In this document: piece after piece, positions 1 through 64,000 of the stretch | Numbering within the stretch: position 1 is the stretch's first letter | How the letters are laid out: every line of letters starts with the position of its first letter | Assembly: GCF_030013595.1 (NCBI RefSeq) | Contig: NZ_CP122768.1 | DNA from: Escherichia coli | Lineage (GTDB): Bacteria > Pseudomonadota > Gammaproteobacteria > Enterobacterales > Enterobacteriaceae | Length of the DNA stretch: 64,000 nt | Direction: 5' to 3' (one strand) | Notes under the pieces: model-generated | Database searches by the model: none | Told to the model about the DNA's origin: nothing | What the model saw: the letters and a program-made list of their open reading frames with translations, nothing else | Program-made: the position numbers and the translations under genes

Positions 1-264
1 CGGTTTATCATGACGATCATTATAAAAGTTTTCCCAGTCGAAGAACCCGTACATTTCTCCCCAACTAAAGTTAGCGCCGCCTTCCAGTTCCAGATATCCA
101 AAATCATCTTTGTGTGATTTGGTCGACGATTTCTCAGTGGTTCTGCTAGTCCAGTCAAGATAATGAATACCTATATCAGCAAAACCGCCTTTAAATTCTG
201 CATGGGATACTGCTGGTATCGCCAATACAGAAGAGAGTGTCAGAGTAAAAAGATGTTTTTTCAT
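1..264 (-). CDS. yfeN: Tsx-family nucleoside-specific outer-membrane channel, 5' portion (gene runs off window start)
   Basis: Minus-strand translation from ATG at 262-264 gives MKKHLFTLTLSSVLAIPAVSHAEFKGG... with a signal peptide; open to position 1; adjacent to xapA as in K-12. Confidence 0.7.
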   Translation of the reverse strand, partial: MKKHLFTLTLSSVLAIPAVSHAEFKGGFADIGIHYLDWTSRTTEKSSTKSHKDDFGYLELEGGANFSWGEMYGFFDWENFYNDRHDKP

Positions 265-512
265 AGCATAATTCCCTATGCCGATCGTTATTAGTTGATT
301 GCTTAATAAAAAGGTTGATTAAAAGCGGCATATTGTTAATGCAAGGGAAAGGAGAGTACCAATACAGTTTTTTCAGCCTATTAATAGTGAAAAAATATAA
401 ATATATCGATATCGAATAACTATCGGATACAAGAAAAAAGTGTATTGGTATGAGGTAGGGCAATCTCGTTATAAAAAGGCGTTAGATTCCACCCTACAAA
501 AAAAGGATATAT

Positions 513-1346
513 ATGTCTCAGGCTCAGTTTTCTCATAACCAACTGTATTGCGTAGATATTATCAAGACTTATAAACCTGATTTCACGCCACGAGTGGCCT
601 TTATTTTAGGTTCCGGGCTGGGCGCGCTGGCCGATCAGATTGAGAACTCGGTCGCAATTTCCTACGAAAAGCTGCCTGGGTTCCCGGTAAGTACCGTACA
701 CGGTCATGCGGGTGAGCTGGTGCTGGGTTATCTTCAGGGGGTGCCAGTGGCGTGCATGAAAGGTCGCGGACATTTCTACGAAGGTCGTGGGATGACCATC
801 ATGATGGATGCAATCCGTACCTTTAAGTTGCTGGGCTGCGAGTTGCTGTTCTGCACCAATGCGGCTGGCTCACTGCGTCCTGAAGTGGGGGCCGGCAGTC
901 TGGTCGCATTGAAAGATCACATCAACACCATGCCGGGAACGCCGATGGTGGGTCTTAATGATGAACGTTTTGGTGAGCGCTTCTTCTCGCTGGCGAATGC
1001 CTACGATGCGGAATACCGCGCACTGTTACAAAAAGTGGCGAAAGAAGAGGGGTTCCCTCTGACGGAGGGCGTGTTCGTCTCGTATCCGGGTCCGAATTTC
1101 GAGACTGCGGCGGAAATTCGCATGATGCAAATTATTGGTGGGGATGTTGTTGGTATGTCTGTGGTGCCTGAGGTTATTTCTGCTCGCCATTGCGAACTTA
1201 AAGTCGTTGCGGTCTCTGCGATTACCAACATGGCGGAAGGTTTAAGCGATGTGAAATTGTCACATGCGCAAACGCTGGCGGCTGCGGAGCTCTCTAAGCA
1301 GAACTTCATCAACCTTATTTGTGGCTTTCTGCGCAAAATTGCCTGA
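513..1346 (+). CDS. xapA: purine nucleoside phosphorylase II (xanthosine phosphorylase)
   Basis: 277-aa ORF, PNP family, synteny with xapB and xapR. Confidence 0.95.
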   Translation: MSQAQFSHNQLYCVDIIKTYKPDFTPRVAFILGSGLGALADQIENSVAISYEKLPGFPVSTVHGHAGELVLGYLQGVPVACMKGRGHFYEGRGMTIMMDAIRTFKLLGCELLFCTNAAGSLRPEVGAGSLVALKDHINTMPGTPMVGLNDERFGERFFSLANAYDAEYRALLQKVAKEEGFPLTEGVFVSYPGPNFETAAEIRMMQIIGGDVVGMSVVPEVISARHCELKVVAVSAITNMAEGLSDVKLSHAQTLAAAELSKQNFINLICGFLRKIA

Positions 1347-1405
1347 GAAAAACAATAAGAAACGGCCTCGCGGGTGAGGCCAAATGATGCGACAAGGAAA
1401 CGATT

Positions 1406-2662
1406 ATGAGCATCGCTTTGCGCTTAAAGGTAATGTCCTTTTTGCAATATTTTATCTGGGGGAGCTGGCTGGTTACCCTCGGTTCTTACATGATTAATAC
1501 CCTTCATTTCACCGGCGCTAATGTTGGCATGGTTTACAGTTCCAAAGGGATCGCCGCGATTATTATGCCTGGTATAATGGGGATCATCGCAGACAAATGG
1601 CTGCGTGCAGAACGTGCATACATGCTGTGTCACCTGGTGTGTGCAGGCGTACTTTTTTATGCGGCATCCGTAACTGATCCGGATATGATGTTTTGGGTGA
1701 TGTTAGTCAATGCGATGGCGTTTATGCCGACTATTGCGTTATCGAACAGCGTCTCTTATTCCTGTCTTGCCCAGGCAGGGCTTGACTCGGTGACCGCTTT
1801 CCCGCCCATTCGCGTTTTTGGTACGGTGGGGTTCATTGTCGCCATGTGGGCAGTAAGCCTGCTGCATCTGGAATTGAGTAGTCTGCAGCTGTATATCGCG
1901 TCCGGTGCGTCATTGCTGCTGTCGGCTTATGCGCTGACTTTGCCGAAGATTCCGGTTGCGGAGAAAAAAGCGACTACATCGCTTGCCAGCAAGCTGGGTC
2001 TGGATGCCTTCGTGCTGTTTAAAAATCCACGCATGGCTATCTTTTTCCTCTTCGCCATGATGCTGGGCGCGGTGCTGCAAATTACCAACGTTTTTGGCAA
2101 CCCGTTCCTGCATGATTTCGCCCGTAATCCTGAGTTTGCTGATAGCTTCGTGGTGAAATACCCGTCCATTTTACTGTCAGTTTCACAGATGGCTGAAGTC
2201 GGTTTCATTCTGACGATACCGTTCTTTTTGAAGCGTTTCGGTATTAAAACCGTCATGCTGATGAGTATGGTGGCGTGGACGCTGCGCTTTGGCTTCTTCG
2301 CCTATGGCGATCCGTCAACAACCGGATTTATTTTGCTGCTGCTGTCGATGATTGTTTATGGCTGTGCATTCGATTTCTTCAATATTTCTGGTTCGGTATT
2401 TGTCGAACAGGAAGTTGATTCCAGCATTCGTGCCAGCGCGCAGGGCCTTTTTATGACGATGGTAAATGGCGTCGGCGCATGGGTTGGCTCGATTCTGAGC
2501 GGTATGGCAGTGGATTACTTCTCGGTGGATGGCGTAAAAGATTGGCATACCATTTGGCTGATGTTTGCAGGGTATGCTCTTTTCCTCGCAGTGATATTTT
2601 TCTTTGGGTTTAAATATAACCATGACCCTGAAAAGATAACGCATCGTTCAGTTACACATTAA
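1406..2662 (+). CDS. xapB: xanthosine/nucleoside MFS permease
   Basis: 418-aa multi-TM ORF directly downstream of xapA. Confidence 0.95.
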   Translation: MSIALRLKVMSFLQYFIWGSWLVTLGSYMINTLHFTGANVGMVYSSKGIAAIIMPGIMGIIADKWLRAERAYMLCHLVCAGVLFYAASVTDPDMMFWVMLVNAMAFMPTIALSNSVSYSCLAQAGLDSVTAFPPIRVFGTVGFIVAMWAVSLLHLELSSLQLYIASGASLLLSAYALTLPKIPVAEKKATTSLASKLGLDAFVLFKNPRMAIFFLFAMMLGAVLQITNVFGNPFLHDFARNPEFADSFVVKYPSILLSVSQMAEVGFILTIPFFLKRFGIKTVMLMSMVAWTLRFGFFAYGDPSTTGFILLLLSMIVYGCAFDFFNISGSVFVEQEVDSSIRASAQGLFMTMVNGVGAWVGSILSGMAVDYFSVDGVKDWHTIWLMFAGYALFLAVIFFFGFKYNHDPEKITHRSVTH

Positions 2663-2913
2663 AAGGATTCGCAGCTCTGTTCCTTGGGGCTGCTTTTATG
2701 ATAAAGGTTAATTAGTGAAAGATATTTTATTTTCTTCTGGCGTTGGTTTTGGCATTGGTGCTTTGTTTACAATCGTGCGCTTGCCTATTCCTGTACCAAA
2801 TGTATTACCGGGTATATTATCCATTGTGTTTATGTATGTCGGATATCTGGTGGTGAAATACTTTATGCCATGATAATTTAATACGATGTATTTATTATAT
2901 GGAGCACTTAATT

Positions 2914-3798
2914 ATGGAACGCGTATACAGAACAGATCTTAAGTTGCTCCGTTATTTTCTTGCCGTAGCGGAAGAGTTGCATTTTGGTCGCGCAGCAGCG
3001 CGTTTAAATATGTCTCAGCCTCCGCTCAGCATTCATATTAAAGAGCTGGAAAATCAACTCGGCACGCAGCTTTTTATTCGCCATTCGCGCAGCGTCGTAC
3101 TGACACACGCGGGCAAAATCTTGATGGAAGAATCGCGTCGATTGCTGGTGAATGCAAATAATGTATTGGCTCGGGTTGAACAAATAGGTCGGGGAGAAGC
3201 AGGGCGGATTGAACTCGGGGTTGTGGGAACGGCAATGTGGGGACGGATGCGCCCGGTTATGCGGCGATTCCTCAGGGAAAATCCTAACGTTGACGTTCTT
3301 TTTCGCGAAAAGATGCCCGCGATGCAAATGGCCCTGCTGGAACGACGTGAACTCGATGCCGGGATCTGGAGAATGGCGACAGAACCACCGGCAGGTTTTA
3401 CCAGCTTACGGTTGCATGAATCGGCGTTTCTGGTGGCGATGCCTGAAGAGCATCATCTCTCATCATTTTCCACCGTTCCGCTGGAAGCGCTACGTGACGA
3501 GTATTTTGTTACAATGCCGCCCGTGTACACTGACTGGGATTTTTTGCAGCGAGTTTGCCAGCAGGTGGGATTTTCACCGGTTGTTATTCGCGAAGTTAAT
3601 GAACCGCAAACGGTACTCGCCATGGTCAGTATGGGCATTGGTATCACATTGATAGCGGACAGCTACGCACAAATGAACTGGCCAGGTGTCATTTTCCGTC
3701 CGCTCAAACAGCGCATCCCTGCAGATTTATATATTGTTTATGAAACACAGCAGGTGACGCCCGCGATGGTTAAGCTGTTGGCTGCATTGACACAGTAG
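2914..3798 (+). CDS. xapR: LysR-type transcriptional activator of xapAB
   Basis: ORF 2899-3798; start refined to ATG 2914 (MERVYRTDLKLLRYF..., 294 aa); LysR-type HTH N-terminus. Confidence 0.9.
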   Translation: MERVYRTDLKLLRYFLAVAEELHFGRAAARLNMSQPPLSIHIKELENQLGTQLFIRHSRSVVLTHAGKILMEESRRLLVNANNVLARVEQIGRGEAGRIELGVVGTAMWGRMRPVMRRFLRENPNVDVLFREKMPAMQMALLERRELDAGIWRMATEPPAGFTSLRLHESAFLVAMPEEHHLSSFSTVPLEALRDEYFVTMPPVYTDWDFLQRVCQQVGFSPVVIREVNEPQTVLAMVSMGIGITLIADSYAQMNWPGVIFRPLKQRIPADLYIVYETQQVTPAMVKLLAALTQ

Positions 3799-3872
3799 GT
3801 GAGGAGACAGGAATTGCCGGAAATAGTAGTCTGCTAAGTGAAGCGCATCAGGCAATTTCGCAAATCGCAGAT

Positions 3873-3902
3873 AGCAAAAAAGCGCCTTTAGGGCGCTTTT
3901 TT
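3873..3902. terminator. bidirectional rho-independent terminator (xapR on one side, tRNA operon on the other)
   Basis: GC hairpin agcgcc-ttta-gggcgct flanked by A-run upstream and T-run downstream. Confidence 0.6.
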
Positions 3903-3906
3903 ACAT

Positions 3907-3982
3907 TGGTGGGTCGTGCAGGATTCGAACCTGCGACCAATTGATTAAAAGTCAACTGCTCTACCAACTGAGCTAACGACCC
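3907..3982 (-). tRNA. lysV: tRNA-Lys (anticodon UUU)
   Basis: Reverse complement reads GGGTCGTTAGCTCAGTTGGTAGAGC...CTTTTAA...ACCCACCA, 76 nt, cloverleaf-consistent. Confidence 0.95.
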
Positions 3983-3986
3983 GAAG

Positions 3987-4062
3987 TGGTGGGTGATGAC
4001 GGGATCGAACCGCCGACCCCCTCCTTGTAAGGGAGGTGCTCTCCCAGCTGAGCTAATCACCC
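3987..4062 (-). tRNA. valY: tRNA-Val (anticodon UAC)
   Basis: Reverse complement reads GGGTGATTAGCTCAGCTGGGAGAGCACCTCCCTTACAAGGAGG...CACCCACCA, 76 nt. Confidence 0.95.
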
Positions 4063-4108
4063 ACTTCGGTACTTCACATTTTTACAAGAAATTTAGCTGG
4101 CGAGAAAG

Positions 4109-4184
4109 TGGTGGGTGATGACGGGATCGAACCGCCGACCCCCTCCTTGTAAGGGAGGTGCTCTCCCAGCTGAGCTAATCACCC
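4109..4184 (-). tRNA. valX: tRNA-Val (anticodon UAC), second copy
   Basis: Identical 76-nt sequence to the copy at 3987-4062, separated by a 46-nt spacer. Confidence 0.95.
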
Positions 4185-4442
4185 CCGCTGTGTGGAGTCG
4201 CATTATAGGGAGAGTTCAAAATGAGTCAACGCATTTTCTAAAGAAATTGTTCGTTCGTCGTAAATTTAAGCAAGATGATCGCAAAACAGACCGTTTTGCG
4301 CAATTTGTCAACGAAAACAATAATGCGTAAGGTTGCAACCCGAACTACATTGAGGAATCAGGCGGGAGTGATAGAATATCGCCCACTCAATTTTTCCAGG
4401 ATTTGCCGGTTGTCGGCATCTTTCTAAACGTAAGGCCATTTC

Positions 4443-5858
4443 ATGAAAATCAAAACTCGCTTCGCGCCAAGCCCAACAGGCTATCTGCACGTTGGCGGCG
4501 CGCGTACTGCTCTTTACTCCTGGCTTTTTGCACGTAACCACGGCGGTGAGTTCGTGCTGCGTATTGAAGACACCGATCTTGAGCGTTCCACGCCGGAAGC
4601 TATCGAAGCCATTATGGATGGCATGAACTGGCTGAGCCTGGAGTGGGATGAAGGTCCGTACTACCAGACCAAACGTTTTGATCGCTACAACGCGGTGATC
4701 GATCAGATGCTGGAAGAGGGCACAGCTTATAAATGTTATTGCTCTAAAGAGCGCCTGGAAGCGCTGCGCGAAGAGCAAATGGCGAAAGGTGAGAAGCCGC
4801 GTTATGACGGTCGCTGCCGCCACAGCCATGAGCATCATGCTGATGATGAACCGTGCGTTGTACGTTTTGCTAACCCGCAGGAAGGTTCTGTTGTTTTTGA
4901 CGATCAGATCCGTGGCCCGATTGAGTTCAGCAACCAGGAGCTGGATGATCTGATTATCCGTCGTACCGATGGTTCTCCAACCTATAACTTCTGTGTGGTG
5001 GTTGACGACTGGGATATGGAAATCACCCACGTTATCCGTGGCGAAGACCATATCAACAACACGCCACGCCAGATCAACATTCTTAAAGCACTGAAAGCGC
5101 CGGTACCGGTTTACGCGCACGTTTCTATGATCAACGGCGATGACGGCAAAAAACTGTCCAAACGTCACGGGGCGGTCAGCGTAATGCAGTATCGTGATGA
5201 CGGTTATTTGCCAGAAGCACTGCTGAACTATCTGGTGCGTCTGGGCTGGTCCCACGGCGATCAGGAAATCTTCACTCGTGAAGAGATGATCAAATACTTC
5301 ACCCTGAATGCCGTCAGCAAATCTGCCAGTGCGTTCAACACCGACAAGCTGCTGTGGCTGAACCATCACTACATTAACGCGCTGCCGCCGGAGTATGTTG
5401 CTACTCACTTACAGTGGCACATTGAGCAGGAAAATATCGATACCCGTAACGGCCCGCAGCTGGCTGATCTGGTGAAACTGCTGGGCGAACGCTGCAAGAC
5501 GCTGAAAGAGATGGCACAGAGCTGCCGTTATTTCTACGAAGATTTTGCTGAGTTCGATGCCGACGCCGCGAAAAAACATCTGCGTCCGGTAGCGCGTCAG
5601 CCGCTGGAAGTAGTTCGTGACAAACTGGCCGCGATTACTGACTGGACCGCTGAAAACGTTCATCACGCTATTCAGGCGACGGCGGATGAGCTGGAAGTGG
5701 GCATGGGTAAAGTTGGTATGCCGCTGCGTGTCGCCGTAACCGGTGCGGGGCAGTCTCCGGCGCTGGATGTTACCGTTCACGCAATCGGTAAGACCCGCAG
5801 TATCGAGCGTATCAACAAAGCGCTGGCTTTTATTGCTGAACGCGAAAATCAGCAGTAA
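4443..5858 (+). CDS. gltX: glutamyl-tRNA synthetase
   Basis: 471-aa ORF; class I aaRS HIGH-type motif ([11 protein letters not shown]) and KLSKR motif. Confidence 0.97.
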
Positions 5859-5877
5859 TTAGCGCATAAAAGATAAA

Positions 5878-5908
5878 CGGCAGGAGAGATACCCCTGCCG
5901 TTTTTTAT
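5878..5908. terminator. rho-independent terminator after gltX
   Basis: Hairpin cggcaggagagatacccctgccg followed by TTTTTTATTT. Confidence 0.6.
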
Positions 5909-6301
5909 TTATTCTGATTCATCTATGTCGAGACGAGCAAGGAAATGACGAATTCCTTCGCGTGACAAAAATTGCGCAACTTTTTCCTGCTCACTGTGAG
6001 TCATATTGTCTATTGCGCTGATGATTTGCCGATAAGCAGGGGTGCGAATACCCGGTGCGTATTCGGCAAGGGGTTCTTCGGCTTCCAGAAGCATCGGTGT
6101 GTTATGGAAGGCTGGCGTGTTCTGAATAAACTCGCAAACTTGCGTATCGACCAGAATAAGTCTGGCACGACCGCCTTTCACGCCGGGAAATTTTTCCGTT
6201 TTCCAGCCTTTTTCTCTGATCCAACGGTTAACAGTTTGTTTAGCCACACCGAGGCATTCAGCCAGTTCTTCGGTGGTCATTTTATTGCGTAATCTTTTCA
6301 T
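5909..6301 (-). CDS. yfeD: putative DNA-binding protein YfeD
   Basis: 130-aa ORF, paralogous to adjacent yfeC (shared ...TVNRWIREKGW... motif). Confidence 0.85.
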   Translation of the reverse strand: MKRLRNKMTTEELAECLGVAKQTVNRWIREKGWKTEKFPGVKGGRARLILVDTQVCEFIQNTPAFHNTPMLLEAEEPLAEYAPGIRTPAYRQIISAIDNMTHSEQEKVAQFLSREGIRHFLARLDIDESE

Positions 6302-6302
6302 A

Positions 6303-6647
6303 TTATTTGCTATCGCGAATCCCTAAGCGTTGTAACAATCCGATAATCCCTTCCCGCAGAAGCAAGGATGTAAACTGTTTTTGTTCAACTGGCGTCATCT
6401 CTTTCGCCAGTGTCACCAGCAATACTTCAAGCGGCGCATCACCAGAAAGGGCAGGCGCTTCTCCCTGACCTTCTGGACGTTCAGCATTGCGAATATATTC
6501 ACGAACCTGTTCATTGACGTGAACCAGTCGGGCTTTGCCACCCTGGACGCCAGGTTTTGGTGACGTTGTCCAGCCTTCCTTGCGTACCCATTTATTAATG
6601 GTCTGGCGGCTATAGCCGGTCAGTCTGGCAAGTTCATCTGGCGTCAT
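6303..6647 (-). CDS. yfeC: putative DNA-binding protein YfeC
   Basis: ORF 6303-6662; start refined to ATG 6647 preceded by AGGAGAGG Shine-Dalgarno (114 aa). Confidence 0.85.
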   Translation of the reverse strand: MTPDELARLTGYSRQTINKWVRKEGWTTSPKPGVQGGKARLVHVNEQVREYIRNAERPEGQGEAPALSGDAPLEVLLVTLAKEMTPVEQKQFTSLLLREGIIGLLQRLGIRDSK

Positions 6648-6882
6648 CCTCTCCTTGAACATAACAATTCCCTGAATGTATGTGGGTCTATTAGTAGTTC
6701 ATTTTATAACACCACTTTACAGGAAACCGTGACATGAATAACTACTGAATGCGAGCGGTTTTCCAAAATTGTTCATTTGCCTGATTTTTCAGCGATTGAA
6801 ACTACACGTTGCAATTTGCCGTTGACACATTCGGGCGGAATTCATATGATGCCGCCCGTCAACTCGACAAGCTTTACGTGAC

Positions 6883-6958
<76 letters not shown>

Positions 6959-6997
6959 AATTTTGCACCCAACAAATTTGGTACGTAAACGCATCGT

Positions 6998-7073
<76 letters not shown>

Positions 7074-7082
7074 AATTTCAAA

Positions 7083-7110
7083 CCCTCGCTGTAAAGCGGG
7101 GGTTTTTTGT
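7083..7110 (+). terminator. rho-independent terminator of Ala tRNA operon
   Basis: ccctcgctgtaaagcggggg hairpin followed by TTTTTTG. Confidence 0.55.
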
Positions 7111-7280
7111 CTCTGCTTTTTGCCGCTTTTGTAATACAGTCTACGTCCGGGTTAGCGCCGCCTGGTGAAAACATCATTGGATGAAAAATCGGCAACAGGC
7201 TGGCCTCTGTTTGCTTCGCGATGCGAATAAACTTATTATTTGTGTGCCTGAAAACCCCGATCAGTGAGAGTAGTGTACTC

Positions 7281-9470
7281 ATGTTTGTGGAGCATAACCT
7301 GATAAAAAATATCAAGATATTCACACTAGCGTTTACGCTCACCGTGGTACTTATTCAGCTATCCCGTTTTATTTCGCCACTTGCCATTATCCATTCCAGT
7401 TATATCTTTCTGGCGTGGATGCCACTGTGCGTAATGCTGTCAATCTTGTTTATCTTTGGCTGGCGCGGTGTCGTTCCCGTTTTATGCGGGATGTTTTGCA
7501 CCAATCTGTGGAACTTTCATCTCTCTTTTTTACAGACTGCGGTCATGCTCGGCAGCCAGACGTTTGTCGTGTTGTGTGCCTGCGCAATATTACGCTGGCA
7601 GCTGGGGACGCGTTGGCGTTATGGATTGACCAGCCGATATGTCTGGCAACGTCTTTTCTGGCTTGGTTTGGTGACGCCTATCGGCATCAAATGCAGCATG
7701 TATCTTGTGGGGAGCTTTTTTGATTTCCCGCTAAAGATATCCACCTTTTTCGGCGATGCGGATGCCATTTTCACAGTCGTTGATTTACTAAGCCTTTTCA
7801 CCGCTGTGCTGATTTACAACATGCTTTTCTACTATCTCACTCGCATGATTGTAAGTCCCCACTTTGCGCAGATATTGTGGCGCAGGGATATCGCTCCGTC
7901 GTTGGGCAAAGAGAAACGCGCATTTACCTTAAGCTGGCTGGCAGCGTTAAGCGTGCTGCTACTTCTGCTGTGCACACCGTATGAAAATGACTTTATTGCC
8001 GGTTACCTGGTGCCCGTTTTCTTCATTATCTTCACCCTCGGGGTCGGTAAGCTCCGCTATCCGTTTTTAAATCTCACCTGGGCTGTTTCAACGCTTTGCC
8101 TTCTGAATTACAACCAGAACTTTTTGCAAGGGGTGGAAACCGAATATTCGCTGGCATTTATTCTCGCGGTGCTAATTTCCTTTAGCGTTTGCCTGCTCTA
8201 TATGGTGCGCATTTATCATCGCAGTGAATGGCTTAATCGCCGCTGGCATTTGCAGGCGCTGACCGATCCGTTAACGCTCCTACCCAACTTTCGTGCGTTA
8301 GAACAAGCGCCGGAGCAAGAGGCGGGCAAGAGTTTTTGCTGCCTGCGCATTGATAATCTTGAGTTTATGAGTCGTCATTACGGCTTAATGATGCGCGTTC
8401 ACTGTATCCGATCAATTTACCGTACGCTGCTGCCGTTGATGCAGGAAAACGAAAAGTTGTATCAATTGCCGGGTAGTGAACTGCTGTTAGTGCTGAGTGG
8501 ACCGGAAACGGAAGGGCGACTCCAGCATATGGTTAACATCCTGAATAGTCGGCAAATTCACTGGAACAATACCGGGCTGGATATGGGCTATGGTGCTGCC
8601 TGGGGGCGTTTTGATGGAAATCAGGAAACCCTGCAACCCTTGTTGGGGCAGTTAAGCTGGCTGGCGGAGCAATCCTGCGCACATCATCATGTGCTGGCGC
8701 TGGATAGCAGAGAGGAGATGGTTTCCGGGCAGACCACTAAACAGGTGCTATTGCTGAATACCATTCGCACGGCGTTAGATCAGGGGGATTTGCTGCTCTA
8801 CGCCCAGCCAATTCGCAACAAAGAGGGTGAAGGTTATGATGAGATCCTCGCGCGACTGAAATATGACGGCGGCATTATGACCCCGGATAAGTTTCTGCCC
8901 CTTATTGCTCAGTTTAACCTTAGCGCGCGTTTTGATTTGCAAGTGCTGGAATCCTTGTTGAAGTGGCTGACAACACACCCTTGCGACAAAAAAGGTCCGC
9001 GCTTTTCAGTCAATTTAATGCCGCTCACGCTGCTGCAAAAGAATATTGCCGGGCGGATTATTCGTCTGTTTAAGCGTTATCACATCTCCCCGCAGGCGGT
9101 CATTCTTGAGATCACCGAGGAGCAGGCGTTTTCTAACGCAGAAAGCAGCATGTACAACATCGAGCAACTGCATAAGTTTGGTTTCCGGATTGCGATTGAT
9201 GACTTTGGCACCGGCTATGCCAACTACGAACGGTTAAAGCGTTTGCAGGCTGATATCATCAAAATTGATGGCGTCTTTGTGAAAGATATTGTCACGAATA
9301 CGCTGGATGCGATGATTGTGAGATCAATTACCGATCTGGCGAAAGCGAAGTCATTGAGTGTGGTCGCGGAGTTTGTCGAGACGCAACAGCAGCAGGCGCT
9401 ATTGCATAAGCTCGGGGTGCAATATCTGCAAGGGTATTTGATTGGTCGCCCGCAGCCATTAGCTGATTAA
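7281..9470 (+). CDS. pdeA: c-di-GMP phosphodiesterase with N-terminal membrane sensor, degenerate GGDEF and EAL domains
   Basis: ORF 7221-9470; start refined to ATG 7281 (MFVEHNL..., 729 aa); multi-TM N-terminus; EAL-type C-terminus. Confidence 0.9.
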   Translation: MFVEHNLIKNIKIFTLAFTLTVVLIQLSRFISPLAIIHSSYIFLAWMPLCVMLSILFIFGWRGVVPVLCGMFCTNLWNFHLSFLQTAVMLGSQTFVVLCACAILRWQLGTRWRYGLTSRYVWQRLFWLGLVTPIGIKCSMYLVGSFFDFPLKISTFFGDADAIFTVVDLLSLFTAVLIYNMLFYYLTRMIVSPHFAQILWRRDIAPSLGKEKRAFTLSWLAALSVLLLLLCTPYENDFIAGYLVPVFFIIFTLGVGKLRYPFLNLTWAVSTLCLLNYNQNFLQGVETEYSLAFILAVLISFSVCLLYMVRIYHRSEWLNRRWHLQALTDPLTLLPNFRALEQAPEQEAGKSFCCLRIDNLEFMSRHYGLMMRVHCIRSIYRTLLPLMQENEKLYQLPGSELLLVLSGPETEGRLQHMVNILNSRQIHWNNTGLDMGYGAAWGRFDGNQETLQPLLGQLSWLAEQSCAHHHVLALDSREEMVSGQTTKQVLLLNTIRTALDQGDLLLYAQPIRNKEGEGYDEILARLKYDGGIMTPDKFLPLIAQFNLSARFDLQVLESLLKWLTTHPCDKKGPRFSVNLMPLTLLQKNIAGRIIRLFKRYHISPQAVILEITEEQAFSNAESSMYNIEQLHKFGFRIAIDDFGTGYANYERLKRLQADIIKIDGVFVKDIVTNTLDAMIVRSITDLAKAKSLSVVAEFVETQQQQALLHKLGVQYLQGYLIGRPQPLAD

Positions 9471-9476
9471 CAGGCG

Positions 9477-9510
9477 TAAAAAAACCGGGGAATTATCCCC
9501 GGCTTTTTTA
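9477..9510. terminator. bidirectional rho-independent terminator between pdeA and nupC
   Basis: A-run, ccggggaattatccccgg hairpin, T-run. Confidence 0.6.
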
Positions 9511-9519
9511 TGTATGGTC

Positions 9520-10722
9520 TTACAGCACCAGTGCTGCGATTGACGCAGACAGCACACTCACCAGGGTAGAGCCGTAAACCAGTTTCAGACCGAAGCGAGA
9601 AACCACGTTACCTTGCTCTTCATTCAGGCCTTTAACTGCACCTGCGATAATCCCGATTGAAGAGAAGTTAGCGAAGGAAACCAGGAACACAGAGATGATG
9701 CCTTCAGCACGCGGAGAAAGTGTAGAGGCAATTTTCTGCAGATCCATCATCGCAACGAACTCGTTGGAAACCAGTTTGGTCGCCATGATACTGCCCACTT
9801 GCAGTGCTTCACTGGAAGGAACACCCATCACCCATGCAATCGGATAGAAGATGTAGCCCAGGATGCCCTGGAAGGAGATGCTGTAGCCAAACCAGCCAGT
9901 CACGGTGGCAAACAGTGCGTTCAGCGCGGCGATCAGGGCGATAAAGCCGATCAGCATCGCGGCAACGATAATGGCGACTTTGAAACCTGCCAGAATGTAT
10001 TCACCCAGCATTTCGAAGAAGCTCTGACCTTCGTGTAGGTTGGACATCTGAATGTTTTCTTCACTGGCATCAACACGGTAAGGGTTGATCAGCGACAGCA
10101 CGATAAAGGTGCTGAACATGTTCAGTACCAGTGCCGCAACGACGTATTTCGGTTCCAGCATGGTCATGTATGCACCAACGATGGACATCGACACGGTGGA
10201 CATCGCCGTGGCAGCCATGGTGTACATGCGATTGCGGGAGATTTTGCCGAGGATATCTTTATAGGCAATAAAGTTTTCAGACTGACCCAGAATCAGGGAG
10301 CTGACGGCGTTAAAGGATTCCAGTTTGCCCATGCCGTTGACTTTGGAGAGCAGGAAACCAATTGCGCGGATAATCACCGGCAACACGCGAATGTGCTGGA
10401 GAATACCGATCAGTGCAGAGATAAAGACAATTGGGCACAGCACTTTCAGGAAGAAGAATGCCAGGCCTTGATCATTCATGCTACCAAAGACGAAGTTAGT
10501 CCCTTCGTTGGCAAATCCGAGCAGTTTTTCGAACATTTCGGAGAAGCCTTTCACGAAGCCTAAACCAACGTCGGAGTTCAGGAAGAACCACGCCAGTAAC
10601 ACTTCGATAACAAGCAGTTGAATAACATAACGGATACGAATTTTTTTGCGGTCGCTGCTTACCAGCAGTGCGAGAATCGCAACAACGGCAAGTGCCAGTA
10701 CAAAATGAAGGACGCGGTCCAT
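9520..10722 (-). CDS. nupC: nucleoside:H+ symporter (CNT family)
   Basis: ORF 9520-10761; start refined to ATG 10722 (MDRVLHF..., 400 aa) with GGAG RBS. Confidence 0.95.
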
Positions 10723-10992
10723 ATTTGCTCCAAATATGAGGCAGGTTAAATTTCCGTGCACATTCTATGTAACATGGTTAAGGAAAACGAGATCTGACAC
10801 ACACTATAATGACGTCCTGTGACAAGCTTCAAAAATAGTGAGCTGTCATACATTTCTGCTATGTTGTGTATGGAAGCTGAAAGTTATGTAAATGTGCTAA
10901 CATTAAACATAACCATAACATTCAAGTCATCAATCTTTTCGTAGTCATAATCCTGGTCTATCAGAGAAATCACCACAATCCATTTAAATGAA

Positions 10993-11011
10993 TTTGATAA
11001 TCATTCTCGTT
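10993..11011. promoter_or_regulatory. putative Fur box in mntH promoter
   Basis: tttgataatcattctcgtt resembles the GATAATGATAATCATTATC Fur consensus. Confidence 0.45.
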
Positions 11012-11023
11012 TGGCATAGCATG

Positions 11024-11045
11024 AAACATAGCAAAGGCTATGTTT
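11024..11045. promoter_or_regulatory. putative MntR operator
   Basis: Near-perfect palindrome AAACATAGC-AAAG-GCTATGTTT 12 bp upstream of mntH ATG. Confidence 0.6.
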
Positions 11046-11048
11046 TAG

Positions 11049-12420
<1,372 letters not shown>

Positions 12421-12436
12421 CCATTGGCAAATGTGT

Positions 12437-12763
12437 TTAATGGCGGTGTCCATGTCCGCGGCCTTTTCCGCGATGATCGTCACGATCGCGCCAGCCTTCA
12501 CGATAGCCACGCTCATACGCTTTACGCTTATCCCAGCCACGATGGTAGCCATTATCATGACGCCACCAGCGGTTCTTACGCCATTCATAATTGCGATGCC
12601 AGTAGTCACGGTCGCGCCAGTGACCACCGTCCCAGTAATTACCGTAATGATCGCGATCGCCAATTTGTAATTTGATTGATGGCAGTAGGGTGATTTCACC
12701 TGCGTTTGCCGCAAGCGGGGTAAATGCCATCAGGGCGGCCGCCAGAAACAGTGACCTGAACAT
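12437..12763 (-). CDS. ypeC: secreted DUF2502-type protein rich in His/Arg/Trp
   Basis: 108-aa ORF with signal peptide and [12 protein letters not shown]-type repeats. Confidence 0.85.
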
Positions 12764-12877
12764 TGTTATTCTCCTTCACGATCGAAGCCGTCAGCGGCCT
12801 GTTAACGCAATATTACGGGGAGGTAAAGCCCCGTATCATCGCCATAACTCTTAAATCATAAAGGAGAGCATTTTTTG

Positions 12878-14134
12878 CTAAACGTTATCGTGGGGTGGCT
12901 GTTGCTTCGGACGATTGACCATCATCATCGGCTTACCTGCTAATAACAGCCATGCCGGAAGCATGACGATACAGAGCAGCGGTAGCAATGTGGTATTGGG
13001 TACAACGACTGCCGCCATAAAAAGACTTAACCAGCCATCGCGTGTTACCACCAGCACGATGCCGAGAATAGCGCAGGAAACGGTTATTGCCGCTGGAACG
13101 GCGGGAACGTGCTCATGCAGCATCAACCCTAATGCCACGCCGACAAACACTGCCGGGAAGATTCGCCCACCGCGAAAGCCACTGGCGGCAGCAACGACCA
13201 GGGCGGCAAGTTTAATTACCGCCAGCAAAAAGTAATCGCTGGTGCTGAAAGCCTGATTTGCCACCATCTGCTGCATCTCATCCAGCCCTTTAAACAGCGA
13301 AACTGGTCCACCAATAACCCCCAGAATACCGAGAATAAATCCGCCAATACCCAGCACGAGCACCGGATTTTTCATTTGATGCATCATCGCGTGCAACCGT
13401 GGTAAGCACCATACGGCGACCATCCCTGCTGCGATGGCAATCGCCGCGACAATTGCACCGCTGAGAATATCGGTCATTTCCATTTGTCCGTAATGCGCAA
13501 TGGGCAGTGAAAAATGGGGATGGAAAAATAATCCGGTAGTAAGTGCACCAGCTGCTGCCGCCATTAACGGCGCAAAAAGACGATCCCATAGCGGAACTTC
13601 ACTACTACCATTTAAGGTTTGCGAAAATATCAACGCCGCCGCAACAGGTGTGCCAAACAGCGCGCCGATGGTTCCGGCAGAGGCTAAAATAGTCCACTCC
13701 ATTCGGTTGACGCGCGGTAACAGACGAGCGCCAATGGCAACCGCAAGGGCGATATTGACGGTCATGATCGGATGTTCTGGCCCCAGGCTGACGCCACCAG
13801 CAAGACCAAGAATTAATGCTACGATAAGTCCTGGTAGCGCAGAGGGCGGAACTGGTGCGCCGATCAGCGGTTCACAGGCGGGGTCTGGTCCGGCATGACC
13901 CTGGCTGAAACGGATAACCAACCCCACCGCAATACCTGTTAGCGTTAATATGGCGATGATCCAGAAAGGTGAATCCTGAGCTATCCCCAGAGTTCCCGGC
14001 AGTCGTTGCCAGAGCAAATTCTGTAATACCGAGGCGATTTTCATCACCACAATCAGAATAAGACTGGACGCAATCCCAATTGCCACGGCGGGGAGCGATA
14101 ATAACAACATGGTTCTGGCTCGCGGATGGAGCAT
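12878..14134 (-). CDS. yfeO: ClC-family putative ion channel/transporter
   Basis: 418-aa polytopic membrane ORF. Confidence 0.9.
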
Positions 14135-14337
14135 GTTCTATTCCTTATGCGGGGTCAGATACTTAGTTTGCCCAGCTTGCAAAAAGGCATCGCTGCAATT
14201 GGTGCTGAAACGATAAAGTAATTGTGTGACCCAGATCGATATTTACAGGGAGCCTGCCTTTCCGGCGTTGTTGTTATGCCCCCAGGTATTTACAGTGTGA
14301 GAAAGAATTATTTTGACTTTAGCGGAGCAGTTGAAGA

Positions 14338-15303
14338 ATGACAAAGTATGCATTAGTCGGTGATGTGGGCGGCACCAACGCACGTCTTGCTCTGTGTGAT
14401 ATTGCCAGTGGTGAAATCTCGCAGGCTAAGACCTATTCAGGGCTTGATTACCCCAGCCTCGAAGCGGTCATTCGCGTTTATCTTGAAGAACATAAGGTCG
14501 AGGTGAAAGACGGCTGTATTGCCATCGCTTGCCCAATTACCGGTGACTGGGTGGCAATGACCAACCATACCTGGGCGTTCTCAATTGCCGAAATGAAAAA
14601 GAATCTCGGTTTTAGCCATCTGGAAATTATTAACGATTTTACCGCTGTATCGATGGCGATCCCGATGCTGAAAAAAGAGCATCTGATTCAGTTTGGTGGC
14701 GCAGAACCGGTCGAAGGTAAGCCTATTGCGGTTTACGGTGCCGGAACGGGGCTTGGGGTTGCGCATCTGGTCCATGTCGATAAGCGTTGGGTAAGCTTGC
14801 CAGGCGAAGGCGGTCACGTTGATTTTGCGCCGAATAGTGAAGAAGAGGCCATTATCCTCGAAATACTGCGTGCAGAAATTGGTCATGTTTCGGCAGAGCG
14901 CGTGCTTTCTGGTCCTGGGCTGGTGAATTTGTATCGCGCGATTGTGAAAGCCGACAACCGCCTGCCAGAAAATCTCAAGCCAAAAGATATTACCGAACGT
15001 GCGCTGGCTGACAGCTGCACCGATTGCCGCCGCGCGTTGTCGCTGTTTTGCGTCATTATGGGCCGTTTTGGCGGCAATCTGGCGCTCAATCTCGGGACAT
15101 TTGGCGGCGTGTTTATTGCGGGTGGTATCGTGCCGCGCTTCCTTGAGTTCTTCAAAGCCTCTGGTTTCCGTGCCGCATTTGAAGATAAAGGGCGCTTTAA
15201 AGAATATGTCCATGATATTCCGGTGTATCTCATCGTCCATGACAATCCGGGCCTTCTTGGTTCCGGTGCACATTTACGCCAGACCTTAGGTCACATTCTG
15301 TAA
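14338..15303 (+). CDS. glk: glucokinase
   Basis: 321-aa ORF with N-terminal [12 protein letters not shown]-binding motif. Confidence 0.97.
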
Positions 15304-15521
15304 CTCCTTCCTGTTATATCGGGAGGTAACTCTCCCGATAATCTTTTAAATCATACAGTTAATTCAATTTTTCTTTGTGTCCCCTCACAAGGCCGACCTG
15401 CGTCACACTTCCGTACAGCGGGATTAATTCTCCAGTAAATGCATTATTTGTCTGGTAACGGCGATTTGTTTTGCACGTTCATAATTTCACTCGTCAACTA
15501 TCACTGAATGAGGAATTAACG

Positions 15522-15848
15522 ATGAGTAAGAAACTGATTGCCTTATGTGCCTGCCCGATGGGCCTGGCTCACACCTTTATGGCCGCTCAGGCGCTGGAAG
15601 AAGCGGCGGTAGAAGCCGGTTATGAAGTGAAAATTGAAACCCAGGGCGCGGACGGCATCCAGAATCGTCTGACCGCGCAGGATATCGCCGAAGCGACCAT
15701 CATCATCCACTCCGTGGCGGTTACCCCGGAAGATAACGAACGTTTCGAATCACGCGACGTTTATGAAATCACTTTGCAGGATGCAATTAAAAACGCTGCG
15801 GGCATCATCAAAGAAATCGAAGAGATGATTGCCTCTGAACAACAGTAA
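15522..15848 (+). CDS. fryB: PTS fructose-like IIB component
   Basis: ORF 15471-15848; start refined to ATG 15522 after GAGGAA RBS (108 aa); CxxC-type IIB active-site region LCACPMG. Confidence 0.85.
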   Translation: MSKKLIALCACPMGLAHTFMAAQALEEAAVEAGYEVKIETQGADGIQNRLTAQDIAEATIIIHSVAVTPEDNERFESRDVYEITLQDAIKNAAGIIKEIEEMIASEQQ

Positions 15849-15869
15849 TATTCGACAGGGATAATTGTT

Positions 15870-17117
15870 ATGGCCATTAAAAAACGCAGTGCAACCGTTG
15901 TGCCTGGCGCATCCGGTGCGGCAGCGGCAGTTAAGAATCCGCAGGCCTCTAAAAGCAGCTTCTGGGGTGAACTCCCGCAGCATGTGATGTCAGGGATTTC
16001 ACGCATGGTGTCGACCTTAATTATGGGCGGTGTGATCCTCGCTTTCAGCCAGCTTATTGCTTATAGCTGGCTTAAAATTCCTGCTGATATCGGCATCATG
16101 GATGCTCTTAATAGCGGGAAATTCTCCGGTTTCGACCTTTCCTTACTGAAATTTGCCTGGCTGTCGCAGTCCTTCGGCGGCGTGTTGTTTGGTTTCGCCA
16201 TTCCGATGTTTGCCGCTTTTGTGGCGAACTCTATCGGCGGCAAACTGGCGTTCCCGGCTGGTTTTATTGGCGGCTTGATGTCTACCCAGCCGACGCAACT
16301 GCTGAACTTCGATCCCAGCACTATGCAATGGGCGACCTCTTCGCCGGTGCCGTCCACCTTCATTGGTGCGCTGATTATTTCTATCGTTGCTGGTTACCTT
16401 GTGAAATGGATGAACCAGAAAATCCAGTTACCGGATTTCCTGTTAGCGTTCAAAACCACTTTTTTGCTACCGATTCTTTCCGCCATTTTTGTCATGCTGG
16501 CGATGTACTACGTCATCACCCCCTTTGGCGGCTGGATCAACGGCGGTATTCGTGCCGTGCTGACTGCCGCAGGTGAGAAGGGCGCGCTAATGTATGCGAT
16601 GGGGATCGCCGCGGCGACAGCAATCGACCTTGGTGGCCCGATCAACAAAGCAGCTGGTTTCGTTGCCTTCAGCTTTACCACGGACCACGTATTACCGGTC
16701 ACCGCACGTTCTATCGCTATCGTTATTCCGCCGATTGGTCTGGGTCTGGCGACCATTATTGACCGTCGTTTAACCGGCAAACGCCTGTTCAACGCTCAAC
16801 TTTATCCGCAGGGTAAGACCGCGATGTTCCTGGCCTTTATGGGGATTAGTGAGGGTGCGATTCCGTTTGCGCTGGAAAGCCCCATCACCGCCATCCCGTC
16901 GTATATGGTCGGCGCGATTGTCGGCTCAACTGCAGCTGTCTGGCTGGGCGCAGTGCAATGGTTCCCGGAATCCGCTATCTGGGCATGGCCGCTGGTCACT
17001 AACCTGGGCGTCTATATGGCGGGGATCGCGCTGGGGGCAGTCATTACTGCGCTGATGGTGGTGTTCCTGCGTCTGATGATGTTCCGTAAAGGCAAATTGT
17101 TAATCGATAGCCTGTAA
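15870..17117 (+). CDS. fryC: PTS fructose-like IIC permease component
   Basis: 415-aa polytopic ORF. Confidence 0.9.
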
Positions 17118-17131
17118 GAAGGAAAATCCAG

Positions 17132-18217
17132 ATGACATTACTCGCTTCGCTGCGTGACTGGCTTAAGGCGCAACAACTGGATGCGGTGCTTCTCTCCTCA
17201 CGGCAGAACAAACAGCCGCATCTGGGGATCTCCACCGGATCAGGCTATGTGGTGATTAGCCGTGAAAGTGCGCACATTCTGGTGGACTCGCGCTATTACG
17301 CGGATGTCGAAGCCCGCACGCAAGGTTACCAGCTACATTTGCTTGACGCGACGCACACGCTTGCAACCATCGTCAATAAAATCATTGCCGATGAGCAGTT
17401 GCAAACGCTCGGTTTTGAAGGCCAGCAGGTAAATTGGGAAACCGCGCACCGCTGGCAGTCTGAACTCAATGCGAAACTGGTAAGCGCCACGCCGGATGTG
17501 CTGCGGCAAATCAAAACGCCAGAGGAGGTGGAGAAAATCCGCCTCGCCTGTGGGATTGCCGATCGCGGAGCGGAGCATATTCGCCGCTTTATTCAGGCGG
17601 GGATGAGCGAATGCGAGATTGCTGCTGAACTGGAGTGGTTTATGCGCCAGCAGGGCGCAGAAAAAGCCTCTTTCGATACCATTGTCGCCAGTGGCTGGCG
17701 TGGGGCGCTGCCGCACGGCAAAGCCAGCGACAAGATTGTTGCAGCGGGCGAGTTTGTCACTCTCGATTTCGGTGCGCTGTATCAGGGTTACTGCTCTGAT
17801 ATGACGCGTACCTTGCTTGTGAATGGCGAAGGGGTGAGCGCCGAATTTCACCCGCTGTTTGACGTCTATCAGATTGTTTTGCAGGCACAGCTCGCAGCAA
17901 TCTCCGCGATTCGCCCCGGCGTGCGCTGCCAGCAGGTTGACGACGCCGCGCGCCGGGTGATTACCGAGGCTGGATTTGGCGACTATTTCGGTCATAACAC
18001 CGGTCATGCTATCGGTATTGAAGTCCATGAAGATCCGCGTTTTTCACCGCGGGACACCACGACGCTACAGCCAGGCATGTTACTGACCGTGGAGCCGGGG
18101 ATTTATTTGCCAGGGCAAGGGGGCGTGCGCATCGAAGATGTTGTGCTGGTCACCCCGCAAGGCGCAGAAGTGCTCTACGCCATGCCGAAAACAGTGTTGC
18201 TCACGGGAGAGGCATAA
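17132..18217 (+). CDS. ypdF: M24-family Xaa-Pro aminopeptidase
   Basis: 361-aa ORF with creatinase/prolidase fold motifs (HGxGHxxGIEVHE). Confidence 0.9.
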
Positions 18218-19254
18218 TGGATTTATCGTTATTAAAAGCGTTGAGCGAGGCAGATGCGATCGCCTCCTCGGAACAGGAAGTACGGCAGATCCTGCTGGAA
18301 GAAGCGGATCGCCTGCAAAAAGAAGTGCGATTTGATGGGCTGGGATCGGTGCTGATCCGACTCAATGAGTCGACAGGTCCGAAGGTGATGATCTGTGCGC
18401 ATATGGACGAAGTGGGATTTATGGTGCGCAGCATCTCCCGCGAAGGGGCGATTGATGTGCTGCCAGTTGGCAACGTGCGCATGGCTGCCCGACAGCTTCA
18501 GCCGGTGCGGATCACCACCCGTGAAGAGTGCAAAATACCTGGCCTGCTTGACGGCGACCGGCAGGGGAATGATGTCAGCGCCATGCGCGTGGACATTGGT
18601 GCGCGCTCGTATGACGAAGTGATGCAGGCGGGAATTCGTCCAGGCGATCGCGTCACCTTCGATACCACTTTTCAGGTTCTACCCCACCAGCGAGTGATGG
18701 GGAAAGCCTTTGATGACCGCCTCGGTTGCTACCTGCTGGTGACGTTACTGCGCGAACTACACAGCGCCGAACTGCCTGCGGAAGTGTGGCTGGTGGCCAG
18801 TTCCAGCGAAGAGGTGGGATTACGCGGCGGGCAAACCGCTACCCGTGCGGTTTCACCGGACGTTGCGATTGTGCTGGATACCGCCTGCTGGGCGAAAAAC
18901 TTTGATTATGGCGCGGCTAACCATCGTCAGATTGGTAACGGGCCGATGCTGGTGTTAAGCGACAAGTCGCTGATTGCGCCGCCAAAACTTACCGCGTGGA
19001 TTGAAACCGTGGCGGCAGAAATTGGCGTACCGTTGCAGGCGGATATGTTCAGCAACGGTGGCACGGACGGTGGGGCGGTGCACTTAACCGGCACTGGCGT
19101 ACCCACAGTGGTGATGGGGCCTGCCACCCGCCACGGACATTGCGCCGCATCGATTGCCGATTGCCGCGACATTTTGCAGATGCAGCAACTTTTATCTGCC
19201 CTTATTCAACGTCTTACCCGTGAGACGGTTGTTCAACTGACGGATTTCAGATGA
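18217..19254 (+). CDS. ypdE: M42-family aminopeptidase
   Basis: 345-aa ORF; start overlaps ypdF stop. Confidence 0.9.
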
Positions 19255-19278
19255 TCTCCTGATTAACCCGGAGCGGTT

Positions 19279-21774
19279 ATGTTAACGATTCAATTTCTCT
19301 GTCCTTTGCCTAACGGTATTCATGCTCGTCCGGCGTGGGAACTTAAAGAACAGTGCAGCCAGTGGCAAAGCGAAATCACTTTTATTAACCATCGCCAGAA
19401 CGCAAAGGCCGATGCGAAAAGTTCGCTGGCGCTGATTGGCACCGGCACTTTATTTAATGACAGTTGCAGCCTGAACATTAGCGGCAGCGATGAAGAGCAG
19501 GCGCGGCGCGTGCTGGAAGAGTACATCCAGGTGCGCTTTATCGACAGCGACAGCATCCAGCCAACACAGGCAGAACTGACGGCGCATCCGCTGCCGCGTT
19601 CATTAAGCCGTCTGAATCCTGATTTACTGTACGGCAATGTGCTGGCAAGCGGCGTCGGCGTGGGTACGCTGACCCTGTTACAGAGCGACAGCCTCGATAG
19701 TTATCGGGTAATCCCTGCCAGTGCGCAAGACTCCACCCGGCTGGAGCACAGCCTGGCAACGCTTGCCGAGCAACTGAACCAGCAACTGCGCGAGCGTGAC
19801 GGCGAAAGCAAAACTATCCTCAGCGCCCATTTGTCGCTGATCCAGGATGATGAATTTGCAGGCAATATCCGTCACCTGATGGCAGAACAGCATCAGGGGC
19901 TGGGGGCGGCGGTCATCAGCAATATGGAGCAGGTTTGTGCCAAACTTTCTGCTTCTGCCAGCGATTATCTGCGCGAGCGGGTCAGCGACATTCGCGATAT
20001 CAGCGAACAGCTGCTGCATATCACCTGGCCGGAACTGAAGCCGCGCAACAATCTGGTGCTGGAAAAACCGACTATTCTGGTGGCCGAGGATTTAACCCCA
20101 AGCCAGTTTTTGAGCCTCGATCTAAAAAATCTTGCGGGCATGATTCTGGAGAAAACCGGGCGCACCTCGCATACACTGATTCTGGCCCGCGCCTCGGCGA
20201 TCCCGGTTCTTAGCGGCCTGCCGCTGGATGCGATTGCCCGTTATGCCGGGCAACCGGCGGTGCTTGACGCCCAGTGCGGCGTGCTGGCGATTAACCCGAA
20301 TGACGCGGTGAGCGGTTATTATCAGGTCGCGCAGACGCTGGCGGATAAACGCCAAAAACAACAGGCGCAGGCTGCCGCGCAGCTGGCCTATTCCCGTGAT
20401 AACAAGCGTATTGATATTGCGGCGAATATCGGCACCGCTCTGGAAGCGCCAGGCGCGTTTGCCAACGGCGCGGAAGGCGTTGGGCTGTTTCGTACCGAAA
20501 TGCTCTATATGGATCGCGACAGCGCGCCGGACGAGCAGGAGCAATTTGAAGCCTACCAGCAGGTGCTACTGGCAGCGGGCGACAAGCCGATTATCTTCCG
20601 CACGATGGACATCGGCGGCGATAAAAGCATTCCTTATCTGAATATTCCCCAGGAAGAGAACCCGTTCCTCGGCTATCGCGCGGTACGTATTTACCCGGAA
20701 TTTGCTGGCCTGTTCCGCACTCAACTGCGGGCCATTTTGCGCGCCGCCAGTTTCGGCAACGCCCAGTTGATGATCCCAATGGTTCACAGCCTCGATCAGA
20801 TCTTATGGGTGAAGGGCGAGATCCAAAAAGCGATCGTTGAGCTTAAGCGCGATGGCCTGCGTCATGCAGAGACGATTACGCTGGGTATCATGGTGGAAGT
20901 GCCGTCGGTGTGCTACATCATCGACCACTTCTGCGATGAGGTCGATTTCTTCAGTATCGGTTCTAACGATATGACCCAGTATCTGTATGCGGTCGATCGT
21001 AATAACCCGCGCGTATCGCCGCTGTATAACCCGATTACGCCATCGTTCCTGCGCATGTTGCAGCAGATTGTTACCACTGCGCATCAGCGCGGCAAATGGG
21101 TAGGTATTTGCGGTGAACTGGGCGGTGAAAGTCGTTATCTGCCTCTACTGCTTGGGCTGGGCCTGGACGAGTTAAGCATGAGTAGCCCGCGCATTCCGGC
21201 GGTGAAAAGCCAGCTTCGTCAACTGGATAGCGAGGCGTGTCGGGAACTGGCGCGTCAGGCGTGCGAGTGCCGCAGTGCGCAGGAAATTGAAGCGTTACTC
21301 ACCGCCTTTACGCCGGAAGAAGACGTTCGCCCACTGCTGGCGCTGGAGAATATCTTTGTTGATCAGTACTTTAGTAATAAAGAGCAGGCGATCCAGTTCC
21401 TGTGCGGCAACCTTGGTGTTAACGGGCGTACTGAACATCCGTTTGAGCTGGAAGAAGATGTCTGGCAGCGGGAAGAGATTGTTACTACTGGCGTTGGTTT
21501 TGGCGTGGCGATCCCGCACACCAAATCTCAGTGGATCCGTCATTCCAGTATCAGCATTGCCCGGCTGGTGAAACCGGTTGACTGGCAGTCAGAGATGGGC
21601 GAAGTCGAACTGGTGATCATGCTGACGTTGGGTGCTAACGAAGGGATGAACCATGTGAAAGTCTTCTCGCAGCTGGCGCGCAAATTGGTGAATAAAAACT
21701 TCCGCCAGTCGTTGTTTGCCGCGCAAGATGCGCAAAGCATCCTGACGCTGCTGGAAACGGAATTAACCTTCTGA
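19279..21774 (+). CDS. fryA: PTS multiphosphoryl transfer protein (HPr-EI-IIA fusion)
   Basis: 831-aa ORF; enzyme I PEP-utilizing region (GGxxSHxxILAR) and C-terminal IIA domain. Confidence 0.9.
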   Translation: MLTIQFLCPLPNGIHARPAWELKEQCSQWQSEITFINHRQNAKADAKSSLALIGTGTLFNDSCSLNISGSDEEQARRVLEEYIQVRFIDSDSIQPTQAELTAHPLPRSLSRLNPDLLYGNVLASGVGVGTLTLLQSDSLDSYRVIPASAQDSTRLEHSLATLAEQLNQQLRERDGESKTILSAHLSLIQDDEFAGNIRHLMAEQHQGLGAAVISNMEQVCAKLSASASDYLRERVSDIRDISEQLLHITWPELKPRNNLVLEKPTILVAEDLTPSQFLSLDLKNLAGMILEKTGRTSHTLILARASAIPVLSGLPLDAIARYAGQPAVLDAQCGVLAINPNDAVSGYYQVAQTLADKRQKQQAQAAAQLAYSRDNKRIDIAANIGTALEAPGAFANGAEGVGLFRTEMLYMDRDSAPDEQEQFEAYQQVLLAAGDKPIIFRTMDIGGDKSIPYLNIPQEENPFLGYRAVRIYPEFAGLFRTQLRAILRAASFGNAQLMIPMVHSLDQILWVKGEIQKAIVELKRDGLRHAETITLGIMVEVPSVCYIIDHFCDEVDFFSIGSNDMTQYLYAVDRNNPRVSPLYNPITPSFLRMLQQIVTTAHQRGKWVGICGELGGESRYLPLLLGLGLDELSMSSPRIPAVKSQLRQLDSEACRELARQACECRSAQEIEALLTAFTPEEDVRPLLALENIFVDQYFSNKEQAIQFLCGNLGVNGRTEHPFELEEDVWQREEIVTTGVGFGVAIPHTKSQWIRHSSISIARLVKPVDWQSEMGEVELVIMLTLGANEGMNHVKVFSQLARKLVNKNFRQSLFAAQDAQSILTLLETELTF

Positions 21775-21776
21775 CG

Positions 21777-22634
21777 TTAGCCCTGAAAACGGGCGCTGTA
21801 CTCTCCCGGCGTCAGGCCAAACTGACGCCGGAAGACGCGACAAAAATAGTCGCTGTCCGGAAAGCCGCAACGCTGCGCCACTTCATGAATCGACAGATGA
21901 TATTTCTGCAAAATCATCCTCGCCTTCGCCATTCGCACCCAACGCACATATTCGATAAAACGCATTGTTCCATGCTGCGCAAACAGTTTTGACAGATGAT
22001 TGGGCGTGATATTAAAAAACAGCGCCACGCTCTCACGGGTGAGCGGCTGGGCATAATTATCCTGAACCCAGTTACAAATGCTGTGATAAAGAAAATCGCC
22101 GCGCGGCTGCGAATTGCCCGGCGGCATATTCACCACGTTGCGGCAAAGATGCAGCAAACTTAACACCAGCGGCTGAATGATATTCTGCTCCAGCGGCGAA
22201 CGGCTAAGATGGGTGAGGGCAGTAAGCATTGCTTCACCTTCGCCGCGTTGCAGGCTGGGAAGTTGGATCTGGCGAGCAGGATGCAACAACGACGTGGTGC
22301 GGCTATCGTAAAACGATAACCCAAGCCAGGTCGGCGCGAATACCAGGCTTAACAGCATTACCGGTTTGTTGTTGACCGGTAAATTAGCCGCGCGTGCCGG
22401 AATAAACAGCATTTCTCCTTCCACCATACGTTGCTGCTTTGCTTCCAGCAGATTGCCGTATTCGCCGCGTAGCACGATATCCAGACGGGGAAAATCAATA
22501 CATAAACTGCCCACTGGCAATGAGGCAGGCTGGCTGGCAAACCAGACGCGCCCCAGTAGTTGCGGGTTAAGCACCAGGCCGCTGAACAGATCGGCGAAAA
22601 ATTGTTGATCGGCGGGCAAGCCTGGTGCTTTCAT
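21777..22634 (-). CDS. ypdC: AraC-family transcriptional regulator
   Basis: 285-aa ORF with C-terminal AraC HTH. Confidence 0.85.
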   Translation of the reverse strand: MKAPGLPADQQFFADLFSGLVLNPQLLGRVWFASQPASLPVGSLCIDFPRLDIVLRGEYGNLLEAKQQRMVEGEMLFIPARAANLPVNNKPVMLLSLVFAPTWLGLSFYDSRTTSLLHPARQIQLPSLQRGEGEAMLTALTHLSRSPLEQNIIQPLVLSLLHLCRNVVNMPPGNSQPRGDFLYHSICNWVQDNYAQPLTRESVALFFNITPNHLSKLFAQHGTMRFIEYVRWVRMAKARMILQKYHLSIHEVAQRCGFPDSDYFCRVFRRQFGLTPGEYSARFQG

Positions 22635-22646
22635 GAAAGTTCCCGA

Positions 22647-23381
22647 TTAAAGATGCATTAACTGGCGGAATTCTTTAACTTTGCTGCGGCTGACCGGCAC
22701 TTCAAAATCCAGATCTTTCAGCCGCAGAATATAGGTGTTATTAAACCACGGTTCGATCTCGCGGATTTTGTTCAGATTGACACAAAATGAGCGATGGCAG
22801 CGGAAAAAATGCGACGGCGGCAGCTTGCTGCAAAACTCGGTAATGTTCATCGGCATTACGTAGGATTCACGCCGCGTATAGACAAAGGTCATTTTCTCGT
22901 GCGCTTCGGCGTAATAGATATCGTTAATTGGCGTGACAATGATTCGCTCATCTTTCACCAGATTAATGGTGTCATTCTCACGCGTTACCGTCGCGGCAGG
23001 CGTACTGCTGGTCTGCTGTTGTTGCCAGGCTGCTTCCAGTTTTTGCAGCATCCCGGTAATGCGTGACTCCTGATACGGTTTGAGAATGTAGTCAAACGCC
23101 TCCAGTTCAAACGCTTCTACCGCATGTTCTTTCCACGCGGTGATAAACACAATAAATGGTTTATGGGCGAACTGGCTGATGTTTTGTGCCAGCAACACAC
23201 CATCCAGCGACGGAATATTGATATCCAGAAAAATGGCGTCGACGCGGTTATGCTGCAAAAACTTCAACACGTCCAGACCGTCGTCAAAGGTGCCGACAAT
23301 CTCCATCTGGCTGTGCTCTTTAATTAGCCAGCTCAGTTCCTGTTGTGCCAGGAATTCGTCTTCAACAATGATGACTTTCAC
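22647..23381 (-). CDS. ypdB: LytTR-family response regulator of pyruvate-responsive two-component system
   Basis: ORF 22647-23399 (TTG-initiated in track); likely GTG start at 23381 after GGAG (MKVIIVEDEF..., 244 aa); REC plus LytTR domains. Confidence 0.85.
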   Translation of the reverse strand: MKVIIVEDEFLAQQELSWLIKEHSQMEIVGTFDDGLDVLKFLQHNRVDAIFLDINIPSLDGVLLAQNISQFAHKPFIVFITAWKEHAVEAFELEAFDYILKPYQESRITGMLQKLEAAWQQQQTSSTPAATVTRENDTINLVKDERIIVTPINDIYYAEAHEKMTFVYTRRESYVMPMNITEFCSKLPPSHFFRCHRSFCVNLNKIREIEPWFNNTYILRLKDLDFEVPVSRSKVKEFRQLMHL

Positions 23382-23395
23382 AATATCACTCCGGC

Positions 23396-25093
23396 TCAAA
23401 GCAATAATGTAGCCTGTGAGGCGACTGGGGTGCGTTGGTTAGGAATGTAAAACGCAATTTCCGTTCCTGGTTCCAGGCGGCGGATATGCAGCCCCTCGCC
23501 ATACAATAACTTCACACGATGATGGACATTCAGCAGGCCAATTTTATTGCCCGGCATTTCATTCGCTTCGACCCGCTCAATCACCTTTGGATCGATGCCG
23601 TGCCCGGTATCTCGCACCGCAATACGTACCCGATTACCGCACTCTGCAACGCTGATGGTGACAACGCCTTTACCTTTGCAAGGCTGGATACCGTGGACAA
23701 TGGCGTTTTCCACCAACGGCTGGATCAGCAGGCTGGGAATGCAGCAATTCACCTCTTCATCAATATCATAGATAACCGTCAGCTTGTCGCCAAAGCGGGC
23801 CTGCTCAATGGCAATATAGTCTTTAATTTGATACAGCTCTTTTTTGATATCGATTTGCTCATCGTCTTTTAATTCAATGTTATAGCGCAGATAACGCGAC
23901 AGATTAAAGATCAGCTGGCGAGCGGTATCCGGATTCAGACGGATTGACGATGAAATAGCGTTCAAAGCGTTAAACAGGAAATGGGGATTAATTTTGCTTT
24001 GCAGGGCGCGAAGCTCTGCCTTATTTGCCATTTCACGTAGCTGCTCGGCGCGTGAAACCTCCAGTTGCGTGGAGATGATTTGCGACAGACCGACCGCCAT
24101 TTCCTGTAATGATGACGTAATCTGATGCGCGTGGCAGTAGTAAATTTTCAGTGTTCCGGTCACAACGCCTTTCTCCCACAATGGGATCACCAGCATGGAA
24201 TGAATCTCTGGTGTGCGGTGGGCTTCATCATTGTTTTTAATGATGATTTTTCCGTAATTCATCGCCTGTCGGGTAGTCGGGCTAATGAAGTCATCGCCAT
24301 TCTGATAGTTGTGTTCACCCACGCCAACATAGGCCAGCACATGATCGGTATTGGTAATCGCCACCGCATCGGCATGAATATCATCGCGGATAATTTCACA
24401 AACTTTGCGTAATGACTCGCTATTGACATGGCGAAACAGCGGCAGCGTTTTGTTGGCGATATCCAGCGCCAGCTTGGCCTGCCGCGCGGCGCTGGCCTCT
24501 TTTTCGCCCTCAACGCTTTGCACCAGCAGCACAATAAAGCCGATACAGACGCTACCGAGGATCATCGGAATCCCGATTTTAGAGACGATATCGATCCCCA
24601 ACGCGGTAGTTGGTGCCCAGACAATCACCAGAATCATGGTCAACGTTTCACATAACATGCCGCCGAGAATACCGACGCGCCAGCGCTGTGCTTTGGGGAT
24701 TTTCAGGTTGATCCAGCCCGATATACAACCCGCCAGAATGCTGGTGATAAAGCAGGGGATCGCCGTCACGCCGCCGATATCAATTAAATACCGGTGAATA
24801 CCCGCAATCACGCCGGTAATGATGCCTACCCACGGGCCAAACAGAATCCCGCCTGACATCACCGCGATAATACGAACGTTCACTAGCGAGCCTTCTACGG
24901 GAACGCCGGACCAGGTGCTGAACAGGGCAAACAGCGAGAAAATGGCGGTAACAGCGAGCAACTCTTTTGGGGAGTGCGCCGACTTGTGCAACAGTTCGCG
25001 AAACAGGCGGATACGGATGAGAAAGAACAGGCAGATAAGCATTAACGCTGCCCGATCGAAGACCGCCAGCAGCATGTTGAATATTTCGTGCAC
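23396..25093 (-). CDS. ypdA: LytS-type sensor histidine kinase
   Basis: 565-aa ORF: multi-TM N-terminus, GAF-like middle, His-kinase C-terminus. Confidence 0.9.
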
Positions 25094-25469
25094 GGGTGAC
25101 TCTGAATAAGGATTAAACCTCTATGATAGGTAACCTGAAGGCTGATGACCAGCAGGCCGTTTTTGAGGAAAAACCACAATTTTAAAAGGGGATTGAAAGA
25201 TAAATGGTGTATTAGCAATGCATCTCTTGATAATGCACATCTGCTTGGTAAATTTATTGAAATTATAATGTTAATAAAATGAGTGGTAATTTTCTTGTTA
25301 GCGCAGATAAATTTCCTGTTTTTGAAGTGGAGTTCCTCATTTAAAGCCATTGATAAAAATGTTCTAAAACGCTGGACAGACAGAAATTAATCAGGCTATT
25401 TTCAAAACAGCCACCATCGTGGCAGCGTCGCTCGGACGGTCCGGGCGCTAACGTTAATCTGAGGAAATT

Positions 25470-26708
25470 ATGGCTGACACTCGCCCTGAACGTCGCTTTA
25501 CGCGCATTGATCGTCTCCCGCCCTACGTTTTTAATATTACCGCTGAACTGAAAATGGCTGCGCGTCGGCGCGGCGAAGATATTATCGATTTCAGTATGGG
25601 TAACCCGGACGGTGCGACTCCGCCGCATATCGTCGAAAAATTATGTACGGTGGCCCAGCGCCCGGACACGCATGGTTACTCCACGTCACGCGGCATTCCG
25701 CGGCTACGTCGCGCCATTTCCCGCTGGTATCAGGATCGCTACGACGTCGAGATCGACCCGGAATCAGAAGCCATCGTCACCATTGGTTCGAAAGAGGGAC
25801 TGGCGCATCTGATGCTGGCGACGCTGGATCATGGTGACACTGTACTAGTGCCTAATCCAAGCTACCCGATTCATATTTACGGCGCGGTGATTGCCGGGGC
25901 GCAGGTACGCTCAGTGCCGCTGGTGGAAGGTGTCGATTTCTTCAACGAACTGGAACGCGCCATTCGCGAAAGTTATCCGAAACCGAAGATGATGATCCTC
26001 GGCTTCCCGTCGAACCCAACCGCGCAATGCGTGGAACTGGAATTCTTTGAGAAGGTTGTGGCGCTGGCAAAACGCTACGATGTGCTGGTGGTCCATGACC
26101 TGGCCTATGCCGATATCGTCTACGATGGCTGGAAAGCGCCGTCAATCATGCAGGTGCCGGGCGCACGCGACGTGGCGGTCGAGTTCTTTACCCTGTCGAA
26201 AAGTTACAACATGGCGGGCTGGCGTATCGGCTTTATGGTTGGCAACAAAACGCTGGTCAGCGCGTTGGCACGTATTAAAAGCTATCACGATTACGGCACC
26301 TTTACGCCGTTGCAGGTGGCAGCGATTGCGGCGCTGGAGGGCGATCAACAGTGCGTGCGCGACATTGCTGAACAGTACAAACGCCGCCGTGATGTACTGG
26401 TAAAAGGGCTGCATGAAGCGGGCTGGATGGTCGAAATGCCGAAGGCTTCGATGTATGTCTGGGCGAAAATCCCGGAACCGTATGCTGCCATGGGCTCGCT
26501 GGAATTTGCCAAGAAGCTGCTGAACGAAGCGAAGGTCTGTGTCTCTCCGGGGATTGGCTTTGGCGACTACGGCGACACGCATGTTCGCTTTGCACTGATT
26601 GAAAACCGCGACCGTATTCGTCAGGCGATTCGTGGGATTAAAGCGATGTTCCGTGCCGATGGTTTACTACCCGCCAGCAGCAAACATATTCACGAAAACG
26701 CGGAATAA
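25470..26708 (+). CDS. alaC: glutamate-pyruvate aminotransferase (PLP-dependent class I)
   Basis: 412-aa aminotransferase ORF. Confidence 0.95.
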
Positions 26709-26727
26709 ACACCGACCTCAAAAATGC

Positions 26728-26755
26728 AAACAGGAGCCTGATGGCTCCTGTTTTT
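26728..26755 (+). terminator. rho-independent terminator after alaC
   Basis: caggagcctgatggctcctg hairpin followed by TTTTT. Confidence 0.5.
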
Positions 26756-26772
26756 CATTGCACAGTTTGCTT

Positions 26773-26844
26773 TTAGATCATCAGGGCAAAAGTACCGGCC
26801 CAAACGATGACCATAAAAGAAATGCCCATAAAGAAATATTTCAC
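26773..26844 (-). CDS. ypdK: 23-aa hydrophobic small membrane protein, GTG start
   Basis: Minus-strand reading GTG AAA TAT TTC ... ATC TAA gives (M)KYFFMGISFMVIVWAGTFALMI; below ORF-track size cutoff; identity from recalled YpdK sequence. Confidence 0.5.
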   Translation of the reverse strand: MKYFFMGISFMVIVWAGTFALMI

Positions 26845-27199
26845 TTTACATCTCTCCGCGTAATTACTGTTACGCCTGAATGACTTCATTACACCTGATA
26901 CAGTGAGTTGACACCGGGCAAAACGACCTTAAAAGTCCTGTATTTTACCGTGGGCATCACCCCAGAATTCTGAGCTAAACTGCTCCAGACGGCGCTAATG
27001 TACGCCTAAAACTGAAACGAGACAAGAGGCATTTTCTTATTTACTTTTAGTAACTTACAGGTGTCTCATATCGGCGACAGTTTAATTTCTGACGGTAATA
27101 ATTAGAGATTCAGCGAAGGAAAAAACCTTAAGAAAAAAGCCATAAAAACCATGAGGTTATTATGGCTGATTTGAGGAGGGAAAGAGTAAGAGCAGTTTG

Positions 27200-28120
27200 T
27201 TAAATGTATAGCGACGATTCTCCCACCGGGCGCGTTTTAAAGCGACGGTGGATCCAGAGGTACTGCTCCGGTGCGCGCATGATCTCTTTTTCGATAATCT
27301 TGTTCATATAGGCAGCGGCTTGATTTTCATCTGCCGGGTAGCCTTCCATCTCTGGGGTGATGTACAAACGATATCCGCTGTAATCCGCTTTTCTTACCAT
27401 CGTTACGGTTAACATGGCTGCGCCAGAGAGACGTGAAAGGACATACGTACCATTGGTTGTGGCGACATTTTCCACCGCAAAGAACGGCGCGAAGGAGCTG
27501 CCTTTACGACCATAATCCTGATCGGGAGCAAACCATACCGCTTCACCTTTCTTCAGTGCACCAACAATGCCGCGCAGATTATTTCTGCCGATCATCGCTT
27601 TGTTAGAGCGCATGCGCCCACGGGTCTGCACCCATTCCATCAGCTGATTATTATGTGGACGATAGGTAGCCATCATTGGTTGACACAGTCCCATCACGCG
27701 GCCGCCCAGTTCCAGCGACATAAAATGGACGCCGACAACCATTACGCCGCGATTTTGCATTTGTGCGTGTTTAAGGTTATCCAGCCCTTCAACATCAAAC
27801 CATTTGCGTACGCGACTGTCGGGCCAGAACCACGCCATGCCGGTTTCTACCAGCGCCATGCCGAGTGAACGAAAGTTTTCGGCGATCATCTTCTCGCGCT
27901 CTTCAGCAGAATGCTGCGGGAAACAAAGTTCCAGGTTTTTACGGGCGATAGATTCACGCCGTTTCAGGAATGGTCGCGCCATTGCGCCAATACGCGTGCC
28001 GAGAAAGCAGAGAACAGGATAAGGAAGCTGTACCCAAAGCCAGAGTACACCAAGCCCAAACCATGTGAGCCAGTAGCGAGGATGCAGAAACTCGCGGGAA
28101 AATTTGCATTTTGGAAACAT
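27200..28120 (-). CDS. lpxP: lipid A palmitoleoyl acyltransferase (cold-induced LpxL paralogue)
   Basis: ORF 27200-28186; start refined to ATG 28120 (MFPKCKFSREFLHPRYW..., 306 aa). Confidence 0.9.
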   Translation of the reverse strand: MFPKCKFSREFLHPRYWLTWFGLGVLWLWVQLPYPVLCFLGTRIGAMARPFLKRRESIARKNLELCFPQHSAEEREKMIAENFRSLGMALVETGMAWFWPDSRVRKWFDVEGLDNLKHAQMQNRGVMVVGVHFMSLELGGRVMGLCQPMMATYRPHNNQLMEWVQTRGRMRSNKAMIGRNNLRGIVGALKKGEAVWFAPDQDYGRKGSSFAPFFAVENVATTNGTYVLSRLSGAAMLTVTMVRKADYSGYRLYITPEMEGYPADENQAAAYMNKIIEKEIMRAPEQYLWIHRRFKTRPVGESSLYI

Positions 28121-28472
28121 AGTTACCTTCTGTAGATACGAATTGTTGTATCGCAGAAGATTCCATGTCGACAGCGGTACACTCAATTGGTTGGGCCATC
28201 ATGTACGACAATGGTTCCTGTAAAGAGTGTAAAGACTAGTCAGGACATAACCACGAGGAGCATGAATGCGGTATCTGTACTTTATCACTGGCTGACTGCT
28301 TTCAGCTACTGATTATTAATCGTGCAAAGTAAATATTTTTCCGTACGCAACAGTCTTGCATTTAACATGCTGTTTTCATTGATGCTTAGCAAAAATTGCC
28401 AGAGGTTAAGGATTGTCTTACTATTAAAGTGACTGAAGTTACAGGTTTTTTAGCGCGGCAGGAGGTTGAGCT

Positions 28473-28715
28473 ATGATTTATTTATGGATGTTTCTCGCCC
28501 TGTGTATTGTCTGCGTAAGCGGATACATCGGTCAGGTACTGAACGTGGTCTCGGCGGTCTCTTCTTTCTTCGGCATGGTGATCCTCGCTGCACTCATTTA
28601 CTACTTCACCATGTGGTTAACAGGCGGTAATGAACTAGTGACGGGGATATTTATGTTTCTTGCCCCGGCTTGTGGCTTGATGATTCGCTTTATGGTGGGG
28701 TATGGCAGGCGGTAG
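28473..28715 (+). CDS. yfdY: small inner-membrane protein (DUF2545)
   Basis: 80-aa two-TM ORF, conserved position. Confidence 0.8.
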   Translation: MIYLWMFLALCIVCVSGYIGQVLNVVSAVSSFFGMVILAALIYYFTMWLTGGNELVTGIFMFLAPACGLMIRFMVGYGRR

Positions 28716-28791
28716 TAGTTCAGGATGGATCATTTGGGCAGGTGCTCACATCATCAACAGATATGATTGTTCACCTGCCATGTGACAGACG

Positions 28792-29067
28792 CTATCGCAC
28801 AGGATGAATAAGATAATTCGCCTTTGTCGGAAAAGGGGGCGTGATGTCTTCTGTGAGATTTAATGGTGGCGCATCTTCTCTCATCTTAAACAAAATCGCC
28901 TGTGATGGCTGAAGTTTTGTAGAATGAGTTGTCGTCATCACTGACGTTTTTTCTGTCTCTTTATAGCTCGTCTCACTTCCACCACCAGAAATGGAAAATG
29001 CAAAAACATTGCATGCCATAATAGAGACCAATAAAAATAAGCTAAAAAGCATTAAGTTTACTTTCAT
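28792..29067 (-). CDS. ypdI: putative lipoprotein
   Basis: 91-aa ORF with lipoprotein signal peptide (LVSIMAC). Confidence 0.8.
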   Translation of the reverse strand: MKVNLMLFSLFLLVSIMACNVFAFSISGGGSETSYKETEKTSVMTTTHSTKLQPSQAILFKMREDAPPLNLTEDITPPFPTKANYLIHPVR

Positions 29068-29362
29068 AGAAAGTTATCCTGAGAATGGCTCACTGAGAAC
29101 CTACGATGTTATGGCTGTATTTACATTTAATTAATCAGTATTTACATCGATATAATAAATGACATCTCTTTGTGGTATATAAGAATAGTTCTCTGCGACA
29201 GGAAGCATATTCCTACAATTGTAAGACTAAAATACTTCTTGCGATAATAACTACAACTGTAAGATAACCCTTTCAAAATGACCGTTGCTCTCTGATTTCT
29301 CATTTCATGCTCACCCAATATGATGGCGGCGTTTTCTAAAACTGTTAAAGAATGAGGTAAGT

Positions 29363-29995
29363 ATGAAACGTTTAATTATGGCTACGATGGTCACAGCAAT
29401 TCTGGCATCTTCAACTGTATGGGCGGCTGATAATGCACCGGTAGCGGCACAACAGCAAACTCAGCAAGTTCAGCAAACCCAGAAAACGGCAGCAGCAGAG
29501 CGTATCTCTGAACAAGGTTTATATGCGATGCGTGACGTGCAGGTAGCGCGCCTGGCTCTGTTTCATGGCGATCCGGAAAAGGCAAAAGAACTGACCAATG
29601 AAGCTTCAGCTTTGTTGTCAGATGACAGTACCGAATGGGCAAAGTTCGCTAAGCCAGGTAAAAAAACCAATGTCAATGATGACCAATATATTGTCATTAA
29701 TGCATCTATCGGAATTTCTGAGAGTTATGTAGCGACACCCGAAAAAGAAGCCGCGATAAAAATTGCCAACGAAAAAATGGCGAAAGGGGATAAAAAGGGC
29801 GCAATGGAAGAGCTTCGCCTGGCCGGTGTTGGCGTAATGGAAAACCAATATCTGATGCCGCTCAAACAGACTCGTAATGCACTTGCTGATGCGCAGAAAC
29901 TGCTTGATAAAAAGCAATACTACGAGGCAAACCTGGCGCTTAAAGGTGCGGAAGATGGAATCATCGTCGATAGCGAAGCACTGTTTGTGAACTAA
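29363..29995 (+). CDS. yfdX: periplasmic YfdX-family protein (EvgA regulon)
   Basis: 210-aa ORF with signal peptide; synteny with frc and oxc. Confidence 0.9.
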
Positions 29996-30507
29996 TGCTG
30001 ACAGGCAGTATATTGAGGTAAAGGATTTAACTCCCTCCAGCCGACAATTTTTTATGACCACAATACGACAGATTGTGGTCATAAAATTATTTGGCGCTCG
30101 CGGTTCTATAAACTCGCATTTTATCTTCCTCAAAGTAAACCGCAATAATCCCGTGTCATCACAAATCATTTATTATGTTATGTTTTATGGTACGCTTTAA
30201 AAAGCGTAATCATACCCTTACTTGTAAATCACCGGCGCTTCTTACAGTTGTAAGAATAACATCACAAATGTCGCGGCTCTCTCTGATTACCGCGAACCAA
30301 TATTTATCATATTCTTCTTTTCGTCCTCACTACTTACCATGCAGAAAGGAATTGGAAGTGGCGATGAAATAATTTTCAGCACTTGATACAGGAATTTAAA
30401 AATATCGAGTGCAGCTACGACGATATTTTGCGGATTATTTATAGAGGGCGTTATGCCTTAAATAAACGCTAAATTAACATATATTTAATTAACTAATAGG
30501 TATTGCT

Positions 30508-31758
30508 ATGTCAACTCCACTTCAAGGAATTAAAGTTCTCGATTTCACCGGTGTGCAATCTGGCCCATCTTGTACTCAAATGCTGGCCTGGTTTGGCGCT
30601 GACGTCATTAAAATTGAACGTCCCGGCGTTGGTGACGTAACGCGTCACCAGCTGCGAGATATTCCTGATATCGATGCGCTTTACTTCACCATGCTTAACA
30701 GTAACAAACGTTCTATTGAATTAAATACCAAAACAGCGGAAGGCAAAGAGGTAATGGAAAAGCTGATCCGCGAAGCTGATATCTTAGTCGAGAACTTTCA
30801 TCCTGGGGCCATTGATCACATGGGCTTCACCTGGGAGCATATTCAAGAAATCAATCCACGTCTGATTTTTGGTTCGATCAAAGGGTTTGATGAGTGTTCG
30901 CCTTATGTGAATGTAAAAGCCTATGAAAACGTTGCTCAGGCAGCGGGTGGCGCGGCATCCACTACGGGTTTTTGGGACGGTCCGCCGCTGGTAAGCGCTG
31001 CAGCGTTGGGTGACAGCAACACCGGAATGCATTTACTGATCGGTTTACTTGCTGCTTTGCTGCATCGCGAAAAAACGGGGCGTGGGCAACGAGTCACCAT
31101 GTCAATGCAGGATGCCGTATTGAACCTTTGCCGCGTGAAATTACGCGACCAGCAGCGTCTCGATAAATTGGGTTATCTGGAAGAATACCCGCAGTATCCG
31201 AATGGCACATTTGGTGATGCAGTTCCCCGCGGAGGTAATGCGGGTGGTGGCGGTCAGCCTGGCTGGATCCTGAAATGTAAAGGCTGGGAAACCGATCCTA
31301 ACGCCTATATTTATTTCACTATTCAGGAGCAAAACTGGGAAAACACCTGTAAAGCCATCGGCAAACCAGATTGGATTACCGATCCGGCATACAGTACAGC
31401 CCATGCCCGACAGCCACATATTTTCGATATTTTTGCTGAAATCGAAAAATACACTGTCACTATTGATAAACATGAAGCGGTGGCCTATTTGACTCAGTTT
31501 GATATTCCTTGTGCACCGGTTTTAAGTATGAAAGAAATTTCACTTGATCCCTCTTTGCGCCAAAGTGGCAGTGTTGTTGAAGTGGAACAACCGTTGCGTG
31601 GAAAATATCTGACAGTTGGTTGTCCAATGAAATTCTCTGCCTTTACGCCGGATATTAAAGCTGCGCCGCTATTAGGTGAACATACCGCTGCTGTATTGCA
31701 GGCGCTGGGTTATAGCGACGATGAAATTGCTGCAATGAAGCAAAACCACGCCATCTGA
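30508..31758 (+). CDS. frc: formyl-CoA:oxalate CoA-transferase
   Basis: 416-aa class III CoA-transferase ORF. Confidence 0.97.
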
Positions 31759-31811
31759 TATTAACGGGGGCTTCTGGCTCCCAATTTATAAAAATTTCGA
31801 GGTTATTAATC

Positions 31812-33506
31812 ATGTCAGATCAACTTCAAATGACAGATGGTATGCATATCATCGTTGAAGCATTAAAACAGAATGATATTGACACTATTTATGGTGTTGT
31901 AGGTATTCCTGTGACGGATATGGCACGCCATGCCCAGGCGGAAGGCATTCGTTATATTGGTTTTCGTCATGAGCAGTCGGCAGGCTATGCCGCTGCGGCA
32001 AGCGGTTTTCTTACCCAAAAACCGGGGATCTGCCTGACAGTTTCTGCGCCAGGATTCCTCAATGGTTTGACCGCATTGGCCAACGCAACGGTAAATGGTT
32101 TTCCGATGATCATGATTAGCGGCTCCAGCGACCGCGCGATCGTCGACCTACAGCAAGGTGATTATGAAGAGCTGGACCAAATGAATGCGGCAAAACCGTA
32201 TGCCAAAGCAGCATTCCGCGTTAATCAGCCGCAGGATCTTGGCATTGCATTGGCACGCGCTATCCGGGTCTCAGTATCGGGTCGCCCTGGCGGAGTTTAT
32301 CTTGATTTACCAGCAAATGTCCTGGCCGCGACGATGGAAAAAGACGAAGCGTTAACCACGATTGTAAAAGTTGAAAATCCGTCGCCAGCATTATTGCCAT
32401 GCCCGAAGTCAGTCACTAGCGCAATTTCGCTTTTAGCAAAAGCTGAACGTCCATTAGTTATCCTTGGCAAAGGCGCGGCGTATTCACAAGCGGATGAACA
32501 GCTTCGTGAATTTATTGAAAGTGCCCAGATTCCATTCCTGCCAATGTCTATGGCGAAAGGGATCCTCGAAGATACACATCCACTTTCTGCGGCAACTGCG
32601 CGTTCGTTTGCCCTGGCAAATGCTGACGTTGTCATGCTTGTTGGTGCACGACTGAATTGGTTACTGGCACACGGTAAAAAAGGATGGGCGGCAGATACAC
32701 AGTTTATTCAACTGGATATTGAACCGCAGGAAATTGACAGCAACCGCCCCATTGCTGTGCCAGTCGTTGGCGATATTGCATCCAGTATGCAAGGTATGCT
32801 GGCAGAACTGAAACAAAACACATTTACGACTCCACTGGTATGGCGCGATATTTTAAATATCCACAAGCAGCAAAATGCACAAAAAATGCATGAAAAATTA
32901 AGTACAGATACTCAACCATTAAATTACTTTAATGCATTAAGTGCTGTGCGCGATGTATTGCGCGAGAACCAGGATATTTATTTAGTTAATGAAGGTGCAA
33001 ATACCCTGGATAATGCACGAAATATTATTGATATGTATAAACCACGTCGCCGTCTGGATTGTGGTACCTGGGGTGTCATGGGCATCGGTATGGGCTATGC
33101 CATCGGTGCTAGCGTGACCTCTGGTTCTCCGGTTGTCGCCATTGAAGGTGATAGTGCTTTTGGTTTCAGTGGGATGGAGATTGAAACGATTTGTCGATAT
33201 AACCTGCCGGTGACGATCGTTATTTTTAATAATGGCGGCATCTACAGAGGAGACGGTGTTGATCTCAGTGGCGCTGGTGCACCATCACCAACAGATCTAT
33301 TGCACCATGCAAGGTATGACAAATTAATGGATGCGTTTCGTGGCGTTGGCTATAACGTCACTACGACAGATGAACTTCGTCATGCTTTAACCACCGGTAT
33401 TCAGTCGCGCAAACCGACCATTATTAATGTGGTCATCGACCCTGCAGCAGGAACTGAAAGTGGCCATATTACCAAACTTAACCCAAAACAAGTCGCTGGT
33501 AATTAA
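31812..33506 (+). CDS. oxc: oxalyl-CoA decarboxylase (ThDP-dependent)
   Basis: 564-aa ORF with ThDP-binding motif GDSAFGFSGMEIETICRYNLPVTIVIFNNGG. Confidence 0.97.
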   Translation: MSDQLQMTDGMHIIVEALKQNDIDTIYGVVGIPVTDMARHAQAEGIRYIGFRHEQSAGYAAAASGFLTQKPGICLTVSAPGFLNGLTALANATVNGFPMIMISGSSDRAIVDLQQGDYEELDQMNAAKPYAKAAFRVNQPQDLGIALARAIRVSVSGRPGGVYLDLPANVLAATMEKDEALTTIVKVENPSPALLPCPKSVTSAISLLAKAERPLVILGKGAAYSQADEQLREFIESAQIPFLPMSMAKGILEDTHPLSAATARSFALANADVVMLVGARLNWLLAHGKKGWAADTQFIQLDIEPQEIDSNRPIAVPVVGDIASSMQGMLAELKQNTFTTPLVWRDILNIHKQQNAQKMHEKLSTDTQPLNYFNALSAVRDVLRENQDIYLVNEGANTLDNARNIIDMYKPRRRLDCGTWGVMGIGMGYAIGASVTSGSPVVAIEGDSAFGFSGMEIETICRYNLPVTIVIFNNGGIYRGDGVDLSGAGAPSPTDLLHHARYDKLMDAFRGVGYNVTTTDELRHALTTGIQSRKPTIINVVIDPAAGTESGHITKLNPKQVAGN

Positions 33507-33575
33507 ATACTGACATCGTCTCCTCTTGCCAACTCATTATGCGATGGTGAGGGGACCCTTATCGGAAATACTATT

Positions 33576-34520
33576 ATGCTAACATTTTTTATTGGCGATT
33601 TATTGCCTATTATCGTAATCATGCTGTTGGGTTATTTTAGCGGCAGACGAGAAACTTTTTCAGAAGATCAAGCCCGGGCATTTAATAAACTGGTATTAAA
33701 CTACGCTCTTCCTGCGGCTCTATTTGTATCTATTACCCGAGCAAACAGGGAAATGATTTTTGCGGACACTCGTCTGACCCTTGTATCACTTGTGGTTATT
33801 GTCGGATGTTTCTTTTTCTCCTGGTTCGGTTGCTACAAATTTTTTAAACGTACTCATGCAGAAGCAGCAGTATGTGCATTAATTGCAGGTTCACCTACCA
33901 TTGGATTCCTGGGATTTGCAGTTCTCGATCCTATTTATGGTGATTCCGTATCAACAGGTTTAGTGGTAGCAATTATTTCAATTATCGTTAACGCAATTAC
34001 TATTCCTATTGGTCTGTATTTGCTGAATCCCTCCTCAGGAGCGGATGGTAAGAAGAATAGTAATCTGAGCGCATTAATTTCTGCGGCAAAGGAGCCAGTA
34101 GTATGGGCACCTGTTCTGGCAACGATCCTGGTGTTGGTTGGGGTAAAAATTCCGGCAGCATGGGACCCAACCTTTAATCTGATTGCGAAGGCTAACTCAG
34201 GGGTAGCGGTATTCGCTGCGGGGTTGACTCTGGCTGCACATAAATTCGAGTTCAGTGCCGAAATTGCTTATAACACCTTCCTGAAGCTAATTCTGATGCC
34301 ACTGGCGCTGCTTCTCGTTGGTATGGCATGTCATTTGAACAGCGAACATTTGCAGATGATGGTACTGGCAGGCGCCTTACCGCCGGCATTCTCCGGAATC
34401 ATTATTGCCAGCCGGTTTAATGTCTACACCCGCACTGGTACAGCGTCACTGGCTGTGAGCGTACTGGGCTTTGTCGTCACGGCTCCTTTGTGGATTTATG
34501 TCAGTCGACTGGTTTCATAA
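33576..34520 (+). CDS. yfdV: AEC-family transporter
   Basis: 314-aa polytopic ORF. Confidence 0.9.
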
Positions 34521-34522
34521 TT

Positions 34523-34531
34523 AATCATGTT
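34523..34531. repeat. IS1 target-site duplication, left copy (AATCATGTT)
   Basis: 9-bp direct repeat identical to 35300-35308 immediately flanking the IS1 inverted repeats. Confidence 0.85.
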
Positions 34532-34546
34532 GGTAATGACTCCAAC

Positions 34547-35050
34547 TTACTGATAGTGTTTTATGTTCAGATAATGCCCGATGACCTTGTCATGCAGCTC
34601 CACCGATTTTGAGAACGACAGTGACTTCCGTCCCAGCCTTGCCAGATGTTGTCTCAGATTCAGGTTATGCCGCTCAATGCGCTGAGTATAACGCTTGCTG
34701 ATAACGTGCAGCTTTCCCTTCAGGCGTGATTCATACAGCGGCCAGCCATCCGTCATCCATACCACGACCTCAAAGGCCGACAGCAGGCTCAGAAGACGCT
34801 CCAGTGTGGCCAGAGTGCGTTCACCGAAGACGTGCGCCACAACCGTCCTCCGCATCCTGTCATACGCGTAAAACAGCCAGCGCTGACGTGATTTAGCACC
34901 GACGTAGCCCCACTGTTCGTCCATTTCAGCGCAGACAATCACATCACTGCCCGGTTGTATGCGCGAGGTTACCGACTGCGGCCTGAGTTTTTTAAGTGGC
35001 GGAAAATCGTGTTGAGGCCAACGCCAATAATGCGTGCACTGGCGCGACAT
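34547..35050 (-). CDS. insB: IS1 transposase InsB frame (expressed as InsAB' by -1 frameshift)
   Basis: 167-aa ORF matching IS1 InsB. Confidence 0.9.
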
Positions 35051-35244
35051 CCGACGCCATTCATGGCCATATCAATGATTTTCTGGTGCGTACCGGGCTG
35101 AGAGGCGGCGTAAGTGAACTGTAGTTGCCATGTTTTACGGCAGTGAGAGCAGAGATAGCGCTGATGTCCGGCGGTGCTTTTGCCGTTACGCACCACCCCG
35201 TCAGTAGCTGAACAGGAGGGACAGCTGATAGAAACAGAAGCCAC
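34969..35244 (-). CDS. insA: IS1 InsA transposition inhibitor/DNA-binding protein
   Basis: 91-aa ORF with CxxC...CxxC zinc finger; overlaps insB start. Confidence 0.9.
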
Positions 35245-35299
35245 TGGAGCACCTCAAAAACACCATCATACACTAAATCAGTAAGTTGGCAGCATCACC

Positions 35300-35308
35300 A
35301 ATCATGTT
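35300..35308. repeat. IS1 target-site duplication, right copy (AATCATGTT)
   Basis: Direct repeat of 34523-34531. Confidence 0.85.
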
Positions 35309-35370
35309 ATTGATTTTACATAAATGCCGAAGTGTCTTTTCACCTTCGGCTTTTTTCAAGGCATAAGCAA

Positions 35371-36516
35371 ATGACAAATAATGAATGCAAAGGGCCGTTT
35401 GAAGGCTTATTAGTTATCGATATGACACATGTCCTTAATGGACCTTTCGGAACTCAACTTCTTTGTAATATGGGCGCAAGGGTAATTAAAGTTGAGCCGC
35501 CGGGTCATGGTGATGATACCCGCACATTTGGTCCCTATGTGGATGGACAGTCACTCTATTACAGTTTTATTAATCATGGCAAAGAGAGTGTGGTTCTTGA
35601 TTTAAAGAATGATCACGATAAAAGTATATTTATAAATATGCTTAAACAAGCTGATGTATTAGCTGAGAATTTTCGCCCAGGTACAATGGAAAAACTGGGG
35701 TTTTCATGGGAAACGCTACAAGAAATCAACCCGCGTCTCATCTATGCTTCATCGTCAGGTTTTGGGCATACCGGCCCGCTAAAAGATGCTCCAGCCTACG
35801 ATACCATCATTCAGGCAATGAGCGGGATAATGATGGAAACAGGGTACCCTGATGCTCCGCCAGTGCGCGTGGGTACCTCTCTTGCGGATTTATGTGGCGG
35901 TGTCTATTTATTCAGTGGAATAGTGAGTGCACTTTATGGCCGCGAAAAGAGCCAGAGAGGGGCGCATGTCGATATAGCGATGTTTGATGCCACGCTGAGT
36001 TTTCTGGAGCATGGTCTGATGGCATATATTGCGACAGGGAAGTCACCACAACGCCTGGGAAATCGCCATCCCTACATGGCACCTTTTGATGTTTTTGATA
36101 CTCAGGATAAGCCGATTACTATTTGTTGTGGTAATGACAAGCTTTTTTCTGCGTTATGCCAGGCACTGGATCTGACGGAGCTGGTTGATGATCCCCGATT
36201 TATCAGCAATATTTTACGCGTACAAAACCAGGCTATTCTTAAACAATATATTGAGCGAACGTTAAAAACGCAGGCAGCTGAAGTTTGGTTAGCCAAAATA
36301 CATGAAGTTGGTGTGCCCGTCGCGCCGTTATTAAGTGTGGCTGAGGCCATTAATTTGCCACAAACTCAGGCGAGAAATATGTTGATTGAAGCCGGAGGAA
36401 TAATGATGCCAGGTAATCCGATAAAAATCAGCGGCTGCGCGGACCCGCATGTTATGCCGGGAGCGGCAACGCTCGACCAGCATGGGGAACAAATTCGCCA
36501 GGAGTTCTCATCATAA
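35371..36516 (+). CDS. yfdE: acetyl-CoA:oxalate CoA-transferase (class III CoA-transferase)
   Basis: ORF 35332-36516; start refined to ATG 35371 (MTNNECKGPFEGLLVIDMTHV..., 381 aa). Confidence 0.9.
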   Translation: MTNNECKGPFEGLLVIDMTHVLNGPFGTQLLCNMGARVIKVEPPGHGDDTRTFGPYVDGQSLYYSFINHGKESVVLDLKNDHDKSIFINMLKQADVLAENFRPGTMEKLGFSWETLQEINPRLIYASSSGFGHTGPLKDAPAYDTIIQAMSGIMMETGYPDAPPVRVGTSLADLCGGVYLFSGIVSALYGREKSQRGAHVDIAMFDATLSFLEHGLMAYIATGKSPQRLGNRHPYMAPFDVFDTQDKPITICCGNDKLFSALCQALDLTELVDDPRFISNILRVQNQAILKQYIERTLKTQAAEVWLAKIHEVGVPVAPLLSVAEAINLPQTQARNMLIEAGGIMMPGNPIKISGCADPHVMPGAATLDQHGEQIRQEFSS

Positions 36517-36571
36517 ATGTAAGATGTGCTGGTAAATAGCTCCCACATTTGAATATTGTGGGAGCCGCTAT

Positions 36572-39500
36572 TTAGTCATTTTGTTGACAGAAAACAGCTA
36601 TCTCCTGGTCCAGCTCTGCAATGTGTTCTTTAACAGAGTTCAGCAGCTGAAGAATTTCAGGCTTACTGTCATCTGAAACAGGTGTTATTTCTAACTGATG
36701 GCTAATATTAATCAACTTTTGCAAATTCAGGATGTTAGCCGCACCGTGGATGCGATGAATACACTGATGGAAAGTTCTGTTGTCGCCAGCTTCTAGTGCA
36801 TGAAACGCAGCGGGTAGATCTTTATGCGTTTCATGCTGGAAAGTCATGAGAATCTCCTGCATCAGTTGTAGATCGTTCGCCGTATTATTTTTCAGGGCCT
36901 CGATATCAAGGTGGCGATACTGAGGTGCAATAGGCGCAACCTGGTGTAACTGACTTAAATGTGTTTTCAGTACATCCAGGGTCAACGGTTTGAACAAACA
37001 TAAGTTCATGCCGCAATTTAACCCTTTTTCACGTTCGTTAGCCTGTGCGTTGGCTGTAAGCCCCCAGATGGGTAAGGCCGAATTTTGCTCACGGAGTTTG
37101 CGAGTCAACTCAAAACCATCCATATTCGGCATATTAACGTCAGTAATAAGCAGATCATAATGTTGCATACTGACTTTGTGTAGCGCTTGCACACCATCAG
37201 TGGCTTCATCAACATCATATCCTAATAGATTTAGCTGGCGTTTGAGTAATAGCCTGTTGGTCGGATGATCATCCGCGATTAATATGCTCAACTTTTCAGG
37301 GAGTGTCATAGGTTGTTCTGCTTTTGCCTCGACAGTCGCCACTTGTTGGGTAATTTCTACCGGGATTGTGATCGTAAATGTCGTTCCTATGCCTGGATGA
37401 CTTTCTAATGACAAATCGCCCTGCATGTTTTTAATTAATTCTTTGCAGATCATTAAGCCTAAACCAGAACCTGTTTGCTGACGACCTGCACTTGTTTGGC
37501 TATAGCGTTTAAACAGTTGTTGTTGTTCTTCCTGCGATAATCCACTTCCAGAATCCATAATCGTCATTTTGATTACAGCGTGGTTGTCATCAATGTTAAC
37601 CAGGGAGGTCGTAATTTTTACTGCCCCCTCGGTGGTAAATTTGAGAGCATTGCTCAGTAAATTAGATAAGACCTGCTTAAACGCCTGAGGGTCGATCTTA
37701 ACCAGGTAATGTTCAGGAAACGTACTGCTGCAACTTAATGCGATGGATTTGCTTGCAGCAATCGCACCGAAAGAGTGACAAGTGTTCTGGACTAAAGTAG
37801 GGATATCGACCCATTGTGGTTGAAGTTGATAGTTACCCGACTCAATTTTGTCGACATCAAGGATTTCACCAATTAAGCCGAGGAGTGATTGTCCGGTGGC
37901 GTAGGCAAGTGAAATCGCCTCCACCCGTTGTTCCTTGCTAAGACCAGAACCCGACAGAAGTTCCAGGAAGCCCATAATGGAGCTTATTGGTGTTCTTATT
38001 TCGTGACTCATTGTTGCCAGAAACTGACTTTTTGCGACAGTTGCATTGATCGCTTTATTTCTCTCTACTTCGAGAGCGTGAATTAAATCACGTGTCTCGG
38101 TAATATCTTGCCAACCACAAATATAAACAGCATGATCGCTGGCTGGCAGATTGCATAATGTATGCCAGTGATTAATGCATCTTTTCTCGATGCCATTATC
38201 AATTTCAAATACCTGTGTGTATATTGTTCGATTTTCTTTCGTTTCTGCTGTGACTTCATGCGCATTAGAAAAAACATCTTTAAAGGGTGAGTCACTGTTT
38301 TCTAATGGTAACATTGCATTTTTGTAGTAATCCGCAGTGAAATAATGTTCAAAAGCACTATTATGACTAATGACATTACCTTGCCAGTTTACAACATAAG
38401 TTGGATTCGGTAAGGAATCCGAGAGTGCTTTTCGGAATGATATTTGGTTTTCTAAATCACCCTGAATGACTTTACGACGACGAACTGAGCGTAACAGGTA
38501 GAATCCCCATAAAAGGCTACTGCCAACTAATAAAACGGATAATGTCGTGACAATATAAAATTGCTCGCTATAGAGGTCCCATGTGTCAATGGTCACATTG
38601 GGCATTTTAATCCATTTTTCCGTCAGGCGCAGAACTTCGCTTGGGGGAATTGCATTCAGAGCTTTATTAATAATATCCTTAAGTTCCGGTTCTCCGCGAG
38701 GAAAAGCGAACGAAAGCGATGCATTCTGAACGCCGGGAATAAGAAAATGATAAAGTTCATTAGGATAGTAATGGTCGATCATGTAACGCGAATTTAGCTG
38801 TGTCGCGACCAGAGCATCAAGTTCACCTTCCTTGACCTTGTGAAATGCAGCGCTGGCGTTATCGACTTTTATCCACTCTACCTCCGGATACATCTCTTTT
38901 AATTGCGAATGCAGCTCATAATAATATGGAATGGCAACTTTCATTCCTTTTTTTAATGTTTGTTCACTGTCAGGCGCTTTTTGCATGACAAAAACGTAAG
39001 GCGTTGTTATGAAGGCTTCAGCAAATAAAACATTATTTTCTCTATCTTCACTATAAATAGCACCGGGTAATATATCCCATCCGCCGGGATTCAGCTGTGT
39101 TCCAGCATGGATATTGTGTGAAACGGTGATCGGAGAAAAATTTAAACCTGTTTGCAAGGTAATAATATTAAGAATATCCCCCATAACGCCCCGAACCGAG
39201 CCATTTTCATCCGTCATAGAATAGGGAGGGGAGTAAGGATTTTCCAACACCTTTAAATCGGGATGCTGCTTAATCCACTGTTTTTCATGTTCAGTGAGTT
39301 CTAATGGTTTGTTCAGAAAGGCCAGGTTTCCTGTATCAAGCCAATTTTGTGATACTTCATAGCGAACTTCGTTTGTCAAAGCATCAACAAATCGATTGAG
39401 TACTTCATTAAGAACGACAGATTCTTTTCTGGTCAAGAAAAAATTATATTGACGCGGTGAGTTATAATATTTCACTACATTTAAGGAGTGAGTGAAATAG

Positions 39501-40165
39501 CGGGAAATCATACTGCTGGTAATAATGTTACTACCAATAAAGTAATCATTCTGTCCGGCTGAGACGGATGCTAATGCCTGATATAAATTTGTAAAAGAGA
39601 TAATTGTTGCTTTTGGAAATGATTGATGAATTACCTCATCTGGAGGGTAATTTGCTACCCGAGCAATATTTACTGGTTTTGATGAGGTAAGCGGTCTCAT
39701 TGAATCGTGAAGGGTGGTGACCAGCGCCGGAAAGGTAATTATCAGCGGTTTGGTTGCAGCAATGTCATCATTAAGAGGCGGCGAAGCAACTAAATGTGAT
39801 AACACTATATCGACTTCCCCTTCTGTAAGCGCGTCCATTGCTTTTTGATGATCTGCGTATTCCCGGAGTGTTAATTTGATATTTAACGCTCTTTTTAAAA
39901 GATTTAAATAATCAGCATTAATACCACGAACCCGTTGCTGCGAATCGGTACGCAACAAAGTAGCCGTTTGGGACTTGTGTACTGCAATCACAAGATTTTT
40001 TTTGCTCGCTAACCAACGTAATTCCTTGTTGCTCAGACGTAGTGGATCAAGCGTGACACGGTTGTTACTACTGATGCCACGATATTCGATGTAATCTTCG
40101 TCTGCGAAACTTATAGTCGACCAAAGACCACAACAGAGAAGAATAATATAGGGTAAAAACTTCAT
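36572..40165 (-). CDS. evgS: hybrid sensor histidine kinase (periplasmic SBP-like domains, HisKA, REC, HPt)
   Basis: 1197-aa ORF. Confidence 0.95.
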   Translation of the reverse strand: MKFLPYIILLCCGLWSTISFADEDYIEYRGISSNNRVTLDPLRLSNKELRWLASKKNLVIAVHKSQTATLLRTDSQQRVRGINADYLNLLKRALNIKLTLREYADHQKAMDALTEGEVDIVLSHLVASPPLNDDIAATKPLIITFPALVTTLHDSMRPLTSSKPVNIARVANYPPDEVIHQSFPKATIISFTNLYQALASVSAGQNDYFIGSNIITSSMISRYFTHSLNVVKYYNSPRQYNFFLTRKESVVLNEVLNRFVDALTNEVRYEVSQNWLDTGNLAFLNKPLELTEHEKQWIKQHPDLKVLENPYSPPYSMTDENGSVRGVMGDILNIITLQTGLNFSPITVSHNIHAGTQLNPGGWDILPGAIYSEDRENNVLFAEAFITTPYVFVMQKAPDSEQTLKKGMKVAIPYYYELHSQLKEMYPEVEWIKVDNASAAFHKVKEGELDALVATQLNSRYMIDHYYPNELYHFLIPGVQNASLSFAFPRGEPELKDIINKALNAIPPSEVLRLTEKWIKMPNVTIDTWDLYSEQFYIVTTLSVLLVGSSLLWGFYLLRSVRRRKVIQGDLENQISFRKALSDSLPNPTYVVNWQGNVISHNSAFEHYFTADYYKNAMLPLENSDSPFKDVFSNAHEVTAETKENRTIYTQVFEIDNGIEKRCINHWHTLCNLPASDHAVYICGWQDITETRDLIHALEVERNKAINATVAKSQFLATMSHEIRTPISSIMGFLELLSGSGLSKEQRVEAISLAYATGQSLLGLIGEILDVDKIESGNYQLQPQWVDIPTLVQNTCHSFGAIAASKSIALSCSSTFPEHYLVKIDPQAFKQVLSNLLSNALKFTTEGAVKITTSLVNIDDNHAVIKMTIMDSGSGLSQEEQQQLFKRYSQTSAGRQQTGSGLGLMICKELIKNMQGDLSLESHPGIGTTFTITIPVEITQQVATVEAKAEQPMTLPEKLSILIADDHPTNRLLLKRQLNLLGYDVDEATDGVQALHKVSMQHYDLLITDVNMPNMDGFELTRKLREQNSALPIWGLTANAQANEREKGLNCGMNLCLFKPLTLDVLKTHLSQLHQVAPIAPQYRHLDIEALKNNTANDLQLMQEILMTFQHETHKDLPAAFHALEAGDNRTFHQCIHRIHGAANILNLQKLINISHQLEITPVSDDSKPEILQLLNSVKEHIAELDQEIAVFCQQND

Positions 40166-40169
40166 GTGG

Positions 40170-40784
40170 TTAGCCGATTTTGTTACGTTGTGCGAATGTG
40201 TAAAGATCCATCAGTGATTTACATTCTAATTTTTCCATCAGGCGACTTTTATAAGTGCTGACAGTTTTGTTGCTGATGAACATTTTTTCCGCAATGTCAT
40301 TATTATCCTTGCCATCAAGAATATATCGCATGACACTAATTTCTTGTTTCGATAAGGAGTCGAGTTTTTGCTGGTCGGACGTTAAACTTCCAACAAACCG
40401 GTTGAGAGAGAAGGGGAAATAGCAGTAGCCATTTTTTGCAGCTTCAATAGCCGCAATGATATTGTTCATGCCTTCTTTTTTACTCACGAATCCATTAGCG
40501 CCAGCATCAGCACAATGTTTCCCGTAAAAATGGTCATTTTTAGCGGAGACGATAATAATAATTCCGCTATATTGGCGCTTCCTCAGCGTTTCTAACACCT
40601 GGATACCGTTAACTCCGGGGATATCGACATCAATGATGACGATATCAGGTTTAAGTGTTTCCACCCGCTGAACGGCACTTCCCCCTTCAGTCAACTCCGC
40701 TAAGATTTCAATATCGTTTTTGATCAATAAATTACGAATTGCTGCGATAGCAAGAGGATGGTCATCAATAATTATTGCGTTCAT
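40170..40784 (-). CDS. evgA: NarL/FixJ-family response regulator
   Basis: 204-aa ORF with REC and LuxR-type HTH. Confidence 0.95.
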   Translation of the reverse strand: MNAIIIDDHPLAIAAIRNLLIKNDIEILAELTEGGSAVQRVETLKPDIVIIDVDIPGVNGIQVLETLRKRQYSGIIIIVSAKNDHFYGKHCADAGANGFVSKKEGMNNIIAAIEAAKNGYCYFPFSLNRFVGSLTSDQQKLDSLSKQEISVMRYILDGKDNNDIAEKMFISNKTVSTYKSRLMEKLECKSLMDLYTFAQRNKIG

Positions 40785-41199
40785 AGATTATTCCCTTGGC
40801 AATGAAGCATCTCCCTTCTCCCTGTAGTAATACAGACATAAGGCATCATCTCATTTTCTCAATAAAAATAAGAAAATTTGAGCTTCCTTTAAGATAATTC
40901 GACAAGTATACCATATAAATAGTCGGCATAAATGAAATGTCAACAATAAAATCAGGGATTGTACCGATGATTTATAGTTTCACATTAGCACTATAAGTCT
41001 TCTCACTAATCCTACATGCGTAAGAATTGTATTGCAAAAGCTACGGTTTAGTCCTCTGTTGTTTTTTTTGCACCTCATTTAAATTAGGCCTCCAACGTTC
41101 CTGGGACAATGTGCAACACATGCACTGTGTTTGATATGAAGAATGAATACTCTTTTCATTCAATTCATAAATTTCATCTATGCGAAATGAGAGATAATA

Positions 41200-42363
41200 G
41201 TGGAACAGATTAATTCAAATAAAAAACATTCTAACAGAAGAAAATACTTTTCTTTATTGGCGGTAGTTTTATTTATTGCGTTTTCAGGTGCCTATGCCTA
41301 TTGGTCAATGGAATTAGAAGACATGATTAGTACAGATGATGCCTATGTCACGGGGAATGCAGATCCAATTTCTGCACAAGTTTCAGGCAGCGTCACTGTC
41401 GTTAATCATAAAGATACGAACTACGTTCGACAGGGTGACATTTTAGTCTCACTGGATAAGACTGATGCCACTATCGCACTCAATAAAGCTAAAAATAATC
41501 TGGCAAATATTGTTCGGCAAACGAATAAACTGTACTTACAGGATAAACAATACAGTGCCGAAGTCGCTTCAGCACGTATTCAGTATCAACAATCTTTAGA
41601 AGATTATAACCGTCGTGTGCCTTTAGCGAAGCAGGGGGTTATTTCAAAAGAAACGCTGGAGCATACCAAAGATACGTTAATAAGTAGCAAAGCGGCATTG
41701 AATGCCGCTATCCAGGCTTATAAAGCGAATAAAGCTTTAGTAATGAACACACCATTAAACCGTCAGCCACAAGTCGTTGAAGCTGCGGATGCAACCAAAG
41801 AAGCCTGGTTGGCGCTTAAACGTACGGATATTAAGAGTCCGGTTACCGGCTATATTGCCCAGCGAAGTGTTCAGGTCGGCGAAACAGTGAGTCCCGGACA
41901 ATCGTTAATGGCTGTCGTACCGGCACGTCAAATGTGGGTTAATGCTAACTTTAAAGAAACACAACTCACGGATGTACGGATTGGTCAATCGGTCAATATT
42001 ATCAGCGATCTTTATGGTGAAAATGTTGTGTTTCATGGTCGGGTGACAGGGATCAATATGGGAACCGGCAATGCGTTCTCCTTATTACCTGCACAAAATG
42101 CGACAGGGAACTGGATCAAAATCGTTCAGCGTGTACCGGTTGAAGTTTCTCTTGATCCAAAAGAACTCATGGAACATCCCTTACGTATTGGTTTATCGAT
42201 GACAGCAACTATTGATACGAAGAACGAAGACATTGCCGAGATGCCTGAGCTGGCTTCAACCGTGACGTCCATGCCTGCTTATACCAGTAAGGCTTTAGTT
42301 ATCGATACCAGTCCGATAGAAAAAGAAATTAGCAACATTATTTCGCATAATGGACAACTTTAA
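41200..42363 (+). CDS. emrK: multidrug efflux membrane fusion protein
   Basis: 387-aa ORF, GTG start, HlyD-family. Confidence 0.9.
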   Translation: MEQINSNKKHSNRRKYFSLLAVVLFIAFSGAYAYWSMELEDMISTDDAYVTGNADPISAQVSGSVTVVNHKDTNYVRQGDILVSLDKTDATIALNKAKNNLANIVRQTNKLYLQDKQYSAEVASARIQYQQSLEDYNRRVPLAKQGVISKETLEHTKDTLISSKAALNAAIQAYKANKALVMNTPLNRQPQVVEAADATKEAWLALKRTDIKSPVTGYIAQRSVQVGETVSPGQSLMAVVPARQMWVNANFKETQLTDVRIGQSVNIISDLYGENVVFHGRVTGINMGTGNAFSLLPAQNATGNWIKIVQRVPVEVSLDPKELMEHPLRIGLSMTATIDTKNEDIAEMPELASTVTSMPAYTSKALVIDTSPIEKEISNIISHNGQL

Positions 42364-43901
42364 TGGCAATCACTAAATCAACTCCGGCACCATTAACCGG
42401 TGGGACGTTATGGTGCGTCACTATTGCATTGTCATTAGCGACGTTTATGCAAATGTTGGATTCCACTATTTCTAACGTCGCAATACCGACAATATCTGGC
42501 TTTCTGGGAGCATCAACAGACGAAGGCACCTGGGTTATCACTTCGTTTGGCGTAGCAAATGCCATTGCGATCCCTGTTACCGGCAGGCTGGCACAAAGAA
42601 TAGGCGAATTAAGATTATTTTTACTTTCAGTCACTTTTTTTTCGCTGTCTTCCTTAATGTGTAGCCTATCGACCAATCTTGATGTGCTGATATTTTTTAG
42701 AGTCGTTCAGGGGTTAATGGCGGGGCCGTTAATTCCACTGTCACAGAGTTTATTATTAAGGAATTATCCGCCAGAAAAAAGAACATTTGCTTTGGCATTA
42801 TGGTCAATGACCGTAATTATCGCTCCGATATGTGGGCCGATATTGGGCGGCTATATTTGCGATAACTTTAGCTGGGGTTGGATATTTTTAATCAATGTCC
42901 CTATGGGGATTATCGTCCTGACATTATGCTTAACCTTACTTAAAGGAAGAGAAACTGAGACTTCACCGGTCAAAATGAATCTACCAGGACTGACCCTGTT
43001 AGTGCTCGGTGTTGGTGGCTTGCAAATTATGCTCGATAAAGGGCGCGATCTGGATTGGTTCAACTCGAGTACAATAATAATACTAACAGTAGTGTCAGTT
43101 ATTTCTCTGATCTCTTTAGTCATTTGGGAGTCGACCTCAGAGAATCCGATTCTTGACCTCAGTTTGTTTAAGTCCCGTAATTTCACCATTGGTATTGTGA
43201 GTATCACATGCGCGTATTTATTTTACTCTGGGGCAATAGTCCTTATGCCGCAATTACTCCAGGAAACGATGGGGTATAATGCGATATGGGCCGGACTTGC
43301 CTATGCGCCCATCGGCATCATGCCGCTATTAATATCACCTTTGATAGGACGTTATGGCAACAAAATTGATATGCGGTTATTGGTGACATTTAGTTTTTTA
43401 ATGTATGCGGTTTGCTATTACTGGCGTTCTGTGACATTTATGCCAACGATTGATTTTACAGGCATCATTTTGCCACAGTTTTTCCAGGGATTCGCCGTTG
43501 CCTGTTTCTTTTTACCCTTAACAACGATTTCGTTTTCAGGGTTGCCAGATAATAAATTTGCCAATGCCTCGAGTATGAGTAATTTTTTTCGTACCTTGTC
43601 AGGATCAGTTGGTACGTCGTTGACAATGACGCTGTGGGGACGACGCGAATCGTTACACCATAGTCAGTTGACAGCAACCATCGATCAATTTAACCCCGCG
43701 TTTAATTCATCGTCACAAATTATGGATAAATACTATGGTTCGCTTTCAGGAGTTCTTAATGAAATTAATAGTGAAATAACCCAGCAGTCACTTTCTATTT
43801 CTGCAAATGAGATTTTCCGTATGGCGGCTATTGCTTTTATCTTACTTACGGTTTTGGTTTGGTTTGCGAAACCGCCGTTTACAGCGAAAGGCGTTGGGTG
43901 A
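42363..43901 (+). CDS. emrY: MFS multidrug efflux pump (14-TM DHA2 family)
   Basis: 512-aa ORF; ATG overlaps emrK stop (TAATG). Confidence 0.95.
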   Translation: MAITKSTPAPLTGGTLWCVTIALSLATFMQMLDSTISNVAIPTISGFLGASTDEGTWVITSFGVANAIAIPVTGRLAQRIGELRLFLLSVTFFSLSSLMCSLSTNLDVLIFFRVVQGLMAGPLIPLSQSLLLRNYPPEKRTFALALWSMTVIIAPICGPILGGYICDNFSWGWIFLINVPMGIIVLTLCLTLLKGRETETSPVKMNLPGLTLLVLGVGGLQIMLDKGRDLDWFNSSTIIILTVVSVISLISLVIWESTSENPILDLSLFKSRNFTIGIVSITCAYLFYSGAIVLMPQLLQETMGYNAIWAGLAYAPIGIMPLLISPLIGRYGNKIDMRLLVTFSFLMYAVCYYWRSVTFMPTIDFTGIILPQFFQGFAVACFFLPLTTISFSGLPDNKFANASSMSNFFRTLSGSVGTSLTMTLWGRRESLHHSQLTATIDQFNPAFNSSSQIMDKYYGSLSGVLNEINSEITQQSLSISANEIFRMAAIAFILLTVLVWFAKPPFTAKGVG

Positions 43902-44008
43902 TGGTAAAAGCAGGGGGTTATAGCGGGTAAGACCGGGGATCTTAAGTCTGCGCCATCGGCAGCATCGCTCACCCAGGGAAAGGATGGCGATGCTGCATTG
44001 AAAATTAA

Positions 44009-45337
44009 TTAGCGGCCTTTTGCCAGATATTGCTCCATCTCTTCTTCCGGCACCATTCCACCTCCCGTCGCCCACACCAGATGAGTGGCATTACGCAGTT
44101 GTTCTGCGCTGAAACCGTGCATCTGTTGGTAACTTACTGATGCGCACACGCGCTGAGGCCCGGCCATACCCGCCAGTGCCGAAGGTTCAAGACGAATACC
44201 TTCTTCCTGCGCCAGCCAGCCAAGCATGTCATACATGGTTTGATCGCTAAGGGTATAGAAGCCATCCAGTAGACGCTCCATTGCCCGCCCGACAAAGCCT
44301 GATGCGCGACCAACTGCAAGGCCATCCGCTGCGGTAAGGTTGTCGATACCAATATCCTGAACAGAAATCTGATCGTGTAATCCTGTATGGACGCCTAACA
44401 GCATACAAGGGGAGTGCGTTGGTTCGGCAAAAAAGCAGTGAACATGATCGCCAAATGCCAGTTTAAGCCCGAATGCGACGCCACCAGGACCACCGCCAAC
44501 ACCACACGGCAGATAGACAAACAGAGGGTTATCAGCATCGACAATACGACCTTGCTCGGCAAATTGCGCTTTAAGACGCTGGCCTGCGACGGAATACCCA
44601 AGGAACAACGTGCGGGAATTCTCGTCATCAATAAAGAAACAGTTCGGGTCAGACTGCGCTGCTTTACGTCCTTCCTCGACTGCAACACCATAATCTTGCT
44701 CATATTCCACGACCGTAACGCCATGGCTGCGCAGTTTCGCTTTTTTCCATGCCCGGGCATCAGAAGACATATGTACTGTCACCTTAAAGCCAATGCGGGC
44801 GCTCATAATGCCGATTGATAACCCCAGATTTCCGGTTGAGCCCACAGCAATGCTGTATTGGCTAAAGAACTGTTTAAACTCCGGAGAAAGCAGTTTGCTG
44901 TAGTCATCTTCAGGCGTCAGCAACCCCGCTTCCAGAGCCAGTTTTTCTGCATGTGCCAGGACTTCATAAATCCCGCCGCGTGCTTTTATGGAGCCGGAAA
45001 TGGGCAAATGGCTATCTTTTTTCAGTAGCAGTTGCCCGCTGATCGGTTGTTGATATTCCTTTTCCAGCCGTTTTTGCATAGCCGGAATGGCAACCAGTTC
45101 TGATTCAATAATCCCCCCAGTCGCAGCAGTTTCAGGAAATGCTTTTGCCAGATAGGGTGCAAAACGGGATAAGCGCGCATGGGCGTCCTGAACATCCTGT
45201 TCGGTCAGGCCAACATAAGGTAAACCTTCAGCCAATGAGGTCGTGCCAGGATTAAACCAGGTGGTTTCTTTAAGAGCAACCAGATCCTTTACCAACGGAT
45301 ACTGGGCGATGAGCGAGTTCATTTTAGCGTTTTCCAT
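44009..45337 (-). CDS. dsdA: D-serine ammonia-lyase (dehydratase)
   Basis: 442-aa PLP-dependent ORF (..SGSIKARGG..). Confidence 0.95.
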
Positions 45338-45354
45338 AGTACGTCTCTTTGCGC

Positions 45355-45590
45355 TTAGATGATAAATGACAGCAGGAATGTGCCCGCCAGAGCGACGACT
45401 GAAGCGATAAATGTCGCGGTCGTATAGTATTTAAATGTTTCATTGAGCGTAGCGCCGCAATATTGCTTCACCAGCCAGAAAAGCGAGTCCGTAACGATCG
45501 TGCAGCCAATCGCACCTGAACCGATAGCAATCGCAATAATTTCCGGGCTGATGTCGGGATACAGCGGCAGCACAATGATCCATATTTATA
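45355..45590 (-). pseudogene. dsdX: 3' remnant of dsdX (GntP-family D-serine permease), truncated by the csc insertion
   Basis: Only a C-terminal hydrophobic stretch (...SPEIIAIAIGSGAIGCTIVTDSLFWLVKQY...TFLLSFII) remains immediately upstream of dsdA; no N-terminal part and no dsdC; upstream boundary approximate. Confidence 0.7.
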
Positions 45591-45815
45591 TTTTCTTCTC
45601 CAGATTGGCGATGCCAGTTGGCATGTTTTACCTACTTGTCTACATGGTTACTCGTTGGCGAGAACAGAGGCGGAATTGGGTACAATTGTCCGGGAATTAT
45701 TGTTATTTTTTATTGTATTGCCGTGTCGGGTGATAGGGCGTCGAGAATATCGTTGGATCTCGCCAGTGACGTCTGTTTCTGCTACAGTGCCCGTTTTACG
45801 GCAAACGGCTTGGGT

Positions 45816-46811
45816 ATGGCTTCATTAAAGGATGTCGCACGCCTGGCGGGAGTGTCGATGATGACAGTCTCCCGGGTGATGCATAATGCAGAATCTGTGC
45901 GTCCTGCAACGCGTAACCGCGTATTGCAGGCAATCCAGACCCTGAATTATGTTCCTGATCTTTCCGCCCGTAAGATGCGCGCTCAAGGACGTAAGCCGTC
46001 GACTCTCGCCGTGCTGGCGCAGGACACGGCCACCACTCCTTTCTCTGTTGATATTCTGCTTGCCATTGAGCAAACCGCCAGCGAGTTTGGCTGGAATAGT
46101 TTTTTAATCAATATTTTTTCTGAAGATGACGCTGCCCGCGCGGCACGTCAGCTGCTTGCCCACCGTCCGGATGGCATTATCTATACTACAATGGGGCTGC
46201 GACATATCACGCTGCCTGAGTCTCTGTATGGTGAAAATATTGTATTGGCGAACTGTGTGGCGGATGACCCAGCGTTACCCAGTTATATCCCTGATGATTA
46301 CACTGCACAATATGAATCAACACAGCATTTGCTCGCGGCGGGCTATCGTCAACCGTTATGCTTCTGGCTACCGGAAAGTGCGTTGGCAACAGGGTATCGT
46401 CGGCAGGGATTTGAGCAGGCCTGGCGTGATGCTGGACGAGATCTGGCTGAGGTGAAACAATTTCACATGGCAACAGGTGATGATCACTACACCGATCTCG
46501 CAAGTTTACTCAATGCCCACTTCAAATCGGGCAAACCAGATTTTGATGTTCTGATATGTGGTAACGATCGCGCAGCCTTTGTGGCTTATCAGGTTCTTTT
46601 GGCGAAGGGGGTACGTATCCCGAAGGATGTCGCCGTAATGGGCTTTGATAATCTGGTTGGCGTCGGGCATCTGTTTTTACCGCCGCTGACCACAATTCAG
46701 CTTCCACATGACATTATCGGGCGGGAAGCTGCATTGCATATTATTGAAGGTCGTGAAGGGGGAAGAGTGACGCGGATCCCTTGCCCGCTGTTGATCCGTT
46801 GTTCCACCTGA
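45816..46811 (+). CDS. cscR: LacI-family sucrose operon repressor
   Basis: ORF 45618-46811; start refined to ATG 45816 (MASLKDVARLAGVSMMTVSRV..., 331 aa); LacI-type HTH plus periplasmic-binding-protein fold. Confidence 0.85.
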   Translation: MASLKDVARLAGVSMMTVSRVMHNAESVRPATRNRVLQAIQTLNYVPDLSARKMRAQGRKPSTLAVLAQDTATTPFSVDILLAIEQTASEFGWNSFLINIFSEDDAARAARQLLAHRPDGIIYTTMGLRHITLPESLYGENIVLANCVADDPALPSYIPDDYTAQYESTQHLLAAGYRQPLCFWLPESALATGYRRQGFEQAWRDAGRDLAEVKQFHMATGDDHYTDLASLLNAHFKSGKPDFDVLICGNDRAAFVAYQVLLAKGVRIPKDVAVMGFDNLVGVGHLFLPPLTTIQLPHDIIGREAALHIIEGREGGRVTRIPCPLLIRCST

Positions 46812-46818
46812 TATTATG

Positions 46819-48252
46819 TTAACCCAGTTGCCAGAGTGCTCCATGTTGCAGCACAGCCACTCCGTGGGAGGCATAGAGCGACAGTTCCCGTTCTTCTGGC
46901 TGCGGATATATTCGGCTACTCATCACCGCCTCCCCGTCGTTAATAAATACTTCCACGGATGATGTATCGATAAATATCCTTAGGGCGAGCATGTCACCCT
47001 GCGGGAGGGGAATACTACGGTAGCCATCTAAATTCTCGTGTGGGTAATACCGCCACAAAACAAGTCGCTCAGATTGGTTATCAATATACAGCCGCATTCC
47101 AGCGCCGAGCTGTAATCCGTAATGTTCGGCATCACTGTTCTTCAGCGCCCACTGCAACTGAATCTCAACTGCTTGCGCGTTTTCCTGCAAAACATATTTA
47201 TTGCTGATTGTGCGGGGAGAGATAGATTGATGCTGCTGGCGTAACGACTCAGCTTCGTGTACCGGGCGTTGTAGGAGTTTGCCATTGCTCTCTGATAGCT
47301 CGCGCGCCAGCGTCATGCAGCCTGCCCAGCCTTCACGTTTTGAGGGCATTGGCGATTCCCACATATCCATCCAGCCGATAACAATACGCCGACCATCCTT
47401 CGCTACAAAGCTTTGTGGTGCATAAAAGTCATGCCCGTTATCAAGTTCAGTAAAATGCCCGGATTGTGCAAAAAGTCGTCCTGGCGACCACATTCCGGGT
47501 ATTACGCCACTTTGAAAGCGATTTCGATAACTGTATCCCTCGGCATTCATTCCCTGCGGGGAAAACATCAGATAATGCTGATCGCCAAGGCTGAAAAAGT
47601 CCGGACATTCCCACATATAGCTTTCACCCGCATCAGCGTGGGCCAGTACGCGATCGAAAGTCCATTCACGCAATGAACTGCCGCGATAAAGCAGGATCTG
47701 CCCCGTGTTGCCTGGGTCTTTCGCCCCGACTACCATCCACCATGTGTCGGCTTCACGCCACACTTTAGGATCGCGGAAGTGCATGATGCCTTCTGGTGGA
47801 GTGAGGATCACACCCTGTTTCTCGAAATGAATACCATCCCGACTGGTAGCCAGACATTGTACTTCGCGAATTGCATCGTCATTACCTGCACCATCGAGCC
47901 AGACGTGTCCGGTGTAGATAAGTGAGAGGACACCATTGTCATCGACAGCACTACCTGAAAAACACCCGTCTTTGTCATTCTCGTCTCCTGGCGCTAGCGC
48001 AATAGGCTCATGCTGCCAGTGGATCATATCGTCGCTGGTGGCATGTCCCCAGTGCATTGGCCCCCAGTGTTCGCTCATCGGGTGATGTTGATAAAACGCG
48101 TGATAACGATCGTTAAACCAGATCAGGCCGTTTGGATCGTTCATCCACCCGGCAGGAGGCGCGAGGTGAAAATGGGGATAGAAAGTGTTACCTCGGCGCT
48201 CGTGAAGTTTTGCTAGTGCGTTTTGCGCCGCATGCAATCGAGATTGCGTCAT
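46819..48252 (-). CDS. cscA: sucrose-6-phosphate hydrolase/invertase (GH32)
   Basis: ORF 46819-48261 (start 48252 or 48261); GH32 motifs WMNDPNG and RDP present. Confidence 0.9.
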   Translation of the reverse strand: MTQSRLHAAQNALAKLHERRGNTFYPHFHLAPPAGWMNDPNGLIWFNDRYHAFYQHHPMSEHWGPMHWGHATSDDMIHWQHEPIALAPGDENDKDGCFSGSAVDDNGVLSLIYTGHVWLDGAGNDDAIREVQCLATSRDGIHFEKQGVILTPPEGIMHFRDPKVWREADTWWMVVGAKDPGNTGQILLYRGSSLREWTFDRVLAHADAGESYMWECPDFFSLGDQHYLMFSPQGMNAEGYSYRNRFQSGVIPGMWSPGRLFAQSGHFTELDNGHDFYAPQSFVAKDGRRIVIGWMDMWESPMPSKREGWAGCMTLARELSESNGKLLQRPVHEAESLRQQHQSISPRTISNKYVLQENAQAVEIQLQWALKNSDAEHYGLQLGAGMRLYIDNQSERLVLWRYYPHENLDGYRSIPLPQGDMLALRIFIDTSSVEVFINDGEAVMSSRIYPQPEERELSLYASHGVAVLQHGALWQLG

Positions 48253-48286
48253 TTTAATCATCCTGGTTAAGCAAATTTGGTGAATT

Positions 48287-48298
48287 GTTAACGTTAAC
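48287..48298. promoter_or_regulatory. putative CscR operator (palindrome GTTAACGTTAAC), copy 1
   Basis: Perfect 12-bp palindrome in the divergent cscA/cscK promoter region. Confidence 0.4.
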
Positions 48299-48350
48299 TT
48301 TTATAAAAATAAAGTCCCTTACTTTCATAAATGCGATGAATATCACAAAT

Positions 48351-48362
48351 GTTAACGTTAAC
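48351..48362. promoter_or_regulatory. putative CscR operator (palindrome GTTAACGTTAAC), copy 2
   Basis: Identical 12-bp palindrome 52 bp from copy 1. Confidence 0.4.
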
Positions 48363-48467
48363 TATGACGTTTTGTGATCGAATATGCATGTTTTAGTAAA
48401 TCCATGACGATTTTGCGAAAAAGAGGTTTATCACTATGCGTAAGTCAGATGAATTTAAGGGAAAAAA

Positions 48468-49382
48468 ATGTCAGCCAAAGTATGGGTTTTAGGGGATGCG
48501 GTCGTAGATCTCTTGCCAGAATCAGACGGGCGGCTACTGCCTTGTCCTGGCGGCGCGCCAGCTAACGTTGCGGTGGGAATCGCCAGATTAGGCGGAACAA
48601 GTGGGTTTATAGGTCGGGTCGGTGATGATCCTTTTGGTGCGTTAATGCAAAGAACGCTGCTAACTGAGGGTGTCGATATCACGTATCTGAAGCAAGATGA
48701 ATGGCACCGGACATCCACGGTGCTTGTCGATCTGAATGATCAAGGAGAACGTTCATTTACGTTTATGGTCCGCCCCAGTGCCGATCTTTTTTTAGAGACG
48801 ACAGACTTGCCCTGCTGGCGACATGGCGAATGGTTACATCTCTGTTCAATTGCGTTGTCTGCCGAGCCTTCGCGTACCAGCGCATTTACTGCGATGACGG
48901 CGATCCGGCATGCCGGAGGTTTTGTCAGCTTCGATCCCAATATTCGTGAAGATCTATGGCAAGACGAGCATTTGCTCCGCTTGTGTTTGCGGCAGGCGCT
49001 ACAACTGGCGGATGTCGTCAAGCTCTCGGAAGAAGAATGGCGACTTATCAGTGGAAAAACACAGAACGATCGGGATATATGCGCGCTGGCAAAAGAGTAT
49101 GAGATCGCCATGCTGTTGGTGACTAAAGGTGCAGAAGGGGTGGTGGTCTGTTATCGAGGACAAGTTCACCATTTTGCTGGAATGTCTGTGAATTGTGTCG
49201 ATAGTACTGGGGCGGGAGATGCGTTCGTTGCCGGGTTACTCACAGGTCTGTCCTCTACGGGGTTATCTACAGATGAGAGAGAAATGCGACGAATTATTGA
49301 TCTTGCTCAACGTTGCGGAGCGCTTGCAGTAACGGCGAAAGGGGCGATGACAGCGCTGCCATGTCGACAAGAACTGGAATAG
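48468..49382 (+). CDS. cscK: fructokinase (PfkB/ribokinase family)
   Basis: 304-aa ORF with GAGDAF motif. Confidence 0.9.
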   Translation: MSAKVWVLGDAVVDLLPESDGRLLPCPGGAPANVAVGIARLGGTSGFIGRVGDDPFGALMQRTLLTEGVDITYLKQDEWHRTSTVLVDLNDQGERSFTFMVRPSADLFLETTDLPCWRHGEWLHLCSIALSAEPSRTSAFTAMTAIRHAGGFVSFDPNIREDLWQDEHLLRLCLRQALQLADVVKLSEEEWRLISGKTQNDRDICALAKEYEIAMLLVTKGAEGVVVCYRGQVHHFAGMSVNCVDSTGAGDAFVAGLLTGLSSTGLSTDEREMRRIIDLAQRCGALAVTAKGAMTALPCRQELE

Positions 49383-49453
49383 TGAGAATTAAACGGCGAA
49401 GTCGCTCTTATCTCTAAATAGGACGTGAATTTTTTAACGACAGGCAGGTAATT

Positions 49454-50701
49454 ATGGCACTGAATATTCCATTCAGAAATGCGTACTATCGTTTGGCATC
49501 CAGTTACTCATTTCTCTTTTTTATTTCCTGGTCGCTGTGGTGGTCGTTATACGCTATTTGGCTGAAAGGACATCTAGGATTAACAGGGACGGAATTAGGT
49601 ACACTTTATTCGGTCAACCAGTTTACCAGCATTCTATTTATGATGTTCTACGGCATCGTTCAGGATAAACTCGGTCTGAAGAAACCGCTCATCTGGTGTA
49701 TGAGTTTCATTCTGGTCTTGACCGGACCGTTTATGATTTACGTTTATGAACCGTTACTGCAAAGCAATTTTTCTGTAGGTCTAATTCTGGGGGCGCTCTT
49801 TTTTGGCCTGGGGTATCTGGCGGGATGCGGTTTGCTTGACAGCTTCACCGAAAAAATGGCGCGAAATTTTCATTTCGAATATGGAACAGCGCGCGCCTGG
49901 GGATCTTTTGGCTATGCTATTGGCGCGTTCTTTGCCGGTATATTTTTTAGTATCAGTCCCCATATCAACTTCTGGTTGGTCTCGCTATTTGGCGCTGTAT
50001 TTATGATGATCAACATGCGTTTTAAAGATAAGGATCACCAGTGCATAGCGGCGGATGCGGGAGGGGTAAAAAAAGAGGATTTTATCGCAGTTTTCAAGGA
50101 TCGAAACTTCTGGGTTTTCGTCATATTTATTGTGGGGACGTGGTCTTTCTATAACATTTTTGATCAACAACTCTTTCCTGTCTTTTATGCAGGTTTATTC
50201 GAATCACACGATGTAGGAACGCGCCTGTATGGTTATCTCAACTCATTCCAGGTGGTACTCGAAGCGCTGTGCATGGCGATTATTCCTTTCTTTGTGAATC
50301 GGGTAGGGCCAAAAAATGCATTACTTATCGGTGTTGTGATTATGGCGTTGCGTATCCTTTCCTGCGCGTTGTTCGTTAACCCCTGGATTATTTCATTAGT
50401 GAAGCTGTTACATGCCATTGAGGTTCCACTTTGTGTCATATCCGTCTTCAAATACAGCGTGGCAAACTTTGATAAGCGCCTGTCGTCGACGATCTTTCTG
50501 ATTGGTTTTCAAATTGCCAGTTCGCTTGGGATTGTGCTGCTTTCAACGCCGACTGGGATACTCTTTGACCACGCAGGCTACCAGACAGTTTTCTTCGCAA
50601 TTTCGGGTATTGTCTGCCTGATGTTGCTATTTGGCATTTTCTTCCTGAGTAAAAAACGCGAGCAAATAGTTATGGAAACGCCTGTACCTTCAGCAATATA
50701 G
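49454..50701 (+). CDS. cscB: sucrose:H+ symporter (MFS, LacY-like)
   Basis: 415-aa 12-TM ORF. Confidence 0.9.
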   Translation: MALNIPFRNAYYRLASSYSFLFFISWSLWWSLYAIWLKGHLGLTGTELGTLYSVNQFTSILFMMFYGIVQDKLGLKKPLIWCMSFILVLTGPFMIYVYEPLLQSNFSVGLILGALFFGLGYLAGCGLLDSFTEKMARNFHFEYGTARAWGSFGYAIGAFFAGIFFSISPHINFWLVSLFGAVFMMINMRFKDKDHQCIAADAGGVKKEDFIAVFKDRNFWVFVIFIVGTWSFYNIFDQQLFPVFYAGLFESHDVGTRLYGYLNSFQVVLEALCMAIIPFFVNRVGPKNALLIGVVIMALRILSCALFVNPWIISLVKLLHAIEVPLCVISVFKYSVANFDKRLSSTIFLIGFQIASSLGIVLLSTPTGILFDHAGYQTVFFAISGIVCLMLLFGIFFLSKKREQIVMETPVPSAI

Positions 50702-51143
50702 ACGTAAACTTTTTCCGGTTGTTGTCGATATCTCCATATCCCTCAACCGGAAAATAATAATACAAAAATGCTTAGCCCAACTAATAATCACCTAATCCAA
50801 ACGCCTCATTCATGTTCTGGTACAGTCGCTCAAATGTACTCCGGATACGCGGTTCGCTGATTTCCAGGACATTGTCGTCATTCAGCGACCTGTCCCGAGT
50901 ATCACGGGCCTGCGAATTCATCAAGGAATGCATTGCAGAGTGAAGTATCGAGTCACGCCATATTTCGCTATCAGGATTCTGTATGATGGTTACATCGCCC
51001 GGCCCAGGGCTGTTTAGTCATCAGCGCTTTCTGACAGTGCTGAGATTTCAACCTGTTGCAGTAAAAATGAGTAGATATAGGGCAAGTGTGCTGCCAAACC
51101 CATCTTTTACGGGGTGAAGGTAGATTTGGTTTGAAGGGTATCT

Positions 51144-51158
51144 GGTGTCCCCTGCAGA
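51144..51158. other. putative prophage att core (attR): 15-nt identity to the 3' end of tRNA-Arg argW
   Basis: Minus strand reads CTGCAGGGGACACCA, matching the argW 3' terminus as recalled, without the rest of the tRNA; lies about 70 bp from the torI-like gene. Confidence 0.45.
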
Positions 51159-51230
51159 CATCTACTTGAGGCGGCAGGGGATTGATTGGAATGGTGTTTT
51201 TTAGATGTGAAAAATATTTTACCCGCTATT

Positions 51231-51431
51231 TTACCCATTGGCGCGGCTTAAGAGCTTATTTTTGAATTCACAATGGTCACGATATAACCATCTTGCTCGC
51301 CCGTGGATAACTTTGGCTTTTGGCAGGTCGCCGGACTTAATCCGGTCATAGATGAAGGTTTTACCGAATCCAGTATCGGCCATGATGAATTTCAAATCAA
51401 CCAGTGAATCAGGCTGTAGTTCGTGTTGCAT
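51231..51431 (-). CDS. torI: AlpA/Xis-family excisionase (recombination directionality factor), TorI-like
   Basis: 66-aa ORF at the prophage edge next to the att core; size and position match KplE1 TorI; identity from recall. Confidence 0.6.
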   Translation of the reverse strand: MQHELQPDSLVDLKFIMADTGFGKTFIYDRIKSGDLPKAKVIHGRARWLYRDHCEFKNKLLSRANG

Positions 51432-51562
51432 GAGTGCTATCTCCGAATAGGGAATCGAACCTGCAAATCAGGCAATAAAAAACCGCCATCAGGCGGCTTG
51501 GTGTTCTTTCAGTTCTTCAATTCGAATATTGGTTACATTGTTTTAATATATGAATAAATAAA

Positions 51563-51775
51563 TTAGCTTTTTTCGTTGCCTTCGCGTTCTTTATTAATTT
51601 TAACAAACTCGTTTTTACCACGCTCTCCAAATGCGTCTTTAGAGTCGTTGTATCCGCAATCGCAGCACACATAATCACCAGACCATCCACGCATTGTTTT
51701 TTCTTTTGCAATATTTCCAGAACCGCATTTTGGACAAGACATATCACTACCTCCAAAGCATGAGTGAGATGACAA
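51563..51775 (-). CDS. small Cys-rich zinc-finger protein (lambda Ea8.5 position)
   Basis: 70-aa ORF with CPKCGSG...CCDCGYN zinc-ribbon-like motifs. Confidence 0.4.
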   Translation of the reverse strand: MSSHSCFGGSDMSCPKCGSGNIAKEKTMRGWSGDYVCCDCGYNDSKDAFGERGKNEFVKINKEREGNEKS

Positions 51776-51838
51776 CGTAACATTGATTGGAGATTAACAA
51801 TAGATTGCTGATGTAAAAGATATGTATAAGCTTCGCTT

Positions 51839-52393
51839 TCAAAGTGGAGGCTCTGGTAGCGGCATCCAGTGTGACGGCTCACATACCACCTCAACACCGT
51901 TCATGTAAAAGAATTGAAATAACCCTTTACCTTTGTGAAACCCTACCATCTGCTCTTTTGTGTCTGAACAATAAACCAAAACATCTTCTTCGTTTGGCAT
52001 CCACTCACTACAGCTTATCCAACCATCTGGAATTACCGGAGAGTTGCCCGACATCTCATTCAACTTGTAAGTCTGGCTTACAGGTTTGGCTTCCAGTTCT
52101 GCAATGCGCTTACCTCCATCCGCGATTACTCCCTCGTAATATTCACGCTGCTCGTTGAGTTTTGATTTTGCTTCCTCAAGCTCAACTCTCAGCTTCCCTA
52201 CCGTTAGCGCAATATCCTCGTTCTCCTGGTCACGGCGTTTGATGTATTGCTGGTTTCTTTCCCGTTCATCCAGCAGTTCCAGCACAATCGATGGTGTTAC
52301 CAATTCATGGAAAAGGTCTGCGTCAAATCCCCAGTCGTCATGCATTGCCTGCTCTGCCGCTTCACGCAGTGCCTGAGAGTTAATTTCGCTCAC
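51839..52393 (-). CDS. Ead/Ea22-like early protein (DUF551-type)
   Basis: 184-aa ORF at the Ea22 position of the lambda early-left operon. Confidence 0.55.
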   Translation of the reverse strand: MSEINSQALREAAEQAMHDDWGFDADLFHELVTPSIVLELLDERERNQQYIKRRDQENEDIALTVGKLRVELEEAKSKLNEQREYYEGVIADGGKRIAELEAKPVSQTYKLNEMSGNSPVIPDGWISCSEWMPNEEDVLVYCSDTKEQMVGFHKGKGLFQFFYMNGVEVVCEPSHWMPLPEPPL

Positions 52394-52611
52394 TTCGAAC
52401 CTCTCTGTTTACTGATAAGTTCCAGATCCTCCTGGCAACTTGCACAAGTCCGACAACCCTGAACGGCCAAGCGTCTTCGTTCATCTATCGGATCGCCACA
52501 CTCACAACAATGAGTGGCAGATATAGCCTGGTGGTTCAGGCGGCGCATTTTTATTGCTGTGTTGCGCTGTAATTCTTCAATTTCTGATGCTGAATCAATG
52601 ATGTCTGCCAT
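52390..52611 (-). CDS. TraR/DksA-family C4 zinc-finger protein
   Basis: 73-aa ORF with CxxC-17-CxxC motif (CCECGDPIDERRRLAVQGCRTCASC). Confidence 0.55.
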   Translation of the reverse strand: MADIIDSASEIEELQRNTAIKMRRLNHQAISATHCCECGDPIDERRRLAVQGCRTCASCQEDLELISKQRGSK

Positions 52612-52709
52612 CTTTCATTAATCCCTGAATTGTTGGTTAATACGCTTGAGGGTGAATGCGAATAATAAAAAAGGAGCCTGTAGCTCCATGATGATTTTGT
52701 TTTTCATGC

Positions 52710-52991
52710 TCACCGTTCCTTAAAGACGCCGTTTAACATGCCGATCGCCAGGCTTAAATGAGTCGGTGTGAATCCCATCAGCGTTACCGTTTCGCGGTGC
52801 TTCTTCAGTACGCTACGGCAAATGTCATCGACGTTTTTATCCGGAAACTGCTGTCTGGCTTTTTTGATTTCATAATTAGCCTGACGGGCAATACTGCGAA
52901 GGGCGTTTTCTTGCTGAGGTGTCATTGAACAAGTCCCATGTCGGCAAGCATAAGCACACAGAATATGAAGCCCGCTGCCAGAAAAATGCAT
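52710..52991 (-). CDS. hypothetical phage early protein
   Basis: 93-aa ORF, co-oriented in the early-left operon; start uncertain. Confidence 0.35.
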   Translation of the reverse strand: MHFSGSGLHILCAYACRHGTCSMTPQQENALRSIARQANYEIKKARQQFPDKNVDDICRSVLKKHRETVTLMGFTPTHLSLAIGMLNGVFKER

Positions 52992-53001
52992 TCAGTGGTT
53001 G

Positions 53002-53193
53002 TCATACCTGGTCTCTCTCATCTGCTTCTGCTTTCGCCACCATCATTTCCAGCTTTTGTGAAAGGGATGTGGCTAACGTATGAAATTCTTCGTCTGTTTC
53101 TACTGGTATTGGCACAAACCTGACTCCAATTTGAGCGAGGCTATGTGCCATCTCGATACTCGTTCTTAACTCAACGGGAGATGCTTTGTGCAT
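53002..53193 (-). CDS. hypothetical phage early protein (lambda orf63 position)
   Basis: 63-aa ORF. Confidence 0.35.
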   Translation of the reverse strand: MHKASPVELRTSIEMAHSLAQIGVRFVPIPVETDEEFHTLATSLSQKLEMMVAKAEADERDQV

Positions 53194-53354
53194 ACAGCCC
53201 CCCGTTTATTATTTATCTCCTCAGCCAGCCGCTGGGCTTTCAGTGGATTTTGGATAACAGAAAGGCCGGGAAATACCCAGCCTCGCTTTGTAACGGAGTA
53301 GACGAAAGTGATCGCGCCTACCCGGATATTATCGTGAGGATGCGTCATCGCCAT
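53166..53354 (-). CDS. hypothetical phage early protein (lambda orf60a position)
   Basis: 62-aa ORF overlapping exo stop. Confidence 0.3.
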
Positions 53355-54025
53355 TGCTCCCCAAATACAAAACCAATTTCAGCCAGTGCCTCGTCCATTT
53401 TTTCGATGAACTCCGGCACCATCTCGTCAAAACTCGCCATGTACTTTTCATCCCGCTCAACCACGACATAATGCAGTCCTTCACGCTTCATACGCGGGTC
53501 ATAGTTGGCAAAGTACCAGGCATCTTTTCGCGTCACCCACATGCTGTACTGCACCTGGGCCATGTAAGCCGACTTTATGGCCTCGAAACCACCGAGCCGG
53601 AACTTCATGAAATCCCGGGAGGTAAACGGGCATTTCAGCTCAAGGCCATTGCCGTCACTGCATAAACCATCGGGAGAGCAGGCGGTGCGCATACTTTCGT
53701 CGCGATAGATGATCGGGGATTCAGTAACATTCACGCCGGAAGTGAATTCAAACAGGGTTCTGGCGTCGTTCTCGTACTGTTTTCCCCAGGCCAGCGCCTT
53801 AGCATTAACTTCCGGAGCCACACCGGTGCAAACCTCAGCCAGCAGGGTGTGGAAGTAGGACATTTTCATGTCAGGCCACTTCTTTCCTGAGCGGGGCTTT
53901 GCTATCACGTTGTGAACTTCTGAAGCGGTGATGACGCCGAGCCGTAATTTGTGCCACGCATCATCCCCCTGTTCGACAGCTCTCACGTCGATCCCGGTAC
54001 GCTGCAGGATAATGTCCGGTGTCAT
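53345..54025 (-). CDS. exo: lambda-type 5'-3' exonuclease (Red-alpha)
   Basis: 226-aa ORF, YqaJ-type recombinase exonuclease; followed by bet and gam. Confidence 0.9.
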
Positions 54026-54807
54026 GCAGCCACCTTCTGTTCAGAGGCTTTCTGTTTCAGGAATCCAAGAGCTTTCACTGCTTCGGCCTGTGTCAGTTCT
54101 GACGATGCGCGAATGTCGCGGCGAAATATCTGGGAACAGAGCGGCAATAAGTCGTCATCCCATGTTTTATCCAGGGCGATCAGCAGAGTGTTAATCTCCT
54201 GCATGGTTTCATCGTTAACCGGAGTGATGTCGCGTTCCGGCTGGCGTTCTGCAGTGTGTGCAGTATTTTCGACAATGCGCTCGGCTTCATCCTTGTCATA
54301 GATACCAGCAAATCCGAAGGCCAGACGGGCACACTGAATCATGGCTTTATGCCGTAACATCCGTTTGGGATGCGACTGCCACGCCCCCGTGATTTCTCTG
54401 CCTTCGCGAGTTTTGAATGGTTCGCGGCGGCATTCATCCATCCATTCGGTAACGCAGATCGGATGATTACGGTCCTTGCGGTAAATCCGGCATGTACAGG
54501 ATTCATTGTCCTGCTCAAAGTCCATGCCATCAAACTGCTGGTTTTCATTGATGATGCGGGACCAGCCATCAACGCCCACCACCGGAACGATGCCGTTCTG
54601 CTTATCAGGGAAGGCGTAAATTTCTTTCGTCCACGGATTAAGGCCGTACTGGTTGGCGACGATCAACAATGCGATGAACTGCGCATCGCTGGCATCACCT
54701 TTAAATGCCGTCTGGCGAAGAGTGGTGATCAGTTCCTGTGGGTCGACAGAATCCATGCCGACACGTTCAGCCAGCTTCCCTGCCAGCGTTGCGAGTGCTG
54801 TACTCAT
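54022..54807 (-). CDS. bet: single-strand annealing protein Bet (Red-beta)
   Basis: 261-aa ORF; overlaps exo start as in lambda. Confidence 0.9.
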
Positions 54808-54812
54808 CCGTT

Positions 54813-55109
54813 TTATACCTCTGAATCAATATCAACCTGGTGGTGAGCAATGGTTTCAACCATGTACCGGATGTGTTCTGCCATGCGCTCCTGAAACTCA
54901 ACATCGTCATCAAACGCACGGGTAATGGCTTTTTTGCTGGCCCCGTGGCGTTGCAAATGATCGATGCATAGCGATTCAAACAGGTGCTGGGGCAGGCCTT
55001 TTTCCATGTCGTCTGCCAGTTCTGCCTCTTTCTCTTCACGAGCGATCTGCTGGTAGTGACGCGCCCAGCTCTGAGCCTCAAGACGATCCTGAATGTAATA
55101 AGCGTTCAT
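54813..55109 (-). CDS. gam: host-nuclease (RecBCD) inhibitor Gam (short form)
   Basis: 98-aa [24 protein letters not shown]... matching lambda GamS as recalled. Confidence 0.9.
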
Positions 55110-55184
55110 GGCTGAACTCCTGAAAATGGCTGTGAAAATAGCGCCCGCGAAATGCCAGGCTGATTAGGAAAACAGGAAAGGGGG

Positions 55185-55328
55185 TTAGTGAATGCTTTTG
55201 CTTGATCTCAGTTTCAGCATTAATATCCATTTTTTATAAGCGTCGACGGCTTCACGAAACATCTTTTCATCGCCAATAAAAGTGGCGATAGTGAATTTAG
55301 TCTGGATAGCCATAAGTGTTTGATCCAT
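55185..55328 (-). CDS. kil: host-killing protein Kil
   Basis: 47-aa [12 protein letters not shown]... within ORF 55185-55454; overlaps cIII by 32 nt as in lambda. Confidence 0.8.
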
Positions 55329-55461
55329 TTTTTGGGACTCCTGGCTGATTAAGTATGTCGATAAGGCGTTTCCATCCGTCACGTAATTTACGGGTGATTC
55401 GTTCAAGTAAAGATTCGGAAGGGCAGCCAGCAACAGGCCACCCTGCAATGGCATATTGCAT
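55297..55461 (-). CDS. cIII: cIII (FtsH protease inhibitor)
   Basis: Manual translation gives [54 protein letters not shown] (54 aa); below ORF-track cutoff. Confidence 0.85.
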   Translation of the reverse strand: MQYAIAGWPVAGCPSESLLERITRKLRDGWKRLIDILNQPGVPKNGSNTYGYPD

Positions 55462-55533
55462 GGTGTGCTCCTTATTTATACATAACGAAAAACGCCTCGA
55501 GTGAAGCGTTATTGGTATGCGGTAAAGCCGCGC

Positions 55534-55845
55534 TTAGGCGGCTGATGTTTCTTCTTTCAGGCTTTCGAGATATTTACGTGGGTCGTCGTAACATTGGCAT
55601 TCGCTGTACCAATCCACCCAGCGATCAGTAAGCCCCACCTCTGATAAATCTTCATCGGTAAGGCTCTCATCCCACATCTCAAGGCCGTTAGCATTGCAGT
55701 AATCAGGCTTGATGTTGTTGTCATACTGAAAGGCGTCATAATCAGCCAGTGCGTCCATCAGGCGAACACCCTCTTCAACACTTGCCACTTCTACAATGAA
55801 CGGCTTCATAGGTACTTGCGGGATATGCCAGACACGTAATTTCAT
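55534..55845 (-). CDS. hypothetical acidic protein (lambda ea10 position)
   Basis: 103-aa ORF, strongly acidic, Trp/Cys-containing. Confidence 0.5.
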   Translation of the reverse strand: MKLRVWHIPQVPMKPFIVEVASVEEGVRLMDALADYDAFQYDNNIKPDYCNANGLEMWDESLTDEDLSEVGLTDRWVDWYSECQCYDDPRKYLESLKEETSAA

Positions 55846-55989
55846 ATTTCCTCCGTCAAAAAAATGCCCTCACACTGGAGGGCAAAGAAGATTTCCAATA
55901 ATCAGAACAAGTCGGCTCCTGTTTAGTTACGAGCGACATTGCTCCGTGTATTCACTCGTTGGAATGAATACACAGTGCTTATTCGCAGC

Positions 55990-56316
55990 CTACATAATCA
56001 TTCCGGTTATTATTACCATTTCAATATCGCTATCTTTCATAATGATTGGAGTTGAGTTATCAACTTTACTTTTACTCCATTTTCCTGCATCAGTTTTTAC
56101 CGCTCCACAATAAGAAAGCCAATCATCATCACAATGTTCTGGATCACTAATTCTGACAAGAACACGTGATAGTGCTTTTTCGATACTTTCATCACAATTA
56201 GCATTTGTGTAATTGCCGTGAGACAATTTCAAATCGTTAACTTCATCTTCATTGGCATCAAAAATATAGATTTCAGTCGACTCTGGAACATTTTCATAAA
56301 CCATTAAAACTTTCAT
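55990..56316 (-). CDS. hypothetical protein, AT-rich moron-like gene
   Basis: ORF 55990-56397; likely start ATG 56316 (MKVLMVYENVPE...) after GGGG RBS; low GC relative to flanks. Confidence 0.45.
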   Translation of the reverse strand: MKVLMVYENVPESTEIYIFDANEDEVNDLKLSHGNYTNANCDESIEKALSRVLVRISDPEHCDDDWLSYCGAVKTDAGKWSKSKVDNSTPIIMKDSDIEMVIITGMIM

Positions 56317-56356
56317 TTTTACCCCATATTGTTTATGCCAAAAATAAAGGCCACCA

Positions 56357-56557
56357 TTAGGCAGCCTTGTTGTTCTGTTTACCAAGTTCTCTGGCAATCA
56401 TTGCCGTCGTTCGTATTGCCCATTTATCGACATATTTCCCATCTTCCATTACAGGAAACATTTCTTCAGGCTTAACCATGCATTCCGATTGCAGCTTGCA
56501 TCCATTGCATCGTTTGAATTGTCCACACCATTGATTTGTATCAATAGTCGTAGTCAT
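56357..56557 (-). CDS. ral: Ral-like small Cys-rich protein (restriction alleviation), tentative
   Basis: 66-aa ORF with CGQFKRCNGC motif at the ral position and size; identity from recall. Confidence 0.5.
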   Translation of the reverse strand: MTTTIDTNQWCGQFKRCNGCKLQSECMVKPEEMFPVMEDGKYVDKWAIRTTAMIARELGKQNNKAA

Positions 56558-56627
56558 ACGGATAGTCCTGGTATTGTTCCATCACATCCTGAGGATGCTC
56601 TTCGAACTCTTCAAATTCTTCTTCCAT
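56541..56627 (-). CDS. possible 28-aa acidic leader peptide (MEEEFEEFEEHPQDVMEQYQDYPYDYDY)
   Basis: Short ORF with strong GAGGTGA RBS 6 nt upstream of ATG; its stop overlaps the ral-like start. Confidence 0.25.
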   Translation of the reverse strand: MEEEFEEFEEHPQDVMEQYQDYPYDYDY

Positions 56628-56685
56628 ATCTCACCTCAAATAAGTGGTTTGCTGCCTAATTTCATTTTCTGGCGACCAACACAAG

Positions 56686-56958
56686 TCATCTTGCTGTCAG
56701 CTGTTTGGATTTCCTGTAGCCTGCCGCGTAAATGGCTACATTTGGAAGACAAGTTGAGCCTTCATATTTTCTGGTCAACGTTGTCAGTGTTATTACTTCT
56801 GCTCTCATTACTGGTTTGCGTTTGCATTGTAAGACCACTCGTGAAGGGGTTGGCCTGTGTAGCTTGTCAGAGCTGATCGCCTCCTGACTTTGCAGGTTTG
56901 CACGACGAGCTCTACGGCGAGAAGCTGCGGTGCCTTTAAATTCTGTTTTTCTGGACAT
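56686..56958 (-). CDS. N-like transcription antiterminator (P22 gene 24 type)
   Basis: ORF 56686-57030; start refined to ATG 56958 after GGGAGGA RBS; arginine-rich motif AASRRRARRANLQ; C-terminus ...IYAAGYRKSKQLTAR. Confidence 0.75.
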   Translation of the reverse strand: MSRKTEFKGTAASRRRARRANLQSQEAISSDKLHRPTPSRVVLQCKRKPVMRAEVITLTTLTRKYEGSTCLPNVAIYAAGYRKSKQLTAR

Positions 56959-57056
56959 AGATTCCTCCCGAATAAACTTTGGCGATGCAATCTCGAAGCT
57001 CCTCCTGAGACGGTTGCTTCGGCATTGCATCCCACAGCTTATATGGTTGGGTGATC

Positions 57057-57070
57057 TGGCTTTTCAGCCA
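57057..57070 (-). promoter_or_regulatory. putative nutL boxB hairpin
   Basis: Transcript-sense UGGCUGAAAAGCCA stem-loop between the putative pL and N start. Confidence 0.35.
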
Positions 57071-57148
57071 CGTAGTCGAGTGTTCGACGTTGTTTAAAGA
57101 GCCTGCCAGTCTGCTCCGTTTGGCTTACAGCGTCCTGCTGACGGTTAA

Positions 57149-57177
57149 ATAGTACGATATGTACTTTATTGGGTCAA
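57149..57177 (-). promoter_or_regulatory. putative pL promoter
   Basis: TTGACC -35 and TACTAT -10 with 17-nt spacer on minus strand upstream of N. Confidence 0.35.
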
Positions 57178-57397
57178 TACAATTTGTTCTAAAATGGGGT
57201 GATTTTTTATAACGCTTTGTATTTAATAGTGTTGTTTTTTAGCGTGGGTGTATCGCCTCGGCGATGTAAGGAGAGATCAGAATTGCGTGGTTTAGTGAGT
57301 TGTATCTATTTATTTTTCAATAAATACATTTGGTTATGTGTCTTTAGGTGGGGGCGTGAGGCAAAGAAAACCCGGCTCGGTGGCCGGGTTGATGGGA

Positions 57398-58255
57398 TTA
57401 TCGTTTATTTCTTTGATGTTTCTTTGCTGACTCAGCTTGAGTGTTTCCATACCTGCGTTTACCGCTATTGTTTTTTCCTCTAGGCTTGCCTTTTTTTCGA
57501 TCTTCCCACCAGTCAGGTGCCGGGTCTGGCTCAACATGTAAAGCATCGGCAAGTCCTGATATCAAGCTGTATGACTGAACTCCATCAATGTGCTCTGACA
57601 GTGATGGGGTAACATTCTGTCTTAGTGGATCAAGAATAAAATCAATACCTTTAATTCTGGCGTGTTTGGCGGCAGGCACAAAGTCTGAGTCCCCAGCAAC
57701 AAGGACAATTACATCAACAAGTTTTTCATAAGCTAAAGTCGTGATATCCATCCCTAGCTTGATATCAACTTGTTTTTGTTTGATGTCATAGTAAAAATCA
57801 TCATTTGTCAGTTCATCCCATTTTTTCGTTCCTTTCATCAGAGCATCAAGGGAGAATGTAGTTAGTTGCCATCGCTTATTATCAACAAGATTCCCTAATC
57901 TTAAGGCTGTTTTTCGAGTTTTTCTTAACTCTTCATGCAGCTCCGTTCTCAGAATATATGATTTTTCGAGTTTGAAATTCTTGCGACCAGGCGTCTTATT
58001 GCCAGGCTCAGGAAGTGGAAGGCGTGTTTGAATGTCGAGTGGTGGACAGTCATAGAAGTAAATTCTATAAAGCTCAAGCGGTTCCCTACGTTCTTGTGAT
58101 TGACGTTTTCCATTAAGATGGGAAAGAACCATTGACCATATTACTTTCATTATGCATTGCGCAGTCAGTTCATGCTCGGCGAAGTGTTTACGATGCGTAG
58201 CATGAACACGCTGCATGAAAAAACCCGCATCAATTAAAATTGCTGCTTTCTTCAT
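57398..58255 (-). CDS. NYN/LabA-like (PIN-fold) nuclease-domain protein with Lys/Arg-rich C-terminal tail; candidate prophage exclusion/defence protein in the rex position
   Basis: 285-aa ORF: N-terminal AILIDAGFF and central VLVAGDSDFVPAAKHARIKGIDF NYN-type motifs; basic tail; between cI and pL/N; AT-rich. Confidence 0.75.
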   Translation of the reverse strand: MKKAAILIDAGFFMQRVHATHRKHFAEHELTAQCIMKVIWSMVLSHLNGKRQSQERREPLELYRIYFYDCPPLDIQTRLPLPEPGNKTPGRKNFKLEKSYILRTELHEELRKTRKTALRLGNLVDNKRWQLTTFSLDALMKGTKKWDELTNDDFYYDIKQKQVDIKLGMDITTLAYEKLVDVIVLVAGDSDFVPAAKHARIKGIDFILDPLRQNVTPSLSEHIDGVQSYSLISGLADALHVEPDPAPDWWEDRKKGKPRGKNNSGKRRYGNTQAESAKKHQRNKR

Positions 58256-58382
58256 AAGAGTCCCAAAAAAATAGCCCAGAGCCGTTATGCAGATATTAAC
58301 AATTGTCTGCGAACGGGGCTGGGCTTGGTTTAATTAATCTATGCCAAGTTGACTGTGCCGTCAACATAAAACTTACTTCCTA

Positions 58383-59036
58383 TCACCCAAACGTCTCTTC
58401 AGGCCACTGACTAGCGATAACTTTCCCCACAACGGAACAACTCTCATTGCATGGGATCATTGGGTATTGTGGGTTTAGTGGCTGTAGAAACACCTGACCG
58501 CTATCCCTGATCAGTTTCTTGAAGGTAAACTCATCACCACCAAGTCTGGCTATACAGAAATCGCCTGGCTCAACAGCCTGCTCAGGGTCAACCAGAATTA
58601 ACATCCCGTCAGGAAAGCTGGGCTTGGATCCTGTTGGTGCGGTCATGGAATTACCTTCAACCTCAAGCCAGAATGCAGAGCCACTGGCTTTTTTGGTTGT
58701 GCTTACCAATCTCTCCGCATCGCCTTTGGTAAAGGTTCTGAGTTCTGGAGAGAACATCCCAGCCTGAACATGAGAAAATACAGGGTACTCATATTGTTTT
58801 TTAACTGGGGCCGATGAGTATTCGCCAACAGGTGAAAATGTCCCGTCGTGGTTGAATGATATGTTATCAATACCAAGGTATTTAAACACCACACCAATAT
58901 CACTAAGAGATGGATGACGAGATCCGCGCAACCAGTGTCCAATCCCACCCTGCGTCATACCTAGCTCTTCGGCTAACTTCTCTTGAGTTATGCCGAGCTC
59001 TTTCATTCTGGATCTAGCCAGTTCATACCATTTCAT
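58383..59036 (-). CDS. cI: cI-type prophage repressor (HTH plus S24 LexA-like peptidase domain)
   Basis: ORF 58383-59084; probable start ATG 59036 ([10 protein letters not shown]...) 7 nt after AAGGA; C-terminal GNSMTAP...KKL...PLNPQYPMI autocleavage domain. Confidence 0.85.
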
Positions 59037-59152
59037 TTTCATGTCCTTATTATTACGCTCTGTACTGGAACCATCAATGCACAATGTGTATTTTTGCTTG
59101 TATTTGGAAAGTACATATTGTATTTTTTATTCGAGGTTACTATGGAGGGCAT

Positions 59153-59368
59153 ATGAGCAACCTACGAAAATATCGAGAGTCACTGAATATCTCTCAAACA
59201 ACACTTGCTAAGGCAGTTGGATGCACACAGGGAGCTATCGGACATTGGGAATCTGGTCGTCGCTTCCCAGACCTTAAAACATGCCGTGCTCTTGTTGCGT
59301 GCCTAAATAAGTTAGGCGCAAAAGTAAGTCTTGATGACGTGTTCCCGCCGGAACACAAAGCCGCTTAA
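59153..59368 (+). CDS. cro: Cro-like HTH repressor
   Basis: ORF 59084-59368; start refined to ATG 59153 after GGAGGG; HTH QTTLAKAVGCTQGAIGHWE; divergent from cI. Confidence 0.7.
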   Translation: MSNLRKYRESLNISQTTLAKAVGCTQGAIGHWESGRRFPDLKTCRALVACLNKLGAKVSLDDVFPPEHKAA

Positions 59369-59509
59369 TAAGCGGAGCCGCTCTTTGTAACAACGGACAT
59401 TCGTCCTACGTCGCTGAAAAGCGAGTCCCAAGATATCTGACCAACTAAGGCCATATGCGTTTCCACGCATACCTTTCAACTAACTATTCACTATTGGAAA
59501 TCTTAAGAA

Positions 59510-59806
59510 ATGGAACGAACAAGTTACAGCAAACTATCACAGCGTGACGTTGATCGCGCAGAAACAGATTTACTCATCAACCTATCAACGCTTACCCAGC
59601 GCGGTCTGGCAAAGATGATTGGCTGTCATGAATCGAAGATAAGCAGAACGGACTGGAGATTTATTGCTTCGGTCTTGTGTGCTTTCGGAATGGCATCAGA
59701 CATCAGTCCGATTAGCAGGGCTTTTAAGTATGCGCTTGATGAAATCACAAAGAAAAAATCCCCGGCCGCCACCGAGGATTTTAAGCAAATTGATATGCAA
59801 TTCTGA
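59510..59806 (+). CDS. cII: CII-like transcriptional activator
   Basis: 98-aa ORF; C-terminus ...KKKSPAATEDFKQIDMQF resembles lambda CII ...KKRPAATERSEQIQMEF. Confidence 0.8.
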   Translation: MERTSYSKLSQRDVDRAETDLLINLSTLTQRGLAKMIGCHESKISRTDWRFIASVLCAFGMASDISPISRAFKYALDEITKKKSPAATEDFKQIDMQF

Positions 59807-59838
59807 GGGAATTACTGGATCAATCTACAGGGGTCATT

Positions 59839-60738
59839 ATGACAAATACAGCAAAAATACTCAACTTCTGCAGAGGTAACTTTGCCGAACAGGAGCGTAA
59901 TGTGGCAGATCTCGATGATGGTTACGCCAGACTATCAAATATGCTGCTTGAGGCTTATTCAGGCGCAGATCTGACCAAGCGACAGTTTAAAGTGCTGCTT
60001 GCCATTCTGCGTAAAACCTATGGGTGGAATAAACCAATGGACAGAATCACCGATTCTCAACTTAGCGAGATTACAAAGTTACCTGTCAAACGGTGCAATG
60101 AAGCCAAGTTAGAGCTCGTCAGAATGAATATTATCAAGCAGCAAGGCGGCATGTTTGGACCAAATAAAAACATCTCAGAATGGTGTATCCCTCAAAACGA
60201 GGGAAAATCCCCTAAAACGAGGGATAAAACATCCCTCAAATTGGGGGATTGCTATCCCTCAAAACAGGGGAACACAAAAGACACTAATACAAAAGAAAAA
60301 AGAAAAGATTATTCGTCAGAGAATTCTGGCGAATCCTCTGACCAGCCAGAAAACGATCTTTCTGTGGTTAAACCGGATGCTGCAATTCAGAGCGGCAGCA
60401 AGTGGGGAACAGCAGAAGACCTGACCGCCGCAGAGTGGATGTTTGACATGGTGAAGACCATCGCGCCATCAGCCAGAAAACCGAATTTTGCTGGGTGGGC
60501 TAACGATATCCGCCTGATGCGTGAACGTGACGGACGTAACCACCGCGATATGTGTGTGCTTTTCCGCTGGGCCTGCCAGGACAACTTCTGGTCCGGTAAC
60601 GTGCTGAGTCCGGCCAAACTCCGCGACAAGTGGACCCAGCTCGAAATCAACCGTAACAAGCAACAGGCAGGCGTGACAGCCAGCAAACCAAAACTCGACC
60701 TGACAAACACTGACTGGATTTACGGGGTGGATTTATGA
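59839..60738 (+). CDS. O: replication initiator O
   Basis: 299-aa ORF essentially identical to lambda O as recalled; contains ori iterons. Confidence 0.95.
   Translation: MTNTAKILNFCRGNFAEQERNVADLDDGYARLSNMLLEAYSGADLTKRQFKVLLAILRKTYGWNKPMDRITDSQLSEITKLPVKRCNEAKLELVRMNIIKQQGGMFGPNKNISEWCIPQNEGKSPKTRDKTSLKLGDCYPSKQGNTKDTNTKEKRKDYSSENSGESSDQPENDLSVVKPDAAIQSGSKWGTAEDLTAAEWMFDMVKTIAPSARKPNFAGWANDIRLMRERDGRNHRDMCVLFRWACQDNFWSGNVLSPAKLRDKWTQLEINRNKQQAGVTASKPKLDLTNTDWIYGVDL
60187..60270 (+). repeat. ori-lambda iterons (four approx. 18-bp repeats ATCCCTCAAAACGAGGGA-like) followed by AT-rich segment
   Basis: Directly visible repeats tccctcaaaacgaggga / tcccctaaaacgaggga / tccctcaaattggggga / tccctcaaaacagggg inside O. 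Confidence 0.7.
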
Positions 60739-61436
60739 AAAACATCGCCGCACAGATGGTTAACTTTGACCGTGAGCAGATGCGTCGGATCGCCAACAAC
60801 ATGCCGGAACAGTACGACGAAAAGCCGCAGGTACAACAGGTAGCGCAGATCATCAATGGTGTGTTCAGCCAGTTACTGGCAACTTTCCCGGCGAGCCAGG
60901 CTAACCGGGACCAGAACGAACTGAACGAAATCCGCCGCCAGTGGGTGCTGGCTTTCCGGGAAAACGGGATCACCACGATGGAACAGGTTAACGCAGGAAT
61001 GCGCGTAGCCCGTCGGCAGAATCGACCATTTCTGCCATCACCCGGGCAGTTTGTTGCATGGTGCCGGGAAGAAGCATCCGTTACCGCCGGACTGCCAAAC
61101 GTCAGCGAGCTGGTTGATATGGTTTACGAGTATTGCCGGAAGCGAGGCCTGTATCCGGATGCGGAGTCTTATCCGTGGAAATCAAACGCGCACTACTGGC
61201 TGGTTACCAACCTGTATCAGAACATGCGGGCCAATGCGCTTACTGATGCGGAATTACGCCGTAAGGCCGCAGATGAGCTTGTCCATATGACTGCGAGAAT
61301 TAACCGTGGTGAGGCGATCCCTGAACCAGTAAAACAACTTCCTGTCATGGGCGGTAGACCTCTAAATCGTGCACAGGCTCTGGCGAAGATCGCAGAAATC
61401 AAAGCTAAGTTCGGACTGAAAGGAGCAAGTGTATGA
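60735..61436 (+). CDS. P: replication protein P (DnaB helicase loader)
   Basis: 233-aa ORF; ATGA overlap with O stop. Confidence 0.95.
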   Translation: MKNIAAQMVNFDREQMRRIANNMPEQYDEKPQVQQVAQIINGVFSQLLATFPASQANRDQNELNEIRRQWVLAFRENGITTMEQVNAGMRVARRQNRPFLPSPGQFVAWCREEASVTAGLPNVSELVDMVYEYCRKRGLYPDAESYPWKSNAHYWLVTNLYQNMRANALTDAELRRKAADELVHMTARINRGEAIPEPVKQLPVMGGRPLNRAQALAKIAEIKAKFGLKGASV

Positions 61437-61723
61437 CGGGCAAAGAGGCAATTATTCATTACCTGGGGACGCATAATAGCTTCTGTGCGCCGGACGTTGC
61501 CGCGCTAACAGGCGCAACAGTAACCAGCATAAATCAGGCCGCGGCTAAAATGGCACGGGCAGGTCTTCTGGTTATCGAAGGTAAGGTCTGGCGAACGGTG
61601 TATTACCGGTTTGCTACCAGGGAAGAACGGGAAGGAAAGATGAGCACGAACCTGATTTTTAAGGAGTGTCGCCAGAGTGCCGCGATGAAACGGGTATTGG
61701 CGGTATATGGAGTTAAAAGATGA
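61433..61723 (+). CDS. ren: Ren (Rex exclusion protection protein)
   Basis: 96-aa ORF immediately after P with ATGA overlap. Confidence 0.85.
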   Translation: MTGKEAIIHYLGTHNSFCAPDVAALTGATVTSINQAAAKMARAGLLVIEGKVWRTVYYRFATREEREGKMSTNLIFKECRQSAAMKRVLAVYGVKR

Positions 61724-61749
61724 CCATCTACATTACTGAGCTAATAACA

Positions 61750-61780
61750 GGCCTGCTGGTAATCGCAGGCCTTTTTATTT
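61750..61780 (+). terminator. tR2-like rho-independent terminator
   Basis: caggcctgctggtaatcgcaggcc hairpin followed by TTTTTATTT between ren and ninB. Confidence 0.5.
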
Positions 61781-61796
61781 GGGGGAGAGGGAAGTC

Positions 61797-62237
61797 ATGA
61801 AAAAACTAACCTTTGAAATTCGATCTCCAGCACATCAGCAAAACGCTATTCACGCAGTACAGCAAATCCTTCCAGACCCAACCAAACCAATCGTAGTAAC
61901 CATTCAGGAGCGCAACCGCAGCTTAGACCAAAATCGGAAGCTTTGGGCTTGCCTTGGTGACGTTTCGCGTCAGGTTGAATGGCATGGTCGCTGGCTGGAT
62001 GCAGAAAGCTGGAAGTGTGTGTTTACCGCAGCATTAAAGCAGCAGGATGTTGTTCCTAACCTTGCCGGGAATGGCTTTGTGGTAATAGGCCAGTCAACCA
62101 GCAGGATGCGTGTAAACGAATTTGCGGAGCTATTAGAGCTTATACAGGCATTCGGTACAGAGCGTGGCGTTAAGTGGTCAGACGAAGCGAGACTGGCTCT
62201 GGAGTGGAAAGCGAGATGGGGAGATCGGGCTGCATGA
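61797..62237 (+). CDS. ninB: NinB recombination protein (Orf)
   Basis: ORF 61779-62237; start refined to ATG 61797 after GGGGGAGAGGG. Confidence 0.85.
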   Translation: MKKLTFEIRSPAHQQNAIHAVQQILPDPTKPIVVTIQERNRSLDQNRKLWACLGDVSRQVEWHGRWLDAESWKCVFTAALKQQDVVPNLAGNGFVVIGQSTSRMRVNEFAELLELIQAFGTERGVKWSDEARLALEWKARWGDRAA

Positions 62238-62761
62238 CTATCAAATCAAATACGCCAGCACACGACAAGGACTGCTGGCAAACGCCGCTTTGGCTTTTTG
62301 ATGCACTGGATATTGAGTTTGGATTCTGGCTGGATTCGGCAGCGAGCGACAAAAATGCTCTGTGTGCTCACTGGCTAACTGAGGCCGACGACGCGCTCAA
62401 TTCTGAGTGGGTAAGCCACGGTGCAATCTGGAATAACCCACCGTACAGCAATATCAGGCCGTGGGTGGAAAAAGCCGCTGAGCAGTGCATACAACAGCGA
62501 CAGACGGTAGTGATGCTTGTGCCAGAGGATATGTCAGTCGGATGGTTCAGCAAGGCTCTGGAGAGTGTCGACGAAGTTCGCATTATCACTGATGGACGGA
62601 TTAATTTTATCGAACCATCGACGGGGCTGGAGAAGAAGGGAAACAGCAAAGGCTCCATGCTGCTGATTTGGCGACCGTTCATCAGTCCTCGACGGATGTT
62701 TACTACCGTATCCAAAGCGGCATTGATAGCGATCGGGCAGGGCGTCAGGAGGGCGGCATGA
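62234..62761 (+). CDS. phage N6-adenine DNA methyltransferase (orphan)
   Basis: ORF 62174-62761; start ATG 62234 overlapping ninB stop; NPPY catalytic motif (IWNNPPYS). Confidence 0.8.
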
Positions 62762-62934
62762 GGCGACAGCGACGAAGTTTCACCGACATCATCTGCGAAA
62801 ACTGCAAATACCTTCCAACGAAACGCTCCAGAAATAAACGCAAGCCAATCCCAAAAGAATCTGACGTAAAAACCTTCAACTACACGGCTCACCTGTGGGA
62901 TATCCGGTGGCTAAGACATCGTGCGAGGAAATGA
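62758..62934 (+). CDS. ninE: NinE
   Basis: [27 protein letters not shown]... within ORF 62668-62934; ATGA overlap with methyltransferase stop. Confidence 0.75.
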
Positions 62935-62936
62935 CA

Positions 62937-63338
62937 ATGCTTTTAATTCAACCTGGATTTGGCCTTAGCATCAAAAAAGGACACATGTTTGGCGAGAAAG
63001 AGTCACAACGAAAAATGGTGTCTATCCGGTTGCCATTTATCAGTATTTATTGGCTAAACAGGGAGGCAACAAATTATTGGTATACATGCGCCAGAGCAGC
63101 ATTTAACGACCCTGACTGGTTTGTGAAAAACCACCATGCGGTTCGTCAGGCAAAGAGAAAGGCCAATACGACATACATGAAGGCGTATCGAAAAGCATGG
63201 AAAGAACACCGCGATCGATACCAGCAAGACATGGAAAAGCTTGAATCAGAAAACATGGAATTAAGACGAAAGCTTGGTGAAGCAAAACGAGACATTGATG
63301 CTTACAAGCGACTTTTTAATGGTGAAAGCCATGCTTAG
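62937..63338 (+). CDS. hypothetical nin-region protein with C-terminal coiled coil
   Basis: ORF 62895-63338; likely start ATG 62937 after GAGG; C-terminal QQDMEKLESENMELRRKLGEAKRDIDAYKRL heptad-like. Confidence 0.4.
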   Translation: MLLIQPGFGLSIKKGHMFGEKESQRKMVSIRLPFISIYWLNREATNYWYTCARAAFNDPDWFVKNHHAVRQAKRKANTTYMKAYRKAWKEHRDRYQQDMEKLESENMELRRKLGEAKRDIDAYKRLFNGESHA

Positions 63339-63507
63339 CCCATCCCAAACCCTTCAATACCAGAAAGAAAGCGTCGAGCGAGCTTTAACGTGCGCTAACT
63401 GCGGTCAGAAGCTGCATGTGCTTGAAGTTCATGTGTGTGAGCACTGCTGCGCAGAACTGATGAGCGATCCGAATAGCTCAATGTACGAGGAAGAAGACGA
63501 TGAATGA
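63331..63507 (+). CDS. ninF: NinF (Cys-rich)
   Basis: MLSPSQTLQYQKESVERALTCANCGQKLHVLEVHVCEHCCAELM... within ORF 63274-63507. Confidence 0.75.
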   Translation: MLSPSQTLQYQKESVERALTCANCGQKLHVLEVHVCEHCCAELMSDPNSSMYEEEDDE

Positions 63508-64000
63508 GTTAATAAATGGCAATGCCATCAAAATGACAAGCATTGAAATCGCTGAGTTGGTGGGTAAGCGTCATGACAATGTGAAACGTACCATCGAAAC
63601 GCTGGCTAAAAATGGTGTTATCCGGCTTCCTCAAATTGAGGTTTCCGAAAGAATCAATAACTTAGGGTTCAATGTTCAGTACGAGCATTACGTCTTCGAA
63701 GGCGAACAAGGTAAGCGAGATAGTATTGTTGTTGTTGCCCAGTTGTCGCCAGAGTTCACCGCTCGCCTTGTTGACCGCTGGCGAGAGCTTGAAGAAACTG
63801 CGGCTAATATCCCCAAAACGCTACCAGAAGCGTTGCGCCTTGCTGCTGATCTTGCTGAGCAGAAAATGCAACTGGAAAACCAGCTCGCAATTGCCGCACC
63901 TAAAGTTGAGTTTGCCGATCGTGTTGGCGAGGCCAGCGGAATTTTGATTGGAAACTTTGCAAAGGTTGTTGGAATTGGTCAAAACAAACTGTTTGCGTGG
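63500..64000 (+). CDS. Rha/Roi-like phage regulatory protein, 5' portion (runs off window end)
   Basis: ATG 63500 overlapping ninF stop; N-terminus MNELINGNAIKMTSIEIAELVGKRHDNVKRTIETL typical of the Phage_pRha family; open to 64000. Confidence 0.6.
   Translation, partial: MNELINGNAIKMTSIEIAELVGKRHDNVKRTIETLAKNGVIRLPQIEVSERINNLGFNVQYEHYVFEGEQGKRDSIVVVAQLSPEFTARLVDRWRELEETAANIPKTLPEALRLAADLAEQKMQLENQLAIAAPKVEFADRVGEASGILIGNFAKVVGIGQNKLFAW

Follow-up and report, generated by a model that had tools for sequence, protein, structure and literature searches.

The attR-side early region of a mosaic lambdoid prophage, probably inserted at argW, in Escherichia coli

What kind of element occupies the argW site near the end of the window, the stretch of 64,000 nucleotides of Escherichia coli DNA analysed here? 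The original prediction was of a mosaic lambdoid prophage arm at an argW/KplE1-type site; our analysis confirmed this observation and supported its interpretation. Positions 51143-64000 (~12.9 kb) are very probably the attR-side early region of a mosaic lambdoid temperate prophage that entered the 3' end of argW through an HK620/KplE1-type IntS/TorI module. The visible part ends at 64000, within roi, and our account covers this attR-side early half only.

Attachment site, torI and host flank

A 15-bp attR core exactly matching the 3' end of argW (tRNA-Arg), CTGCAGGGGACACCA, lies at 51143-51157 on the minus strand; it is the only exact copy in the window (0.1 expected by chance) and corresponds to the K-12 'pawZ'/CPS-53 end. 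The KplE1 core has been given as CTGCAGGGGACACCAT (PMC2951348). Sequences of K-12, HK620 and two relatives become homologous exactly at this core, which we read as the boundary between the host (csc side) and the prophage. On the host side lies the csc sucrose island, adjoining dsdA, whereas CPS-53 in K-12 is flanked by dsdC. The outermost prophage gene, transcribed outward toward attR, is torI (51231-51431, minus strand; 66 aa), a KplE1/HK620-type excisionase (RDF; phrog_66, with torI annotated in relatives) whose product is 100% identical to HK620 HkaC/TorI. By local alignment, 16 nt at 51451-51466 on the minus strand, TTGCAGGTTCGATTCC, exactly repeat positions 45-60 of argW (T-arm); this repeat lies 19 nt upstream of torI and overlaps a cII-box/'phage integration' promoter annotated in HK620 (HK620 1664-1702, window 51438-51476). 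Next comes an eag-like gene (51563-51742, minus; phrog_2945) for a 59-aa zinc-ribbon protein with 98.3% aa identity to HK620 HkaD Eag.

HK620 (Lederbergvirus; NC_002730) integrates at argW (PMC2951348), as does this prophage, and over 735 bp its attP core-torI-eag block has 99% DNA identity to the window. Gene order is also shared (int-attP-torI-ea genes ... ninE-ninF-roi), and Roi, NinE and CIII are alike at 98.8, 96.6 and 96% aa. Lambda differs in this module, using attB-lambda rather than argW; in the HK620/KplE1 type, unlike lambda, RDF and integrase lie at opposite prophage ends. The element had been predicted to be more complete than CPS-53, which is true of its gene content; CPS-53 lacks repressor, Red, replication and nin genes. 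However, the two have in common only the chromosomal site and a 339-bp attR/torI module (51143-51481, 97.6% DNA identity by blastn), and we regard them as different phages with the same integration module, not as an undecayed and a decayed copy of one phage.

Lambda-like modules around heterologous N and immunity genes

The operators, promoters and nut sites given here were assigned by sequence inspection only and are candidates. A promoter scan gave a candidate pL (TTGACC-17-TACTAT; 57149-57223, minus) with three operator-like 15-mers (57151, 57176, 57209). The candidate oR (59052-59124, plus) has three more (59052, 59077, 59110) and a pRM-like promoter at 59077-59049 on the minus strand. The 15-mers are common to both sides, the best pairs agreeing at 13-14 of 15 positions. 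Between them, cI (58383-59036, minus; 217 aa; phrog_4) has a 3' part (58379-58793) with 94.7% nt identity to lambda cI by blastn; residues ~82-217 are the lambda hinge and S24 C-terminal domain and the HTH N-domain is non-lambda. The S24 domain keeps its Ala-Gly, GNSM (Ser) and FKKL (Lys) motifs, and the protein is a chimeric repressor of the LexA type. The product of cro (59153-59368, plus; 71 aa; phrog_3/8/4) is of the HTH_3/XRE type, without the lambda Cro fold: the gene matched lambda cro neither in DNA nor in protein, and its 71-aa homologues in relatives contain HTH_3. CII (59510-59806, plus; 98 aa; phrog_191) is 35% identical to its lambda counterpart.

The antiterminator N (56686-56958, minus; 90 aa; phrog_271) is of the Stx-phage type, with 97.8% aa identity to N of Stx1-converting NC_004913, Stx2 phage 1717 and 2G7b; P22 gp24 matches it over aa 67-90 only. 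The predicted P22-gene-24-type N thus stands for these last 24 aa (75%) and fails for the rest. The expectation of heterologous N and immunity genes held for N, cro and cII but only partly for cI, given its lambda C-terminal domain. The nutL site (57057-57103, minus) comprises a boxA-like GGCTCTTTAA, a spacer hairpin and a boxB hairpin TGGCTGAAAAGCCA, and nutR (59378-59424, plus) a boxA CCGCTCTTTG, a spacer hairpin and boxB TCGCTGAAAAGCGA. Their layout and spacing are alike, with a compensatory stem change, and this arrangement of boxA, spacer hairpin and GAAAA-loop boxB is also that of H-19B.

The pL operon is complete, with N, ral, a P22 gp17 homologue, cIII and its thermometer, kil, gam, bet, exo and ea genes, all on the minus strand. 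Ral (56357-56557; phrog_1055) is 98.5% identical to lambda Ral in protein and 96.9% in DNA (blastn). A 108-aa phrog_4658 protein (55990-56316), for whose gene blastn found no lambda counterpart, is followed in the lambda ea10 position by the homologue of P22 gp17, a superinfection-exclusion escape gene (55534-55845; Pfam PF17420 GP17, E 6e-55; phrog_1510). From cIII to the C-terminus of ea22 (55542 back to 52091), DNA identity to lambda is 97.5% by blastn. This segment holds cIII (55297-55461; 100% aa), with its RNA thermometer at 55416-55474 (Rfam RF01804, 88.5 bits, E 6.6e-21), kil (55185-55328; 97.9%) and the Red system (53345-55109; TIGR01913 Bet; phrog_149/252/259), composed of gam (54813-55109; 98.0%), bet (54022-54807; 98.9%) and exo (53345-54025; 98.7%). 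Further along are three small lambda b-region genes (orf61-like, orf63/DUF1382 and orf60a/DUF1317; 52710-53348; phrog_303, 292 and 1998; 88-100% aa), a TraR/DksA-type zinc finger equivalent to lambda orf73 (52390-52611; TIGR02419, phrog_54; 98.6% aa to an unannotated lambda ORF) and an Ea22/DUF551-type gene (51839-52393; 184 aa; phrog_250/368/60) with 82% identity to lambda Ea22 over the N-terminal 121 aa. The ea and ral-like genes of the original prediction are therefore present.

The pR operon, on the plus strand, contains cII, O with its ori iterons, P, ren, ninB, a Dam-like methylase, ninE, ninF and roi. A scan placed a lambda-like oop terminator (59782-59755) and pO promoter (59864-59836) antisense to the cII region. 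The segment 59745-62237 is 97.5% identical to lambda DNA (blastn) and carries O (59839-60738; 98.7% aa), P (60735-61436; 99.1%), ren (61433-61723; 99.0%) and ninB/orf (61797-62237; 99.3%). Inside O are an A/T-rich ori and the predicted iterons, four of the lambda type (60187-60271), three exact and one with one mismatch. Indeed, exo-bet-gam-kil-cIII and O/P/ren/ninB are near lambda-identical at 97.9-100% aa, as had been anticipated. The predicted methyltransferase, ninE, ninF and Rha-like gene were likewise found. The first is a Dam-like N6-adenine DNA methyltransferase (62234-62761; phrog_111, E 9e-88; PADLOC orphan MTase) standing in for lambda ninC/ninD, and a 98% identical homologue in L005 carries PF05869 Dam. 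It is followed by ninE (62758-62934; 97% DNA identity to lambda by blastn), a coiled-coil phrog_1511 protein (62937-63338), ninF (63331-63507; 96%) and a roi-type Rha + KilAC(ANT) gene (63500-64000; Pfam PF09669 and PF03374). This last gene is cut by the window end, the first 167 of ~240 codons being present, and is 98.8% identical to HK620 Roi.

At 96-97.5% DNA identity, the arm has in common with lambda (NC_001416) the stretch from the ea22 C-terminus to cIII, the genes ral, ninE and ninF, and O (iterons included), P, ren and ninB; the cI C-terminal domain, the t_imm region, oop/pO and the cIII thermometer are conserved too. At the protein level, Red, cIII, Ral, O, P, Ren and NinB reach 98-100%, whereas NinE stands at 93% and NinF at 88%. 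The arm differs from lambda in cro, cII and the DNA-binding domain of cI, in N and its nut sites, in having gp17, the methylase and a NYN gene for ea10, ninC/ninD and rexAB, in lacking sieB, and in carrying roi after ninF. HK620, in contrast, has Sak4/SSB/Abc2 recombination genes where this arm has lambda Red, a DnaB-type helicase for lambda P, a different cI (35% aa), cro and cII, an N alike in the C-terminal 24 aa only, and a 122-aa hkaS downstream of cI in place of the NYN gene.

A NYN-domain gene in the rex slot

A gene that the original prediction did not mention lies between cI and pL, where lambda has rexA-rexB. It encodes a 285-aa NYN-domain (PIN-like) nuclease (57398-58255, minus; Pfam PF01936) and is the sole uncharacterised gene of the arm. 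Its AF2 model (pLDDT 86.7) is closest among PDB folds to LabA-like 2qip and the MARF1 NYN domain, and D9, D69, D164, D170, D189 and D191 are invariant. Copies 100% identical occur in 54 phage records.

Could this be a lytic-cycle or housekeeping RNase, for example in host mRNA turnover or phage transcript processing, and not a lysogen-expressed exclusion gene? We consider this a serious possibility, its probability somewhat short of even. A stand-alone member of the family is also found on the Proteus chromosome, adjoining glmS, PADLOC returned sub-threshold matches only, and our literature search found no paper tying the gene to defence. Against this, the gene is placed and oriented like the lysogen-expressed rexAB: it is on the same strand as cI, has its own promoter-like site, and is followed at the t_imm position by an intrinsic terminator (57369-57390, minus; terminator scan), within a stretch (57271-57390) 88% identical by blastn to lambda 35708-35826, just downstream of rexB. 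Moreover, a prophage with lambda immunity carries an identical copy in place of rexAB, and the rex slot of relatives holds other cargo, an SDH/Clp-fold protease among others.

Relatives, integrity and the proposed cycle

The best overall matches were phages 2B8, PhiR11_1 and ev017 and prophages of E. coli Z1323HEC0475, 493/89 and PCP06235, at 97-98% identity over 71-78% of the arm. Segments common to them and the arm include Red, an immunity region with the same cI/cro/cII, and O, P, ren, ninB and Dam, and 2B8 has the NYN gene too; PCP06235 has the SDH/Clp-fold protease in its place, and a GGDEF gene near torI. Each remains below 80% coverage because it lacks at least one segment. EC.P3 and the Stx-converting phages (NC_004913, 1717) share N at 97.8-100% aa, the Stx phages differing in replication, immunity and late modules. 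EC.P3 also shares N-pL-NYN (97% DNA) and the cI N-domain-cro-cII block, Dam, phrog_1511 and roi (99.5-100%), but its record differs in left arm and integrase and lacks every lambda-homologous segment of this arm. None of 5,426 E. coli genomes (best coverage 78%) or 50,697 phages (best 75%) covered at least 80% of the arm; the combination is therefore unique, though each piece is known, and no sequenced plaque-forming phage vouches for it exactly. With every module already known, the element looks like an ordinary mosaic lambda/HK620-type prophage.

The csc|attR-torI junction recurs in two relatives, each carrying a complete prophage that ends in intS and tRNA-Arg; that of PCP06235 is lambda-type (siphovirus) and that of NRZ100214 P22/HK620-type. 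All ten retrieved prophage loci in which a Rha/ANT gene follows ninF have head genes unlike those of lambda, a P22-type portal or others. The integrase, attL with argW, and the Q, lysis and virion genes would lie beyond 64000. These late genes need not be lambda-like; a P22/HK620-like podovirus or a lambda-like siphovirus may follow.

On the pattern established for lambda and HK620, cI would repress pL and pR in the lysogen and be co-transcribed with the NYN gene as far as the t_imm-like terminator. SOS-activated RecA would trigger cI self-cleavage, after which N would antiterminate at nutL and nutR, O and P would fire ori, and Red/Gam would promote recombination. Read-through from pL would reach torI, and TorI, with IntS expressed from its own promoter at the far prophage end, would excise the element. 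Inducibility is plausible, given the S24 motifs of cI and the intact early ORFs.

It is rather unlikely that the prophage is instead cryptic, its early arm intact but its late region or integrase deleted or disrupted, so that it makes no phage and only provides the host with functions such as Red, NYN and Dam. Numerous prophages of E. coli are defective, K-12 has a 10.2-kb remnant at argW, NRZ100214 has several pseudogenes in virion genes and ral, and the visible sequence stops at 64000. However, all 28 complete ORFs in the 12.9 kb are intact, without internal stops, no IS elements were found in the arm, the iterons, nut sites, cIII thermometer and oop are preserved, and PCP06235 is an apparently complete prophage of ~46 kb. 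Quite improbable is a homologous recombination between a resident KplE1/HK620-type remnant (attR-torI-eag) and a lambdoid phage integrated or superinfecting elsewhere, which would make the junction uninformative on the origin of the remaining phage or the fit of the integration module: the 99% HK620-identical block does end at 51877, with other sources beyond, and a conserved 48-bp linker (51473-51520), 100% common to P22, Stx and lambda-type phages, is the kind of site where mosaics typically cross over, but all lambdoid mosaics look alike in this respect, the functional phages HK620, vB_EcoP-611R6, IME10 and Dewey join the same module to lambdoid early genes, and both relatives at argW carry a matching intS at the opposite end.

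Gene content and mosaic structure of the arm

To assign the genes of the arm, the attR-side early region of the prophage (window 51143-64000), we used PHROGs, Pfam, NCBIfam and direct comparison with lambda. An NCBIfam scan of ten left-arm proteins gave little information on small phage proteins, and PHROGs and Pfam were used instead. The arm holds 28 complete ORFs and one truncated ORF, none of them with an internal stop, and no IS element was found in it. Its genes follow the order of the lambda supercluster: xis, ea genes, recombination, cIII, N, cI, cro, cII, replication and nin. The leftward operon (minus strand) runs from N (56686-56958) through ral, a phrog_4658 gene, a homologue of P22 gp17 (PF17420) and cIII, which carries the Rfam Lambda_thermo element (88.5 bits), to kil, gam, bet, exo, orf60a, orf63 and an orf61-like gene, and ends with a TraR-like gene, an Ea22/DUF551 gene, eag and torI. 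The rightward operon opens with cro (HTH_3 type), cII, O, P, ren and ninB, and continues with a gene for a Dam-like methylase, ninE, a phrog_1511 gene, ninF and a Rha+KilAC gene, roi, which runs past the window end. This gene-by-gene assignment confirms the contiguous early region of the original prediction, including the methyltransferase, ninE, ninF and Rha-like gene that it had placed after ninB, and its interpretation is supported with the corrections below.

The recombination and replication modules had been described as nearly identical to those of lambda, with a full Red system. Indeed, the Red operon is contiguous and full length (Exo 98.7, Bet 98.9 and Gam 98.0% amino acid identity to lambda), and Bet scores above the model cutoff of its family, TIGR01913. 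Lambda matched by blastn at 96-97.5% identity over 52091-55542, ral, 59745-62237, ninE and ninF, and at the protein level Exo, Bet, Gam, Kil, CIII, Ral, O, P, Ren and NinB are 98-100% identical to their lambda counterparts, the P helicase loader at 99.1%. Within O lie four 18-bp ori iterons (60187-60271) with 0, 0, 0 and 1 mismatches to lambda, followed by an A/T-rich tract. In N, the N-terminal part of cI, cro, most of cII, the methylase, phrog_1511 and roi, the blastn search found no match to lambda.

The immunity region and N had been predicted to be heterologous. This holds for N, the cI HTH domain, cro and most of cII, but not for the C-terminal part of cI, which is lambda's: the gene is chimeric, with nt 58379-58793 (approximately residues 82-217) 94.7% identical to lambda and a different HTH domain. 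The repressor is of the S24 (LexA) type and divergent from cro, and retains its Ala-Gly cleavage site together with the motifs around Ser and Lys. N belongs to phrog_271 and is 97.8% identical to N of Stx1- and Stx2-converting phages and 100% identical to that of phage EC.P3. An earlier assignment to the P22 gene 24 type stands only for the C-terminal 24 residues (67-90, 75% identity); with the likeness confined to that stretch, N is therefore not an orthologue of P22 gp24.

Regulatory sites were sought by sequence inspection and simple scans. Predicted promoters include pL (TTGACC-17-TACTAT, 57177-57149) and a pRM-like site (59077-59049). Strict TACA-N5-TGTA regular expressions recovered no operators; a 15-mer similarity search gave three predicted operator-like sites on the oL side (57151, 57176 and 57209) and three on the oR side (59052, 59077 and 59110), the best oL/oR pairs having 13-14 of 15 positions in common. 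Downstream of pL and pR, predicted nutL (57103-57057) and nutR (59378-59424) share the same layout and spacing, namely boxA, CAAC, a spacer hairpin, TACGT and a boxB hairpin with a GAAAA loop, and between their boxB stems there is a compensatory change (TGGCT/AGCCA versus TCGCT/AGCGA). The arm thus appears to encode an N together with its cognate nutL and nutR, each with boxA and boxB. The spacer hairpins occupy the same position in the two sites and differ in sequence, GTCGA-ACAC-TCGAC in nutL (57075-57088) and GGAC-ATTC-GTCC in nutR (59396-59407). A dyad in the boxA-boxB spacer is said, after Neely and Friedman, to be a hallmark of H-19B-type nut sites, and by analogy the layout here is reminiscent of that architecture. 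The lambda oop terminator and pO promoter lie antisense to the end of cII.

Every module of the arm belongs to a known family and stands in canonical architecture, and only the particular combination is new. As a textbook case of lambdoid modularity, the arm combines the integration module of HK620, the Red and replication genes of lambda, the N of Stx phages and gp17 of P22, and has little importance beyond annotation. The strain probably carries an SOS-inducible prophage, and a resident Red system together with an orphan Dam-like methylase could alter recombineering, phage typing and restriction behaviour. Among nine accessory proteins submitted to PADLOC, only orphan-MTase models were matched, for Dam.

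Two further observations concern the ea side of the leftward operon. The TraR/DksA-like gene (52390-52611, minus strand) is 98.6% identical to an ORF at 30395-30613 of lambda (NC_001416) that is unannotated in the RefSeq record and which we take to be orf73. Beside it, the alignment of the orf61-like gene to lambda spans two frames, and the lambda reference may therefore differ by a frameshift.

The argW junction and its host flank

The window contains a single copy of the 15-mer CTGCAGGGGACACCA, which forms the 3' end of argW, at 51143-51157 on the minus strand (approximately 0.1 copies expected by chance), and on this side the prophage is bounded by this argW-derived core, CTGCAGGGGACACCA(T). 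It agrees at 15 of 16 nucleotides with the core of KplE1, the K-12 cryptic prophage at argW, published as CTGCAGGGGACACCAT (PMC2951348). In a four-way alignment of the window with K-12 CPS-53 and two relatives (PCP06235 and NRZ100214), homology to K-12 begins exactly at the core and extends for approximately 340 bp through torI, and the host side matches csc-positive strains only. The segment 51143-51481 is 97.6% identical to K-12, and 51143-51877 is 99.0% identical to the attP-core/torI/eag region of coliphage HK620, whose TorI protein is identical (100%). The core position and these identities therefore bear out the predicted start of the element as well as its KplE1-type site and torI-like excisionase. 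This TorI-type RDF gene adjoins attR, 73 bp from the core, and is uncoupled from an integrase gene, none being found anywhere in the arm (51143-64000).

The arm had also been called far more complete than the CPS-53 remnant. As a description this is correct, but the two have only the 339-bp attR/torI module in common, and the reading of the arm as a less decayed CPS-53 is therefore rejected. They are different phages using one integration module, and that module has also been reported in HK620, Sf6, CUS-3 and other prophages (PMC2951348).

The window is of E. coli chromosome type, reversed relative to K-12, with Lys-Val-Val and Ala-Ala tRNAs at 3.9-7.1 kb; no tRNA-Arg was found within its 64 kb. 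Upstream of the arm, evgSA, emrKY, dsdA, a truncated dsdX and the csc sucrose genes were located by homology and by transferred annotation, with cscA at 46819-48261 (minus strand), cscK at 48468-49382 and cscB at 49454-50701. K-12 has dsdC and dsdX at the position of the csc genes, and in the annotation of a relative the truncated dsdX adjoins the csc repressor gene. Between cscB and attR, a short ORF (50781-50933, minus strand) corresponds to a truncated DUF4942 pseudogene fragment annotated in NRZ100214. It lies on the host side of the core and is probably a leftover of an earlier argW island.

The att core corresponds to argW 61-75 and lies 73 nt downstream of torI, and a 16-nt exact copy of the argW T-arm (51451-51466, minus strand) lies 19 nt upstream of it. 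Two consecutive argW segments are thus kept apart by a block of approximately 293 bp containing torI, as if torI had inserted into a longer tract of argW homology. The split is conserved in K-12 CPS-53 and HK620, and the T-arm copy overlaps a cII box and integration promoter annotated in HK620. Further in lies a conserved linker at a mosaic boundary, a 48-bp segment (51473-51520) with a hairpin-plus-T-run terminator. P22, Stx phages and others have it at 100% identity, and in P22 it carries a terminator annotation; in phages of lambda type its identity is 93-98%.

A NYN-domain gene in the rexAB position

The one lead worth following is a gene absent from the original prediction. A 285-aa ORF (57398-58255, minus strand) lies between cI and pL, the position of rexA-rexB in lambda, on the cI strand. 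Its own promoter-like site lies at 58364-58336, and its end is marked by a t_imm-like terminator (57390-57369), within a segment 88% identical to lambda sequence just downstream of rexB. No DNA similarity to lambda was found by blastn across the gene itself, which has position alone in common with rexAB.

The encoded protein contains the Pfam NYN domain PF01936. A profile search of the family against PDB sequences returned nothing, and a fold search was therefore needed: with an AlphaFold model (pLDDT 86.7), Foldseek gave LabA-like 2qip and the MARF1 NYN endoribonuclease as the nearest PDB folds, each at a probability of 1.00. Across 27 diverse homologues D9, D69, D164, D170, D189, D191 and a GDSDF motif do not vary. 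The modelled fold and the conserved acidic active-site residues thus mark the product as a predicted NYN/PIN-like nuclease.

The family has approximately 7,000 members across the gamma-proteobacteria. Copies with 100% identity occur in 54 phage records, of which 48 are Stx2a-converting phages, and a prophage whose cI, cro and N are those of lambda has an identical protein in place of rexAB. A Pseudomonas syringae homologue has a probable integrase as its neighbour at the end of a prophage, and a Proteus homologue adjoins glmS. Against catalogued defence systems, PADLOC gave only weak, partial and sub-threshold matches (HEC-09, E 2e-4; NYN, E 1.4e-3), and our literature search found nothing relevant on NYN genes in phage defence or in the immunity regions of lambdoid phages, and no function for this family. 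It is reasonable to infer that the gene may have an exclusion function expressed in the lysogen. A more specific proposal, which we put forward tentatively and consider somewhat doubtful, is that the gene may constitute a single-gene prophage exclusion or abortive-infection system, an RNase triggered by superinfecting phage. The rexAB slot, the cI strand, the replacement of rexAB, the 54 phage records, the homologues at a prophage end and beside glmS and the size of a family for which our searches found no function support this proposal.

Same-site relatives and the probable late region

Neither the 5,426 complete E. coli genomes nor the 50,697 phage records searched included one that covered at least 80% of the arm, and none of 100,044 species-representative genomes contained an exact copy of a 51-mer taken from the window end. 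Exact look-ups of the NinF and phrog_1511 proteins recovered many prophages, none with the arm's mosaic. The csc|attR-torI junction of PCP06235 and NRZ100214 is identical to that of the window. PCP06235 carries a 46-kb lambda-type siphovirus prophage ending in intS and tRNA-Arg. The NRZ100214 prophage is of P22/HK620 type, with P22 coat, tailspike and arc/ant immI region as well as lambda Red, O and P, and likewise ends in intS and tRNA-Arg. Both possess Q, lysis, packaging and virion genes.

The nin region offers a clue to which kind of late region lies beyond the window. Ten of the fetched prophage loci carry Rha/ANT after ninF, and the head genes of all ten are of non-lambda type; nine of these have a P22-type portal, and the portal and head set of the tenth (L014) are of another kind. 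In the two fetched loci whose heads are of lambda type, ninG rather than Rha/ANT follows ninF. HK620 has the gene order ninE-ninF-roi, as in the arm. The Rha/ANT loci and the HK620 order therefore lead us to favour a late region of P22/HK620 type, which we consider probable; a lambda-like one, as in PCP06235, is less so, and truncation or another type accounts for the small remainder.

Two other records resemble the arm in part. Phage EC.P3 (PQ657771.1), a 33-kb 'complete genome', is 99.5-100% identical to the arm in every non-lambda segment from the cI N-domain rightward (cI N-domain-cro-cII, Dam, phrog_1511 and roi) and 97% identical over N-pL-NYN. It lacks exactly the lambda-homologous segments, that is, the cI C-terminal domain, O-P-ren-ninB, ninE and ninF. 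It is implausible that a phage should have no replication genes, and the record therefore looks like an artefact of assembly or read filtering. A 111-kb record of E. coli SM107 (NZ_CP130669.1), plasmid-like in size, matches 71% of the arm at 97.8% identity, and may be a phage-plasmid or a mis-assigned contig.

Follow-up and report, generated by a model that had tools for sequence, protein, structure and literature searches.

[quoted passage not shown] The definition of the conserved gene block, its expression, and the assignment of its members as pro-lytic or pro-lysogenic are given in PMC8614690. According to published modeling, Orf60a and Orf61 would adopt small DNA-binding-like folds, and Orf63 would form a helical dimer; an NMR structure of lambda Orf63 has been reported (PMC10869804), Orf61 was predicted by others to be homeodomain-like, and lambda Orf61 was described as truncated (PMC8614690). 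According to a 2022 mBio report (PMC9239242), lambda Orf73 binds RNA polymerase, inhibits rRNA and ribosomal protein promoters without ppGpp, slows host growth, and increases the phage yield 3- to 4-fold. The deletion assays in PMC8614690 classify orf73 as pro-lysogenic, a role at odds with the increased lytic yield given in PMC9239242. Lambda Ea22 is tetrameric and pro-lysogenic. The domain structure and variable C-termini of Ea22 have been described (PMC7093339 and PMC10834534), and the experimentally studied Ea22 proteins share a terminal K/RGE tripeptide (PMC7093339). EaG of phage P22 is listed without an assigned function (PMC4837284).

[quoted passage not shown] Pfam and PHROG profile searches gave strong family matches for all six. 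An earlier sequence-only reading of this DNA had reported six such ORFs and had called ea/ead-type genes, including a DUF551/Ea22-like protein, a TraR/DksA zinc finger, and a second zinc ribbon; the ORFs are real, and the profile matches bear out these calls. We assign positions 51563 to 53354, with a probability of about 0.9, to the "exo-xis region" of a lambdoid prophage, i.e., the distal end of the early operon transcribed leftward from pL. Judged by their sequences, five of the six ORFs are the conserved block orf60a-orf63-orf61-orf73-ea22, and the sixth is eaG. The prophage that carries the cluster is inserted beside the cscKB sucrose genes. The genes of the cluster and its two neighbors are as follows.

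51231 to 51431, minus strand: TorI-type excisionase gene, 66 aa, last gene of the leftward operon; phrog_66 (excisionase)
51563 to 51742, minus strand: eaG, encoding a 59-aa C4 zinc ribbon protein (C3, C6, C26, and C29) with a disordered Lys/Glu-rich tail; homologue of P22 EaG, phrog_2945
51839 to 52393, minus strand: ea22-like gene, 184 aa, with a short N-terminal domain, a long coiled coil, and a C-terminal DUF551 domain; PF13935 and PF04448
52390 to 52611, minus strand: orf73, encoding a TraR/DksA-family C4 zinc finger protein of 73 aa; PF01258 and phrog_54
52710 to 52925, minus strand: orf61, 71-aa form; phrog_303 (E = 1.2e-42)
53002 to 53193, minus strand: orf63, 63 aa, DUF1382, small helical dimer; PF07131 (106.4 bits)
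53166 to 53348, minus strand: orf60a, 60 aa, DUF1317; PF07026 (133.2 bits)
53345 to 54025, minus strand: exo (lambda exonuclease), upstream neighbor in the operon; 98.7% identical to lambda Exo, PF09588 match

The genes are tightly packed, with stop/start overlaps at exo/orf60a (ATGA) and at orf73/ea22, where the GTG start of the ea22-like gene overlaps the orf73 stop codon (GTGA). Upstream in the operon lie genes for an N-like antiterminator, ral (lambda type, 56357 to 56557), gam, bet, and exo, and beyond them the repressor, cro-like, cII, O, and P genes. The cluster had been placed upstream of exo by the sequence-only reading; transcription runs pL > N > ... > bet > exo > cluster > xis, which puts it downstream. 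The excisionase is 100% identical to the "response regulator inhibitor TorI" annotated in E. coli T43 and N767. Rfam found a single phage RNA element in the window, the lambda cIII thermoregulator at 55416 to 55474, and no known RNA family at positions 51200 to 53400. A pattern scan revealed one further feature in the distal part of the operon.

51480 to 51499, minus strand: terminator-like hairpin (8-bp stem and U run) between eaG and the excisionase gene

The RNA fold of this hairpin has an energy of -13.7 kcal/mol, yet its z score is only -1.16. It lies inside a 68-nt stretch (51469 to 51536) that blastn found to be 97% identical to lambda 29098 to 29165, just upstream of lambda xis, and the P22 record L06296 annotates the stretch around the hairpin as identical to lambda 29106 to 29165.

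The proposed operation of the cluster is as follows. The minus-strand order would be pL, then N, ral, cIII, kil, gam, bet, and exo, then the cluster, then the TorI-type excisionase gene. In the lysogen, the cluster would be silent, with the repressor on pL; within minutes of infection or induction, N-antiterminated transcription would express it and would pass both the hairpin described above and a second terminator-like hairpin at 52673 to 52687. The products would be accessory and not essential, and they would modulate the host and the choice between lysis and lysogeny.

Comparison with public collections revealed that exact copies of five of the six protein sequences are already deposited, four of them on at least 1,000 contigs each, and that part of the block is matched in 5,102 of 5,426 complete E. 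coli genomes. In related viral contigs, orf60a-orf63-orf61-orf73 is kept in 74 to 80 of 80, and the part beyond orf73 varies, which agrees with PMC8614690. Genes swapped in around ea22 and eaG among the relatives encode a dATP/dGTP pyrophosphohydrolase, DUF4752, DUF2737, and DUF4222. Most of the changes from lambda in orf60a, orf73, exo, and bet are synonymous; pN/pS, based on very few changes, is 0.16 for orf60a, 0.14 for orf73, and 0.55 for orf63. The cluster is an already known, ordinary lambda-type early block, with four genes nearly identical to those of lambda, and its significance is small: most E. coli genomes carry such a gene block. The description of the region as poorly characterized is largely out of date, since five of the six genes form a named conserved block of lambda and Stx phages with published phenotypes and structures.

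Decay is seen at the same spot in other genomes. Among the closest complete genomes, orf60a is frameshifted and ea22 and DUF551 are truncated to fragments in strain T43, and ea22 is truncated in strain N767; lambda itself has a frameshifted orf61. The cluster might be a remnant within a cryptic prophage, retained only through recent acquisition and without present function for phage or host. However, the six ORFs of the window are intact, as are the N, repressor, cro-like, cII, O, and P genes; the substitutions relative to lambda are biased to synonymous sites; and the block is kept not only in the viral contigs but also in functional phages (lambda, P22, HK620, and Stx phages). The integrase gene is absent from the window, which ends at position 64000. 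This absence is compatible with a KplE1-type module, in which int presumably lies at the opposite end of the prophage. Phages can do without the region under laboratory conditions (PMC6213356 and PMC8614690), in line with the earlier statement that it is non-essential for the phage, but deletions give measurable phenotypes (PMC6213356, PMC5575149, and PMC9239242). A relic without function is, on this evidence, very improbable, and the cluster is best read as the exo-xis region of a lambdoid prophage.

Within the promoter-proximal part of the block, Orf60a and Orf63 are 96.8% and 93.7% identical to their lambda counterparts. The longest ORF of orf60a begins at 53354 (62 aa), and this form occurs on 24 contigs; because of the ATGA coupling with the exo stop codon, the start is most likely ATG 53348, giving 60 aa. 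For orf61, the longest ORF reaches ATG 52991 and encodes 93 aa, the form used for Phi24B Orf61, and the PGAP annotation gives the 71-aa form. In lambda, a 1-nt insertion splits orf61 into two frames; the orf61 of the window is intact, as in Stx phages. Two micro-ORFs accompany orf61.

52922 to 53005, minus strand: 27-codon hydrophobic ORF between orf63 and orf61, mostly unannotated, MTTTECIFLAAGFIFCVLMLADMGLVQ
52618 to 52707, minus strand: 29-codon micro-ORF between orf61 and orf73 (31 codons if read from GTG 52713), from the ORF list

The 27-codon ORF is joined by ATGA overlaps to the stop codon of orf63 and to the start codon of the 71-aa orf61. Its peptide is identical in lambda, its frame is favored by the substitution pattern among 43 distinct related sequences, and 79 of the 80 related viral contigs carry the ORF; the exact peptide has been called on 981 contigs as a "hypothetical protein." These sequence features suggest that the 93-aa ORF is probably a separate 27-codon ORF followed by a 71-aa Orf61. 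The orf61 gene model, used at 93 aa in published structural modeling, may thus be wrong at its N terminus, and this is one point on which the locus retains value. The second micro-ORF contains the hairpin at 52673 to 52687, and its exact peptide has been called on 999 contigs. The lambda equivalent has 31 aa; by its equal length, it would correspond to the 31-aa lambda peptide "orf2313," which was seen by ribosome profiling according to PMC8614690. As for function, Orf60a, Orf61, and Orf63 are pro-lytic in deletion assays, and DNA binding by Orf60a and Orf61 is an idea suggested by models.

Orf73 matched PF01258 (zf-dskA_traR) with 35.8 bits, above the cutoff of 24.9, and phrog_54 with an E value of 2e-25; the score for the NCBIfam model TIGR02419 was slightly under the cutoff (55.7 versus 59.7 bits). 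The protein also matches the sequences of the solved TraR structures 5w1s and 6n57. It is 98.6% identical to lambda Orf73 (72 of 73 residues), and V49A is the sole difference. The hallmarks of the Orf73 subgroup, as given in PMC8614690 and PMC9239242, are a DxxDxA motif, four zinc cysteines, and ExxR[K/L]; all are intact in the window protein (D3-I-I-D6-S-A8; C35, C38, C56, and C59; E44-R-R-R47-L48). Because of this identity and the intact motifs, the protein is expected to function as that of lambda does. We infer that it is a binder of the RNA polymerase secondary channel: the N-terminal DxxDxA helix would enter the channel and inhibit rRNA and ribosomal protein promoters without ppGpp, and this activity would slow host growth and raise the phage yield. 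The test of RNA polymerase binding and of effects on rRNA promoters that the sequence-only reading had proposed is already published for lambda Orf73, one residue away from the window protein (PMC9239242). With TraR of the F plasmid, Orf73 shares a length of 73 aa, the DxxDxA tip, the C4 zinc site, and the ExxR[K/L] motif, but it is only a distant relative (phmmer E of about 1e-4). Unlike TraR, lambda Orf73 is reported not to increase transcription at the promoters tested (PMC9239242).

The ea22-like protein combines an Ead_Ea22 domain (PF13935, 100.7 bits, residues 2 to 101) with DUF551 (PF04448, 63.8 bits, residues 124 to 183). Residues 1 to 121 are 82% identical to lambda Ea22, and the comparison with lambda found no match beyond residue 121. 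The C terminus reads WMPLPEPPL, without the terminal K/RGE and without the lambda C-terminal domain. In the AlphaFold2 model, a single helix spans residues 34 to 102 (pLDDT of 84 to 97, mostly above 90), and DUF551 (residues 122 to 184) reached a pLDDT of only 50 to 63 with 40 homologues, too low to support a comparison of folds. A sequence search against solved structures gave chance coiled-coil matches only and no solved Ea22 C-terminal domain. Of at least 7,986 homologues found, the 120 best that were listed all have the Ead_Ea22 plus DUF551 architecture, and nearly every 90%-identity cluster of the family has a single member. The exact sequence was absent from a collection of 15 billion proteins, and among complete E. 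coli genomes none matches the gene over 80% or more of its length; a partial protein (P0082) is 100% identical over 71% of the length. An accidental fusion was considered and rejected, because members of the family as a rule have both domains and the identical partial protein exists. The protein would be a coiled-coil oligomer that favors lysogeny and displays DUF551 in place of the lambda C-terminal domain. The pro-lysogenic phenotype is an extrapolation by analogy, since the window protein has neither the lambda C-terminal domain nor the K/RGE end of the tested Ea22 proteins.

The longest ORF of eaG begins at TTG 51775 (70 aa), but the start is most likely ATG 51742, giving 59 aa, because GGAGG lies 7 nt upstream of it. 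EaG matched phrog_2945 (E = 1.6e-31) and is, over its full length, 94.3% identical to P22 eaG and 97.1% identical to HK620 hkaD; the exact 59-aa sequence is found on at least 1,000 contigs under the name "Eag protein." The AlphaFold2 model consists of a zinc ribbon at residues 1 to 41 (pLDDT of 76 to 86) followed by the disordered tail. A Foldseek search against the PDB revealed generic ribbons only (TFIIB/Brf1, eIF2-beta, and RPB9-like), none with an E value of 0.001 or below, and gave no clue to function.

The best Pfam match of EaG is Lar_restr_allev (PF14354; E = 7e-5), several EaG clusters bear a precomputed PF14354 label, and BLASTP aligned EaG to K-12 RalR with 30% identity over 54 aa (E = 0.001). 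In the Rac prophage, RalR is encoded at an analogous place between recT and xisR, and relatives differ widely in the sector around ea22 and eaG. These points would fit an anti-defense role, in which EaG and the other non-lambda member are counter-defense factors and EaG is a Lar/RalR-like restriction alleviator or small DNase toxin made early from pL. However, the EaG score (23.4 bits) is below the PF14354 gathering threshold of 28.6 bits, and K-12 RalR scores 53.5 bits. The 10 remote EaG relatives obtained when 1.84 billion representatives were searched exhaustively with phmmer all stayed below 28.6 bits (17 to 22 bits or no score), and most of them fit generic zinc ribbon models better (TFIIB and HVO_2753). 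RalR lacks the GWSGDYxC signature of EaG, the alignable part is essentially a CxxC...CxxC ribbon, and the Foldseek matches are likewise generic. In addition, the prophage already has a lambda-type ral gene, and PADLOC, with its models of anti-phage defense systems, gave no match for the six proteins except for a single weak one of Orf73 (E = 0.0065) that is probably due to chance. Membership of EaG in the Lar/RalR family was therefore rejected as sub-threshold, and the similarity was read as a generic zinc ribbon resemblance. The anti-defense suggestion of the sequence-only reading thus found no backing, and a counter-defense role of these two proteins is highly unlikely. With its single ribbon and disordered charged tail, EaG is, we infer, most likely a binder of a host or phage macromolecule.

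A broader reading is unlikely as well. EaG and the Ea22-coiled-coil/DUF551 hybrid could be effectors against the host or its defenses, with Ea22 as a platform for swapped C-terminal "warhead" domains, EaG as a new family of zinc ribbon inhibitors and possibly a functional Lar analogue, and the 27-aa peptide as a real membrane micro-protein missed in the lambda annotation. Swapped C-terminal domains on an Ea22 scaffold would account for the single-member clusters noted above. Apart from the orf61 gene model, the remaining value of the locus lies in EaG and DUF551, which occur commonly among P22-like and lambda-like phages but have no known function. The possibility that all the genes match characterized lambda ea proteins, raised in the sequence-only reading, holds for four genes and for half of ea22; it does not hold for eaG, a named P22 gene outside lambda.

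Comparison with described phages places the locus closest to the exo-xis region of phage lambda (29.8 to 31.35 kb), with the same gene order, strand, and position after exo and with DNA that is 96.9% identical over 2,011 nt. The two differ in that lambda has the frameshifted orf61 and an Ea22 with its own C-terminal domain, whereas the window has an intact orf61 and a DUF551 C terminus. Furthermore, lambda ea8.5 and orf55 are replaced by eaG in the window, and the excisionase is of the TorI type and not lambda Xis. Stx phages Phi24B and 933W have the same five-gene block with a full-length orf61, and Phi24B Orf61 is annotated with 93 aa, the longest ORF of the window (PMC8614690). The Ea22 of Stx phages has extra N- and C-terminal regions and a K/RGE end (PMC7093339), whereas the window protein ends in DUF551, and the variable genes downstream differ as well. 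The Lar/RalR protein of the Rac prophage (PF14354) is also a small zinc ribbon protein (64 aa) encoded between recombination genes and xis, and it is weakly similar to EaG; unlike Rac RalR, EaG and its relatives fall below the PF14354 threshold and have a GWSGDY signature of their own. P22 EaG and HK620 HkaD have the same 59-aa length as the window protein and the same place near xis in the early-left region, and they show no difference of substance from it.

Analysis of window positions 51563-53354 revealed six small ORFs (orf60a, orf63, orf61, orf73, an ea22-like gene and eaG) encoding proteins of 59 to 184 amino acids. All six lie on the minus strand, in agreement with the cluster of small co-oriented ORFs proposed by the sequence-only reading. 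That reading placed the cluster upstream of exo; the order of transcription puts it downstream. The relevant features are as follows:

56686-57030: N-like antiterminator gene, in the same transcription unit as the cluster
56357-56557: ral gene, in the same transcription unit as the cluster
55416-55474, minus strand: lambda cIII thermoregulator RNA (Rfam RF01804, Lambda_thermo, 88.5 bits)
54813-55109, minus strand: gam, precedes the cluster
54022-54807, minus strand: bet, precedes the cluster
53345-54025, minus strand: exo, precedes the cluster
51231-51431, minus strand: gene for a TorI-type excisionase of 66 amino acids, comes after the cluster

Past the ral and N-like genes lie genes for a CI-type repressor, a cro-like gene, cII, O and P. 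Together, these surroundings place the cluster in the distal pL operon of a lambdoid prophage. The Rfam match confirms that a lambda-type element controlling cIII translation is present in this prophage. Stop and start codons overlap at exo/orf60a (ATGA) and at orf73/ea22 (GTGA), orf60a and orf63 overlap by 28 nt, and the ATG of eaG is preceded by GGAGG at a distance of 7 nt. A 285-aa ORF (57398-58255, minus strand; phrog_5783, E=1.5e-119) was observed between the N-like and repressor genes, a site typical for accessory (moron) or exclusion genes.

Comparison of window 52091-54100 with lambda (NC_001416) by tblastn/blastn revealed 96.9% DNA identity over 2011 nt, with protein identities of 96.8% for Orf60a, 93.7% for Orf63, 98.6% for Orf73 and 98.7% for Exo. 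Orf60a matched the DUF1317 model (133 bits), Orf63 the DUF1382 model (106 bits) and Orf61 phrog_303 (E=1.2e-42). Public collections already contain exact copies of five of the six proteins, four of them on at least 1000 contigs each and the 62-aa form of Orf60a on 24. The differences from lambda are biased toward synonymous sites, with pN/pS values of 0.16 for orf60a, 0.14 for orf73, 0.07 for exo and 0.06 for bet; the value for orf63 was 0.55, based on only six changes. In 80 related viral contigs, gathered with orf61 as the query and hence all containing it, orf60a, orf63 and orf73 were each present in 74 to 79. The genes past orf73 vary: some contigs carry the lambda-type ea22 C terminus, ea8.5 and orf55, others carry DUF551 variants, and eaG occurs in only two.

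The predicted TraR/DksA-type C4 zinc finger was recovered as Orf73, 98.6% identical to lambda Orf73 and matching zf-dskA_traR with 35.8 bits (cut-off, 24.9). For lambda Orf73, a published study (PMC9239242) shows binding of the purified protein to RNA polymerase and inhibition of rRNA and r-protein promoters at concentrations below those required for DksA. Lambda Orf73 also complements a dksA-null strain, slows host growth when produced from pL and makes the phage yield 3- to 4-fold higher; the effect is lost with D3A/D6A substitutions (PMC9239242). The window protein differs from lambda Orf73 only by V49A and retains D3xxD6xA8, the cysteines C35/C38/C56/C59 and E44xxR47L48, which argues with high confidence that it would work by the lambda Orf73 mechanism. 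The RNA polymerase and rRNA promoter experiment proposed for this protein has already been carried out, using a protein that differs by a single conservative substitution.

Published work on orf60a, orf61 and orf63, taken together (PMC6213356, PMC5575149, PMC10869804, PMC8614690), reports expression after infection or induction, pro-lytic deletion phenotypes and AlphaFold/RoseTTAFold models that point to small folds of a DNA-binding-like type; the structure of Orf63 has been solved by NMR (PMC10869804). The 93-aa ORF at 52710-52991 is the counterpart of full-length Stx-phage Orf61. In lambda (NC_001416 30839-31024; positions 4249-4434 of the lambda comparison locus L001), one extra A in an A-run, corresponding to about window 52866, splits the Orf61 domain over two frames, so that the annotated 61-aa lambda orf61 is a frameshifted product. 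A published comment that lambda Orf61 seems to be truncated (PMC8614690) fits this. Some NCBI records name 71-aa Orf61 homologs (window 52710-52925) "cell division protein ZapA". This name looks unsupported, since no model in Pfam or NCBIfam, the ZapA one among them, matched the 93-aa ORF, which includes the whole 71-aa sequence, at E<=0.01.

Between orf63 and orf61, a 27-codon ORF (53005-52922, minus strand) encodes the hydrophobic peptide MTTTECIFLAAGFIFCVLMLADMGLVQ (GRAVY 1.62), which is identical in lambda. Its ATG overlaps the orf63 stop codon and its stop codon overlaps the ATG of the 71-aa orf61, with ATGA at both junctions. Variable sites in the stretch common to the 27-codon and 93-aa frames were compared in 43 distinct related sequences, with codons classified by hand. 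The 27-codon frame showed six synonymous sites (52997, 52994 with two alleles, 52988, 52973, 52934 and 52925), three non-synonymous sites and loss of the start codon in one sequence, versus one synonymous and four non-synonymous sites (H>Y, G>R, T>A, M>V) in the 93-aa frame. This pattern favors the 27-codon frame over an N-terminal extension of Orf61. The 71-aa form is the PGAP annotation; the 93-aa form was used in published modeling, in which the Phi24B Orf61 model is well defined only from residue 24 (PMC8614690). Together with the ATGA coupling, these points make the order orf63, 27-aa peptide, 71-aa orf61 likely. The sample is small, its members are closely related, and the lambda ribosome-profiling review lists only 7-aa and 31-aa extra peptides in the region (PMC8614690); the gene order is hence a lead, not a result. 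MTTTECIFLAAGFIFCVLMLADMGLVQ is called "hypothetical protein" on 981 contigs, and the ORF is absent from the annotation of the lambda, imm21, T43 and N767 records. A second micro-ORF (52618-52707/52713, minus strand; 29/31 codons; MKNKIIMELQAPFLLFAFTLKRINQQFRD) was observed between orf61 and orf73, containing a terminator-like hairpin at 52673-52687 (-13.4 kcal/mol, z -2.07). Its lambda version has 31 aa and is probably the 31-aa ribosome-profiling peptide.

The expected DUF551/Ea22-like protein has 184 aa, with an Ead_Ea22 domain (residues 2-101, 100.7 bits) and a DUF551 domain (residues 124-183, 63.8 bits); residues 1-121 are 82% identical to lambda Ea22. Published work (PMC7093339, PMC10834534) describes Ea22 as a coiled-coil tetramer whose C-terminal domain varies and whose phenotype is pro-lysogenic. 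The AF2 model of the window protein has one long helix at 34-102 (pLDDT 84-97); after a disordered linker (106-121) comes DUF551, modeled as a small, poorly resolved beta domain. Neither the lambda C-terminal domain nor the K/RGE end of the tested Ea22 proteins is present in it, and transfer of their phenotype would be an extrapolation. The exact sequence was not found in a collection of 15 billion proteins, nor did any complete E. coli genome contain 80% of the gene as one uninterrupted piece. A new architecture was ruled out, since the best 120 of at least 7986 homologs all contain both domains. Among the matches listed, the best full-length one is 79% identical, and a partial one shows 100% identity over 71% of the length, which indicates another allele of a very mosaic family. 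Nearly all 90%-identity clusters of this family have one member. The ea22/DUF551 locus is a hot spot of rearrangement (window 51839-52393; comparison loci L002, 4240-5187, and L003, 2240-3426); copies are truncated or split in the closest complete genomes, and genes for dATP/dGTP pyrophosphohydrolase, DUF4752, DUF2737 or DUF4222 are swapped in beside it. eaG and the DUF551 segment have a G+C content of 0.38-0.40, lower than the 0.47-0.54 of the conserved block, exo and bet, which is consistent with a mosaic origin.

The CPKC...CDC protein, the second zinc-ribbon protein anticipated from the sequence, corresponds to P22 EaG (94.3% identical) and HK620 HkaD (97.1%) and is named "Eag protein" in RefSeq. 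The function of P22 EaG is listed as "unknown" (PMC4837284). The AF2 model shows a zinc ribbon (residues 1-41) followed by a disordered charged tail, and Foldseek searches with it returned generic zinc ribbons only, with no significant match. The family is narrow, with only 17 representatives at E<=0.001 among 1.84 billion proteins and 35 clusters in a 5.8-billion set, many of them frameshifted copies. C3, P4, C6, S8, K13, G22, D23, C26, C29 and F38 are invariant in the alignment, and close relatives share a GWSGDYxC signature. Lar/RalR of the Rac prophage occupies an analogous position, between recT and xisR, and a Lar-like function of EaG is possible. However, EaG scored 23.4 bits against PF14354 (RalR, 53.5; cut-off, 28.6), ten remote relatives also fell below the cut-off, often preferring other ribbon models, and the BLASTP likeness to RalR (30% identity, E=0.001) lies mostly in the cysteine knuckles; membership in the Lar family is therefore not supported. 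The suggestion of anti-defence factors found no backing in the PADLOC defence models, which matched none of the six proteins except Orf73, weakly (E=0.0065) and probably by chance.

The excisionase shows 100% identity to a protein that carries the name TorI in the annotation of other E. coli genomes. Its match to the PADLOC model mad1 (E=7.6e-14) is presumably due to the HTH fold. Chromosomal cscK and cscB lie left of its gene. No integrase ORF was found between the excisionase gene and cscB (50702-51230), where relatives are annotated only with a short DUF4942 pseudogene fragment. This arrangement fits a KplE1-like module, in which the integrase would lie at the far prophage end, beyond the window. 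A 68-nt stretch upstream of the gene (51469-51536, minus strand) matches lambda 29098-29165 at 97% identity. In lambda, this segment overlaps the 3' end of orf55 and lies directly before xis, a gene unrelated to this excisionase; the identity to lambda is also noted in the P22 record. The window copy includes an 8-bp hairpin with a U-run (51480-51499) and may represent either a terminator that has been conserved or a mosaic junction.

[quoted passage not shown]

Follow-up and report, generated by a model that had tools for sequence, protein, structure and literature searches.

A P22 gene 17 orthologue and an uncharacterised orphan-fold gene in the N-cIII interval of a lambda-like Escherichia coli prophage

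Organization of the early-left operon

The DNA analysed here, called the window, is a stretch of 64,000 nucleotides from Escherichia coli. It contains the early-left operon of a lambda-like prophage, which is read on the minus strand, in the order cI, a NYN-domain gene, N, ral, gene 2, gene 1, cIII, kil, gam, bet and exo. A preliminary description had placed two small early-left genes in the interval between cIII and ral, and both open reading frames and their flanking genes were found as described (Table 1). An Rfam scan of the interval showed no non-coding RNA besides the cIII RNA thermoregulator.

Table 1. Features of the early-left interval, with positions in the window
Feature	Position	Strand	Description
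cI	58383-59084		
N	56686-57030	-	phrog_271
ral (restriction alleviation)	56357-56557	-	phrog_1055, E 1.9e-49; 97% DNA identity to lambda (blastn)
Terminator-like hairpin over ral stop codon	56347-56368	-	Directly upstream of gene 2 cassette; terminator scan
Gene 2 cassette	55979-56328	-	350 bp, single ORF, 33.4% GC; junctions by alignment and blastn against lambda
Gene 2	55990-56316	-	108-aa acidic protein; family phrog_4658; orphan fold
Second hairpin	55946-55973	-	GTGTATTCA-10 nt-TGAATACAC; read from the sequence; just downstream of gene 2 cassette
Intrinsic-terminator-like hairpin, gap between gene 2 and gene 1	55865-55884	-	GCCCTC-cagtgt-GAGGGC, then T7; terminator scan
ea10-replacing segment	55543-55858		Lambda homology stops at 55542 and restarts at 55859 (blastn)
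Gene 1	55534-55845	-	103-aa acidic protein; Pfam GP17, PF17420; phrog_1510; in the lambda ea10 position
Terminator-like hairpin, gene 1 3' end	55526-55543		Terminator scan; P22 has an annotated terminator there
cIII RNA thermoregulator	55416-55474	-	Rfam RF01804, 88.5 bits; intact, at cIII start
cIII	55297-55461	-	From ORF list; 98.5% identity to lambda

The prophage DNA in this part of the window is 97-98% identical to that of the best-matching complete E. coli genomes. The 1.2-kb arrangement of ral, gene 2, gene 1 and cIII was found in none of 5426 complete E. coli genomes at a coverage of at least 80%. In E. coli prophages the same slot holds GP17, DUF2528/Ea10, DUF7446, Nmad5, coiled-coil proteins and others. 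The N-cIII interval is thus a typical lambdoid mosaic hotspot with many alternative cassettes, as had been proposed.

The absence of sieB from between ral and N, also remarked on earlier, was borne out: the roughly 130 nt that separate the end of ral at 56557 from N at 56686 hold no sieB-like ORF. In lambda and P22, sieB lies between ral and N on the opposite strand. The prophage therefore lacks the SieB exclusion function of these phages.

The N gene itself is of another type than that of lambda: DNA homology to lambda reaches no further than 56652, and the N ORF matches phrog_271 only over residues 21-113. Between N and cI, in the position of lambda rexA/rexB, lies the NYN (PIN-like nuclease) gene (57398-58255, minus strand), which encodes a basic protein of 285 aa and is accompanied by a terminator-like hairpin at 57369-57390. 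It matches Pfam NYN with E 1e-8 and phrog_5783 (function not known), and has weak PADLOC matches to HEC-09 and NYN. Matches were found in 274 of the 5426 E. coli genomes, 73 of them full length, and in a related prophage the position is taken by an SDH-family Clp-fold serine proteinase. On these matches the NYN gene is a candidate prophage-expressed defence nuclease.

On the other side of the operon, the arm beyond exo could be followed in a locus of a closely matching E. coli genome (L010) that corresponds to about 50000-52700 of the window. There it adjoins a chromosomal gene for an oligosaccharide MFS transporter, torI and a gene for a GGDEF-domain protein; no integrase is annotated in that locus. 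Elsewhere in the window, 350-nt windows with a GC content of 36% or less occur at 81-621, 2551-2961, 28831-29421, 38101-41511 and 51501-51851, and these five segments may be further horizontally acquired islands.

Mosaic junctions and transcription signals

Comparison with lambda by blastn showed conserved blocks at 55200-55542 (kil/cIII, 98.5% identity), 55859-55978 (99.2%) and 56329-56652 (ral, 97%). The middle block is the lambda hairpin/terminator region between ea10 and ral. On one side of it lies the segment that replaces ea10 and on the other the gene 2 cassette, which takes the place of 16 bp that lambda has between ral and the conserved hairpins. Apart from the ORF, the cassette contains only a ribosome-binding site and 11 nt past the stop codon, the edge of the insert being 12 nt before the ATG. 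Of the 350-nt windows in the 64 kb, 99.4% are less AT-rich than the cassette (GC percentile 0.6%), in agreement with the earlier observation that gene 2 stands in an AT-rich segment.

Hairpins are found on both sides of gene 2. The hairpin at 55865-55884 lies in backbone common to lambda (99%) and P22 (83%), as judged by blastn and by alignment with lambda and E. coli SY038; we take it to be the counterpart of the lambda tL2-type terminator. The second hairpin, nearer to the cassette, also belongs to lambda-homologous backbone and is invariant in the alignment with lambda. On the upstream side, gene 2 of the window comes after ral, a hairpin and TTTATTTTTGGCATAAA; in SY038 a similar hairpin with TTTATTTTTGGCATAAA stands before gene 2, but there it follows an Nmad5-family gene (about 3860-3900 of locus L001). 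The likeness suggests that the hairpin region before gene 2 is a recombination joint for cassette exchange.

No sigma-70-like promoter was found between ral and the gene 2 ATG in a consensus scan, which weak promoters can escape. The minus-strand promoter-like site nearest to gene 2 (56024-55997) is inside the 3' end of its ORF. With hairpins on both sides of gene 2 and no promoter in front of it, both genes should rely on pL and on antitermination by N for their transcription. Unless N acts as an antiterminator here, as in lambda, the flanking hairpins would hold transcription down.

Gene 1, an orthologue of P22 gene 17

Gene 1 has the Shine-Dalgarno sequence GGAGG 5 nt before its ATG. The product has a pI of 4.14 and a net charge of -14, with 23 acidic (D+E) against 9 basic (K+R) residues, and contains four W, six Y and three Cys. 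The preliminary description of a highly acidic, W/Y-rich protein is therefore accurate except for the cysteines, of which it had counted two.

The whole protein belongs to a named family. Residues 1-98 match positions 1-98 of the 98-position Pfam model PF17420, "Superinfection exclusion gene product 17", with E 6.3e-55 (hmmscan), and phrog_1510, labelled "superinfection exclusion" in PHROG, is matched with E 4.3e-57. By tblastn the protein is 87.4% identical to the P22 gene 17 product over 103 of 103 residues (X15637.1, NC_002371.2), and it is 99% identical to copies in Stx phages such as the Stx1a phage EH2115. Judged by sequence, gene 1 is an orthologue of P22 gene 17 that replaces lambda ea10. 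It is already known in kind and by name. The earlier label "uncharacterised" for gene 1 falls with this homology to a characterised protein, the very finding that the preliminary description had named as a reason to withdraw it.

The features that mark the GP17 family were defined from an alignment of 46 members. Fifteen residues are invariant and fall in the motifs IPQVP, YDxFQ, KPDYCN and WVDWY, which are kept across temperate and virulent phages, and the pI lies between 4.05 and 4.40 in all 46 of the aligned members. The acidic stretch of gene 1 at residues 60-73 and its C-terminal CQC are without conservation among the members. The AlphaFold2 model of gene 1 has a pLDDT of 92. Both genes are under purifying selection, since dN/dS is 0.135 for gene 1 when compared with P22 gene 17 and 0.07 for gene 2 when compared with an 82%-identical homologue.

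Members of the family were found in 134 of the 5426 complete E. coli genomes. Phages that carry one include the P22-like phages, N4 (gp18), Bacillus SBSphiC and many Salmonella and Klebsiella phages of about 157 kb, which are the Kuttervirus of PMC9409062.

The RefSeq note on gene 17 of P22 reads "allows growth on phage Fels2 lysogen", and P22 requires gp17 to counteract a Fels-2 exclusion system (PMC9409062; PMC6486243). A literature search for a gp17 target or mechanism found no paper and gave only restatements of the classical Fels-2 phenotype. By analogy with the genetics of P22 gene 17, gene 1 is probably a counter-exclusion (anti-defence) gene. The common label "superinfection exclusion protein" is misleading because P22 genetics describes escape from exclusion; gene 1 shows that for the GP17 family the label points the wrong way.

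Gene 2, an orphan early gene

Gene 2 has a ribosome-binding site, GGGG, 5 nt before its ATG. The protein is also acidic, a point absent from the preliminary description, with a pI of 4.36 and a net charge of -11. The GC content of the gene is 33.0%, and 23.9% at third codon positions (GC3), against 47.9% for the whole window.

The start codon was assigned to the MKVL start of the 108-aa form, as in RefSeq; most aligned homologues start within one or two residues of it. A 135-aa form initiated at a TTG and extending to 56397 was rejected, since it overlaps ral. Residues 9-24 of the TTG extension (56317-56397, minus strand) match phrog_31828 with E 2e-7; the entries of this PHROG are probably small ORFs called in error where the hairpin covers the ral stop codon.

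The annotation of gene 2 goes no further than "hypothetical protein", and its family is equally unnamed. Residues 1-108 match positions 2-109 of the 109-position profile of phrog_4658, listed in PHROG as function not known, with E 2.4e-38. Relatives are few: only 59 at E of 1e-3 or lower among 1.84 billion representative proteins searched exhaustively with phmmer, and 17 proteins, each unnamed or "hypothetical", from 5.8 billion clusters searched with a profile. Pfam gave no match, either to the single sequence or to any of the 38 aligned members of the family, and PADLOC gave none. NCBIfam gave one sub-threshold ferredoxin match only, at 14 bits against a cut-off of 81. Sequence and profile searches of the PDB returned nothing below E 0.1. 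Of the earlier remark that neither protein has a function that can be named, the half that concerns gene 2 therefore stands with these searches, and the half that concerns gene 1 does not (P22 gene 17, PF17420).

Structure prediction, which had been proposed as a check, gave confident models for both proteins. The gene 2 model has a pLDDT of 97.1 and a pTM of 0.88. No structural neighbour outside its own family was found for it, nor any nucleic-acid-binding or enzyme fold. The family alignment showed conserved residues P11 and E12, H33-G34-x-Y36-x-N38, G78-x-W80 and T104-G105. Acidity is common to most members, and the median pI is 4.37. Gene 2 is thus an uncharacterised member of a small phage-only family with an orphan fold.

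The starts of the two families are alike, with an MK-hydrophobic strand-IP(E/Q) sequence and a beta-hairpin followed by a helix. The possibility that they are distant paralogues was rejected, the hhalign probability being 0.3%.

Distribution and genomic contexts of gene 2

Gene 2 is found in 15 of the 5426 complete E. coli genomes, and its occurrence among phages is patchy. In those genomes the upstream neighbour is ral or Nmad5. The downstream neighbour is gp17, DUF2528/Ea10, cIII itself, or a coiled-coil or TolA-like protein; gp17 follows gene 2 in one case, that of E. coli SY038. In two other lambdoid prophages, a copy with 82% identity (L008) lies between ral, together with a 67-aa ORF, and cIII, and a copy with 42% identity (L009) comes immediately after N.

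More distant relatives, with 28-35% identity, occur in about 100 phage isolates, those of Klebsiella, Enterobacter and Cronobacter among them. In lytic phages the relatives lie in early arrays of small genes. In RB16 the relative is beside ndd. In a large phage contig it is downstream of rIIA/rIIB, with dCMP deaminase nearby, and in another phage contig it is among genes for DNA ligase, dUTPase and RdgC. Across all the contexts examined the neighbours vary, and no constant neighbour was found that could hint at a partner of gene 2. Gene 1 and gene 2 assort independently and are not a two-gene system.

Interpretation

The reading that we favour, with moderate confidence, is that the locus carries two independent accessory genes of the pL operon, one being the gp17 counter-exclusion gene and the other an early binder for host takeover or counter-defence. 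By analogy with lambda and P22, the early-left operon would be N-antiterminated here, and both genes would be expressed early from pL. Gene 1 would allow an infecting phage to grow on lysogens of the P2-like Fels-2, the role established for P22 gene 17. We infer that it does so as a small acidic stoichiometric inhibitor that binds an exclusion effector encoded by the prophage or the host, because it is small, its acidity is conserved, it has no enzyme-like fold and its surface motif set is strongly conserved.

Gene 2 is a compositionally foreign cassette lodged between ral and a terminator-like hairpin that lambda also has. It would act early in lytic growth by binding a host or defence protein. 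This is proposed because the early position is constant in temperate and lytic phages, the acidity is conserved, the distribution is patchy and the slot is one in which cassettes are swapped. Many early phage genes have nothing to do with defence, and the position and acidity of gene 2 are circumstantial grounds for a counter-defence role. The conserved polar residues E12, H33, Y36, N38 and W80 might just as well belong to a catalytic site or a small-molecule pocket as to a protein interface.

The main rival for gene 2 is a role in phage DNA metabolism or in the takeover of host physiology, as an early accessory factor with no part in anti-defence; the DNA-mimic and moron readings are weaker. 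Neighbours in the lytic contigs point in this direction (DNA ligase, dUTPase and RdgC; ndd; dCMP deaminase and rIIB), and in the lambdoid prophages gene 2 lies in the operon of kil, gam, bet and exo. Against it, gene 2 is dispensable as well as rare, in E. coli genomes and among phages alike, and its slot swaps many alternative cassettes, a combination that suits arms-race genes better than core metabolism. The model, too, has neither a nucleic-acid-binding nor an enzyme fold. We consider this rival unlikely, though it has to be reckoned with.

It is improbable that the two proteins mimic DNA, or inhibit restriction enzymes or RecBCD directly in some other way, adding to the anti-restriction functions of ral and gam. 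The strong acidity of both proteins, conserved in each family, would suit such a role, as would the position of both genes near ral in the early operon and the presence of relatives in virulent phages that must face restriction. Of the features of the DNA mimics Ocr and ArdA, the strong negative charge is found (-14 and -11), and similarity in fold or sequence is not.

The preliminary description had called gene 2 a moron, and the foreign insertion that the word implies is real. As a true moron, gene 2 would be active in the repressed prophage and serve the host through lysogenic conversion or exclusion. Its GC content marks it as foreign, terminator-like hairpins bracket it, and lambda and P22 keep sieB in the N-cIII interval. 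The consensus scan, however, showed no promoter of its own upstream, the gene is co-oriented with pL, and the cassette has room for a ribosome-binding site, the ORF and a few nucleotides past the stop. Furthermore, relatives lie in the early arrays of strictly lytic T4-like and large phages, where lysogenic conversion is meaningless. This reading is accordingly very improbable. That one or both ORFs are chance frames or decayed remnants, as their shortness and the "hypothetical protein" annotation of gene 2 might suggest, can be dismissed in view of the low dN/dS values, the good ribosome-binding sites, the confident models and the conserved, full-length homologues of both families across distant phages.

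To return to the favoured reading of two independent accessory genes, a bolder form of it is possible but doubtful. Gene 2 would then found a counter-defence or host-takeover family with a fold not seen before, whose target would be a defence system or host factor beyond those that phages are known so far to attack. Such a family would be common to lambdoid prophages and, in Enterobacterales, to lytic phages of the T4-like and other large kinds, and the N-cIII interval would be a three-gene anti-defence island made up of gp17, ral and gene 2. Should gene 2 inhibit a defence system, a new inhibitor family would be named. In lambdoid phages the N-cIII interval is a slot in which counter-defence and exclusion genes are swapped, and knowledge of its contents helps to predict which prophage-borne or host defences a phage can overcome. 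As a protein of 108 aa with a confident model and an orphan fold, found in temperate and lytic phages, gene 2 is a small and readily handled candidate for anti-defence screening. The locus is mostly ordinary, with gene 2 as its one real unknown.

Comparison with known systems

Ocr, ArdA, Gam and Ral are small, early, acidic anti-defence proteins of phages encoded in accessory slots, and the likeness of genes 1 and 2 to them is one of functional analogy. Ral and Gam are encoded in the same operon as the two genes. No sequence or fold similarity of either protein to any of the four was found.

Lambda Ea10 (DUF2528) occupies the same slot as gene 1, with cIII on one side and, on the other, the conserved hairpins that follow ral. 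It is longer, with 122 aa against 103 aa, and its function is likewise poorly understood. Homology to Ea10 was rejected for both genes, as the preliminary description had supposed: the hhalign probability of both family profiles against lambda Ea10 was 0.4%, hence below 1% for either gene.

P22 gene 17 is the closest named counterpart of gene 1. The two have the same length and acidic character and the same slot, directly promoter-proximal to c3/cIII and with a terminator-like hairpin at the 3' end. The gene order is ral, orf78, orf87, 17, c3 in P22 and ral, gene 2, gene 1, cIII in the window. The backbones differ, that of P22 being of the erf/abc type, whereas that of the window is lambda-type with exo/bet/gam and a lambda-like cIII and ral. 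The C-terminal CQC of gene 1 is not a conserved GP17 family feature. P22 gene 17 belongs to a Salmonella phage and its Fels-2 phenotype comes from Salmonella, whereas the gene 1 copy is from E. coli and was compared by sequence.

The likeness of gene 2 is to the proteins of PHROG 4658, such as RB16p265 of Escherichia phage RB16 and the hypothetical proteins of Klebsiella phages of about 48 kb. The window copy is in a temperate lambdoid prophage, and its GC content of 33% compares with 41-43% in its lambdoid relatives. The PHROG 4658 proteins are 28-35% identical to gene 2 over 97-100% of its length and match it in size, acidity and early-region location.

Follow-up and report, generated by a model that had tools for sequence, protein, structure and literature searches.

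A 28-codon open reading frame (ORF) that overlaps the 5' end of ral in a lambdoid prophage of Escherichia coli is a real, conserved gene, which forms the first cistron of an orf28-ral cassette in the early-left operon. It lies in a stretch of 64,000 nucleotides from contig NZ_CP122768.1 (assembly GCF_030013595.1), which is referred to below as the window. Selection at the amino acid level, persistence without functional ral and fusion to other proteins together suggest that the polypeptide itself is the selected product.

Identity and genomic context of orf28

The original prediction described a possible 28-residue peptide without stating its strand. Its sequence exactly matches the minus-strand translation MEEEFEEFEEHPQDVMEQYQDYPYDYDY, whose ATG is at 56627..56625 and whose TGA is at 56543..56541 (Table 1). 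The extreme composition that had been pointed out was also evident: the peptide contains 12 acidic, 7 aromatic and no basic residues. All 87 nucleotides are identical to those of phage lambda orf28 (lambdap47, NP_040623.1; NC_001416, complement 34271..34357), and the peptide matched phrog_16060 (PHROG 16060, 28 positions, function unknown) over positions 1-28 of 28 with an E-value of 7.1e-19. The NCBI entry of the protein, AAA96576.1, occurs on 182 contigs. Judged by this identity, the ORF is the long-annotated orf28 of lambda and nothing new in kind, and its novelty is low because it was already part of the lambda annotation. The downstream gene, previously called ral-like, is full-length ral.

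Table 1. Features of the orf28-ral region, in coordinates of the window
Feature	Position	Strand	Remarks
orf28	56541..56627	minus	28 codons, product MEEEFEEFEEHPQDVMEQYQDYPYDYDY; 100% nucleotide match to lambda orf28
orf28 Shine-Dalgarno sequence, GAGGTGA	56631..56637	minus	Includes an in-frame TGA, which ends the frame on the upstream side
Conserved 5' boundary of the orf28-ral module, 18 nt, GCAGCAAACCACTTATTT	56638..56655	minus	Lambda homology begins here
ral, 66 aa, restriction-alleviation protein	56357..56557	minus	PF11058 Ral, E 1.7e-48; phrog_1055
ral start codon ATG	56557..56555	minus	+1 frame relative to orf28
Weak ral Shine-Dalgarno sequence, AGGA	56566..56569	minus	Within orf28 codons Q20-D21, 8 nt before the ral ATG
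Intrinsic-terminator-like hairpin and T-run over the ral stop codon	56347..56368	minus	Sequence also in lambda
N-like antiterminator gene	56686..57030	minus	PF25694 N_peptide, E 1.5e-32, residues 23-114
Promoter-like TTGACC-17-TACTAT	57149..57177	minus	Consensus scan only
NYN-domain gene, followed by a terminator (57390..57369)	57398..58255	minus	PF01936
cI-like repressor gene	59084..58383	minus	

The neighborhood is the leftward early operon of a lambdoid prophage. The promoter-like sequence is probably the early-left promoter for N, orf28 and ral, as judged from its position between the terminator of the NYN-domain gene and N, and the true start of the N-like gene is likely the ATG at 56958. 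Beyond the terminator 3' of ral, the genes are, in order, a gp17-like gene, cIII, kil, gam and bet. The arrangement resembles that of lambda, in which the same 87 nucleotides encode the same peptide with the same 17-nt overlap with ral, in the leftward early operon downstream of N. However, in lambda the oppositely oriented sieB lies between N and orf28, whereas here no sieB is present and orf28 follows the N-like gene after 58 nt. A strand error in the orientation of lambda sieB was ruled out, as its 184-aa ORF is on the plus strand. Upstream of the orf28 ATG, homology with lambda extends for only about 25 nt. The 18-nt leader and the Shine-Dalgarno (SD) sequence are found before orf28 even where the DNA further upstream is unrelated, in at least six different contexts, so that orf28 and ral travel as one module. 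This module has its boundary about 25 nt upstream of the orf28 ATG, and the two genes are inherited together. The leader itself resembles either a mosaic-module junction or a functional 5' element.

Several other genes of the region were noted. The NYN-domain protein (285 aa; PF01936, E 6.8e-9; weak PADLOC matches to HEC-09 and NYN) is encoded between the cI-like repressor gene and the early-left promoter, a layout also seen in phage 2B8, and its gene is a candidate prophage defense or exclusion gene. In lambda, this position is that of rexAB. A 103-aa homolog of P22 gene 17 (55534..55845, minus strand; PF17420 "superinfection exclusion gene product 17", E 5.6e-55) is located in the same operon as orf28 and has a strong SD (-9.5 kcal/mol). 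A 135-aa ORF starting from TTG (55990..56397, minus strand) overlaps the 3' end of ral and its terminator; its real start is probably an ATG near 56316, because the match to PHROG 4658 begins at residue 28. We take the gene starting there to occupy the position of lambda ea10.

Purifying selection on the orf28 frame

There are 65 ORFs of at least 20 residues within 4 kb, and a length of 28 codons is by itself at chance level. Conservation is decisive in placing orf28 beyond chance, and its SD is also unusual. We collected ral loci from IMG/VR and GTDB with lambda-type, Providencia-type and Salmonella-type Ral as queries, and IMG/VR was additionally scanned with a degenerate orf28 motif. Conservation in related prophages, which had been proposed as a check of the ORF, was indeed found: almost all of the roughly 125 unique ral loci carry an intact orf28.

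Selection was analyzed in 60 intact 28-codon alleles (35 distinct peptides) over codons 2-23, which lie outside the overlap with ral. The minimum numbers of changes at codon positions 1, 2 and 3 were 12, 7 and 38, respectively (chi-square p = 4.7e-7). The pN/pS ratio was 0.17 in the orf28 frame and 0.195 for ral in the same loci, whereas the remaining two sense frames had ratios of 2.5 and 1.5. Both halves of orf28 are constrained, with a ratio of 0.21 over codons 2-15 and 0.12 over codons 16-22. This pattern of substitutions indicates that orf28 is a genuine protein-coding gene under purifying selection at the amino acid level, equal in strength to that on ral. Residues that vary little or not at all include E6, E7, F8, H11, P12, D14, M16, Y19, Q20 and Y22, with bulky residues conserved at position 5 (F or I) and position 8 (F), and the CAG codon at position 20 was retained in 45 of 49 alleles.

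More distant forms were also detected. Versions of orf28 are present beside Ral homologs that are only about 62-70% identical; these orf28 versions include MEDDIEEFDEHPDDDMSQYQDYPYEYDY, MDEDIEEFEDHPSDVMEQYQDYPYEYDY and a Kluyvera form with 23 codons and a GTG start. Divergent alleles have different SDs and carry in-frame indels only (9 or 15 nt). Premature stop codons in orf28 were seen in two loci (L158 and L108), and a single locus among the ral loci examined (L138) has no orf28. In Salmonella P22-like loci (e.g., L167, L171 and L208) the ORF is intact and its SD is weakened to GAGATGA (-4.8 kcal/mol); expression of orf28 may therefore be tuned differently in P22-like phages.

orf28 in the absence of functional ral and in fusion proteins

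In two loci, L330 and L331, orf28 is directly followed by an intrinsic terminator and there is no ral; orf28 is preceded by N or by a different small gene, and L331 has lost the ral ATG. Between the two orf28 copies, most differences are synonymous changes or D/E exchanges. In eight further loci ral carries an internal deletion or a nonsense codon and orf28 is intact. Taken together, these loci indicate that orf28 is not dependent on ral for its persistence. A recurrent ral pseudogene allele with an internal deletion, MTTTID.NQWCGQYERRQ*, was found in L246, L260, L295, L302, L347 and L355, that is, in several backgrounds and always with an intact orf28, and the nonsense codon was found in L269 and L270.

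A profile search of 1.84 billion representative proteins yielded 30 matches, all of 24-70 aa, and no larger protein family among them that could lend orf28 a function. The matches were orf28 itself, versions of it with a wrongly assigned start, or fusions of two types. Two matches are genuine fusions, in which a CxxC...HxC protein of 56 or 69 aa ends in the orf28 core (DDFDEHPADDMGQYQDYPYDYDY and a relative) as its C-terminal tail, so that 33-45 residues precede the acidic core. The overlap is 17 nt with a divergent ral for one fusion gene (in L360), and 11 nt with an unrelated 38-codon ORF for the other (in L362). These CxxC...HxC proteins are zinc-knuckle-like (L360, 2501..2671; L362, 493..702), and the L362 contig also has a gene for an AcrIF11-like ADP-ribosyltransferase.

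Overlap with ral and possible translational coupling

The original prediction placed the orf28 stop codon on the ral start codon. This geometry was wrong: the two genes share 17 nt, which puts the TGA 11 nt inside ral. The same overlap occurs in lambda (34271..34357 versus 34087..34287) and is kept in nearly all of the approximately 125 loci. The GAGGTGA motif was correctly recognized as an SD, and the reported spacing of 6 nt holds for its GAGG core, while the whole heptamer ends 3 nt before the ATG. Its predicted duplex with the anti-SD (-11.5 kcal/mol) was the strongest of the early-left genes checked in the window, and only about 1.5% of random 20-mers from the window reached -10.5 kcal/mol or lower. 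In contrast, the ral SD gave -4.0 kcal/mol, against a background mean of -3.7 kcal/mol in the window, and orf28 had the stronger SD of the two genes in 51 of 52 unique allele pairs.

Thus, as in coupled gene pairs, the upstream stop codon is within a few nucleotides of the downstream start, and a strong upstream SD is combined with a weak downstream one. A hand-over of ribosomes from orf28 to ral is plausible from these features, although ral could also initiate alone from the AGGA upstream of its ATG. In two loci (L184 and L100) a 45-nt in-frame deletion has removed codons 1-15 of orf28, so that GAGG is now 5 nt before Met16 and a 13-codon ORF (MNKYQDYPYDYDY or MNKYQEYPYGYNY) with an unchanged stop is left. 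The deletion allele has persisted, as it was found with two different ral alleles; it lies about 40 nt upstream of ral (ral start at 1501). In L138, which has no orf28, the ral start codon and the stop codon of a different gene form an ATGA overlap.

Possible RNA elements in this region were also analyzed. A conserved structure hiding the ral start was not found: the consensus fold of 13 sequences had -4.7 kcal/mol with no compensatory changes, and the single-sequence fold had a z-score of -1.3. In 11 of the 13 sequences the regions around the orf28 and ral AUGs retain a 6-bp pairing, but it shows no covariation and was given no weight. The Rfam search of 55800..57400 detected no family, only a chance-level match to RyhB (E 0.6), and no terminator was found between orf28 and ral. 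An attenuator-type leader of the trpL or pheL kind was rejected on these grounds, i.e., no intervening terminator and no conserved structure or covariation; moreover, there is no room for an attenuator terminator because orf28 overlaps ral. A programmed +1 frameshift that would fuse orf28 to ral was likewise rejected, on sequence grounds only: there is no slippery site at TAT TGA.

Alternative explanations

The original prediction considered either a real micro-protein or a regulatory leader. The former reading is favored by purifying selection equal to that on ral (0.17 versus 0.195) and by the survival of orf28 where ral is absent or broken. In its purely cis-acting form, the leader would feed ribosomes to ral through its own translation and the peptide would be a functionless by-product. 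The strong orf28 SD next to a background-level ral SD, the conserved 17-nt overlap, the deletion alleles, which retain only a 13-codon ORF with the SD moved before its start, and the coupling of ral to a different upstream gene in L138 would all fit such a role. However, a pure cis leader would need no amino acid conservation and would not persist without ral, whereas the amino acid constraint on orf28 equals that on ral while third positions vary freely, the ORF is retained without ral in L330 and L331 and beside eight broken ral genes, and its core is reused as the tail of larger proteins. Such a leader is thus unsupported, and we consider it unlikely.

It is less probable still that orf28 encodes a regulatory nascent peptide, whose acidic N-terminus would destabilize or pause the ribosome and make Ral synthesis respond to Mg2+ or to the translation state of the cell. 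N-terminal sequences rich in D, E or P are known to cause translation abortion or pausing (bioRxiv 10.1101/2021.02.02.429294; PMC11282234) and can control a co-translated downstream gene, e.g., in aceB-aceA (PMC11282234). Residues 2-7 of orf28 are EEEFEE (5 of 6 acidic), which qualifies as a D/E/P-rich window, and 7 of residues 2-11 are acidic; a role of this kind would also account for selection at the amino acid level. However, bulky residues are reported to counteract the effect of an acidic run, and about 30 preceding residues to abolish it (bioRxiv 10.1101/2021.02.02.429294). In orf28 the bulky F/I5 and F8 are conserved, the acidic core follows 33-45 residues in L360 and L362, the deletion alleles have no acidic N-terminus, the C-terminal half is constrained at least as much as the N-terminal half, and neither a terminator nor an alternative structure was found between orf28 and ral. 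The least probable explanation, to which we give very little credence, is that orf28 is not a gene and that a chance frame is conserved through the ral 5' region, an antisense gene or an RNA element. It is true that 28-codon ORFs are common by chance, that PGAP has no CDS between the N-like gene and ral in NZ_CP146681.1, the single RefSeq E. coli locus inspected, and that plus-strand ORFs of 56 aa (56489..56659) and 100 aa (56574..56876) overlap orf28. However, three-base periodicity of substitutions occurs in the orf28 frame only; pN/pS exceeds 1.3 in two of the antisense frames, in the third 58 of 61 alleles contain stop codons, and both plus-strand ORFs were rejected as the real genes. In addition, there is no Rfam family and no conserved structure, and divergent relatives have a GTG start and indels that leave the frame intact. 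These comparative data exclude a chance ORF.

Proposed role of orf28 and comparison with known systems

Our preferred and moderately probable explanation, an orf28-ral cassette whose first gene encodes a functional peptide, would involve two steps. In the first, which we regard as evenly balanced, ribosomes would load at the orf28 SD, cross the SD and ATG of ral and stop 11 nt inside it; most ral translation would then come from re-initiation or from an opened ral start site. In the second, which we judge moderately probable, the peptide would be a functional product acting in trans, which binds a host or phage protein through a short acidic and aromatic motif; anti-restriction or host takeover, as for ral, would be the most plausible context. 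The orf28 peptide is strongly acidic and aromatic and probably disordered. An AlphaFold2 model of orf28-(G4S)4-Ral with 30 paired sequences was of low confidence (pLDDT 49.8), with the peptide as a coil below 50, and a PDB sequence search detected no relative of Ral or orf28.

A more specific and rather doubtful possibility is that orf28 is a trans-acting disordered microprotein that serves as the second component of the lambda restriction-alleviation module or as an independent host-takeover factor. It might act with Ral on HsdM of type IA enzymes, or as a minimal decoy for a host protein that binds nucleic acids or SSB tails. The RalR/RalA toxin-antitoxin system of Rac has no bearing here, as RalR is just 24% identical to Ral.

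The first step has parallels among translationally coupled, overlapping cistrons, in which re-initiation follows termination near a start codon, as in trpB-trpA; "scanning" re-initiation was reportedly described for the MS2 coat and lysis genes by Adhin and van Duin in 1990. The likeness is that orf28 has a strong SD and stops a few nucleotides from the start of ral, which has a poor SD. The difference is that its stop codon is 11 nt downstream of the ral ATG and does not form an ATGA or TGATG overlap. orf28 resembles MgtL and the EttA-dependent acidic N-termini in that a very short ORF whose product begins with an extremely acidic stretch precedes a regulated gene. However, orf28 differs in its conserved bulky residues and in a C-terminal half conserved to the same degree; some family members do not have the acidic segment at the N-terminus, and neither a Rho site nor a terminator switch was seen. 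Among anti-restriction proteins, the DNA mimics Ocr and ArdA have more than 100 residues each and fold so as to imitate long stretches of DNA. orf28 resembles them in its very negative charge and in its genetic linkage to ral, which acts against type I restriction, but with 28 residues modeled as a coil it does not appear to be a folded DNA mimic.

Distribution and significance

A 100-nt orf28 query matched 117 phage records, including lambda, P22, Sf6, SfI, Sf101, CUS-3, HK140, ST64T, L and BTP1, and orf28 is annotated in only some of them. Among 5,426 complete E. coli genomes, at least 784 contain 80% or more of a 344-nt query comprising ral, orf28 and the leader, and 1,757 have a partial match; the annotations listed at these matches give Ral together with N or a hypothetical protein. 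A CRISPRi screen across lambda lists orf28 as a non-essential hypothetical gene, dispensable for plaque formation in the laboratory (PMC10695390), and lambda strains deleted for orf28-ral are viable (PMC2327257). In the searchable literature we found no functional study of orf28, no paper with the peptide sequence and none that combines "orf-28" with "ral" and "lambda".

The present analysis adds that the 28-residue frame is conserved at the protein level as strongly as ral, and that orf28 is widespread, able to exist without ral, and unannotated in one RefSeq E. coli locus inspected. If it does act in trans against host defense, orf28 would be among the smallest phage counter-defense effectors, overlooked for 40 years in the best-studied phage and, judging by the one RefSeq locus inspected, apparently absent from routine annotation of E. 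coli genomes. The interest of the finding is that this phage carries a conserved, widespread and uncharacterized microprotein.

Follow-up and report, generated by a model that had tools for sequence, protein, structure and literature searches.

Judged from its sequence, the 66-codon open reading frame (ORF) studied here, which lies in a window of 64,000 nt (the whole stretch of Escherichia coli DNA that was analysed), is ral itself in a common allelic form, and the earlier label 'Ral-like' understates this. The translated product (MTTTIDTNQWCGQFKRCNGCKLQSECMVKPEEMFPVMEDGKYVDKWAIRTTAMIARELGKQNNKAA) and lambda Ral are identical at 65 of 66 residues (BLASTP E 2e-50), with K7T as the sole difference, and it is this identity, together with T7 being the family consensus, on which we call the gene a common allele of ral. 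We hold it very probable that it is the lambdoid-prophage orthologue of lambda Ral and that, by homology, its product would act on type IA restriction-modification (R-M) systems. A preliminary description had given the position and 66-aa size of the gene and its CGQFKRCNGC motif, all of which were found as described (Table 1; the motif spans residues 11–20). The match to lambda Ral that it had claimed was borne out by the significant pairwise alignment, by an end-to-end match to Pfam PF11058 'Antirestriction protein Ral' (residues 1–66 on model positions 1–66, E 1.7e-48, 162.5 bits with a cut-off of 25), and by the PHROGs entry phrog_1055 'restriction alleviation ral' (E 1.9e-49). The identification concerns an already known function, that of a textbook gene in a very common allele, and in related E. 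coli genomes RefSeq already carries it under the name 'antirestriction Ral family protein'.

Alleles and family of Ral

Matches to the ral gene were obtained by Megablast in 100 of 50,697 phage records, with a DNA identity of 99.5% to HK544, ev017, ev207 and others, and of 98.5% to lambda (J02459 34089–34287, where the feature is annotated ral). Since its DNA is this close to the ral genes of both lambda and HK544, the 66-codon ORF is not a chance reading frame. In tblastn, the T7 form of the protein matches Ral from phages HZ41, PhiR63_2 and ev017 with 100% identity, and a 100% identical protein is also encoded on 20 IMG/VR contigs; a scan of IMG/VR with the Ral alignment retained only loci that were 97–100% identical and added no diversity. 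The 301-bp module formed by ral and the small upstream gene orf28 was present at an identity of at least 90% in 888 of 5426 complete E. coli genomes.

The Ral family is represented by only 87 clusters in a search of 5.8 billion proteins, and the members aligned over their full length in that search were all at least about 63% identical to the window protein. The named sources were all Enterobacterales, namely Escherichia, Salmonella, Citrobacter, Kluyvera, Cronobacter, Providencia, Proteus, Pantoea and Erwinia. Ral family proteins are single-domain proteins of approximately 59–68 aa, to which the 66 aa of the window protein conform. An alignment of 41 members has T as the majority residue at position 7, with the lambda K being an exception, and contains an invariant C11 and cysteines at positions 17, 20 and 26 that are at least 90% conserved, as well as invariant W46, R49, T50, T51, M53 and I54 residues. 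All of these are present in the window protein, which therefore has both the conserved WAIRTT-MI segment and the CX5CX2CX5C cysteines. Neither NCBIfam nor PADLOC provided a model matching Ral.

The orf28-ral module in the pL operon

On the minus strand, the order of features is a pL-like promoter, a nut-like region, the antitermination gene N, orf28, ral and a hairpin (Table 1). We take the region between promoter and N to be nutL-like on account of its resemblance to boxA/boxB, and the first of its hairpins was also detected in the consensus scan. The preliminary description placed ral immediately promoter-distal to N, which was right as to the pL operon and needs amending as to the distance, as ral starts 128 nt after the end of N at 56686 and the gap contains a conserved 28-codon ORF. 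The consensus scan found no terminator-like site between pL and ral. The hairpin at the ral stop codon has a predicted RNA folding energy of -13.9 kcal/mol (z -2.6 versus shuffles), and in DNA alignments the hairpin and the sequence following it are kept in lambda and HK544.

Table 1. Features of the window in and around the prophage early region, with their coordinates, strand and supporting evidence.
Feature	Coordinates	Strand	Evidence and remarks
cscB-type permease of the csc sucrose-utilisation genes	49454..50701		Adjoins the TorI ORF; left-end region 49454..51900
66-aa ORF identical to a protein annotated TorI (excisionase)	51231..51431	-	Prophage start
P22 gene 17 homologue, 'superinfection exclusion'	55534..55845	-	PF17420 E 5.6e-55; same pL operon, flanked by terminator-like hairpins
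108-codon ORF (MKVLMVYENV...)	55990..56316	-	Just downstream of the ral hairpin; phrog_4658 'unknown function'
Terminator-like hairpin across the ral stop codon, then TATTTTTGG	56347..56368	-	Consensus scan
ral	56357..56557	-	ORF call; 66 codons, ATG to stop, end coordinate including the stop
orf28 (lambda lambdap47), acidic, 28 aa, MEEEFEEFEEHPQDVMEQYQDYPYDYDY	56541..56627	-	Annotated CDS in lambda, J02459 34271-34357
Mosaic junction: last 17 codons of HK544-type N (MTCVGRQKMKLGSKPLI), out of frame after the N stop	56636..56688	-	DNA alignments, frame translations
N antitermination gene, 90 aa	56686..56958	-	PF25694 N_peptide E 2.2e-32, positions 5-100 of 100; phrog_271
Putative nutL-like region: boxA-like GCTCTTTAAACA, then short hairpins GTCGAACACTCGAC and TGGCTGAAAAGCCA	57056..57102	-	Read from the sequence
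pL-like sigma-70 promoter, TTGACC-17-TACTAT	57149..57177	-	Consensus scan, 9/12 matches; between the repressor-side genes and N
Terminator-like hairpin	57390..57369		After the NYN gene, just before pL
NYN-domain protein, 285 aa	57398..58255	-	PF01936 E 6.8e-9; phrog_5783; between the cI-type repressor and pL
Dam-family N6-adenine methyltransferase, 175 aa	62234..62761	+	PF05869 Dam E 2.3e-64, positions 1-167 of 169

The N protein is only 34% identical to that of HK544 (68 aligned residues), and this allele differs from both lambda and HK544 N. The DNA in common with HK544 starts exactly at the stop codon of the window N, and continues through orf28 and ral to approximately 30 nt past the ral stop codon, while similarity to lambda sets in only a little before orf28 and stops past ral where that to HK544 does. 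From these boundaries we therefore regard orf28, ral and the hairpin as one mosaic module, and the remnant of an HK544-type N that directly follows the window N is, as read from the alignments, a recombination scar between two N alleles.

The adjacent placing of N and ral is that of HK544, whose Ral (AFH20603.1, the Ral control of Silas et al. 2023) is encoded by DNA that is 99.5% identical with the same N-orf28-ral spacing; the protein differs in one residue (K7 in HK544, T7 here), and the shared DNA block takes in the 3′ end of HK544 N, whereas the window N itself is a different allele. Lambda Ral (J02459 34087-34287) has the same 66-aa length, the four cysteines, the overlapping upstream orf28, the hairpin at the stop codon and the location in the pL operon, but has K7 instead of the consensus T7, is separated together with orf28 from N by approximately 750 bp (the sieB region) rather than directly following N, and is followed by ea10 where the window prophage has an AT-rich 108-codon ORF. 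The Ral protein of Salmonella phage P22 (NP_059603.1, annotated 'restriction alleviation') is 73% identical, and has T7, the four cysteines and an upstream orf28; it differs in being 64 aa long with a different C-terminal tail, and in having sieB/esc between gene 24 (the N analogue) and ral. As in the window, ral follows N in HK544, Salmonella, Pantoea and unassigned metagenomic loci, and in Providencia and Erwinia it occupies the corresponding slot, after the repressor.

The 28-codon orf28 overlaps the ATG of ral by 17 nt in a different frame, and its Shine-Dalgarno sequence (GAGGTGA) is far stronger than the AGGA of ral, which sits inside orf28. It matches a PHROG of its own (phrog_16060 'unknown function', E 7e-19). 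Of 12 diverged ral loci compared, 11 have it upstream of ral with equal frame and overlap; these come from Escherichia, Salmonella, Providencia, Erwinia, Pantoea and two metagenomic contigs without assignment, and the one that lacks it is a Citrobacter locus (L093). In six 28-codon versions compared over codons 2–23, the variable sites at codon positions 1, 2 and 3 numbered 4, 3 and 18 (of 22 each), and the peptides keep 10–13 acidic, 0–1 basic and 6–7 aromatic residues, with 12 D/E among the 28 residues of the window version. The concentration of variable sites in third codon positions indicates that orf28 is a real micro-gene under selection on the peptide. As far as the aligned loci can tell, its conservation with ral across genera is the only point made here that goes beyond what is known, and it is a modest and mildly new one.

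These features raise the question of whether ral and orf28 form one functional two-gene module, in which translational coupling would set the dosage of Ral, or in which the peptide would be a partner or co-effector. The conserved frame and overlap, the peptide-level selection, the disparity of the two Shine-Dalgarno sequences with that of ral lying within orf28, and the existence of a separate PHROG are all consistent with such a module, and the role of orf28 could have escaped notice since over-expressed ral is active by itself. That same observation, namely that over-expressed Ral suffices to block EcoKI (10.1101/2023.04.06.535777), argues that orf28 is not required for Ral activity. In addition, the Citrobacter locus carries ral without orf28, and an AlphaFold2 model of an orf28-(G4S)4-Ral fusion, with only 11 paired sequences, reached a pLDDT of 47, which lends a complex no support and does not speak against one. 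In lambda, orf28 is a nonessential 'hypothetical protein' of which the knock-down had no plating phenotype (PMC10695390). We therefore consider a functional two-gene module possible but doubtful, and suggest only tentatively that orf28 may be an overlooked functional part of the Ral anti-restriction module, either as a dosage leader or as a peptide co-acting on type I enzymes.

The prophage carrying ral

The window consists of E. coli chromosome up to approximately 51.5 kb, with the evgAS, emrKY, dsdA and csc sucrose genes, and the prophage continues beyond the right end of the window. Upstream of pL are a gene encoding an NYN-domain protein and a cI-type repressor gene with HTH_3 and Peptidase_S24 domains, and downstream of ral are the 108-codon ORF, the P22 gene-17-like gene, cIII/kil, gam, bet and exo. 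Neither an integrase gene nor a tRNA gene was found at the left end of the prophage, and the rest of the window likewise has no integrase.

An intact ral gene could still be an irrelevant passenger, never expressed from a prophage that is defective or permanently repressed. Such a reading would fit the lack of an integrase in the window, where the left end shows nothing but torI, an excisionase gene next to the csc locus, and the pseudogenes that close relatives have in this region (the NYN gene, the methyltransferase and an N-flanking fragment). Against this, none of the genes for Ral, orf28, N, the repressor, O, P and the methyltransferase is interrupted or truncated, a pL-like promoter is present, and the integrase presumably sits at the far end of the prophage, outside the window. 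On balance we regard a silent passenger as unlikely.

Three further genes of the early region were recorded. The NYN gene occupies the slot of rexAB in lambda, its product has weak PADLOC matches to HEC-09 and NYN nuclease, and the closest complete genome has the gene in separate fragments; it is a candidate for a defence or exclusion gene expressed in the lysogen. The 108-codon ORF has a GC content of 34–37%, compared with approximately 45–50% in its flanks, and in lambda and HK544 only a short segment stands in its place, after which the sequence they share picks up again. From its sequence context, the ORF has the appearance of an accessory gene ('moron') that was inserted. This ORF had no Pfam, NCBIfam or PADLOC match. 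Silas et al. described 'orf184' as a ral-linked trigger of gop-beta-cII (10.1101/2023.04.06.535777), and two 10-residue strings of the 108-aa product were absent from the supplements of that study, giving no link to 'orf184'. The P22 gene 17 homologue has its P22 counterpart annotated as 'allows growth on phage Fels2 lysogen', and a close homologue is the accessory gene UDP0144 screened by Silas et al. (10.1101/2023.04.06.535777).

The preliminary description also suggested that the prophage may carry two independent anti-restriction strategies, namely ral and an orphan adenine methyltransferase in the nin region. Both genes are present: the methyltransferase gene directly follows ninB, and its translation has no internal stop and contains WNNPPYS with an intact NPPY motif, while the orthologue in the closest complete genome (NZ_CP148326.1) is a pseudogene with an internal stop. 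It looks orphan, since no restriction or nuclease gene was seen beside it. That the methyltransferase protects the phage is conjectural, and the suggestion of two independent strategies, supported only in part, is plausible.

Predicted action of Ral on type IA enzymes

Since the window protein is 98–99% identical to Ral proteins that have been tested, we infer that it has an anti-restriction function. Lambda Ral turns the type IA methyltransferase M.EcoKI from a maintenance into a de novo methyltransferase, and within a minute of ral induction unmodified lambda survived 800-fold better, pointing to a direct interaction (PMC3874165). Sensitivity to Ral was traced to HsdM, in its N-terminal ~150 residues, and enzymes of types IB and IC are unresponsive (PMC12707154). 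CRISPRi knock-down of ral decreased the plating of lambda, an effect confined to hosts in which type I restriction was active (PMC10695390), and HK544 Ral expressed alone blocks EcoKI (10.1101/2023.04.06.535777).

On this model, transcription from pL after infection or induction would lead to early production of Ral, together with N. By homology to lambda Ral, the protein would then act directly on type IA enzymes (EcoKI, EcoBI and relatives), and remove their preference for hemimethylated DNA, with the result that unmodified phage DNA would be methylated de novo and restriction would be alleviated. Both the biochemical effect and its limitation to type IA enzymes are transferred from the lambda Ral literature and would apply here by analogy; the hsd type of the host itself lies outside the window.

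Other phage and plasmid proteins, such as Ocr of T7 and ArdA, likewise defeat type I R-M systems. These proteins mimic DNA, block both restriction and modification, and trigger abortive-infection sensors, whereas Ral has been described as hyperactivating the methyltransferase (10.1101/2023.04.06.535777; PMC2993543), and HK544 Ral, unlike Ocr and ArdA, triggered no cell death in any of the strains tested (10.1101/2023.04.06.535777). A DNA mimic of the Ocr/ArdA type was rejected for the window protein, as it is not acidic (10 K/R versus 8 D/E), and it did not match DNA-mimic anti-restriction families in Pfam or PADLOC; the orf28 peptide is acidic, and in our judgement its 28 residues are too few to count it among such mimics. 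The Lar protein of the E. coli K-12 Rac prophage was reported to act as Ral does (PMC2993543). No search with the window Ral, including Pfam and the search of 5.8 billion proteins, brought up Lar as a homologue. We presume that Lar constitutes a separate family.

Structure prediction contributed little to the mechanism. A sequence search of the PDB with Ral gave nothing at E ≤ 1, and the AlphaFold2 model, built from the 41-sequence alignment, was of low confidence (mean pLDDT 67, pTM 0.31), with only a C-terminal helix (residues 45–65) and a small hairpin (36–43) predicted. This low-confidence model had no match in the PDB at E ≤ 0.001 when searched with Foldseek. The four-cysteine motif is possibly a metal site. 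The CX5CX2CX5C spacing could also be read as that of a small zinc-finger regulator or DNA-binding protein unconnected with restriction and resembling Ral only superficially, a reading that we give practically no weight, since lambda Ral and the window protein agree at 98% of positions from end to end and no further Pfam or NCBIfam match was found.

For practical use, the gene can confidently be annotated ral. Any well-conserved allele, taken with its orf28, would suit structural work on the four-cysteine motif and on the contact of Ral with HsdM. Like approximately one-sixth of the complete E. coli genomes, the prophage studied here has the standard counter-measure of the lambda type against type IA restriction.
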